Source: Thermodesulfobacteriota bacterium (GTDB lineage: Bacteria; Desulfobacterota; WTBG01; JAGOGO01). From it: a stretch of 32,000 nt of DNA. Below the pieces are notes generated by a model. The model made no database searches and had not been told where the DNA came from. It saw only the letters and a program-made list of their open reading frames with translations. Below are positions 1-32,000 of the stretch, in pieces. The translations under genes were made by a program, and so were the position numbers. Location of the stretch: NCBI GenBank assembly GCA_026625185.1, contig CP113000.1, forward strand, positions 90,001 to 122,000, read 5' to 3'. The stretch's first letter is position 1. Every line of letters begins with the position of its first letter.

Positions 1-17
1 AGGCATAATAAATTTCA
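1..17 (-). CDS. 5' end of an unidentified CDS running off the left edge (MKFIMP...)
   Basis: Minus-strand ATG at 17 with AAGGAGA about 6 nt upstream, 95 nt downstream of the YdbH-like stop. Only 6 codons are visible. Confidence 0.3.
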
Positions 18-111
18 TACTCATTCTCCTTTTTAACTAAAAGTGAAACAATTGAAGCCGTTACAATCTCCTTTTTTCACGGCCCAAGTCCAAAAATTAT
101 TTCTTCCCCAT

Positions 112-2073
112 TTAATGTTTTCCCATTAACTGAGGAATCACCATCCGGTTTAACAGTTCGTCCAGACTGCTGATCGTGATATCCAGCCCCCCGATAGGAA
201 CTATATTTTCTTTCTGCCCGCGGGGGCCATATCCTTGTGCCTGCACACGCGTTTGCAGAACATTGTTCTCATCATTTTTGAAGACTACTTTTAGCTGGGA
301 ATATTCTATGTCCTGAAGTGCACGCAGCATCATGAGGCTGACAATTTCCTGGGCGTTTTTTGTTTTTGGATCAATATCTTTTGCGATGCCCACTATCTTC
401 ATGGCGGTTTCTTTTGAAAATTGCAGCCCCCCTTTGGGCGGTCGCGCTTCAAGATAACCGTCGCCAAAGGCAAGGCGCGGGTGTTTTCCCCACTTAATCG
501 TTATCGGAACATGACCGTAAATCCTGCCCTCCCCCTTTACGCCGTGGTAGTCCATAAAATCAAGGAGATCCTGAAGATTTAAAGCCTCAACATTCAGGTC
601 ACATGAAAGGTGCGACTGGGAAAAATCCAGCGGGATATTGTTGCTGAATAGTCTTCCGCCGGCCCAGTTCAGGTCAAGGGATTTTATATATAATATTTCT
701 TTTTTTGCAAAATTAAAAATAGTTTGTCCCTTTTCAATTTTAAAGCTACCGATATGAGCATTCTTAAAGGTAAAAACTTGTTCTCCGTTCGTGATCAGTG
801 GGGCAACACTATTAAGCCCAAGCACTCCGTTAATGTCTTGAATTCCCGTATCGCTTCCTGATTTTTTCCATTCTCCATCTTTTATCTCAACACTGTAGCG
901 CTGAAGTATTTTGCCCCCTTCTATTTTTAATCGCGCTTTTGCAGAAAATGTTCCTGTCAGATCATCATCTTTTATGGGTGAAATGAGACCCGCAAGCCAT
1001 TTCTTATTTCGGGTGGTAAATTCCGGGATCGCCACGTTAATAGTTCCGTTTACACCCTGACGATCAAAATAAAGATTGCCAATGACATTGACTGTCGCCC
1101 AGGGCCCGAGAGCGCTCTTGACCGTCATGTCAAGTTTGTTTTTATCAACGTGAAATAAACTGATTATTTTTGAAAGGGAGACAGCGGCAAGGTCAACAGC
1201 TTCAATGTTCAATGACCCCTTTGTTTCATTTTTTGCCGCATCCATGACTGCGGTTGCCGCAAGATTATTTATGGCCAGTGTTAAAGGTTCTCTGGCGGCC
1301 GAGGTCTCAATAGAAAGGTGGTTTCCGGTTACAGATATTTGGCCGGTTAGTTGACCATTCTGGTACAATAGGTTTCCGTTGGCATTGAGGTGTCCTCTGC
1401 CTGATATTTGTTTTAAAGATGGATACACGGTGCTGATTAGTTTCAATAAGTTCAGATCGATCTTTGTTATCGTAAAGGCACCTTTGAATAATTTTGTCTT
1501 AAAATTCACGAATGCGCTGGTTTTTATTTTTGCGTTTTTCATTCGGGCTTGCAACTCAAAGACGCCGGTATTGTTTTCCGTGGCCCTGAAAGTCGCTTCT
1601 AAAGGAACCATCATCAATTGGCCTTCAACATTGAAAAGTAAAAAAGATTCTTTCAGAAAAAGGTTAGCAAAGGGTAAGATTAAAGTTTCATCGCTTTTCC
1701 CCCCGCCGGTAATGCTGGAGAGGGGGCCTAAATCCATGTTGCGATTTTTCACCCCCACTTCAAGGCGAGCACCGTAAAGGTTAATTGATTTCACCTTACC
1801 TTTGATTAAGGACCCTAAAGAGTAGCTCACCCTGATTTTTGTGATGTGAAACTTTTTTTCCAGGCCGATATTTAAATTTTCAAGCTCGGCGCTCCGGTAG
1901 GTAACGGATTTCACCTTGACACGAGCATCGGCAATTCCGCTTTTATTAAGTTCCGAAATTATTTTTTTTTGAACCAGACCGGGGAGGAGGGTAACCTGCA
2001 GGAAAAAGGCGACAGAAAAAATAAATAATAATGCCGAGGCAGTTAAAATTATAGTTTTGCGTGCAGATTTCAT
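112..2073 (-). CDS. YdbH-like / AsmA-family membrane-anchored protein (putative intermembrane lipid transfer)
   Basis: 653-aa ORF with an N-terminal TM helix and a long beta-rich repetitive body. The C-terminal block YHGVKGEGRIYGHVPI...YLEARPPKGGLQF resembles the YdbH C-terminal domain. Confidence 0.55.
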   Translation of the reverse strand: MKSARKTIILTASALLFIFSVAFFLQVTLLPGLVQKKIISELNKSGIADARVKVKSVTYRSAELENLNIGLEKKFHITKIRVSYSLGSLIKGKVKSINLYGARLEVGVKNRNMDLGPLSSITGGGKSDETLILPFANLFLKESFLLFNVEGQLMMVPLEATFRATENNTGVFELQARMKNAKIKTSAFVNFKTKLFKGAFTITKIDLNLLKLISTVYPSLKQISGRGHLNANGNLLYQNGQLTGQISVTGNHLSIETSAAREPLTLAINNLAATAVMDAAKNETKGSLNIEAVDLAAVSLSKIISLFHVDKNKLDMTVKSALGPWATVNVIGNLYFDRQGVNGTINVAIPEFTTRNKKWLAGLISPIKDDDLTGTFSAKARLKIEGGKILQRYSVEIKDGEWKKSGSDTGIQDINGVLGLNSVAPLITNGEQVFTFKNAHIGSFKIEKGQTIFNFAKKEILYIKSLDLNWAGGRLFSNNIPLDFSQSHLSCDLNVEALNLQDLLDFMDYHGVKGEGRIYGHVPITIKWGKHPRLAFGDGYLEARPPKGGLQFSKETAMKIVGIAKDIDPKTKNAQEIVSLMMLRALQDIEYSQLKVVFKNDENNVLQTRVQAQGYGPRGQKENIVPIGGLDITISSLDELLNRMVIPQLMGKH

Positions 2074-2186
2074 TTAATTCTAACCGAGGACCTAAAAAAC
2101 ACAACCCCTTAAAACACCTCTTAACGCTAAAAACCAATTCACAAAAAACAAGCGCAAAAGAAAATCACCCTTAAACCTGTTTAAAA

Positions 2187-3362
2187 TCAAACAGGCAAAA
2201 ACCCATCCGGGGCCAAGCTGGTCGCAAGCATCACCATGTTAATATACCCGTGCTCTTCCCACAGGTTGTTTTTTCTGTTTAAGGGCTCAAGCCAAAATGT
2301 CTCAATAGTTTTTGCCAGCGGCAAATAGCGCATCAGTTCATCAATTATAGAATTGCACTTGTGGTATTGTTTGAAAATCGATTTGTGTTCTTCAATTAAC
2401 CCCGGCACCTTTTCAACGGCACGCAACCCAGTTGAAAATCCCAGCTCCCGGAATGCAAGACGGTAATCAGCCTTACGTTTCCAGGGAACATTGCGGGCGT
2501 AGGCTTCCAGACCTGCCAGAGAATCTTCTAATACCAGCTCAATAAGATCCGTTTTTTTAAAATTTTTATTTACCGCCAGGTACACCGCTCTGTAAGCATC
2601 GCACAAAAGACCGCCGATACCAAGCGGATCATCGGTGACCCAGCTTTTCCCTTCACAAATACCGGCCATTTCGGCAATCTCTGTTTTAAGATCCGGACCG
2701 AACGCCTTTTCCGGATCGTTAGCGGCAGTGGCCTGAAGCTGATGGTAGGTTATGAATCCGTCGAGAGGATCTTGCTGCCCCATCGATGGCACAAGTGGAT
2801 ACGAAAGATCTATGCTCATCTTCCAGTACATTCGTTTCTGTCTGCTAAAGGGTGGCACATGGGTAAACCTGGTGTGAACTGTTTTTGCAAGCTCTATCGC
2901 CCACCGGTTATAGGCTACATCTCCGGTGACCCGGCTCACGCAATTAAGTGCGTGCATCCATTTGGTTAGGTAATGGTAGTACTGTCCGTCCCGGTCCCAT
3001 TCCCTTTCTTCGTCAAAGGGTTCGGAAGGTCCCCGTTCTTTCATTTTTTTCCCGATTCTCAACCCCCCTTGAGTAGGATGTTTTTTCCCTTCATCATCAC
3101 CGAGGCCGCTGATCCAGCCGATTCGTGAATCGTCTTTCCGGTGGCGACCCAAGATAGTATGAACTTGATCCACCAGGCTCAAGGCAAGCTGCTTGTATGT
3201 CTCATCATTGGTTTGACGATAAAGCTCCAGGAAGTTACAAACCGCAAAAGCATCGGTCCAGAGATAGCGTCGGGGAGCCTCTTCCGCTGGGGACAGCCCG
3301 GTCAGGCGGGCAAAATCAGTCATGATTTCTATGATTATAGACTTGGAGGAATTTGGTTTCAT
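2187..3362 (-). CDS. conserved hypothetical protein, function unknown
   Basis: Uninterrupted 391-aa ORF with protein-like composition. I recognise no family motif. Confidence 0.6.
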   Translation of the reverse strand: MKPNSSKSIIIEIMTDFARLTGLSPAEEAPRRYLWTDAFAVCNFLELYRQTNDETYKQLALSLVDQVHTILGRHRKDDSRIGWISGLGDDEGKKHPTQGGLRIGKKMKERGPSEPFDEEREWDRDGQYYHYLTKWMHALNCVSRVTGDVAYNRWAIELAKTVHTRFTHVPPFSRQKRMYWKMSIDLSYPLVPSMGQQDPLDGFITYHQLQATAANDPEKAFGPDLKTEIAEMAGICEGKSWVTDDPLGIGGLLCDAYRAVYLAVNKNFKKTDLIELVLEDSLAGLEAYARNVPWKRKADYRLAFRELGFSTGLRAVEKVPGLIEEHKSIFKQYHKCNSIIDELMRYLPLAKTIETFWLEPLNRKNNLWEEHGYINMVMLATSLAPDGFLPV

Positions 3363-3473
3363 TGTGGGCTGATTATTTATATAAAGTATCCATGAACACC
3401 TTGTAAATCATGTTTCGTTTATTTAAGTTTTCTGTTTTTTTACCAAGAACTTCGGCTTTATTTAATAACCTGC

Positions 3474-3888
3474 TCAGCTCGCCTTCAGTAAGCCGATCCC
3501 CAAAGTCACAACGCTCAGGGTTAAGATTAGTGACCCGCAATAAATCAAATAAACGGCTCGACTCGGCCCGGTGCTGGTGGGTGAGAGCATTGATAAAAAG
3601 AACCCGACGGAAAGGAACATGGCCGAGAGCGGAACACCGACTCTAACCATCCACTGAAAAAACTTCGGCAGGTCGGACGCATTTACAAGAATTTGGCACA
3701 CCAGTGACAAGATAATAATAACCCCTGCATGAGCGTGGCCGGCTCGAAAAAGGTTCTGTCTCAGCGCGTTCAGCATTATACCCGGATCGCTTATCAAACA
3801 ATAAGGTCAACAGAAAATAACCGCCCTACTGAATTATCGGCACTAAGAACAAGGTCGGTCCGGTCATAATTTTTGTTGCCCTACTCAT
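3474..3888 (-). pseudogene. disrupted small multi-TM membrane protein gene
   Basis: Strong SD (AAGGAGG) plus ATG at 3888 opens a 20-codon hydrophobic ORF ending in TAG. A 107-aa 3-4 TM ORF (TTG start at 3797) follows in another frame. Stops occur in all three frames between the two ORFs. Confidence 0.4.
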
Positions 3889-3966
3889 ACCAAACCTCCT
3901 TAGATTTTTACCGGGTTAATCAAATCCTTTATTTTTATATAAACCAACAAATACTGTAATAAAAAA

Positions 3967-4503
3967 CTATTTAATTTTAGAAGGCAGTCTGATCGTCCTG
4001 CCGGCAACCATAAACGAACCTTTGCTGAGATGATGAATGGTGCGAGGATGTTTACCTGAAAGATTAATCCAGGCTTTGATCACTTCAAGAATAAAAAAAT
4101 TGTATTTGGTCGCCATACTCGTGTCCACGACTTTGCATTCGAGATTGGCGTAGCACTCGGCGATAAGCGGTGCTTTGACATACGTGGCTTTTGCCGGCGT
4201 GAGAGAAAAGGTCTTAAACTTATCAATGCTTCGGCCGGAGGTATTGCCGCAGCTCACCACCTTTTTTGCCAGCTCCTCAGACGGAATATTGATCACGCAT
4301 TCTTTGGTAGCCTTTAAGATGTTGAAGGTATAATTCCGATTGCTGATCACGCAGCCGACCATCGGCGGTTCAAATTCCATCATCGTATGCCATGACATCG
4401 TCATAATGTTTGCCTTTCCCTTTCGGCTGGTAGTAACCATCACGACCGGTCCCGGTTCAAGCAGGCTATAGACTCGTGATAAAGGAAAAGATTTTTTCAT
4501 CAT
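3967..4503 (-). CDS. flavin reductase-like (FMN-binding split-barrel) protein
   Basis: 178 aa. LLEPGPVVMVTT...NIMTMSWHT...PPMVGCVI is the typical flavin reductase domain pattern. Confidence 0.85.
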   Translation of the reverse strand: MMKKSFPLSRVYSLLEPGPVVMVTTSRKGKANIMTMSWHTMMEFEPPMVGCVISNRNYTFNILKATKECVINIPSEELAKKVVSCGNTSGRSIDKFKTFSLTPAKATYVKAPLIAECYANLECKVVDTSMATKYNFFILEVIKAWINLSGKHPRTIHHLSKGSFMVAGRTIRLPSKIK

Positions 4504-4574
4504 GTCCGCACCCCTTTTTCAACCGTTTAAGTCAAAAGGCAATTCACAAACCTAGGCATCGCCTTTATTGCGCG

Positions 4575-4715
4575 CCTATCAGGAATTTTTTCTTTTCGTA
4601 AACGCTGAGGAGCTGAGCTTTTTGTTGAGTTTTTCAAAACGATTCTGCCGGTCAAAAAACAGGTACCCTTGTCTCCTGAGTGGTTTTACTACCTGCTTTA
4701 ATCAAAACGATTATA
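4575..4715 (-). pseudogene. IS5-family transposase 5'-end relic (copy A)
   Basis: Minus-strand translation LFFDRQNRFEKLNK. The nucleotides are homologous to 28790-28902 (agtttttcaaaacgattctgcc..., tggttt.actac.tgc...aatcaaaac.attata). It has no start codon and is truncated after about 30 codons. Confidence 0.5.
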
Positions 4716-5798
4716 CTAGTGGAGTGCGTATAACGCTTCTTTACATTTGGCCACTTTAGTCAAAATTCGTTTCACAGGTGCGCTCCATACAAAGACCCGG
4801 GGGTTTTGGTTGTGATTGTCCAGATAATCTTTGATAGCAGCGATCAATGCGGGCACGTTCTGAAAGGTCCCGCGCCGGATACGTTTGTCGGTAATCTCGC
4901 GGAACCATCGTTCGATCATATTCAACCAGGAGCTTGAAGACGGAATAAAATGCAAATGAAACCGAGGATGCCTTTGAAGCCAGGATTTGACACGTGGATG
5001 TTTGTGGGTGCCATAATTGTCCACGATCAGATGCAGATCCAATCCAGTGGAGGTTTCGGCATCTATTTTCTTGAGAAAACGGATAAACTCCTGATGTCGA
5101 TACCGCGCCATACAGTCGCCGATTACCGTGCCGTCAAGCATGCTGAGAGCTGCGAACAAGGTGGTCGTCCCATTGCGTTTATAGTCGTGTATCATGGCGC
5201 CGCAGCGTCCTTTCTTTATCGGCAAGCCCGGCTGGGTTCGGTCGAGAGCCAGGATTTGACTCTTTTCGTCCGCACACAAAACCAAGGACTTATCCGGAGG
5301 ATTCAGATACAGCCCGACGATGTCGTGGAGTTTTTCTATGAAATGCTTGTCGCGGCTGAGTTTGAAGGTCTTGACCAGATGGGGCTTGAGGTTGTGTTGT
5401 TTCCATATCCGTCGAATCGTCGCTTCGCTGAGACCTTGGGCACTGGCCATACTTCGGGTACTCCAATGAGTTGCATGGGGAGGTTTCGTGTGCAGGGTCG
5501 CTTCGACTACGGTCCTGATTCTTTCTGGCGAAATTCTCGGAATTCGACCAGGACGGGGAGCATCTTTTTTCAAACCCACCAAGCGAAGAGCCAAAAACCG
5601 CTGACGCCATAGTTGAACCGTAGGACGCGAAACTTTCATCCTCCGGGCAATCTCTTGACTCTCCATTCCGGCGGCCGCCATCAGAATAATCTGAGCACGC
5701 TGTACAAGTCGCATTGGAAGGATCCTTCCGCGTATCCAAATGGCCAGGATTGAGTGCTCTTCGGGAGACAATACAATTTGCTCAGCTTGTCTGGTCAT
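4716..5798 (-). CDS. IS630-family transposase (HTH + DDE_3)
   Basis: 360 aa. N-terminal HTH (SQEIARRMKVSRPTVQLWRQRF), then DEKSQILALDR, LIVDNYGTHKH and SSSWLNMIERWF, which are hallmark IS630 blocks. Confidence 0.9.
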   Translation of the reverse strand: MTRQAEQIVLSPEEHSILAIWIRGRILPMRLVQRAQIILMAAAGMESQEIARRMKVSRPTVQLWRQRFLALRLVGLKKDAPRPGRIPRISPERIRTVVEATLHTKPPHATHWSTRSMASAQGLSEATIRRIWKQHNLKPHLVKTFKLSRDKHFIEKLHDIVGLYLNPPDKSLVLCADEKSQILALDRTQPGLPIKKGRCGAMIHDYKRNGTTTLFAALSMLDGTVIGDCMARYRHQEFIRFLKKIDAETSTGLDLHLIVDNYGTHKHPRVKSWLQRHPRFHLHFIPSSSSWLNMIERWFREITDKRIRRGTFQNVPALIAAIKDYLDNHNQNPRVFVWSAPVKRILTKVAKCKEALYALH

Positions 5799-5858
5799 AA
5801 AAATTTTAAATATACTAAATTTTCCCTATTATGTCAAGATATTTATGACGCACCAACA
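4716..5858 (-). mobile_element. intact IS630-family insertion sequence (about 1.14 kb) flanked by TA/TA
   Basis: Single DDE transposase ORF. Imperfect terminal inverted repeats (ctagtggagtgcgtataa vs reverse complement tgttggtgcgtcataa). TA dinucleotides sit at 4714-4715 and 5859-5860, as expected for IS630/Tc1 target duplication. Confidence 0.8.
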
Positions 5859-6059
5859 TAGAAAAGCATAATAAAGTAAATATAGAGTGCTTAAATTAAT
5901 TTATGACAAAAAAAATAATTCGGCAAATCTTTTCAAAATTTCTGAGAGGAAAACTGGCCAAATTGTTTAGTATTTTCAATGGATTTGGATTCCATGCGGA
6001 TTACAAAAATCTCCGGCCCGAATCGGAATACTACCCACTGAAATTCGTAAGCGAAGGCC

Positions 6060-6365
6060 CAACATTGTGAGCGGCAATCTTCTTTTTCTGGAGAGGTTGA
6101 AGTTGATGAAAGCTGTTTTGGCGCCCGACGCATAAAGGGAAAACGTGGCCGGGAGCTTTTGGCAAAACAATTGTTTTTGGTATTTTTAAACGCCACGGGA
6201 AAGTCTTCCCCGAAATTATTCCTGATTGCCGAAGAACCAGGTTGCAAGCGGTTGTTCGAGGTCACCCAGGTCTAGAAAGGATCATTCATTCTGATGGCTG
6301 GCAAGGGTAAAATGGCCTCATTGACCGTGGTTACAAAAACACTTCAGCAGAGTCAACCTGCGGAT
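6060..6365 (+). pseudogene. IS1595-family (ISXO2-like) transposase relic
   Basis: Plus-strand fragments GEVEVDESCFGARRIKGKRGR / GAFGKTIVFGIFKRHGKVFPEIIPDC...IIHSDGWQG*NGLIDRGY. One frameshift near 6150 and an in-frame TAA near 6307. Confidence 0.6.
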
Positions 6366-6466
6366 AAATATAGGCAAATGGAGTCCTCACGGAGATCTTA
6401 ATGCCACAAAAATTCGCCTTGCCTACTTATAATATCAATCTAAGCGCCAGAATAAATAAGCCCAAA

Positions 6467-6524
6467 ACATTTTTCCGGTAAAAACCCCTCTGAGCGGGGC
6501 AAAGAGGCTTTTACCGGAAAAATG
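6467..6524. repeat. long perfect hairpin (16-bp arms, 26-nt loop)
   Basis: catttttccggtaaaa (6467-6482) is the exact reverse complement of ttttaccggaaaaatg (6509-6524). The loop contains its own cccc/gggg stem. Confidence 0.6.
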
Positions 6525-6641
6525 TGGGCCGAAATGTTGGTGCAAATAATGTGAGATTGTATGTCAAAGAGCGTGGAAGTTGGCAAAAAGAAGATAGCAT
6601 ACTGACGGATCGAGAAAATGACAACTACCAGAAAAAAAGAC

Positions 6642-6668
6642 TTGACAAACTTTGGGGGGGGGTATTAG
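6642..6668 (+). promoter_or_regulatory. sigma70-like motif with a G9 tract in the spacer
   Basis: TTGACA (6642-6647), a 15-nt spacer containing G9 (6654-6662), then TATTAG. The spacer length is suboptimal as written. Confidence 0.25.
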
Positions 6669-6788
6669 TCTCACAAGAATATTGCATACGGATAAGGCGG
6701 CTTCTGCTTAGGTCTCTTATTTAGAACGCAACCAAGAAATTTGATGTGATGGATAGAGACCTTTGAATTTTGCCATCTCACGACCCAG

Positions 6789-6862
6789 TCGTCATTCCGA
6801 CAAAAGTCGGATCCGGTATTTTCAGATATTTTCTGGATTCCGGATCAAGCCCGGAATGAGCG
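6789..6862. repeat. compound palindromic REP/MITE-like element
   Basis: Nested hairpins tccgac-aaaa-gtcgga (6796-6811) and attccgg-N7-ccggaat (6837-6857), with outer arms tcattccg / cggaatga. Confidence 0.5.
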
Positions 6863-7000
6863 AACAGCCCGTTTTCTAAGCTCATTTTAAAGATGGCTTG
6901 AATAATTTAGGTAATGGTTATGTAACGGTCGCATATTGTCAAGACTTTTTGAATCCTGATTTTTTTTCGATTCGATTCGAGAGATTTTGGAAAAAAGTTG

Positions 7001-7029
7001 TTGACTTTTTTTTTTGGAGTGGGTATTAA
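7001..7029 (+). promoter_or_regulatory. sigma70-like promoter candidate P2
   Basis: TTGACT-N17-TATTAA. The spacer starts with a T-run (T10 counting the -35 T). Confidence 0.4.
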
Positions 7030-7072
7030 TCAAAAAATAAATTTCGTAAAAAGCCCAAAAGCTCCTTACATT

Positions 7073-7101
7073 TGACGGGGAAGTTTGGTGGGGTTATTAA
7101 G
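7073..7101 (+). promoter_or_regulatory. sigma70-like promoter candidate P3
   Basis: TTGACG-N17-TATTAA, 72 bp downstream of P2 in the same orientation as the DUF1302 gene. Confidence 0.4.
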
Positions 7102-7463
7102 CGGCTGGATTCCTGTATATTGCTTTTTCTCTCCCATTTATTTTCACCCGCCAGAAGAGGAGTAATTTATTTTTTACAAGTTTAAATTTATTAGGCTCTA
7201 AAATTTTGAAAAGACTAGTTGCTGTTTTTTTTTCAGTTAGGGGGATAACTAGTCAAAGGAACGCGGAAAGCTATTCAAAAGGAGGTGATATTTATGGGGG
7301 TTTGACGGAATTTACGACGGGACAATGTTTAGTCCCTGGATATGTAAATTTCGCAATGTAAATTTTTTAAACTCAAGAGTTACAATTGACGGTTTTTCAT
7401 GGAACGAGGCACCGTTCAGCCTTATTAACCATAAAACCGCAAGGAGGAAGGAAGGGTGGTATA

Positions 7464-9185
7464 ATGAAAAAATCTTTTTTAGTCCCAATTTGTGTCTTGT
7501 TTTTAATATTGTTTTCAGCTTCTTCGGCATGGTGTATTGTCTTTGATTTACCCTGCGAGAGGAAGCTCTATCTTACCGGACATATAGACCAGTATGCACG
7601 ATATGGTTTACAAAACTCTAATACACTGCCTGGAGGAGGCAGGGTGGGAGGTGGTTACAGGGGGTTAACCGACGCTCTATATTCATTCCTTTTTGAAGTC
7701 CATTACATCCATAGTGACATGTTGGAGTTCAGAGTGGGAACGCGCCTGGAAGGCGACTGGGCCTATGCTATAAACCATAGTCAAAATAGTTGGAATGGGA
7801 AAAATGGGTTTGACCAGTCAGAAGGACAAATGAAAAGGCATACCCACAATTTACAGAGGGACTTCTTTAGAGAGTGTAACCTCAATTTCACCACGAATAC
7901 TTTTAGCGCGCGCCTCGGCAAGCAGACGGTGGTATGGGGAGAGACGGACCTTTTCAGGCTCATGGATATGTTCAACCCCCTCGATTACCAGCGTATTTAT
8001 GTGCTGCGCGACGCCGATTATGGATATGAGGAGACGAGGATCCCGCTTTGGGCGGTAAAGTTAGGCTACCAGCCTGATATAAGAGTAGACCCGTTTACCA
8101 ATCTCATGTTGGAGTTTGCCTGGACGCCGGAAGTCAGGCAGACCCTGCTCAATGTCGGTCCGAGGACTGGCGGCCCATGGGCGGTCCCCATACCCCACGA
8201 TATGCCTGATCTTACTGGTCTTGGTCTCGGCACATTGAAAGATCTCGATATAAACCCGGGTGATGACCACGGGATGCGCGGCATGTCAATGGAAAACTCC
8301 ACCTACGGTATCAGGCTAAGGGGCAACTGGGGGAATACGTACTTCACGATTAATGGCTTTCACGCCTGGGATGAATTTCCCATCTTCCAGACGAGACCCG
8401 GGTTCGTAGGCAATCTTGGCGCTGGGGGTCTTGGCATCCTCTATGGAGTTGGTGGACCATTTGGAGGGACTGGCGGCAATGTTGACGACGGATTCGGCTA
8501 TGGAATGGCATTGGACAAGAGGCTTTACCGTAAAGACGTGGTGGGGTTTACCCTGGCCAGGGAGATGGATTTCCTGCGGTCTTTTGTCCAGACCATAGGG
8601 CAGGTTGCCAACCCCACGGTGCGGGTCGAAAGTTACTACCAGTTCGACAAACATATAGCTACCCGCTGGGCCCAGGATGTAAAAGAAGGAGTTCTTAGGG
8701 TTAATGATGGCGATCCTGATGGCTTTAATCAAGTTTTGCATGGTATTGCCGACGGTGGAAAAGGATATAAAAAAAGGGATGTGCTCCGCTACATGGTCGG
8801 TTTTGACTGGCCTTTGAGATTACGGTATTTAAATCCGAGGAAAGAGTTCTTCACCTCCTTCCAGTTTACTCAGGAGCACATATTTGGCAGCGTGGGCGAC
8901 CGATTCTATTTTGTGCCCTACACCATGAAAATACCGAGGGATAAGATGGATATCACATTCCTGGCGAACACCGAATATTTTCACGAAAAGGTAAAGCCGC
9001 AGTACGCAATGGCATATGATATAAACCATAACGCTTACATGCCAAAATTCAGCTGCCGGTTCTGGCTGGGTGATCACTGGAGACCTGAGATAGGGTATAT
9101 GTATATCACCGGTCATACGGACCGAAGTCACGCCTGGTTCAAGAAATGTGATAATTTTTGGGCAAAACTTCAATACCAATGGTAA
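7464..9185 (+). CDS. DUF1302-family outer-membrane beta-barrel protein
   Basis: ATG at 7464 preferred over the TTG at 7386 in the ORF track. Signal peptide MKKSFLVPICVLFLILFSASSAW, motif LGKQTVVWGETDLFRLMDMFNPLD, and a C-terminal aromatic end ...KLQYQW. Confidence 0.8.
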   Translation: MKKSFLVPICVLFLILFSASSAWCIVFDLPCERKLYLTGHIDQYARYGLQNSNTLPGGGRVGGGYRGLTDALYSFLFEVHYIHSDMLEFRVGTRLEGDWAYAINHSQNSWNGKNGFDQSEGQMKRHTHNLQRDFFRECNLNFTTNTFSARLGKQTVVWGETDLFRLMDMFNPLDYQRIYVLRDADYGYEETRIPLWAVKLGYQPDIRVDPFTNLMLEFAWTPEVRQTLLNVGPRTGGPWAVPIPHDMPDLTGLGLGTLKDLDINPGDDHGMRGMSMENSTYGIRLRGNWGNTYFTINGFHAWDEFPIFQTRPGFVGNLGAGGLGILYGVGGPFGGTGGNVDDGFGYGMALDKRLYRKDVVGFTLAREMDFLRSFVQTIGQVANPTVRVESYYQFDKHIATRWAQDVKEGVLRVNDGDPDGFNQVLHGIADGGKGYKKRDVLRYMVGFDWPLRLRYLNPRKEFFTSFQFTQEHIFGSVGDRFYFVPYTMKIPRDKMDITFLANTEYFHEKVKPQYAMAYDINHNAYMPKFSCRFWLGDHWRPEIGYMYITGHTDRSHAWFKKCDNFWAKLQYQW

Positions 9186-9207
9186 AACTTTAAAAGAGAG
9201 GTAACTA

Positions 9208-10695
9208 ATGATGAAAAAGCATATTATTTTAATGGCGATGATGGTGGCGGTGGTTTCCTTGGTTTTTGCTAACTATGGCATTGCCGAGCCGCTTGAGGGG
9301 GCTGCCAAGCAGCGTCCTGCATATTACACATCTCCTTCTGCAGCCAAAGCTCTGAAGGTTCCCGATGCAGATAGAGCCAAGGCGGTAGCAGAGAGTTTTT
9401 TGGTTGTCAAAGAATTGAAAAGACCTGCCCCCGATTTCCAGGCGGATTTCCCCAAAAGACCCAAATTTAATGATAAATTTTTTCAAGACTGGAAGAAGAT
9501 GTGCGGTTATGATGCCCCGAGCCTCATTTCCTTAAACGATCCTGCCCCGGAGATTAAATCGGGGACAGTGATAACGCCTATGAATTACACTAGTTTCCCA
9601 AATCTGTATAAGATACTGCCCGAATCCCAGTTATGGCGGTTGACATCCAAGGGCTATCCGCAGCTAAAAAAGATAGAAGTGGAATCGACCACCCCTATCT
9701 ATTTCCATACCAAGATAGTGGAAGAATCCTATAAAAACGATGGTAAGATTTCGGTTGATCCCAAAACCCGTCAGCTGTTGGGTGGTTATAAGATAGGCTT
9801 GCCTTTTTTGCACCCGAAGACCGGATTGGAGTACGAGTGGAACGCTATTATGGCGAAGATCCATTTTCAAGACGAGTTCTCCTTCCAGACAATAAACTAT
9901 TTCAATTTTGACGGAAAGGGCAATGCTGAGAGAACGATCCGTTGTAATCTGTACTGGGCCCGTTTTCTGGGAAGATCGCATTCAAAGTACGACGCGGATT
10001 ACTATTATGAAGGAGCCGAACAGGAGAAGAAGGACGGAGTGTTGGAAAAGGGCTCCATGGTGGTCGTTTATCCTTCTGACATTAAAGGTTTTGCCTTTGT
10101 GCGCACCAGATACATGGACCCTGAACGTCCCGACTACTTTATAGCATACATACCGGGCATGAGGAGAGTGAGAGTATTATCGGGCACAGATGCGCAGGAC
10201 CCGATATTTGGAACGGAGCTGCAATGGGATACCTGGGCGACGGACTGGCAGAAGGTATCCGGCACCATCTACCCCAATGATTATAATATCATGGGCGAGG
10301 GTGTGCTTCTCTATCCAAGCTATATGCCCGCTCCTTCTGTGAGGGTGGAAGGAAATGTGATGTACACAAGATGGCAGAAGAGACCGGTAACGGTTTTAGA
10401 ATATGTCTCCAAAGATCCGAGATACTATTATGGCTATCGCGTAAAATATATGGATATGGAAACTAAGAGGGAAGCTCTTATGGAGTACTATGATACAAAA
10501 GGAAACTTATGGAGGACTTGGACAGGGTTCCGGTACCATTATCCTGATACTGCGGTTACCTGTTGGGAGGGTTGCGACATTCCGGATTACATTAACAGGC
10601 ATCATACCATCCTGAAAATGGAGAGCCGGCCCAATGACCCCACGATGACTCCGGCTTATTTTGACCTGCGGTTTTTGTCAAGACAGGCCAGATAG
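9208..10695 (+). CDS. DUF1329-family (LolA-like, outer membrane lipoprotein-sorting-type) periplasmic protein
   Basis: Lies 22 nt after the DUF1302 stop with its own SD (AGAGAGG). Has a signal peptide and the blocks GLPFLHPKTGLEYEWN and EYYDTKGNLWRTW. Confidence 0.8.
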   Translation: MMKKHIILMAMMVAVVSLVFANYGIAEPLEGAAKQRPAYYTSPSAAKALKVPDADRAKAVAESFLVVKELKRPAPDFQADFPKRPKFNDKFFQDWKKMCGYDAPSLISLNDPAPEIKSGTVITPMNYTSFPNLYKILPESQLWRLTSKGYPQLKKIEVESTTPIYFHTKIVEESYKNDGKISVDPKTRQLLGGYKIGLPFLHPKTGLEYEWNAIMAKIHFQDEFSFQTINYFNFDGKGNAERTIRCNLYWARFLGRSHSKYDADYYYEGAEQEKKDGVLEKGSMVVVYPSDIKGFAFVRTRYMDPERPDYFIAYIPGMRRVRVLSGTDAQDPIFGTELQWDTWATDWQKVSGTIYPNDYNIMGEGVLLYPSYMPAPSVRVEGNVMYTRWQKRPVTVLEYVSKDPRYYYGYRVKYMDMETKREALMEYYDTKGNLWRTWTGFRYHYPDTAVTCWEGCDIPDYINRHHTILKMESRPNDPTMTPAYFDLRFLSRQAR

Positions 10696-10721
10696 CCAAT
10701 TTTTGGGAGAGATCATTTTGT

Positions 10722-10751
10722 GAAGAGAGAGGTTTTTTTACCTCTCTCTTC
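10722..10751 (+). terminator. 12-bp perfect hairpin after the DUF1329 gene (possible terminator or RNA-stability element)
   Basis: gaagagagaggt-tttttt-acctctctcttc. No T-tract follows the stem. Confidence 0.45.
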
Positions 10752-11058
10752 GCTCCTCGCATTTTAATGCTGGAGTTTGGAGAGATAGGAATGGAAAATA
10801 AAATTTATGAACTCCTAAAAAGTCGTGAAGGGGGCTGAATTCGGCGGATTTGTAATAAGCTCCCTCCGGCCTTTGTAGGTGCAAGTCTTTGGCAAGGTGT
10901 GCGTGGCTCGATTGACAGGCGGCTCACAGTTCGCCATGAGGTGCAAGAGCTTGCGCTGTGAAGCCCGACAAAGGGAGAGGACGAAAATTTGATCCATACC
11001 CTACCTTTCTTTAATCCACTCCTAAGAGTGAAAGTTTTTTATAATTCCGGCTATCAAG

Positions 11059-11087
11059 TTGAGCAAAAGTCTCTTGTAATTTATAAT
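11059..11087 (+). promoter_or_regulatory. sigma70-like promoter upstream of usp
   Basis: TTGAGC-N17-TATAAT, ending 33 nt before the usp ATG. Confidence 0.5.
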
Positions 11088-11119
11088 GATATAAAAAAAT
11101 AAAAGAGGTAATCTAAGAG

Positions 11120-11617
11120 ATGGAAATTATAGTTAAAGCAGAAAGAAAAATATTATGGGCTAGCGATTTCTCTGAAATGTCTATTGAGGCTTTAAAAACT
11201 ACCCAAGTACTTTCTTTTATACCTCAACAAGAATTGATAGCCCTTCATATTATTGAAAACCCTATGGATAACTTATATAAACCAGAAGATTCAGTCCCTA
11301 TCAATAGGTTGACTCACGCAGAAGATATTGTTAAGGAAAAATTTAAAAAGATATTCGAGGAGTTTGGTATTGCTCCAAAGTTTTATAGGATAGAAGTGTT
11401 GACAATAGAAATAGGGAAACACGCAGGGGACAAGATTATAGAGGTAGCAGATAAAGAAAAAGTGTGGTTAATTATTATGGGAAGGGAAGCAAAGGGAATG
11501 AAAAGGTTATTAGGAAGCACCACTGAATATGTATTGGCTCATGCCAAATGTCCGATCCTTATTGTCCGCGGAAAAATAGATGAGGAAATTTTTGAGGGCC
11601 ACCCACGTTTAAAGTAA
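11120..11617 (+). CDS. universal stress protein (UspA family)
   Basis: 165 aa. ILWASDFSE... and C-terminal GSTTEYVLAHAKCPILIVRG are typical Usp motifs. SD is AAGAGG. Confidence 0.85.
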   Translation: MEIIVKAERKILWASDFSEMSIEALKTTQVLSFIPQQELIALHIIENPMDNLYKPEDSVPINRLTHAEDIVKEKFKKIFEEFGIAPKFYRIEVLTIEIGKHAGDKIIEVADKEKVWLIIMGREAKGMKRLLGSTTEYVLAHAKCPILIVRGKIDEEIFEGHPRLK

Positions 11618-11752
11618 GACGAGAAAACGATTTAAAATTTATGTGCCTGAAGGACTTGTTTATTTTTCGAATCTGACAATGTCGAGCTCAGGTTGAGAAT
11701 TAGGTGGAGAAAGTTATTATTATTATAAAAAAAGCATGGGGAGGTATACGAG

Positions 11753-12130
11753 ATGAAGACTGAAAGGATTATTTTTGGATTGATATTCATCACGGTTTTA
11801 GTATTTTTGGCTTCCTGCACAAGACCATCTGGCGAATTTGAGACAACCTTTAAATATGCTGATAATCCGGCTATTCCTGTTGCAATTTCGGCAACAACTA
11901 TTGATAAGCAGACAGGGAAAGTTGTCGCCAAGGGCGAGTTTGTTAGGGTCACCCCTGAAGGCACAACAATTGTTAAGGAAACACACTATACCAACTATGC
12001 GTTTATAAGGGTTCCTATTTTTACTTGCGAAACTGAATTTGGGGCCAATGGCGTTAAAATTGCGGAAGAGAGACCAAAAGGGAAAAGAGGTGGTTATGAT
12101 ATGTATCCTTCGTGGCCAACCCGTCAGTAA
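11753..12130 (+). CDS. small lipoprotein, no recognisable family
   Basis: 125 aa. Signal peptide with lipobox LASC, SD GGGGAGG, embedded in the cluster. Confidence 0.7.
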   Translation: MKTERIIFGLIFITVLVFLASCTRPSGEFETTFKYADNPAIPVAISATTIDKQTGKVVAKGEFVRVTPEGTTIVKETHYTNYAFIRVPIFTCETEFGANGVKIAEERPKGKRGGYDMYPSWPTRQ

Positions 12131-12286
12131 TTAGTTTTAAACTTGGGGGTGGTGGTAGTTAGAAAAGTTGACTATTGCTCATTATTCCATTTTACCAAAA
12201 AAAAGTAGAACGTGGGGTTCTGGCAAGTCAATTTGTAAACACTCCTTGAGAGTGAGACAATTTAAGAAGTTAAAGGAGGTTGTTAA

Positions 12287-13480
12287 ATGGTAATAAAAAA
12301 GTGGATGTATATGGCAGTACTTGGGATTGTAACTTTAGTCTTTTTTATCTTTGGATACTATTATCTTGAACAAACTTTTATTGCGAGGGAAGAATTACTT
12401 AAAAAGAAGGTTAAATACCGAGGGTTATTTCATGGATTATTTTCGGTAACAATGCCGGATTCATTGATTACCGCTGATGAGTTGCAAAGAAAGGTCTTTT
12501 ATGCAGTTGGTGAGAAGGGAACATTTTTAAAGACCGAAAATGCAGGAGACACTTGGAATGTTTCAACCATCTTACCTGATGAGAATCTTATAGCCGTTCG
12601 CTTCAAGACTGAAAATGAGGGATCGATTATAGGCACGAATGGCACCTTATTGAATACCACTGATGGTGGAAAGACCTGGAAGAAATATGATTTAAAGACC
12701 GACCGTACCCTTTGTAAGATGATTTTTATCAATAATGATAAGGGGTTCGTCATTGGAGAAGAGAGCCTGCTCTTCTGCACTGAAGATGGGGGAAAGACCT
12801 GGAAGAAAGGGCTTGAAGGGATAACGGAGGAGACCTACGGTGACCCCTGGATGCTTGAAATTTTTAATGATATAATGTTTGCAAATGAATCTGTAGGCTG
12901 GATAGTTGGTGAGGGAGGTATTATCATAAAGACCGAGGACGGTGGAAAAACCTGGAATGAGCAAAAATTGGGTTCAACTGCAGGACTGAATACTATTGCA
13001 GTCTTAGACCAAGACCGGGCCCTTGTTGCAGGTGAGCAGGGTGAACTTTACCGAACCTTCGATGGTGGTAAAACCTGGGAGAGGAAGGAAATAAAGGTAT
13101 TTGAGCTTGGAGATGAACCCGTAAAAAAAGCGATATACAAAGTTGCATTGCTTCCCTTTGGTGAAGGTGGGCCTCCCTTAAGTGATGTGAGGGCATGGCA
13201 TGTTTATATCCTCGGAGATAATGTTGGATTTAACTCCTATGATTTCGGCGATTCGTGGCGAACCATATCGAAAGATTCAGTATTAGCTAACTACTGGCTT
13301 TATGATGTGCTCCATGCGGGAGGTTCTTTGGCCTATCTGATACCAAAGGACAAATATAGTGGAACCATAGAAGAGCTTAGAGGAAGATGTCCACTTGCGT
13401 TTATGGTTGGCATAGAAGGAAAGGTTTTTAGAACAAAGGATAAGGGGCTACTTTGGGAGTCCATGAGCAGGTTCTTATAA
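12287..13480 (+). CDS. membrane-anchored BNR/Ycf48-like seven-bladed beta-propeller
   Basis: N-terminal TM helix plus seven spaced BNR blades (AGDTW, 4x DGGKTW, FGDSW, DKGLLW). SD is AAAGGAGG. Confidence 0.8.
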   Translation: MVIKKWMYMAVLGIVTLVFFIFGYYYLEQTFIAREELLKKKVKYRGLFHGLFSVTMPDSLITADELQRKVFYAVGEKGTFLKTENAGDTWNVSTILPDENLIAVRFKTENEGSIIGTNGTLLNTTDGGKTWKKYDLKTDRTLCKMIFINNDKGFVIGEESLLFCTEDGGKTWKKGLEGITEETYGDPWMLEIFNDIMFANESVGWIVGEGGIIIKTEDGGKTWNEQKLGSTAGLNTIAVLDQDRALVAGEQGELYRTFDGGKTWERKEIKVFELGDEPVKKAIYKVALLPFGEGGPPLSDVRAWHVYILGDNVGFNSYDFGDSWRTISKDSVLANYWLYDVLHAGGSLAYLIPKDKYSGTIEELRGRCPLAFMVGIEGKVFRTKDKGLLWESMSRFL

Positions 13481-13507
13481 AATTATAGAAAAGAAGGGGT
13501 AAGGACT

Positions 13508-15892
13508 ATGGAAGAAAAAATAGAAGGTAAGGAAGAAAAATTAAAATGGAATTGGAAGTTAGTAAAGTATAGAAAATTTATCCTATTAATCTTATTTGGA
13601 TTAACAGTTATGTTTGGCTTAGGATTGACCATGTTGAATTTTCAGGTCAGATTACAAGACCTGCTTCCTCCTACGCATCCCTTTGTAAAAGTAACTTCCA
13701 GGTATACGGAAAAATTTGGAGGTATTGACAATTTTGTTATCACCTTAGATGCAATAAAGGGGGAGATATTTAAGGCTGACATATTGAAGACCATATTTGA
13801 TTTAACAGATGAGGTGGTGTTTTATCCTGAAGTGGCGCGTTCCACGGTAACCTCAATCGGACTGAATAAGGCAAAATCAATCGAGGCAAAAGGTAAGGGG
13901 GAGGTGGAGATAAATGCCCTTATGTTTCCACAACCACCTTCTGAGGAAAAGGGCATCGCCGAACTTAAAAGTAGGATTCTGGGTCTTAATGCAATCCTTT
14001 ATAAAGGGATATTTGTCAGTGACGCTGGAACTTCTGCCCTTATAGCCGGCACCCTGAAAGAAGGGGCGGATTACAGGAAATTTTTTGACTTTGTAAGAGG
14101 ATTGAAAATTAAGTATGAAAAAAAATATCCAAATCTTCAGGTAAAGTTTATAGGACACCCACTGCTCATGGGGTGGATATATTATTACATCCCCCAGATG
14201 GGTATAATATTTTTAATAACATTCGCGCTTTTCATGGTCATTCTCCTGGTGTCATACCGCAGTGTCGCCGGGGTGGTAACACCTATTTTGTGTGGTGTAC
14301 TCAGCGCTGTATGGGGAATGGGATTCATAGGCATTATGGGCTATAACATGGACCCTTTACTTATCGTGATACCATTTTTGATCGGGGTAAGGTCATTTTC
14401 TCATGGTATTCAGATTACAGCCCGCTATATTGATGAGTATAACCACTTTTTGGACGCCGAAAAAGCTGCGGCAGTAACAATCGATACTATGCTTATCCCA
14501 AATGCTTCAGCTATAGGGGCAGAGATTGGGGGGTTTGTTGCCCTTGTCTTTGCCGGTATTATCAGTATACAAGTAATGGCATTAACTATGTCATTCTGGA
14601 TGATCGGCGTATTTTTATTCTCTGGTATATTTGTCCCGCTAATTTGTATGTATCTACCTAAGCATATAAAGATTAAAGGACTTGACCTGGAGATTGAGAA
14701 GAAAAAAGAAGATATAGTAGATAGGATAATTTATAAGACAACAACCATCGCCACTGGCCTTCATAAAAGATGGGCAGTCCTTGGCATACTTGCAGTGGTT
14801 TTTGCAATAGGTAGTGTTTTTGCCGCCAAGCTCAAGGTCGGAGACTTATCACCTGGTTCTCCCATCCTATGGCCGAATTCAGAATACAATCAGGCAGCTA
14901 AAACCGTTACCAGTTTATACAGCCGCAGCGGATCGGACACCTATTCCATTTACCTCCGCGGAGCGAACCCAGGGGATGCAAAAACACCCGCCGCCCTTAA
15001 ATGGATAGACGGTTATGATATATTTATGAGGGAGAACATGCCGGAAAAATTCGGTGGAACTATCTCCTTTGCCGGTCTGGTAAAGAAACTGAACCGGGAA
15101 TTTCATGGAGGGGATCCAAAATGGTATTTTATACCTCCGGATCGGATAACTTCAGATCAGATGGTCTTTTTCCTTATTGGAAAGGCAAACCCTGGAGATT
15201 ATGCAACCTTTATTGATATACCATTCCAGGAAGCTCAGATAACGAGTTTCTTCCGTGACCATTTTCCGGATACGATAAATCAAGGGGTTGATTTTACTAA
15301 AGAATACATAAAAAGATTTCCACCGCCCAAGGGGGTAGAAATAGACCTTGCAAGCGGCAGTGTAGGTTTAAATAAGGCGATAAACGACGAACTTGCGCGC
15401 TCTCACTGGCCTATAACCGTAGCGGTTTTACTTTTCATATTTGTCGTATGTGTGTGTACTTTCAGAAGTGTGATTTGCGCGGTGCTACTTGTCCTTCCCA
15501 TACTTATCGCGCGGGCCGTTATGTTTACTGCCCTGTATTATATGAATATTGGAATTTCAGTGGCGAGTCTTACGGTTACAGCTGTGGGGCTTGGTATTGG
15601 CGTGGATTTTGGGATTTATATAGTTGCGCGGGTAAAGGAAAAGTATGCGGAAGACCCGGATCTGGATAAGGCAGTATTCTACGGAATGGCAACCGCAGGC
15701 AAGGCGGTCTTCTTCACAGCGGCAGTGGTAATAGTTCCGGTTGCATTATGGTATTTCTTATCCAGCGTTAAATTCTGGGGCGAAATGGGCTTTTTCCTCT
15801 CAGGCATTCTGCTTTGCAGCCTGGTTATAATAATGTTTTTTATACCAGCAATTTTGGTTACACTTAGACCAAAATTTATAACTACCCAGTAG
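13508..15892 (+). CDS. RND-superfamily (MMPL/HpnN-like) inner-membrane transporter, copy 1
   Basis: 794 aa with a duplicated 1+5 TM topology and two large periplasmic loops. Starts 27 nt after the propeller gene. Confidence 0.85.
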   Translation: MEEKIEGKEEKLKWNWKLVKYRKFILLILFGLTVMFGLGLTMLNFQVRLQDLLPPTHPFVKVTSRYTEKFGGIDNFVITLDAIKGEIFKADILKTIFDLTDEVVFYPEVARSTVTSIGLNKAKSIEAKGKGEVEINALMFPQPPSEEKGIAELKSRILGLNAILYKGIFVSDAGTSALIAGTLKEGADYRKFFDFVRGLKIKYEKKYPNLQVKFIGHPLLMGWIYYYIPQMGIIFLITFALFMVILLVSYRSVAGVVTPILCGVLSAVWGMGFIGIMGYNMDPLLIVIPFLIGVRSFSHGIQITARYIDEYNHFLDAEKAAAVTIDTMLIPNASAIGAEIGGFVALVFAGIISIQVMALTMSFWMIGVFLFSGIFVPLICMYLPKHIKIKGLDLEIEKKKEDIVDRIIYKTTTIATGLHKRWAVLGILAVVFAIGSVFAAKLKVGDLSPGSPILWPNSEYNQAAKTVTSLYSRSGSDTYSIYLRGANPGDAKTPAALKWIDGYDIFMRENMPEKFGGTISFAGLVKKLNREFHGGDPKWYFIPPDRITSDQMVFFLIGKANPGDYATFIDIPFQEAQITSFFRDHFPDTINQGVDFTKEYIKRFPPPKGVEIDLASGSVGLNKAINDELARSHWPITVAVLLFIFVVCVCTFRSVICAVLLVLPILIARAVMFTALYYMNIGISVASLTVTAVGLGIGVDFGIYIVARVKEKYAEDPDLDKAVFYGMATAGKAVFFTAAVVIVPVALWYFLSSVKFWGEMGFFLSGILLCSLVIIMFFIPAILVTLRPKFITTQ

Positions 15893-15912
15893 TAATTAAT
15901 GGTAAAAAAAAG

Positions 15913-15942
15913 GAAGCGGCCTTTCACGGCCGCTTCTTTTTT
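15913..15942 (+). terminator. rho-independent, probably bidirectional terminator
   Basis: gaagcggcc-tttcac-ggccgcttc followed by T6 and preceded by A8. Confidence 0.8.
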
Positions 15943-16001
15943 AAAGACATTCTCCAATCTTTTCCAATCTCCTTTATATCTTTCACTCCATTCCCATTAT
16001 C

Positions 16002-16189
16002 TACCCATTTCCCGACAGGCCTCCCCCTTCTCCATTGGGATAGCTTCACACCTGCCTCCCGTAGCATCCCTATTAACTGCTCCGCCTTAATAAAACGCTT
16101 CCAACTGATCCCTGACCCCCCCCATTTCGATCCAGTTTATGCTTTAAATACTAACATAAAAACTGGACCGGTTTTCGAGGGGCTGGTCA
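16002..16189 (-). mobile_element. IS3-family left-end relic (copy A; IRL plus start of orfA only)
   Basis: The minus strand starts TGACCAGCCCCTCGAAAACCGG. It then reads ATG-G8 and, after a 1-nt shift, SWKRFIKAEQLIGMLREAGVKLSQ (an IS3 OrfA N-terminus). Homologous to 22857-23048. Confidence 0.55.
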
Positions 16190-16291
16190 TTTGTGATGCT
16201 TCGCATGAAATTTGGTGATAAGTTGGTTAATAGCAATCAAGGCACATATTCCCACGAAGATATAAACACTCATTAGCACGCTGTGTTCCAT
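16187..16291 (-). CDS. 34-aa single-TM ORF (copy A); either a small protein or the N-terminal stub of an IS-disrupted gene
   Basis: MEHSVLMSVYIFVGICALIAINQLITKFHAKHHK with SD AAAGGAGG. A variant copy exists at 23046-23162. The stop codon TGA coincides with the first bases of the IS3 relic. Confidence 0.4.
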   Translation of the reverse strand: MEHSVLMSVYIFVGICALIAINQLITKFHAKHHK

Positions 16292-16324
16292 GGTTACGCC
16301 TCCTTTCTTTAATAGGGATACTAT

Positions 16325-16339
16325 TGGTTTAGTGAACCA
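16325..16339 (-). promoter_or_regulatory. inverted repeat TGGTT-N5-AACCA between promoter and SD of the small ORF
   Basis: Perfect 5-bp arms here. The arms extend to 7 bp (ATTGGTT-N5-AACCAAT) in copy B at 23194-23212. Confidence 0.35.
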
Positions 16340-16362
16340 CTAAAAAATATTTTTCTGAATAT

Positions 16363-16391
16363 ATAATTCGCCATTAATCTTCGCCAGTCAA
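16363..16391 (-). promoter_or_regulatory. sigma70-like promoter candidate for the small ORF
   Basis: Minus strand TTGACT-N17-AATTAT. The same motif is conserved in copy B. Confidence 0.35.
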
Positions 16392-16460
16392 TACGGGATA
16401 GTTACGTGTTTTCTACTTGGTAAAACCTAGCAAAAATAGGGAGGAAGCTGAAACTATCAG

Positions 16461-17765
16461 GAATTTCTAATGAATTTTTGATACGGGAGGTAACACCCAG
16501 AACAGTGAAAATGGGTATTTTATTTCTCACGGTGCGTCAAGGCACACGTTCTGCCTGCTATTTTTCGGACAGAGTGAGGAGAAAAGAGCACAGGTTGTTC
16601 GCTTTGTGGGCGACCCCCAGCTTCTTCCGGATGTTGTTCCGGTGGAATTCTACGGAACGTACGGAGAGCATGAGGATTTCCGCGATCTCCTTGCTGGACT
16701 TGCCGTCCTTGATCAGTTTGGTGATCTGGATCTCCCGGGGCGTAAACTTGGCAAAACGAGCGGAAAGTTTCTGCAGAAAGGGGTTAATGATCTGCTGAAG
16801 ATTGGTTTCGATGATGTCCATGTAATTCAATTGCGCGGGAGTCGAACAGCGCTTCCGGAGTTCACCCAGGTAAGGCAGAACTAATTTTTCGACATTGGCG
16901 ACGATTTTTTTCTCCATTTCCCTGATATCTGCCTCCCGGCGCTGGAGAATAACCTGCAGAGCCATGTTGGTCTCCGCAAGCTGCAGGGACTCAGCGGCCA
17001 ATTCCTCCTCCCTCTTTCTAAGAGCATCTTCGATACGCCTGCTTTCGGTGACGTCATGGCATATCACTTGAAATTGCTTTTTACCGTCCCATAACACGGC
17101 TCTGCGGAAAACCTGGAGGCGCCGGACGACGCCGTCTTTCCTGACGATACTTATTTCATATTCGTTCGGGACATATTCGCCCCGCAGTCTTTTATCGAAT
17201 CTTATCTTAAAGTCAGCATAACTTTCGGGAGTATAGCGCTTTTTAACGGGGATTGCTATCAGTTCATCAAGGCTGTCGTAGCCATAGATATCCAGGAAAG
17301 CCCGATTGGCATAAAGCGTCTCGCCATCGATCGTAACGATGCGTACCCCCAATGGTGATTCATCAAGGGAACGATGGAAGTTCTCTTCAGCCCGTTGCAG
17401 CGCCTCCTCCGTGCGCTTGCGCAAGCTGACGTCACGAAATGAGATGACCCTGCCCTGCAGCTCAGCCCCTTGCAGGAGAGGACGCGAAAAGCGTTCAAAT
17501 AACCTTCCGTCTTTGAAATACAGGGTATCGAAAGCATCTCCTTTCAATTTGGCCTGTTCCCGGACCGTTTGTAGGAAATCTTTCGGATCGCTCAGTTGAT
17601 CAAGGACGTATCGAAGCATGACATTGTAATCCTTGCCGGCTATTAACTCTTGGGGGATCATCCACATTTCCGAAAAACGTTCATTGCTAAAAAGCACCTT
17701 GTTGTCCAGGTTGACAGCGAGGATGCCGTCCGCTGTAGAGTCCAGAATCGCTTGCAGCGATAACT
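16461..17765. repeat. 1305-bp perfect direct repeat, copy A
   Basis: Identical to 23324-24628 (offset 6863). Overlapping ORFs in at least 4 frames translate identically in both copies, and spot-checked lines match. Confidence 0.9.
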
Positions 17766-18519
17766 CGCTTCCCTTGAGCGCCGCTTCTGTTTCCTGCCGG
17801 GCGGTGTCGCTCTTTTTTCGCTCCTCGATTTCCGCCAGTAACCGGGAGATTGTTTCCTCGAGTTTTGCGGTCCGCTCGGTTAATAGATTTTCAACCTCGT
17901 TTTTGGCCACCAGCAGCGCCTCCTCTGCCTGCTTGAGTGCCGTTATATCGGTGATAATGACCCGAACCAAAGGGAGATCGTTGGCGCTTCGCACCAAGGC
18001 GGCTTCGAAGTGTACCCATAAGAGAGCGCCGTCCTTGCGCAGCAGTCTGAGTTCGCCGTTTTGTGGCCCTCCCGTTTCTAAAAGCCCTCGCCAAAAACGG
18101 TAGTAGCGTTCCCGATCATTCCGGCATATAAAATCGGTGACCGGCCGGTTGAGCAACTGGTCTCTTTCCACGCCCATTACCTTCGCGGCGGCAAGATTGG
18201 TCTCCAGGATTATCCCCTCTTCACTGAGGGTGAGGTACCCTACCGGGGCCAGGTCATAGAGATCAAAGTACTTTCTCCGGGACGCTTCGAGTTCTTCCTG
18301 CGCCTGCCGCAGCTCCTTATTTTGCATCTCCAGCTCGTTCTGGTAGACCTGCAACTCGTGAATTGCCTGCCGCACATTCTCCTCAGCGGACAGCGCGTCC
18401 ATGTTTCCCGGCATCCGGGCAGCCTTCCGCCGGACTATCTCCTCTGCCTGCTTGCCAAAATCGACGAAATCATCTCGTCTGGTCTTTTTTGCGGTCATCA
18501 CGGCACCTTTCCGCCTCAT
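16558..18519 (-). CDS. triple-PAS sensor / LuxR-type (GerE HTH) transcriptional regulator, full length
   Basis: 653 aa. Coiled-coil linkers and three PAS-like modules, with C-terminal FTPREIQITKLIKDGKSSKEIAEILMLSVRSVEFHRNNIRKKLGV. SD GGAGAG sits before the ATG at 18519. Confidence 0.9.
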   Translation of the reverse strand: MRRKGAVMTAKKTRRDDFVDFGKQAEEIVRRKAARMPGNMDALSAEENVRQAIHELQVYQNELEMQNKELRQAQEELEASRRKYFDLYDLAPVGYLTLSEEGIILETNLAAAKVMGVERDQLLNRPVTDFICRNDRERYYRFWRGLLETGGPQNGELRLLRKDGALLWVHFEAALVRSANDLPLVRVIITDITALKQAEEALLVAKNEVENLLTERTAKLEETISRLLAEIEERKKSDTARQETEAALKGSELSLQAILDSTADGILAVNLDNKVLFSNERFSEMWMIPQELIAGKDYNVMLRYVLDQLSDPKDFLQTVREQAKLKGDAFDTLYFKDGRLFERFSRPLLQGAELQGRVISFRDVSLRKRTEEALQRAEENFHRSLDESPLGVRIVTIDGETLYANRAFLDIYGYDSLDELIAIPVKKRYTPESYADFKIRFDKRLRGEYVPNEYEISIVRKDGVVRRLQVFRRAVLWDGKKQFQVICHDVTESRRIEDALRKREEELAAESLQLAETNMALQVILQRREADIREMEKKIVANVEKLVLPYLGELRKRCSTPAQLNYMDIIETNLQQIINPFLQKLSARFAKFTPREIQITKLIKDGKSSKEIAEILMLSVRSVEFHRNNIRKKLGVAHKANNLCSFLLTLSEK

Positions 18520-19265
18520 GGACTCTCCGTCTTAGAGGCTGCTGTTCTTTTGTCGGTGTCCGGTTGTTTTTGTGTGGATCTTTTATCGGGCCCCCGTGTT
18601 ACAAATAACAATGACTGAAGGAAAGAAAAGAGGACGCGCTCGTTGGTAGATGTCAATGTCAATATTATAAAAATAATGCCAACTATCCGCAAGGATGTCA
18701 AATGAAATGTGTCCGATAGATGTTGGTTAACCTTTGAAACCATCACCCATTCTGTCTTCGACTGGTGGGTGATTTAAAGAAAGTTGGGTTTGATGACCGT
18801 CTTTACACAAGCTGTAAACTGAACTTCGTCCTACGGCAAAAAATTACTATAAAACATTGTTTCTCGTGATTTCACCGGCAAATTTTGAGGAATTGCTTAT
18901 TTTCTAATTATTTCAATAAAATACTAAATTCCAGGAAAATGGGGGAAATCAGGGGAGTAATCAATAAGATCAACGTGTTGTTTGGATTTGACAAAATGAA
19001 TCTGAGTTTTTTGGTAAAACCATGAATAGCAGAAGGGCGAAACCAGCCGTTGATTATAGACCAATCCAAAATTAGTGCAGATTATCCTTACCGATCCAAG
19101 TCAGTTCCAGTATTTTTCTCATGCTCGCAGGGAGAGCGTTAAAAAGTATGCGGTGGTGGTGTGCCGAGTATATGGAAATGGCGCTTGGGTGTCAAAGAAA
19201 AAATTACCACAATATCAATACCCTCCCCATCTCCTTTATATCTTTTATATCTTTCTTACCGTTCC

Positions 19266-19753
19266 TTACCAATGTTTCTTTTTTATCTCCCCTTTCATTA
19301 TCTTACCGGGTGAGTTTTTAGGCAGTTCATTCCAGAATTCAACAGATTTGGGTTTCTTATTTGAAGCAAGTTATTTTTGGCAAAATCAATAATCTCCTGT
19401 TCATTAGCCCGCCTCCCTGTCCTAAGTGCCACTATAGCCTTAACAGACTCACCACATTGTGAGTCAGTAACTCCAATTACAGCCGCTTCATGAAAGGCAG
19501 GATGTCTGCATAACACATCCTCAACCTCTTTGCTGGAGATATTTTTTCACCACTTATGACCATATCTTTCTTGCGATCAACAATATAGTATAGCTGTCCT
19601 CATCTACCCTTCCCACATTTCCGGTATATAGCCAACCATTTTTAAAGGTCTCTTTTGTCTCTTCAAGTTGTTTCCAGTAACCTAAGGTCAGGTTCCCTCT
19701 GGAATAATCTCTCCGATAAGCACACGCGAGGTTCTCGACTTATCTATTACCGG
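19266..19753 (-). pseudogene. acyl-CoA ligase (AMP-binding enzyme) C-terminal relic
   Basis: Minus-strand fragments across at least 3 frames: LGYWKQLEETKETFKNGWLYTGNVGRVDEDSY / YIVDRKKDMVISG / KEVEDVLCRHPAFHEAAVIGVTDSQCGESVKAIVAL / KKPKSVEFWNELPKNSPGKI. Confidence 0.7.
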
Positions 19754-22132
19754 GACACCTATAAATTTTGGTCTAAGTATAACCAGAACTGCTGGGATGA
19801 AAACCAATACTACAATAAGGCTGACAAACAGAATGCAGGAGAGGAACAAGCCCATTTCACCCCAGAATCTAACGCCGGATAAGAAATACCATAATGCAAC
19901 AGGGATTATTACAGTTGCCGCTGTGAAGAAGACAGCCTTGCCTGCTGTTGCCATTCCGTAGAATACTGCCTTATCCAGATCCGGCTCTAGCGCATACCCT
20001 TCCATTATACGTGAAATTATGTAAATGCCGAAATTTACAGCAATACCAAGACACACAGCTGTAACAGTAAGACTTGCTACTGTAATTCCAATATTCATAA
20101 AATATAGGATAGAAAACGTAACATTACGTGCAATAATTATGGGAATAATAAGTAAAACAGCACAAAGCGCACTTCTAAACGTACACACACATACGATAAA
20201 TATGAAGAATATAACCGCTATGGTTATAGCCCCTTGAGAGGCCATCAGTTCGTCATTTATTGCCTTTGTTAAACCTACACTACCGCTTGCAAGCTCTATT
20301 TTTACACCCTTGGGCGGTGGAAATCTTTCTATGTAATCCTTAGTATAATAAACCCCTTGATTTATCGTTTCCGGTAAATGGTCACGGAAGAAACTCGTTA
20401 CCTGAGCTTCCTGGAATGGTATATCAACAAAGCTTGCATAATCTCCAGGGTTTGCCTTTCCAATAAGGAAAAAGACCAGCTGATCTGAGGTTACCCGGTC
20501 CGGAGGTATAAAATACCATTTTGGATCCCCTCCATGAAATTCCCGGTTCAGTTTCTTTACCAGACCGGCAAAGGAGATAGTTCCACCGAATTTTTCCGGC
20601 ATATTCTCCCTCATAAATACATCATAACCGTCTATCCATCTAAGCGCCCCTGGTGTTTTTACATCCCCTGGGTTTTCTCCGCTAAGAAATATATTATATA
20701 TATCCGATCCGCTGCGGCTGTATAAGCTGGTAACGGTTTTAGCTGCCTGATTGTATTCTGAATTCGGCCAAAGGATTGGAGAACCAGGTGACAAGTCTCC
20801 AATCTTGAGATGGGCGGAAAAAACACTACTTATTAAAAAAATCAATCCAAGTATGCCAATGACTGCCCATCTTCCACGAACATCACAGGAGACAGCTGTT
20901 GTCAAATGAATTGTCTTGTCTATTACATCCTCTCTTTTTTTCTCAAGATCCAACTCAACTCCTCTAATCTTTACAGTTTTAGGCAGATATATACAAATAA
21001 GCGGGATAAGTATACCAGACATTAAAAATACACCAACCATCCAGAATGACATAGTTAATGCCATTACCTGTATACTTACAATACGGGCAAAGACAAGTGC
21101 AACAAATCCTCCGATCTCTGCCCCCACAGCCGAAGCATTTGGGATAATCATAGTATCGATTGTTTCAGCCGCAGCCTTAAGTGGATCAAGAAAGCGCTGA
21201 TACTCATCGATATAGCGTGCTGTAATCTGGATACCATGAGCAAATGACCTTGCACCAATCAAAAATGGTATCACGATAAGTAAAGGGTCCACGTTATAGC
21301 CCATAATACCTATGAATCCCAATCCCCATATACTACTGAGTACACCACATAAAATAGGCGCTGTCACCCCGGCGACACTGCGATATGAGATCAGGAGAAT
21401 TGCCAAGAAAAGCGCAAGTGTTAGTATAAATATTTTACCCATCTGGGGCATATAATAATATATCCATCCCATGAGCAGTGGTTGTCCTATAAACCTTACC
21501 TGGAGATTTGGATATTCTTTCTGATACTTACTTTTCAATCCTCTTACAAAATTAAAAAATTTTCTGTAATTGGCCTCTTCCTTCAGGGTGCCGGCCACAA
21601 GGGCAGAGGTTCCAGCGTCACTGACAAATATACCTTTATAAAGGATTGCATCGCCACCCAGTATCTTGCTTTTAAGTTTGGCGATACCATTTGCATCAGA
21701 AGGTGGTTCTGGGAACATAAGGGCATTTATCTCCACCTCCCCCTTACCTTTTGCCGCGATTGATTTTGCCTTATTCAGTCCAATGGAAGTTACAACGGAA
21801 CGCTGTACTTCAGGATAAAACACAACCTCATCTGTTAAATCAAATATGGCCTTCAACAACTTAGCCTCAAATATATCCCCCTTTATTGCATCTAAGGTGA
21901 TAACAAAATTGTCAATACCTCCAAATTTTTCCATATATTTGGCATTTATCTTTACAAAGTGATGTGAAGGGGGAAGCAGGTCTAATAATCTGACCTCAAA
22001 ATTTAACATTGTCACTCCATAGGCAAAGAATAGTGTTAAAGCGAATAAGATTATTAATATTCGTTTTCTGTATTTTACTAACTTCCAATTCCATCTTATT
22101 TTTTCTTCCATATCTTCTATTCTTTCTTCCAT
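19688..22132 (-). CDS. RND-superfamily transporter, copy 2 (orphan inverted paralog with a 21-aa foreign C-terminal tail)
   Basis: 814 aa, colinear with copy 1 over about 793 aa. Has its own SD (AAAGGGGG). The tail GVPVIDKSRTSRVLIGEIIPEGT is read from the acyl-CoA ligase relic. Confidence 0.85.
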   Translation of the reverse strand: MEERIEDMEEKIRWNWKLVKYRKRILIILFALTLFFAYGVTMLNFEVRLLDLLPPSHHFVKINAKYMEKFGGIDNFVITLDAIKGDIFEAKLLKAIFDLTDEVVFYPEVQRSVVTSIGLNKAKSIAAKGKGEVEINALMFPEPPSDANGIAKLKSKILGGDAILYKGIFVSDAGTSALVAGTLKEEANYRKFFNFVRGLKSKYQKEYPNLQVRFIGQPLLMGWIYYYMPQMGKIFILTLALFLAILLISYRSVAGVTAPILCGVLSSIWGLGFIGIMGYNVDPLLIVIPFLIGARSFAHGIQITARYIDEYQRFLDPLKAAAETIDTMIIPNASAVGAEIGGFVALVFARIVSIQVMALTMSFWMVGVFLMSGILIPLICIYLPKTVKIRGVELDLEKKREDVIDKTIHLTTAVSCDVRGRWAVIGILGLIFLISSVFSAHLKIGDLSPGSPILWPNSEYNQAAKTVTSLYSRSGSDIYNIFLSGENPGDVKTPGALRWIDGYDVFMRENMPEKFGGTISFAGLVKKLNREFHGGDPKWYFIPPDRVTSDQLVFFLIGKANPGDYASFVDIPFQEAQVTSFFRDHLPETINQGVYYTKDYIERFPPPKGVKIELASGSVGLTKAINDELMASQGAITIAVIFFIFIVCVCTFRSALCAVLLIIPIIIARNVTFSILYFMNIGITVASLTVTAVCLGIAVNFGIYIISRIMEGYALEPDLDKAVFYGMATAGKAVFFTAATVIIPVALWYFLSGVRFWGEMGLFLSCILFVSLIVVLVFIPAVLVILRPKFIGVPVIDKSRTSRVLIGEIIPEGT

Positions 22133-22475
22133 AATCCACCCCCTTTCTTTATATTTTTATAAAAATGGATCTTCCGGTTTTGTTGTGCATAAAATCATCC
22201 ACATTTATGCTTTTTAATAAATGAAGTTATGCCTTTTAGGATCAAGCATTCCTGATCCTTGATATCTTTGTGTTACAGGATGGAACAGGCCTTTTTTTGC
22301 TGGCGCTCAAGCCTTGCACTGTATTCTTGGGTTCGTCCAGATGTGGTTTTAGCGTGGATCGGGCACGGAATTACTGAGATTTTATATGTCTCGGCAAGTG
22401 TTTTCGCTTCCATCTATCTTCTGTAACCGAGATCAGAAAACGTGTCAATTCTCAAAGAACAATTGTTGTGCCTTT

Positions 22476-23048
22476 TCAAATTTTTAAAAGGGCTGTAATC
22501 CGACGATACCCATACCGGCCATACTTATTGGCTAGCCGAATAATCTCCGCTCTCAAACACCTCTTAACTATGGAATCATTTCTCTGGGTTGACCAGGGCT
22601 GATCGATCACCCGACAGACTCGCCGCTCGTATACGCCCATTCTCTCCCTGTCTTGTTCCACGTAGCGCCGGGGCCTGTCGGAACTTATAATAGTTTCCCT
22701 CAAGCGCCTCTTTCAGAATTTGCTTGTCCACGATGAACTCGGCCATCGCTTTCTTGAGACGGCCTTTCTCCCGCTCCAGATCCTTGATTCTCTTCACTTG
22801 GATGGTTTTCATACCGCCGTATTCCATACGCCAGCGTAAATAGGTCTGCTTCGTAATACCCATTTACCGACAGGCCTAACCCCCTCCTCCATTGGGATAG
22901 CTTCACATCTGCCTCCCGCGCAGGATCTCACTTCCCTCCTCCGCCTTAATAAAACGCTTCCAACTGATCCCTGACCCCCCCCATTACGATCCAGTTTATG
23001 CTTTAAATACTAACATAAAAACTGAACCGGTTTTCGAGGGGCTGGTCA
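22476..23048 (-). mobile_element. IS3-family relic (copy B: IRL, frameshifted orfA, first ~75 codons of orfB)
   Basis: GITKQTYLRWRMEYGGMKTIQVKRIKDLEREKGRLKK...DKQILKEALEG (OrfA), then RVCRVIDQPWSTQR...LANKYGRYGYRRITALL (OrfB N-terminus). Truncated at 22476. Confidence 0.7.
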
Positions 23049-23162
23049 TCTGTGATGCTTCTCATGAAATTTGGTGATAAGTTGGTTAATAACAATCAAG
23101 GCACATATTCCCACGAAGATATAAACACTATATAGAACGCTGGTCATAACGCTGGTTTCCAT
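23046..23162 (-). CDS. 38-aa single-TM ORF (copy B of 16187-16291)
   Basis: METSVMTSVLYSVYIFVGICALIVINQLITKFHEKHHR with SD AAAGGGGG. The longer 66-aa form in the ORF track is not conserved in copy A. Confidence 0.4.
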   Translation of the reverse strand: METSVMTSVLYSVYIFVGICALIVINQLITKFHEKHHR

Positions 23163-23193
23163 GGTTACACCCCCTTTCTTTAATGGGGATACT

Positions 23194-23212
23194 ATTGGTT
23201 TAGTGAACCAAT
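23194..23212 (-). promoter_or_regulatory. inverted repeat ATTGGTT-N5-AACCAAT (copy B)
   Basis: Perfect 7-bp arms, in the same position relative to the small ORF as in copy A. Confidence 0.35.
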
Positions 23213-23323
23213 ATAAATTTTCTTTTCTAAATATATAATTCGCCATTAAGCTCCACCAGTCAATACTGGATGGTTACGTGTTCTTTACTTGGTAAAACCT
23301 AGCAAAAATAGGGGGGGTATTCT

Positions 23324-24628
23324 GAATTTCTAATGAATTTTTGATACGGGAGGTAACACCCAGAACAGTGAAAATGGGTATTTTATTTCTCACGGTGCGT
23401 CAAGGCACACGTTCTGCCTGCTATTTTTCGGACAGAGTGAGGAGAAAAGAGCACAGGTTGTTCGCTTTGTGGGCGACCCCCAGCTTCTTCCGGATGTTGT
23501 TCCGGTGGAATTCTACGGAACGTACGGAGAGCATGAGGATTTCCGCGATCTCCTTGCTGGACTTGCCGTCCTTGATCAGTTTGGTGATCTGGATCTCCCG
23601 GGGCGTAAACTTGGCAAAACGAGCGGAAAGTTTCTGCAGAAAGGGGTTAATGATCTGCTGAAGATTGGTTTCGATGATGTCCATGTAATTCAATTGCGCG
23701 GGAGTCGAACAGCGCTTCCGGAGTTCACCCAGGTAAGGCAGAACTAATTTTTCGACATTGGCGACGATTTTTTTCTCCATTTCCCTGATATCTGCCTCCC
23801 GGCGCTGGAGAATAACCTGCAGAGCCATGTTGGTCTCCGCAAGCTGCAGGGACTCAGCGGCCAATTCCTCCTCCCTCTTTCTAAGAGCATCTTCGATACG
23901 CCTGCTTTCGGTGACGTCATGGCATATCACTTGAAATTGCTTTTTACCGTCCCATAACACGGCTCTGCGGAAAACCTGGAGGCGCCGGACGACGCCGTCT
24001 TTCCTGACGATACTTATTTCATATTCGTTCGGGACATATTCGCCCCGCAGTCTTTTATCGAATCTTATCTTAAAGTCAGCATAACTTTCGGGAGTATAGC
24101 GCTTTTTAACGGGGATTGCTATCAGTTCATCAAGGCTGTCGTAGCCATAGATATCCAGGAAAGCCCGATTGGCATAAAGCGTCTCGCCATCGATCGTAAC
24201 GATGCGTACCCCCAATGGTGATTCATCAAGGGAACGATGGAAGTTCTCTTCAGCCCGTTGCAGCGCCTCCTCCGTGCGCTTGCGCAAGCTGACGTCACGA
24301 AATGAGATGACCCTGCCCTGCAGCTCAGCCCCTTGCAGGAGAGGACGCGAAAAGCGTTCAAATAACCTTCCGTCTTTGAAATACAGGGTATCGAAAGCAT
24401 CTCCTTTCAATTTGGCCTGTTCCCGGACCGTTTGTAGGAAATCTTTCGGATCGCTCAGTTGATCAAGGACGTATCGAAGCATGACATTGTAATCCTTGCC
24501 GGCTATTAACTCTTGGGGGATCATCCACATTTCCGAAAAACGTTCATTGCTAAAAAGCACCTTGTTGTCCAGGTTGACAGCGAGGATGCCGTCCGCTGTA
24601 GAGTCCAGAATCGCTTGCAGCGATAACT
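23324..24628. repeat. 1305-bp perfect direct repeat, copy B
   Basis: See 16461-17765. Identity stops abruptly at 24628/24629, where an IS256 fragment begins. Confidence 0.9.
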
Positions 24629-24698
24629 TAATTTCTGAGTTTATATCTGCTTCGGAAACCTTTCTGGGTTGTTCTTCTTTTATAGTAATCTCGGTCAA
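23421..24698 (-). pseudogene. 5'-truncated duplicate of the PAS-LuxR regulator fused to an IS256 fragment
   Basis: The C-terminal 401 aa are identical to 16558-18519. The first 24 codons (TTG start, no SD) are an out-of-frame reading of the IS256 transposase fragment. PAS1 and the N-terminal region are missing. Confidence 0.7.
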
Positions 24699-24846
24699 GA
24701 AAGGCTGAGAGTTCTTCTTCTATGGCAATCTGCAACATCATCCTGGCGCCGGTGCGGGTGAGTTCCATAATTGATGAAATATGATTCATCTCTCTCATAT
24801 GTTTTTCAATTACTTCTTTGGTCTTTTTTGATACACTCTTTCTCAT
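24629..24846 (-). pseudogene. IS256-family (Mutator-type) transposase N-terminal fragment
   Basis: 72 codons: ...LTRTGARMMLQIAIEEELSAFLDRDYYKR..KGFRS.YK matches the conserved N-terminal block of IS256 transposases. Ends exactly at the repeat junction. Confidence 0.65.
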
Positions 24847-25127
24847 GGAAATAATTCTCCTTTCTTCCGTTTGGGAATTGGTTTATTCCATTGAGAATTA
24901 TACCCTTTTTTGAATTTACAGAAACTATTTTACGCTATCTAATACTATGCCACGAGTAGAAATTACCAGGATGACAAAGTGGTCACTCTATTTTTTAAGA
25001 TTTTATCTGATCCTTTTATTGCTATTGCTTTTGGAAAGATTTCTTAGAATTATTCATTGAATAATGATAGTTACCATATTGAATTTAATTAATTATTATA
25101 ATTTTAATCTTAGAGGAAGGAAGAAAT

Positions 25128-25268
25128 ATGTTTGAAGGTCTGTTTCAGCCCATCCATATCCTGCTTATTTTGCTTAACGCCCTAATTATCTTTGGGCCGG
25201 GCAAATTACCAGAATTGGGAGGTTCTTTAGGCAAAGCTATAAAGGACTCCAAAAAGGCTATAGCTTAA
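25128..25268 (+). CDS. tatA: twin-arginine translocase subunit TatA/E (46 aa as written)
   Basis: Not in the ORF track because it is under 60 aa. MFEGLFQPIHILLILLNALIIFGPGKLPELGGSLGKAIKDSKKAIA, with SD GAGGAAGG. Confidence 0.75.
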   Translation: MFEGLFQPIHILLILLNALIIFGPGKLPELGGSLGKAIKDSKKAIA

Positions 25269-25334
25269 CCGGAAAAGAAATCAGAAGATGTGGCAGAGGC
25301 AAAAAAATTCGAAGACAAGAAAAAATGATGCACT

Positions 25335-26027
25335 GTGGTGATGACCTGGATCGATCGCCGTTTTCTTATCAAAGTTCTGTTGCTTCTCGGCTTGATTGCC
25401 TCAGGACTCTTTGTTTTTATTCATCATGATCTCTATGCCGACTTCCTTCATAAGGAAAAGGCGATTGCATTTATAAAATCCTTTCATCCTTATGATGAGC
25501 TTGTTTTTATTTCCCTTCAAATTCTGCAGGTTATAGTAGCCCCGATCCCCGGAGAGCTCACGGGAATCATCGGCGGTTACCTCTATGGCTCTTTTTTTGG
25601 CACAATCTATTCAACCATTGGCCTCACTCTTGGATCATGGTTGGCGTTTGCTCTGGCCAGGATGTTTGGCTTGCCCCTGGTGGAAAAAACTGTAAAACCT
25701 GAAATTATCCAGAAGTATGACTACGTCATGAAGCACCAAGGGATACTTGTTTCTTTTTTCCTCTTTCTCGTTCCTGGGTTCCCCAAGGACTACATCTGCT
25801 ACCTTATGGGGTTAAGTCATATGAGGATATGGACATTTTTGACCGTTTCAACAATTGGGCGATTATTTGGAACTACCTTGCTTTCCGTAAGCGGAAGTAA
25901 TGCGCGAAACAATCAATACGGGACTCTACTGCTAATAATTGTTTTAAGCGGGGTACTCATATTAATAGGCTATTTATATCGGAAAAACCTAGTGGAATTG
26001 TTGAAAAAAATAAAGACACGGAGATAA
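25335..26027 (+). CDS. TVP38/TMEM64 (DedA-related, VTT domain) membrane protein
   Basis: 230 aa, multi-TM. The motifs APIPGELTGIIGGYLYG and FLVPGFPKDYICYLMG are typical of the family. The start may be the ATG at 25341. Confidence 0.85.
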   Translation: MVMTWIDRRFLIKVLLLLGLIASGLFVFIHHDLYADFLHKEKAIAFIKSFHPYDELVFISLQILQVIVAPIPGELTGIIGGYLYGSFFGTIYSTIGLTLGSWLAFALARMFGLPLVEKTVKPEIIQKYDYVMKHQGILVSFFLFLVPGFPKDYICYLMGLSHMRIWTFLTVSTIGRLFGTTLLSVSGSNARNNQYGTLLLIIVLSGVLILIGYLYRKNLVELLKKIKTRR

Positions 26028-26029
26028 GA

Positions 26030-26287
26030 TTGTATACATTACGTCTTAACACACAAAATTTGGCAGAGATAGTGTCGAATAGGCCAAGAGTATCTCCAGA
26101 TCACGATATAAAAGAAGTCCGCAGTCAGATGTTACTTTTGCACCATGAAATTCAAGCGTTATTTTCCTCCATCAAAACACACTTCCAGGACTTCACCCAC
26201 CCCGGTGAAGATGCAGATAATGGCTTCGAGCCGGTGAGGAACGCAGCGGAAACATGGAAAAAAGAGCAACCCGTTTTTTCTCCTTAA
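26030..26287 (+). CDS. hypothetical ORF (weak)
   Basis: 85 codons with a TTG start, no clear SD and no recognisable motif. Confidence 0.2.
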   Translation: MYTLRLNTQNLAEIVSNRPRVSPDHDIKEVRSQMLLLHHEIQALFSSIKTHFQDFTHPGEDADNGFEPVRNAAETWKKEQPVFSP

Positions 26288-26418
26288 TCTGAACAGCCTC
26301 TCCTCTCATGGACTTCCTTATTTTTAGCCGTGCAGATTTGGCGAAATTCGCCCCGCACTGCTATGAAGCAGTGGATTTCTATGGCAAAACGAAATTCCAC
26401 TAAAGGCAGGTCTGGTGA

Positions 26419-26757
26419 TCAATCACCAAAAAGATCACCTAAATTGGAAAGCCAGGATTTCTTCTTTTTGTGCCCGTAGTGGTCATACTCGTGCCTTTCA
26501 TGTTTACCGTGGTGTCCGTGTTCGTGGTGGTTATCGGCATATTCGTAAGAGTGTTCATGTCGTTCAAATCCCCGTGGTGAAAAAGGCTTTGGTTCGCTTT
26601 CAGGGACTGGACTGGAGCCCTTTGTTACTGCATAATCAATGATTTTTTCCAGCTCCCCCCGGTCAAGCCACATTCCTTTGCATCCCGGACAAATATCAAT
26701 ATGGACACCATATTTGTCAATCTCTCGTAAGTTTTCATCACATACCGGACATTTCAT
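26419..26757 (-). CDS. zinc-ribbon (TFIIB-type zf) protein with a His-rich tail
   Basis: Start moved to the ATG at 26757 (SD AAGGAG). MKCPVCDENL...ICPGCKGMWLDRGELEKI, then HEHSYEYADNHHEHGHHGKHERHEYDHYGH. Confidence 0.75.
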   Translation of the reverse strand: MKCPVCDENLREIDKYGVHIDICPGCKGMWLDRGELEKIIDYAVTKGSSPVPESEPKPFSPRGFERHEHSYEYADNHHEHGHHGKHERHEYDHYGHKKKKSWLSNLGDLFGD

Positions 26758-26866
26758 GATTTTCTCCTTGTCTTGGTTGAAAGTTACAACGTGACTCTGC
26801 CATTTATAACAATCCTTACCCTCCCGAGTCAACGTACTGTTTATACTGCATAAGGAGTATAATTAA

Positions 26867-27430
26867 TTACAACTCCTTAATTGTCAGTTCGGTAATTTCC
26901 AAAGAAATCGTTGATATCTTTTTAAATCTGAACTCTAAAACCTGCGGTCCGTTTGTATAGTGATAGACTACTTCTTCCAGGGATGAGTTTAAAACTTTCT
27001 CATTATACCCACGTGCGGCCATCTCTTTTTTATAAAACGCAGTTGCTTCTTCATAATTAACCTTTCCTTGGTATCGGATTGTCTTTTTTTGATTATCCAT
27101 CACATAGGATATCCGTATAAAACCAGGATACCGAGGAATCGGTTTTATGTCCTCTCCGTCCACATCTTTGGTTGGTATCTCTGTGCCGGGGATTATCTCC
27201 TGGACTTTTGCAGCGAATCCGGGGACAACACCTTTTGCGGTTTCCTTTACTTCCGGCAAAATTTCATTAATTTTATTGACACCCTGGTTAACAATTTTTT
27301 CCCCTCCTTCAATCCACTGAGGAAAATTCTCCCGGACAAAACCAACCCCGGACTTAAATACCCATATGCAAACCATGCTCAAAACGACAACGCCGGCGAT
27401 GCCCCACAATAAAAAGACAATTTTTTTCAT
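26867..27430 (-). CDS. membrane-anchored hypothetical protein
   Basis: 187 aa with an N-terminal TM helix. The C-terminal domain has a PRYPGF...FYKKEMAARGY pattern. Lies between htpX and the zinc-ribbon gene on the same strand. Confidence 0.7.
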   Translation of the reverse strand: MKKIVFLLWGIAGVVVLSMVCIWVFKSGVGFVRENFPQWIEGGEKIVNQGVNKINEILPEVKETAKGVVPGFAAKVQEIIPGTEIPTKDVDGEDIKPIPRYPGFIRISYVMDNQKKTIRYQGKVNYEEATAFYKKEMAARGYNEKVLNSSLEEVVYHYTNGPQVLEFRFKKISTISLEITELTIKEL

Positions 27431-27467
27431 GGTTCCTTTACTTTTCTCAACTTTGTTTTAAAAAATT

Positions 27468-28325
27468 TCATCCTTCCAGAGACCCGATTGCCATAGCCTC
27501 GAGTCGTGCGATTCTCTCTTCAATGGGAGGATGGGTGCTGAAGAGTTTCACCAGTCCTCCTCCGGAAAGAGGATTAACGATAAACATATGGGATGTTGCC
27601 GGATTGGCAGCCATGGGAATCCGATGAGCTGCCGAGTCCAGCTTTTGAAGCGCTTTCGCAAGGTATAGAGGATTACCGGCAAGAAGAGCACCACCTTTGT
27701 CAGCGCCGTATTCCCTGGAACGCGATATTGCCATCTGTACCACCATTGCCGCTATCGGACCAACAATCATCATTACTAAAGCAGCAATCGGACTACCACC
27801 CCTTTCTTCATCATTCCTTCCTCCACCGAATATTGCCGCCCACTGGGCCATCTGTGCCAGGTAGCTAATAGCTCCGGCAATCGTTGCCGCGATTGTTCCA
27901 ATAAGAATATCCCGGTGTTTTATGTGCGAAAGTTCATGAGCAATAACGCCCTCAAGTTCCTCCCGGGAAAGTATCCTCATGATTCCTGTTGTCACCGCGA
28001 CAGCACCTTTATTTGGATTTCTTCCGGTAGCAAAAGCATTGGGCTGATCCTGATCAATGATATAAACTTTCGGCATGGGAAGATTTGCCTTCTGACAAAG
28101 CCCTGCTACCAGTTGGTAAAGTGCAGGCGCTTCCGCTTCAGTAACCTCACTGGCGCCGTACATCCGGAGCACGATTTTGTCGCTTAACCAGTAGGCGATA
28201 AAATTCATAGCAAAGGCTATAAGAAGAGCAATAGTCATACCGGACTTTCCTCCCAGAAACCCTCCGATAAATACCAACATCAGAGTTAGAGTCACCATCA
28301 AAACTGCTGTCTTAAAGTTGTTCAT
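27468..28325 (-). CDS. htpX: zinc metalloprotease HtpX (M48 family)
   Basis: 285 aa with 4 TM helices, [10 protein letters not shown] (HExxH), and C-terminal [16 protein letters not shown] is AGGAGG. Confidence 0.9.
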
Positions 28326-28499
28326 TGTTTAACCTCCTGAAAATTAATTGATTTTATACCATCCTCCCTTAATAAGGGAAATAGATAAAAAAAACCACCA
28401 AAAAAAGCCGGGGGTATACCTGGTTCTTTATTGGAGGAGGAAAGAAAAATTATTATAGCAAATAGACAATTCTGGTGGTTGCTAAGTTCTTAAAAGAAT

Positions 28500-28902
28500 T
28501 CTTCAAAAAACGAATAATTGTTCCCGGAACAGACAGATCATCTTTTCATCATGCGCTCTGCTCCAGGCACAATCCCAAAAGCCACATGAACGAAAGGCGG
28601 TCAACTATCTGATATTCTATAGCTACATCCAGAAAGTTGTACAAGGATTGAAGAAAAAGAACCTTAAACATCAACACAAAATCATGGGCTTTGCTCCTTC
28701 ATTCCTTTTTTCTCCCTGGATCGAAGCGTTTCAAGTACGGGGCGAAATTTGTTCCATTCAATTACCTTGTTCAATTTAACCAGCTAATCACCATTTTTCT
28801 TAAGTTTTTCAAAACGATTCTGCCAATCAAAAAGACCGAGTTGCATCATGGGGTTTCTTGTCTATTGTGGTTTGACTACATGCTGCAATCAAAACCATTA
28901 TA
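28500..28902 (-). pseudogene. IS5-family transposase N-terminal relic (copy B)
   Basis: Minus strand MMQLGLFDWQNRFEKLKKNGD*LVKLNKVIEWNKFRPVLETLRS...LYNLSD..EYQI.DRLSF...DEK.I.LFREQL, with stops and frameshifts. Confidence 0.7.
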
Positions 28903-29180
28903 CCAGGTGCCAATAATATTTTGGATCAGTTTTTACCAATTTTTAGAGGAACCCCTCAAATTTAAGAATAAGGAAACAAATCCAAAAATATTAGGAGTTT
29001 TTATTTTTTACCTTTGCTACCGCTGGTTTTTTAAAATGATGGATTTTAGAGCTCAAAATAAATAAAATACCTTATAGACAACTTTATGATTCTATAAAAA
29101 AATTAAAAAAAGGAATAATCAAAGACTATTACTTTATTAAAAAAAAAAATCACTGTTGTTCAAAAGGAGGTATTCCAATT

Positions 29181-29663
29181 ATGACAACAAGACCTTGGAA
29201 ATTTATCTCAATAGCTATTGTAGTGTCGGTTCTTTGGTCCTTAGCTGGTTTTGAGCAGATGAACGCACATGGAGATGATGGTTTTGGCAGACCGATTATC
29301 GCCGGCATTGGAGTTTCACGAATTAACTTCGTTGGGACCTTTTACCCCCTCGAAGAAAAAAAGAATTTATGGGGTATGCATACCGTCACGGTTAAAGTCA
29401 AGGATAAAGAATTGTTATTCTCTATCAAAAAGGCAGAAGATTTGACGGGTAAATTGGATCAGTTTAAGATTCTTGAACTTATTTGGCCTTCGGTTTTAAT
29501 CTTTCGAGGGACTGATAAGGTAATTGATCCCTTGCTCAAGCCGGATATTTTCGGTAAACAATTCTCCCTTGATGGCGTCCTTTATGTTTCGAATAATGTA
29601 TACCAAGTTTTCTCAGTCACAGAGATTATCAAAAAGAAAGAACAAAAGGGAAAGAAAGAATAG
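29181..29663 (+). CDS. hypothetical secreted or membrane-anchored protein
   Basis: 160 aa. SD AAAGGAGG lies 7 nt upstream. N-terminal hydrophobic signal, Lys-rich tail, no recognised family. Confidence 0.6.
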   Translation: MTTRPWKFISIAIVVSVLWSLAGFEQMNAHGDDGFGRPIIAGIGVSRINFVGTFYPLEEKKNLWGMHTVTVKVKDKELLFSIKKAEDLTGKLDQFKILELIWPSVLIFRGTDKVIDPLLKPDIFGKQFSLDGVLYVSNNVYQVFSVTEIIKKKEQKGKKE

Positions 29664-29753
29664 AGGCTCTATCAACCCGTTACGGCACTCATTTTAAGCT
29701 AATAAAAGTATAATTCGCATTCTTGTTTCTCCTCATCCCTTGATTAATTGAGG

Positions 29754-30080
29754 TTACAAGCCAAATTGGTCAAGTTTCTTTCCAATAGCCGGATAAAAAA
29801 TCTCTTGGATAATCTTGGTTTGATAGTAAAAAGCCGGCATAGGAAGCACGATCATTCCCCCTTTTTCGTCCAGTTGGGCCAGGGGACGTAAATAACCAAG
29901 TTTGAAATGTTTCTCTCGAAAGAGGATAATTATTTTTTTCCCTTTTAGGTAACGGCTCAAGCGCAAATCACCAAGTGGGTTTGAAAGAACGGGACGGCTC
30001 AGGAAGTATTTTTACGCTAACGAGAGCTAATTTCATGCCTTCAGGCGGCAAGACCAGCTTGAAATAGGAACAGCAAGGTA
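29754..30080 (-). pseudogene. ubiX: UbiX/Pad1-type flavin prenyltransferase relic
   Basis: C-terminal part KKIIILFREKHF...GGMIVLPMPAFYYQTKIIQEI...GKKLDQFGL matches the UbiX C-terminus. The upstream part is broken by stops and frameshifts. Confidence 0.6.
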
Positions 30081-30298
30081 TTGATTGTCATAAACATGGT
30101 CTGCCAGTGTCCTCAATCTCTCAACTTTTCAATGGATTTCATTTTGGAGGTACGTCTTCAAAAAATTTTGGAAAAATTGAATTAAAAACTTAGAGATAAG
30201 GTTACACGGCTTTTTCCCTCCTTTCAGAATACGTGAAAAGAGGGGGAATTTAAATACGTTTCGGCATTTTTTTTATCTTCAGGCGGGGGAACGTGTTC

Positions 30299-30327
30299 TT
30301 GACACCAGGCGAACTTTCCGCCATACT
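30299..30327 (+). promoter_or_regulatory. sigma70-like promoter candidate for the AAA+ gene
   Basis: TTGACA-N17-CATACT, 43 nt upstream of the ATG at 30370. Confidence 0.4.
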
Positions 30328-30369
30328 TTTTATAAAATACCCTCAGAAAACTCACAAAAGGGGGTAAGG

Positions 30370-31761
30370 ATGAAACCAAAAAATCTAGGCGAGCTAAAAC
30401 AATCTGGTTTTCACGACCTCTCAATCCGGCAGGAGATCCGCAAAAATTTAGTTTCTAAATTAAAAACCGGTGAAACCATTTTTCCCGATATTATTGGGTA
30501 TTACCAAACGGTGATCCCTAAAATTATCAATGCCGTCTTAGCGGGCCATGATATCATCTTTCTGGGGGAGCGGGGACAGGCAAAAAGCCGGTTGATGAGA
30601 AGTTTTGTCAACCTGCTCGATGAAGAGATCCCTTTTATCGAAGGGTGCGAGATCAACGACCATCCGTATCACCCGGTCTGCCGACGATGCAAAGCGTTGC
30701 TCAAAAAAAAAGGGGATGCGCTTCCGATTGCCTGGAAAAATCGCTCCGGGCGGTACACGGAAAAACTGGCCACCCCCGATGTAACCATTGCTGACCTTAT
30801 TGGCGAAATTGACCCGATAAAAGTCGCTGAGGGCCGTTACCTGGCGGATGAACTCACGATCCATTTCGGCCTTATCCCCCGGAGTCACCGGGGCATCTTT
30901 GCCATCAATGAACTTCCGGACTTAGCCGAAAAAATCCAGGTAGGTCTTTTCAATCTCATGCAGGAACGCGACATCCAGATTCGCGGCTTTAATCTCCGCC
31001 TCCCGCTGGAAGTCTTTCTCCTTGCCAGTGCGAATCCGGAAGACTATACCAACCGGGGAAGGATTATCACCCCGTTAAAAGATAGGTTTGGCAGTGAAGT
31101 GAGAACCCACTATCCGGCAAACTGGACGGATGAGATTACGATTATTAACCAGGAGCAAAAATTGGTTTCCCTCGATGGCTACCAGATAATAACTCCGCGA
31201 TTTATGAAGGAGATCATCGCCTCGATAAGCTATGAAGCCCGCAGTCATCCGGAGATTGATCAACGGTCAGGGGTCAGTGTCCGCATGAGCATCGCCAACT
31301 ATGAAACCATCGTCAGCAATGCTTTCCGGCGTTCTCTCCGTCTGCAGGAGCGCGAAGTGGTGCCAAGAATAAGCGACCTCTCCGCTGCCTTTGCTTCCAG
31401 CTTAGGAAAAATCGAATGGTTCGGATTAGAGGAAAAAAGAGAAGATCAAACCTTCCGCGCCATCGTCCGCGAGGCTATCCGGAAGGTGTTTGCGTCTTAC
31501 TTTTCTGATTCCGCGATCGAGGAGACCCTGGCGGATTTTGATCACCATAAAAAGATACGCGTCTCCGAAGATATGCCCGCAAAAAAATACGGGGAACAAG
31601 TAAAGACAATACCGAGTCTCCACACCAGCGTGGAACGGATACTCGAAAAACACTCGCCGGCATTGATCGCCTCGGCCCTCGAATTTATCCTCGAAGGTCT
31701 CCACCTAAGAGGAAGACTGAACAAAGAGGAGGTCGGAAACGAAGGGGTCTATCGTAGTTAA
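30370..31761 (+). CDS. ChlI/BchI-like AAA+ ATPase
   Basis: 463 aa. Walker A GERGQAKS, Walker B-like GIFAINELPDL, and LLASANPEDY...ITPLKDRFG typical of the Mg-chelatase I / MoxR-like clade. Confidence 0.8.
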   Translation: MKPKNLGELKQSGFHDLSIRQEIRKNLVSKLKTGETIFPDIIGYYQTVIPKIINAVLAGHDIIFLGERGQAKSRLMRSFVNLLDEEIPFIEGCEINDHPYHPVCRRCKALLKKKGDALPIAWKNRSGRYTEKLATPDVTIADLIGEIDPIKVAEGRYLADELTIHFGLIPRSHRGIFAINELPDLAEKIQVGLFNLMQERDIQIRGFNLRLPLEVFLLASANPEDYTNRGRIITPLKDRFGSEVRTHYPANWTDEITIINQEQKLVSLDGYQIITPRFMKEIIASISYEARSHPEIDQRSGVSVRMSIANYETIVSNAFRRSLRLQEREVVPRISDLSAAFASSLGKIEWFGLEEKREDQTFRAIVREAIRKVFASYFSDSAIEETLADFDHHKKIRVSEDMPAKKYGEQVKTIPSLHTSVERILEKHSPALIASALEFILEGLHLRGRLNKEEVGNEGVYRS

Positions 31762-31762
31762 C

Positions 31763-32000
31763 ATGCGAACCTTCCAATACACTCTCGCTTCCGAAAACAA
31801 CCCGGTTACCCTACCCTCCCCTGAGGAGCTTCTGCTCTCGTTATCCGAACCATTACTGGAAACCGGAGATATTAAAAAAGCTCTCCAAAAAATTATTAAC
31901 CTCGGGGAGGGGAAAAAACTGAGAGGCCTCGAAGACCTCTTAGCGGAGACACGGAATATCAAAGCTTCTTTCCTTAAATCGTATAACCCAAAATCAGCGC
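31763..32000 (+). CDS. partial CDS, probably the vWA-domain partner of the AAA+ ATPase
   Basis: ATG lies 2 nt after the AAA+ stop and the frame is open to the window edge (79 codons). The N-terminus resembles those of vWA proteins that follow such ATPases. No vWA domain is visible yet. Confidence 0.45.
   Translation, partial: MRTFQYTLASENNPVTLPSPEELLLSLSEPLLETGDIKKALQKIINLGEGKKLRGLEDLLAETRNIKASFLKSYNPKSA

Follow-up and report, generated by a model that had tools for sequence, protein, structure and literature searches.

We analysed a window of 32,000 nt from contig CP113000.1 of a Thermodesulfobacteriota bacterium and confirmed six plus-strand open reading frames (g1 to g6) that run from 7464 to 15892, with a strong terminator after g6. 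The initial annotation had described a DUF1302/DUF1329/Usp/lipoprotein/Ycf48-like/RND cluster, and HMM matches for five products and a lipobox for g4 bear this out. The features that it quoted were all recovered by sequence reading and hydropathy: a signal-peptide barrel with the block GKQTVVWGETDLFRLMDMFNPLD and the aromatic C-terminal end LQYQW in g1, seven propeller blades, 12 transmembrane (TM) segments with two loops, and the terminator.

The first two genes encode an outer-membrane pair. g1 (7464-9185, +) specifies a DUF1302 outer-membrane beta-barrel with a signal peptide (Pfam DUF1302 50.9 bits; cut-off 23.2 bits), and its start at 7464 is backed by a Shine-Dalgarno sequence and the ORM2b orthologue. 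Searching by sequence found no solved homologue of g1; the top Foldseek matches of its AF2 model (pTM 0.75) are porins (MOMP, OmpF, chitoporin and OccAB1; E 1e-9 to 4e-11). g2 (9208-10695, +; WAC07727.1) specifies a periplasmic DUF1329/LolA-like protein (Pfam DUF1329 99.4 bits, LolA_like 45.8 bits) that has a signal peptide without a lipobox and matches PDB 3BK5 (E 3.9e-5).

Two extra genes lie between this pair and the inner-membrane pair, at 11120-12130, as had been annotated. g3 (11120-11617, +; WAC07728.1) encodes a cytoplasmic universal stress protein (Pfam Usp 68.2 bits) that matches PDB 2PFS (E 5e-9) and 1MJH (E 3e-8) and lacks the canonical ATP motif G-2x-G-9x-G(S/T). g4 (11753-12130, +; WAC07729.1) encodes a predicted lipoprotein of 125 aa with the lipobox L-A-S-C (Cys22), which is kept in the closest six of nine relatives. 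It had no Pfam match, even at E <= 1, and 12 matches among 1.84 billion representative proteins. Its AF2 model is a six-stranded beta fold (pLDDT 84.6) with no significant match among PDB folds (best E 0.11).

The inner-membrane pair follows. g5 (12287-13480, +; WAC07730.1) encodes a Ycf48-like seven-bladed propeller with an N-terminal hydrophobic anchor (Pfam PSII_BNR 113.8 bits); seven Asp-box motifs are legible in its sequence, and it matches PDB 2XBG (E 2e-24). g6 (RND-A; 13508-15892, +; WAC07731.1) encodes an MMPL/HAE3-type RND permease (Pfam MMPL 93.6 bits over two matched stretches) whose hydropathy fits TM1, a loop of ~185 aa, TM2-6, TM7, a loop of ~190 aa and TM8-12. Its PDB matches are MmpL3, MmpL4 and HpnN. 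The best NCBIfam match of g6 is full length to TIGR00921 (HAE3) at 144 bits, under the curated model cut-off of 351.9, a score that counts against the HAE3-like reading. A bidirectional intrinsic terminator (15913-15942) closes the cluster, with a GC-rich stem of 9 bp that an A-run precedes and a T-run follows; it reads GAAGCGGCC-TTTCAC-GGCCGCTTC at 15913-15936, then T6 (folding z = -6.6).

Intergenic elements and the downstream region

A non-coding region of 1.2 kb lies 5' of g1 (6266-7463, +; no ORF >= 80 aa). Its segment 6641-7463 is 92% identical to ORM2b, on a par with coding sequence, and promoter-like repeats (TTGAC, 10-16 nt, GGKTATTA) occur at 6642-6667, 7001-7028 and 7072-7099, three observed against 0.01 expected. 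An Rfam search of 6266-7463 gave no significant match, all five hits lying far under their gathering scores.

The intergenic gaps from g1 to g6 are, in order, 22, 424, 135, 156 and 27 nt, so the short spacing noted in the initial annotation holds everywhere except between g2 and g3. Within the long gap, a perfect 14-bp hairpin without a U-tract (10720-10753, +) begins 25 nt after the g2 stop; the RNA fold of 10705-10775 has -30.9 kcal/mol (z = -4.9), and the stem is kept in ORM2b. We regard this hairpin as a candidate attenuator or mRNA-stabilising element. A consensus scan placed a promoter-like site (TTGAGC-17-TATAAT; 11059-11087, +; 10/12 matches) 33 nt 5' of g3, which is weak evidence since such sites are no commoner there than in shuffled sequence. 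The hairpin and the 424-nt gap suggest that the six genes, annotated as a co-directional cluster and indeed all on one strand, may be expressed as two units and not as one tight operon.

Convergent with g6 lies a gene for a PAS-PAS-PAS-GerE (LuxR-type) regulator (Pfam; 16558-18519, -; WAC07732.1), a likely candidate for regulator of the cluster. It adjoins the cluster in ORM2b too (89% aa identity), and its product had zero spectra in the ORM2a proteome (PMC13101534). Beyond it is a 72-aa relic of the C-terminal domain of an acyl-CoA synthetase (PF13193 AMP-binding_C; 19298-19516, -; OS130_00600). Both elements are thus present as annotated; the echo that was read into them, of a LuxR and acyl-CoA-ligase association, is weak: the LuxR neighbour is shared with ORM2b only, more distant relatives having TetR or no regulator, and the relic region has no counterpart in the ORM2b locus.

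An intact 814-aa paralogue of g6, RND-B (19688-22132, -; WAC07733.1), is inverted relative to g6 and stands alone, without partner genes. The two share 86% nt identity and ~76% aa identity over the alignment, and an inverted repeat (13490-15880 / 19760-22150) spans both. RND-B exchanges sequence with the expressed g6, as seen in a gene-conversion tract at 21933-21997 (14/14), and possibly also by inversion; RND-B itself had zero spectra in the ORM2a proteome (PMC13101534). Directly 5' of RND-B are transposase fragments (22476-22863, -) that we read as IS3-type from an HTH_Tnp_1 match below cut-off (23.0 bits vs 24.1). A truncated second PAS-LuxR gene (Pfam; 23421-24698, -; WAC07735.1) sits inside a direct repeat (22857-24628) that copies the first regulator's region (16002-17765) at 96.5% identity. 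The second RND gene and the truncated PAS-LuxR gene were both missing from the initial annotation.

Identity and conservation of the cluster

The cluster is almost certainly the published "Nanopod" cluster of ORM2a, "Ca. Anaerobenzenivorax" ('Candidatus Anaerobenzenivorax'), an anaerobic benzene degrader to whose closed genome the window belongs, and its family assignment is equally secure. There, WAC07726.1-WAC07731.1 are listed as Proteins #32-37 (Toth et al. 2026, Appl Environ Microbiol 92(4):e02083-25, PMC13101534). An exact-sequence look-up covering g2-g6 returned WAC07727.1-WAC07731.1 as identical, and g1 corresponds to WAC07726.1 by its cluster position, #32. The gene order agrees as well, and the identities that we computed to two related loci (L004 and L009) closely fit the Table 3 columns for ORM2b and AUK045 (PMC13101534). 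These exact matches and concordant identities identify the two as the same DNA.

The ORM2a study reports that the "Nanopod" cluster is highly expressed, with all six products detected, and proposes a role in benzene transport while leaving the direction open (PMC13101534). Spectra for g1 to g6 numbered 106, 158, 6, 7, 65 and 60; in the benzene-grown culture g2 was the 4th most abundant ORM2a protein and g1 ranked 18 (PMC13101534), and g3 and g4 lay 15- to 26-fold under g1 and g2. The cluster is not a new find: it was published in 2026, and its core of four genes had been described by 2018. DUF1302, AmeABCD, the second RND copy and the PAS-LuxR genes all go unmentioned in the main text of the 2026 paper (PMC13101534). 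Our analysis adds the membership of g1 in Pfam DUF1302, the link to AmeABCD, the conservation of the Usp insertion across a Desulfobacterota clade and the placement of g4 in a tiny predicted-lipoprotein family, together with the two suggested expression units and the inverted downstream RND copy that exchanges sequence with the expressed one. g4 is labelled there as an uncharacterised cytoplasmic protein, a label that we reject, as its sequence reads as a lipoprotein. In its text, the paper also interchanges labels #34 and #35 as compared with its Table 2 (PMC13101534).

Comparison with ORM2b by blastn (locus L004) revealed a collinear module of ~13 kb (5887-18841) that comprises a 110-aa ORF, the long upstream region, the six genes and the PAS-LuxR gene. 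It aligns as two collinear blocks, 89-90% identical, whose ends coincide with the module edges, and the flanks differ between the two genomes. More widely, the four core families sit together on the same strand, within 10 kb, in 32 of 62 related loci; this linkage supports the recurrent neighbourhood claimed in the initial annotation and is far from chance. The four families occur in two different gene orders, and many of the 62 loci have the DUF1302-DUF1329 pair alone. Gene order including Usp is conserved down to 40% g2 identity, and the Usp and DUF1329 genes are neighbours in eight related loci (L004-L009, L011 and L012). Paralogous cassettes are numerous per genome, with at least nine in one Desulfatitalea MAG.

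Candidate transport mechanism and alternatives

The closest experimental parallel is AmeABCD of Castellaniella defragrans 65Phen, which, as described, consists of the four core families arranged identically (DUF1302, DUF1329/LolA-like, COG4447 Ycf48-like, HAE3 RND), includes an HAE3 permease of 787 aa with 12 TM segments and, like the ORM2a cluster, sits in an island for anaerobic hydrocarbon catabolism. Unlike the ORM2a cluster, it has neither Usp nor small lipoprotein between B and C, and AmeC (316 aa) is predicted to be soluble whereas g5 (397 aa) has an N-terminal anchor. Deletion of ameABCD lowers monoterpene (limonene) tolerance and raises Nile Red accumulation, an effect described as slight (Puentes-Cala and Harder 2018, PMC6394551). 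The mutant grows poorly on hydrocarbons as sole carbon source, which acetate rescues, and its heightened sensitivity to high limonene persists when acetate is provided (PMC6394551). The statement that such clusters have no demonstrated substrate or mechanism is therefore partly outdated.

The same four families are mutually co-fit in P. putida (PP_0765/PP_0766 and PP_2018/PP_2019) and Shewanella amazonensis (Sama_1588-1591), with co-fitness reported in Shewanella, Kangiella and Pseudomonas (Price et al. 2016). The P. putida homologues are required on fatty esters, as the initial annotation correctly stated, and are dispensable on free fatty acids: growth on Tween 20 and on butyl stearate depends on PP_0765/0766 and PP_2018, and growth on Tween 20 also on PP_2019 and the regulator PP_0767 (Thompson et al. 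2020). P. putida resembles ORM2a in having a LuxR-type regulator nearby, in its case beside the outer-membrane pair; it differs in that the two pairs occupy separate loci in Pseudomonas, and the Pseudomonas and Shewanella phenotypes concern fatty esters and pleiotropic stress in aerobes, with neither Usp nor lipoprotein in the set. Published AlphaFold co-folding predicts a DUF1302-DUF1329 complex (ipTM 0.84) and a DUF1329-BNR-RND complex.

The six genes probably build an envelope-spanning transporter for oily molecules, and the annotated trans-envelope conduit for a hydrophobic substrate agrees with the domains, the co-fitness, the published complexes and the proteomic detection. The protein identities, families, predicted folds, conserved neighbourhood and protein expression are established; the complex, its cargo and direction, and the roles of the Usp, lipoprotein and regulator are inferred. 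Our main reading, to which we give a probability of roughly 0.45, is an AmeABCD-type four-part transporter around an HAE3-like RND permease with net outward movement of a hydrophobe. g6, as a proton-driven RND permease in the inner membrane, would work with the anchored, periplasm-facing g5 propeller set against its periplasmic loops. g2 would ferry hydrophobic cargo over the periplasm, docking in turn on the g5/g6 complex and on the barrel, and the porin-like g1 would pass it through the outer membrane. Energy spent at the inner membrane on extracting a membrane-partitioned hydrophobe would make net movement outward; the cargo in ORM2a may be benzene or a hydrophobic by-product, so that the system would limit membrane solvent load during life on benzene. 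g3 might tune the pump from the cytoplasmic side, nucleotide control being putative given the missing canonical ATP motif; g4 would be a lineage-specific accessory and the adjoining PAS-LuxR protein the likely regulator.

The outward direction is proposed because the nearest characterised RND relatives (MmpL3, MmpL4, HpnN and BstA) all move lipids outward. Export by these proteins is established for the family: HpnN (hopanoids), MmpL3 (trehalose monomycolate) and BstA (sterols) draw lipid from the inner membrane and move it outward. These last three, the best characterised g6 matches, share with g6 12 TM segments, a pair of periplasmic loops and a conserved TM10 Asp; g6 scores to their families are all far under the family cut-offs, the substrates differ, and HpnN functions without co-encoded periplasmic or outer-membrane partners. 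The cluster also resembles the Lol pathway (LolCDE, LolA, LolB) in combining an energised inner-membrane extractor, a LolA-fold periplasmic carrier and an outer-membrane acceptor, with an RND permease instead of an ABC transporter, a large barrel instead of LolB and a cargo other than lipoproteins.

Several observations sit equally well with movement in the opposite direction. The barrel and abundant DUF1329 carrier could move benzene, or some other hydrophobe of poor solubility, inward past the lipopolysaccharide barrier and through the periplasm, with the RND permease and propeller handing it over to, or clearing it from, the inner membrane, a reading that we consider doubtful. The high ranks of g2 and g1 on benzene look like those of a substrate-acquisition system, and uptake fits the P. 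putida requirement on esters, the impaired growth on phenanthrene of a Delftia DUF1329 deletion and the acetate-rescued growth defect of the ameABCD mutant; it also accommodates the benzene transport proposed with open direction by Toth et al. (PMC13101534). The persistent limonene sensitivity of that mutant with acetate argues against uptake (PMC6394551), as does export by MmpL3, HpnN and BstA. Insertion of a hydrophobe into the inner membrane needs no energy, and we know of no bacterial RND permease that imports; both points count against uptake. It is unlikely that the cargo is instead an endogenous envelope lipid or surface component, exported for outer-membrane building, vesicles or 'nanopods', with hydrophobic-substrate phenotypes as indirect effects of an altered cell surface. 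Price et al. did propose 'export of a cell wall component' on the basis of pleiotropic co-fitness, Delftia vesicle/nanopod preparations contain DUF1302 and DUF1329 proteins, and hopanoids, sterols and mycolates are what the closest characterised RND relatives export. However, the cassette occurs in monoterpene catabolic islands, the ORM2a copy lies on an island that occurs alongside the benzene 'Magic' cluster in benzene specialists only, and the many paralogues per genome suit diverse external substrates better than one housekeeping lipid.

Most improbable is a role of the DUF1302 and DUF1329 proteins as esterases or hydrolases of another kind, the original proposal for P. putida, where the defect is specific to fatty esters and no esterase was identified. 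Modelling points to a porin-like barrel for g1, g2 has the character of a LolA-like carrier, no hydrolase family in Pfam matches either, later modelling re-read the same P. putida proteins as transport proteins, and ORM2a grows on benzene, which has no ester bond. The last alternative would divide the cluster into two independent adjacent functions, with g1-g2 as a passive channel and g3-g6 as a separate stress-linked pump. The 424-nt gap with its strong hairpin and promoter-like site allows separate outer- and inner-membrane units as in Pseudomonas, where the pairs have opposite phenotypes in one condition; the low g3/g4 spectra and the many loci with only the DUF1302-DUF1329 pair point the same way. 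We nevertheless find such a split very unlikely, given that 32 of 62 loci link the four families, in two gene orders, that these families are co-fit across species, and that co-folding places DUF1329 in complexes with both partners.

The six genes and the published ORM2a cluster

Exact-sequence look-up of the proteins encoded by g2 to g6, the second to sixth of the six plus-strand genes at 7464-15892, revealed that they are WAC07727.1-WAC07731.1, with OS130 locus tags in a Thermodesulfobacteriota MAG. The look-up took in g2-g6, and g1 was placed by gene order because it precedes g2 as OS130_00565 precedes OS130_00570. WAC07726.1-WAC07731.1 are Proteins #32-37, the 'Nanopod' gene cluster of ORM2a, and are annotated in order as hypothetical/porin-like, DUF1329, universal stress protein, hypothetical, YCF48-related and MMPL transporter (Toth et al. 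2026, PMC13101534). ORM2a ('Candidatus Anaerobenzenivorax') is the benzene degrader in a methanogenic enrichment culture, with a closed genome of 3,300,546 bp (PMC13101534), and it is known only from an enrichment culture. Furthermore, the identities of our genes to related loci L004/L005 and to related locus L009 closely agree with the Table 3 columns for the near relative ORM2b and the hydrothermal-vent MAG AUK045, respectively (PMC13101534). The six genes are the ORM2a 'Nanopod' cluster, which was in the literature before this analysis, as was its core type.

Pfam searches of the six proteins bore out the DUF1302, DUF1329, Usp, BNR/Ycf48 and RND-superfamily assignments of the initial annotation. 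All on the plus strand, g1 (7464-9185) matched PF06980 DUF1302 (50.9 bits, cut-off 23.2), g2 (9208-10695) matched PF07044 DUF1329 (99.4 bits) and PF17131 LolA_like (45.8 bits), g3 (11120-11617) matched Usp (68.2 bits), g5 (12287-13480) matched PF14870 PSII_BNR/Ycf48 (113.8 bits) and g6 (13508-15892) matched MMPL in two stretches (93.6 bits); g4 (11753-12130) has no Pfam family. The sequence blocks quoted in that annotation were all found in the translations, together with LQYQW at the C terminus, seven Asp-box motifs and the g4 lipobox LASC, and the terminator at 15913-15942 was confirmed as a 9-bp GC-rich stem between an A-run and a T-run. The genes had been described as co-directional with short gaps; all six are co-directional, but the gaps are 22, 424, 135, 156 and 27 nt, and the one of 424 nt is long. 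Co-expression held as well, since all six products appear in the published ORM2a proteomes (106, 158, 6, 7, 65 and 60 spectra for g1-g6), and the g2 product ranks 4th in abundance in the proteome (PMC13101534).

Structural comparisons extended these assignments. The AlphaFold2 model of g1, built with 25 homologues (pTM 0.75, mean pLDDT 72.8), is nearly all beta-strand, and in the PDB it most closely resembles porins of 16 to 18 strands (such as MOMP, OmpF, chitoporin and OccAB1; E 1e-9 to 4e-11), which suggests that g1 is a porin-like barrel; a sequence search of structures found no solved homologue. The g2 protein matches LolA-like lipoprotein-sorting proteins (PDB 3BK5, E 3.9e-5) and the g5 protein matches Ycf48 structures (PDB 2XBG, E 2e-24). 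For g6, structure matches are MmpL3, MmpL4 and HpnN, hydropathy is compatible with a permease that has 12 TM segments and two periplasmic loops of ~185-190 aa, and the best NCBIfam match, TIGR00921 (HAE3), spans model positions 1-732 of 733, although its 144 bits fall short of the curated cut-off (351.9). GC content varies along the cluster: the second half of g1 (8001-9000) has 51%, and the stretch from g3 to g5 (11001-13000) has 36-39%. Either the Gly-rich barrel sequence or separate origins of the cluster halves may account for this.

Relatives of the cluster and a proposed direction of transfer

We scanned an alignment of g2 relatives against one genome per species, which yielded 57 loci. 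Nearly all are from Desulfobacterota (Desulfobacterales, Syntrophorhabdaceae and Desulfatitalea), and many genomes hold several copies. When loci fetched by exact protein look-up were included, all four core families lay on one strand in 32 of 62 loci, so the neighborhood recurs in relatives. The order is DUF1302, DUF1329, Usp, BNR, RND in the ORM2 clade and BNR, RND, DUF1302, DUF1329 in most distant relatives.

The ORM2a cluster shares the four core families and their order with AmeABCD of Castellaniella defragrans, whose deletion lowers tolerance of non-functionalised monoterpenes and slightly increases Nile Red accumulation (PMC6394551). By Pfam and PDB matches, the ORM2a genes encode the DUF1302 outer-membrane protein, the DUF1329/LolA-superfamily periplasmic protein and the COG4447/Ycf48-like propeller of an AmeABCD-type system. 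For the HAE3 permease of such systems (COG1033, 12 TM, two loops), g6 is a candidate counterpart, which matches Pfam MMPL with consistent topology and a sub-cut-off TIGR00921 score. The genes are adjacent, co-directional and co-expressed, although in ORM2a two extra genes and the 424-nt gap interrupt the four. The ORM2a paper names neither DUF1302 nor AmeABCD in its main text (PMC13101534), and linking the cluster to both is the main annotation gain.

Other known systems fit less well. A tripartite HAE1 efflux pump of the AcrAB-TolC type was rejected because Pfam found no HlyD or OEP/TolC match in the six proteins or their neighbors, and ACR_tran scored only 16 bits, below its cut-off of 28. 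A FadL-family channel (FadL/Toluene_X domain) was likewise rejected since g1 matches DUF1302 only in Pfam, as was kinship with AupA/AupB alkane uptake, because the AupA paper describes a FadL-family protein and never names DUF1302 or DUF1329.

Genetic data from other hosts connect the four families, which are co-fit in Shewanella, Kangiella and Pseudomonas (Price et al. 2016). The initial annotation had cited a link in Pseudomonas putida between a DUF1302/DUF1329 pair beside a LuxR regulator and growth on fatty esters, and this proved correct: PP_0765/0766 and PP_2018 are required on Tween 20 and butyl stearate, and PP_2019 and the LuxR regulator PP_0767 are required on Tween 20 (Thompson et al. 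2020). In published co-folding predictions, DUF1329 proteins form one complex with DUF1302 and another with BNR and RND proteins. The earlier interpretation of the cluster as a trans-envelope conduit for a hydrophobic substrate agrees for the most part with published work.

We favor energy-dependent outward transfer of a hydrophobe. The RND permease g6 would extract a membrane-partitioned hydrophobe and pass it, beside the propeller g5, to the LolA-like carrier g2, which would dock on the DUF1302 barrel g1. Outward transfer is favored because the known characterised relatives of g6 are all exporters, and because extraction from the inner membrane, unlike insertion into it, requires energy. It is favored further by the ameABCD mutant, which is more limonene-sensitive even when acetate is present (PMC6394551). 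Uptake of a hydrophobe through the same components is a serious rival, which draws support from how abundant g1 and g2 are and from the growth phenotypes seen with poorly soluble substrates. A third option is export of an endogenous lipid. Toth et al. propose benzene transport across the envelope and leave its direction unknown (PMC13101534).

The distinction matters because the cluster ranks with the most highly expressed ORM2a loci during anaerobic benzene degradation, and knowing whether benzene is imported, exported or buffered would help explain how strict anaerobes cope with a substrate that is both toxic and unreactive. The DUF1302/DUF1329/Ycf48-like/HAE3-RND cassette is both abundant and widespread. 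No new system is described here; rather, three literatures among which we found no mutual citation ('Nanopod', AmeABCD and Pseudomonas/Shewanella co-fitness) are now joined, and as a result the ORM2a cluster gains testable homologues in genetically tractable organisms. The new leads are the AmeABCD link, a conserved Usp partner, possible two-unit expression and a recombining second pump copy.

Accessory genes and expression structure

A profile of cluster-linked Usps placed a Usp directly 3' of the DUF1329 gene in the related loci L004-L009, L011 and L012 (g2 identity is 39-40% in the latter two) and found none in the remaining surveyed loci, indicating that the Usp is a conserved clade-specific addition. 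The g3 protein lacks the ATP motif G-2x-G-9x-G-(S/T) of MJ0577-type Usps and instead has G-R-E-A-K-G-M-K-R-L-L-G-S-T; in the alignment to MJ0577, Ala stands in place of the second Gly and the loop has two residues fewer. This variant is kept in all five cluster-linked Usps aligned. Because the motif is non-canonical, nucleotide control can be put forward as a hypothesis only.

Residues 19-22 of the g4 protein are L-A-S-C after a hydrophobic stretch, which fits the lipobox pattern [LVI][ASTVI][GAS]C, and the lipobox Cys is retained in the six closest of nine g4 relatives. The family is tiny (12 matches among 1.84 billion representative proteins); g4 occurs in cassette context in ORM2a and ORM2b only, and distant members lie in unrelated contexts. 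The g4 model is a confident six-stranded beta structure without a significant match among PDB folds (best E 0.11), and weak sequence matches to giant repeat proteins were set aside since they look like generic beta-sandwich similarity. Pfam at relaxed thresholds returned nothing for g4 or for a 110-aa ORF at 5933-6265. We read g4 as a predicted lineage-specific accessory lipoprotein. In section 13 of its text, the ORM2a paper describes #34 as cytoplasmic and uncharacterised and #35 as a universal stress factor, and the paper's own Table 2 and accessions reverse the two (PMC13101534). The non-Usp protein is g4 (WAC07729.1), whose predicted signal peptide and lipobox argue that it is not cytoplasmic.

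A perfect 14-bp hairpin at 10720-10753 (z = -4.9) begins 25 nt past the g2 stop, lacks a U-tract and is kept in ORM2b, and a promoter-like site precedes g3 at 11059-11087. The lower spectral counts after g2 fit either attenuation or two transcription units, and two-unit expression of the six genes is possible. Within the g2-g3 gap (10696-11119), most of the ~250 nt after the hairpin (to ~10985) is well conserved with ORM2b, including TGACAGGCGGCTCACAGTTCGCCATGA at 10913-10939; no Rfam family matches this conserved stretch, and the window has a single copy of it. The ORM2b gap is longer by ~200 nt.

Upstream, g1 is preceded by 1.2 kb of non-coding DNA (6266-7463), of which positions 6641-7463 are 92% identical to ORM2b; this falls inside the coding range of 86-95%, so the region is not unusually conserved. 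It holds three promoter-like repeats (TTGAC, 10-16 nt, GGKTATTA) at 6642, 7001 and 7072 against a chance expectation of 0.01, and the motif is confined to the ORM2a and ORM2b loci plus single minus-strand matches in the related loci L006 and L007. Matches in a sigma-54 promoter search were no commoner than chance. Rfam found no credible RNA family in the whole window or the two long intergenic regions, and the window holds no tRNA genes.

A second RND gene and nearby mobile DNA

The initial annotation had missed a second intact RND gene, RND-B (WAC07733.1), at 19688-22132 on the minus strand. RND-B and g6 (13508-15892, plus strand) form a 2.4-kb inverted repeat with 86% nucleotide identity, and their proteins are ~76% identical over the alignment. 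RND-B has no partner genes, transposase fragments (22476-22863) lie directly upstream, and it has zero spectra in published ORM2a proteomes. The TM10 Asp (g6 residue 700, in the motif G-V-D-F-G) is present in 31 of 35 homologues and is Asn in RND-B. This substitution is not decisive for regarding RND-B as dead, because the intact-cassette orthologues of loci L008 and L009 carry Asn too.

A contig from another sample of the culture shows exchange between the two copies, and one from a third sample may do so too. L073, a 588-kb contig, differs from the window at 14 positions in 20,445 nt; every one lies within 21933-21997 of RND-B, and every one is the g6 base at the homologous position. The stretch at 21933-21997 is a gene-conversion tract, so the two RND copies recombine. 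In L002, an 8.9-kb contig from a third sample (3300040744) that aligned to window 9061-22162, the 5' two-thirds of g6 run straight into the 3' third of RND-B, and the downstream DNA of RND-B follows. The 5' part of its RND gene is 100% g6 except for an RND-B-type base at 13701, and its 3' part is 100% RND-B. L002 represents either a real inversion of a ~5.4-kb segment between the RND copies or an assembly error, and the two are not separable because the crossover falls within the longest stretch of perfect identity between g6 and RND-B (104 nt, 15038-15141), where an assembler could switch paths.

An expressed locus paired with a silent one is an arrangement known from surface-antigen variation. 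By analogy, g6 and RND-B, 3.9 kb downstream, might form a two-cassette system for a transporter, in which conversion and inversion would swap permease segments, including the second periplasmic loop and TM8-12, to give a culture population with pump variants of altered specificity or activity; we consider this quite improbable.

The same region carries a direct repeat (16002-17765 / 22857-24628; 1.8 kb, 96.5% identical, with a 300-nt stretch at 100%) that duplicates the C-terminal two-thirds of the PAS-LuxR regulator gene and its downstream region. The second PAS-LuxR copy (23421-24698) is truncated to 425 aa and lacks the first PAS domains. Neither the region of RND-B and this copy nor a 72-aa acyl-CoA-synthetase relic has a counterpart at the ORM2b locus.

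A YdbH-like (AsmA-family) intermembrane phospholipid-transport protein is encoded at 112-2073 on the minus strand, and the source contig encodes a DUF1318 protein and a 68-aa protein just outside the window at its start; with the YdbH-like locus, the cluster has a second system for envelope lipids close by. At 4716-5798 on the minus strand, 1.7 kb upstream of g1, is a 360-aa transposase ORF that carries a DDE_3 domain and looks IS630-like. The 40-nt sequence beside it (4619-4658) has a 90%-identical copy at 28794-28833, which may be a lone insertion-sequence end, and the ORF, this repeat and the transposase fragments at 22476-22863 fit the description of a 'genomic island'.
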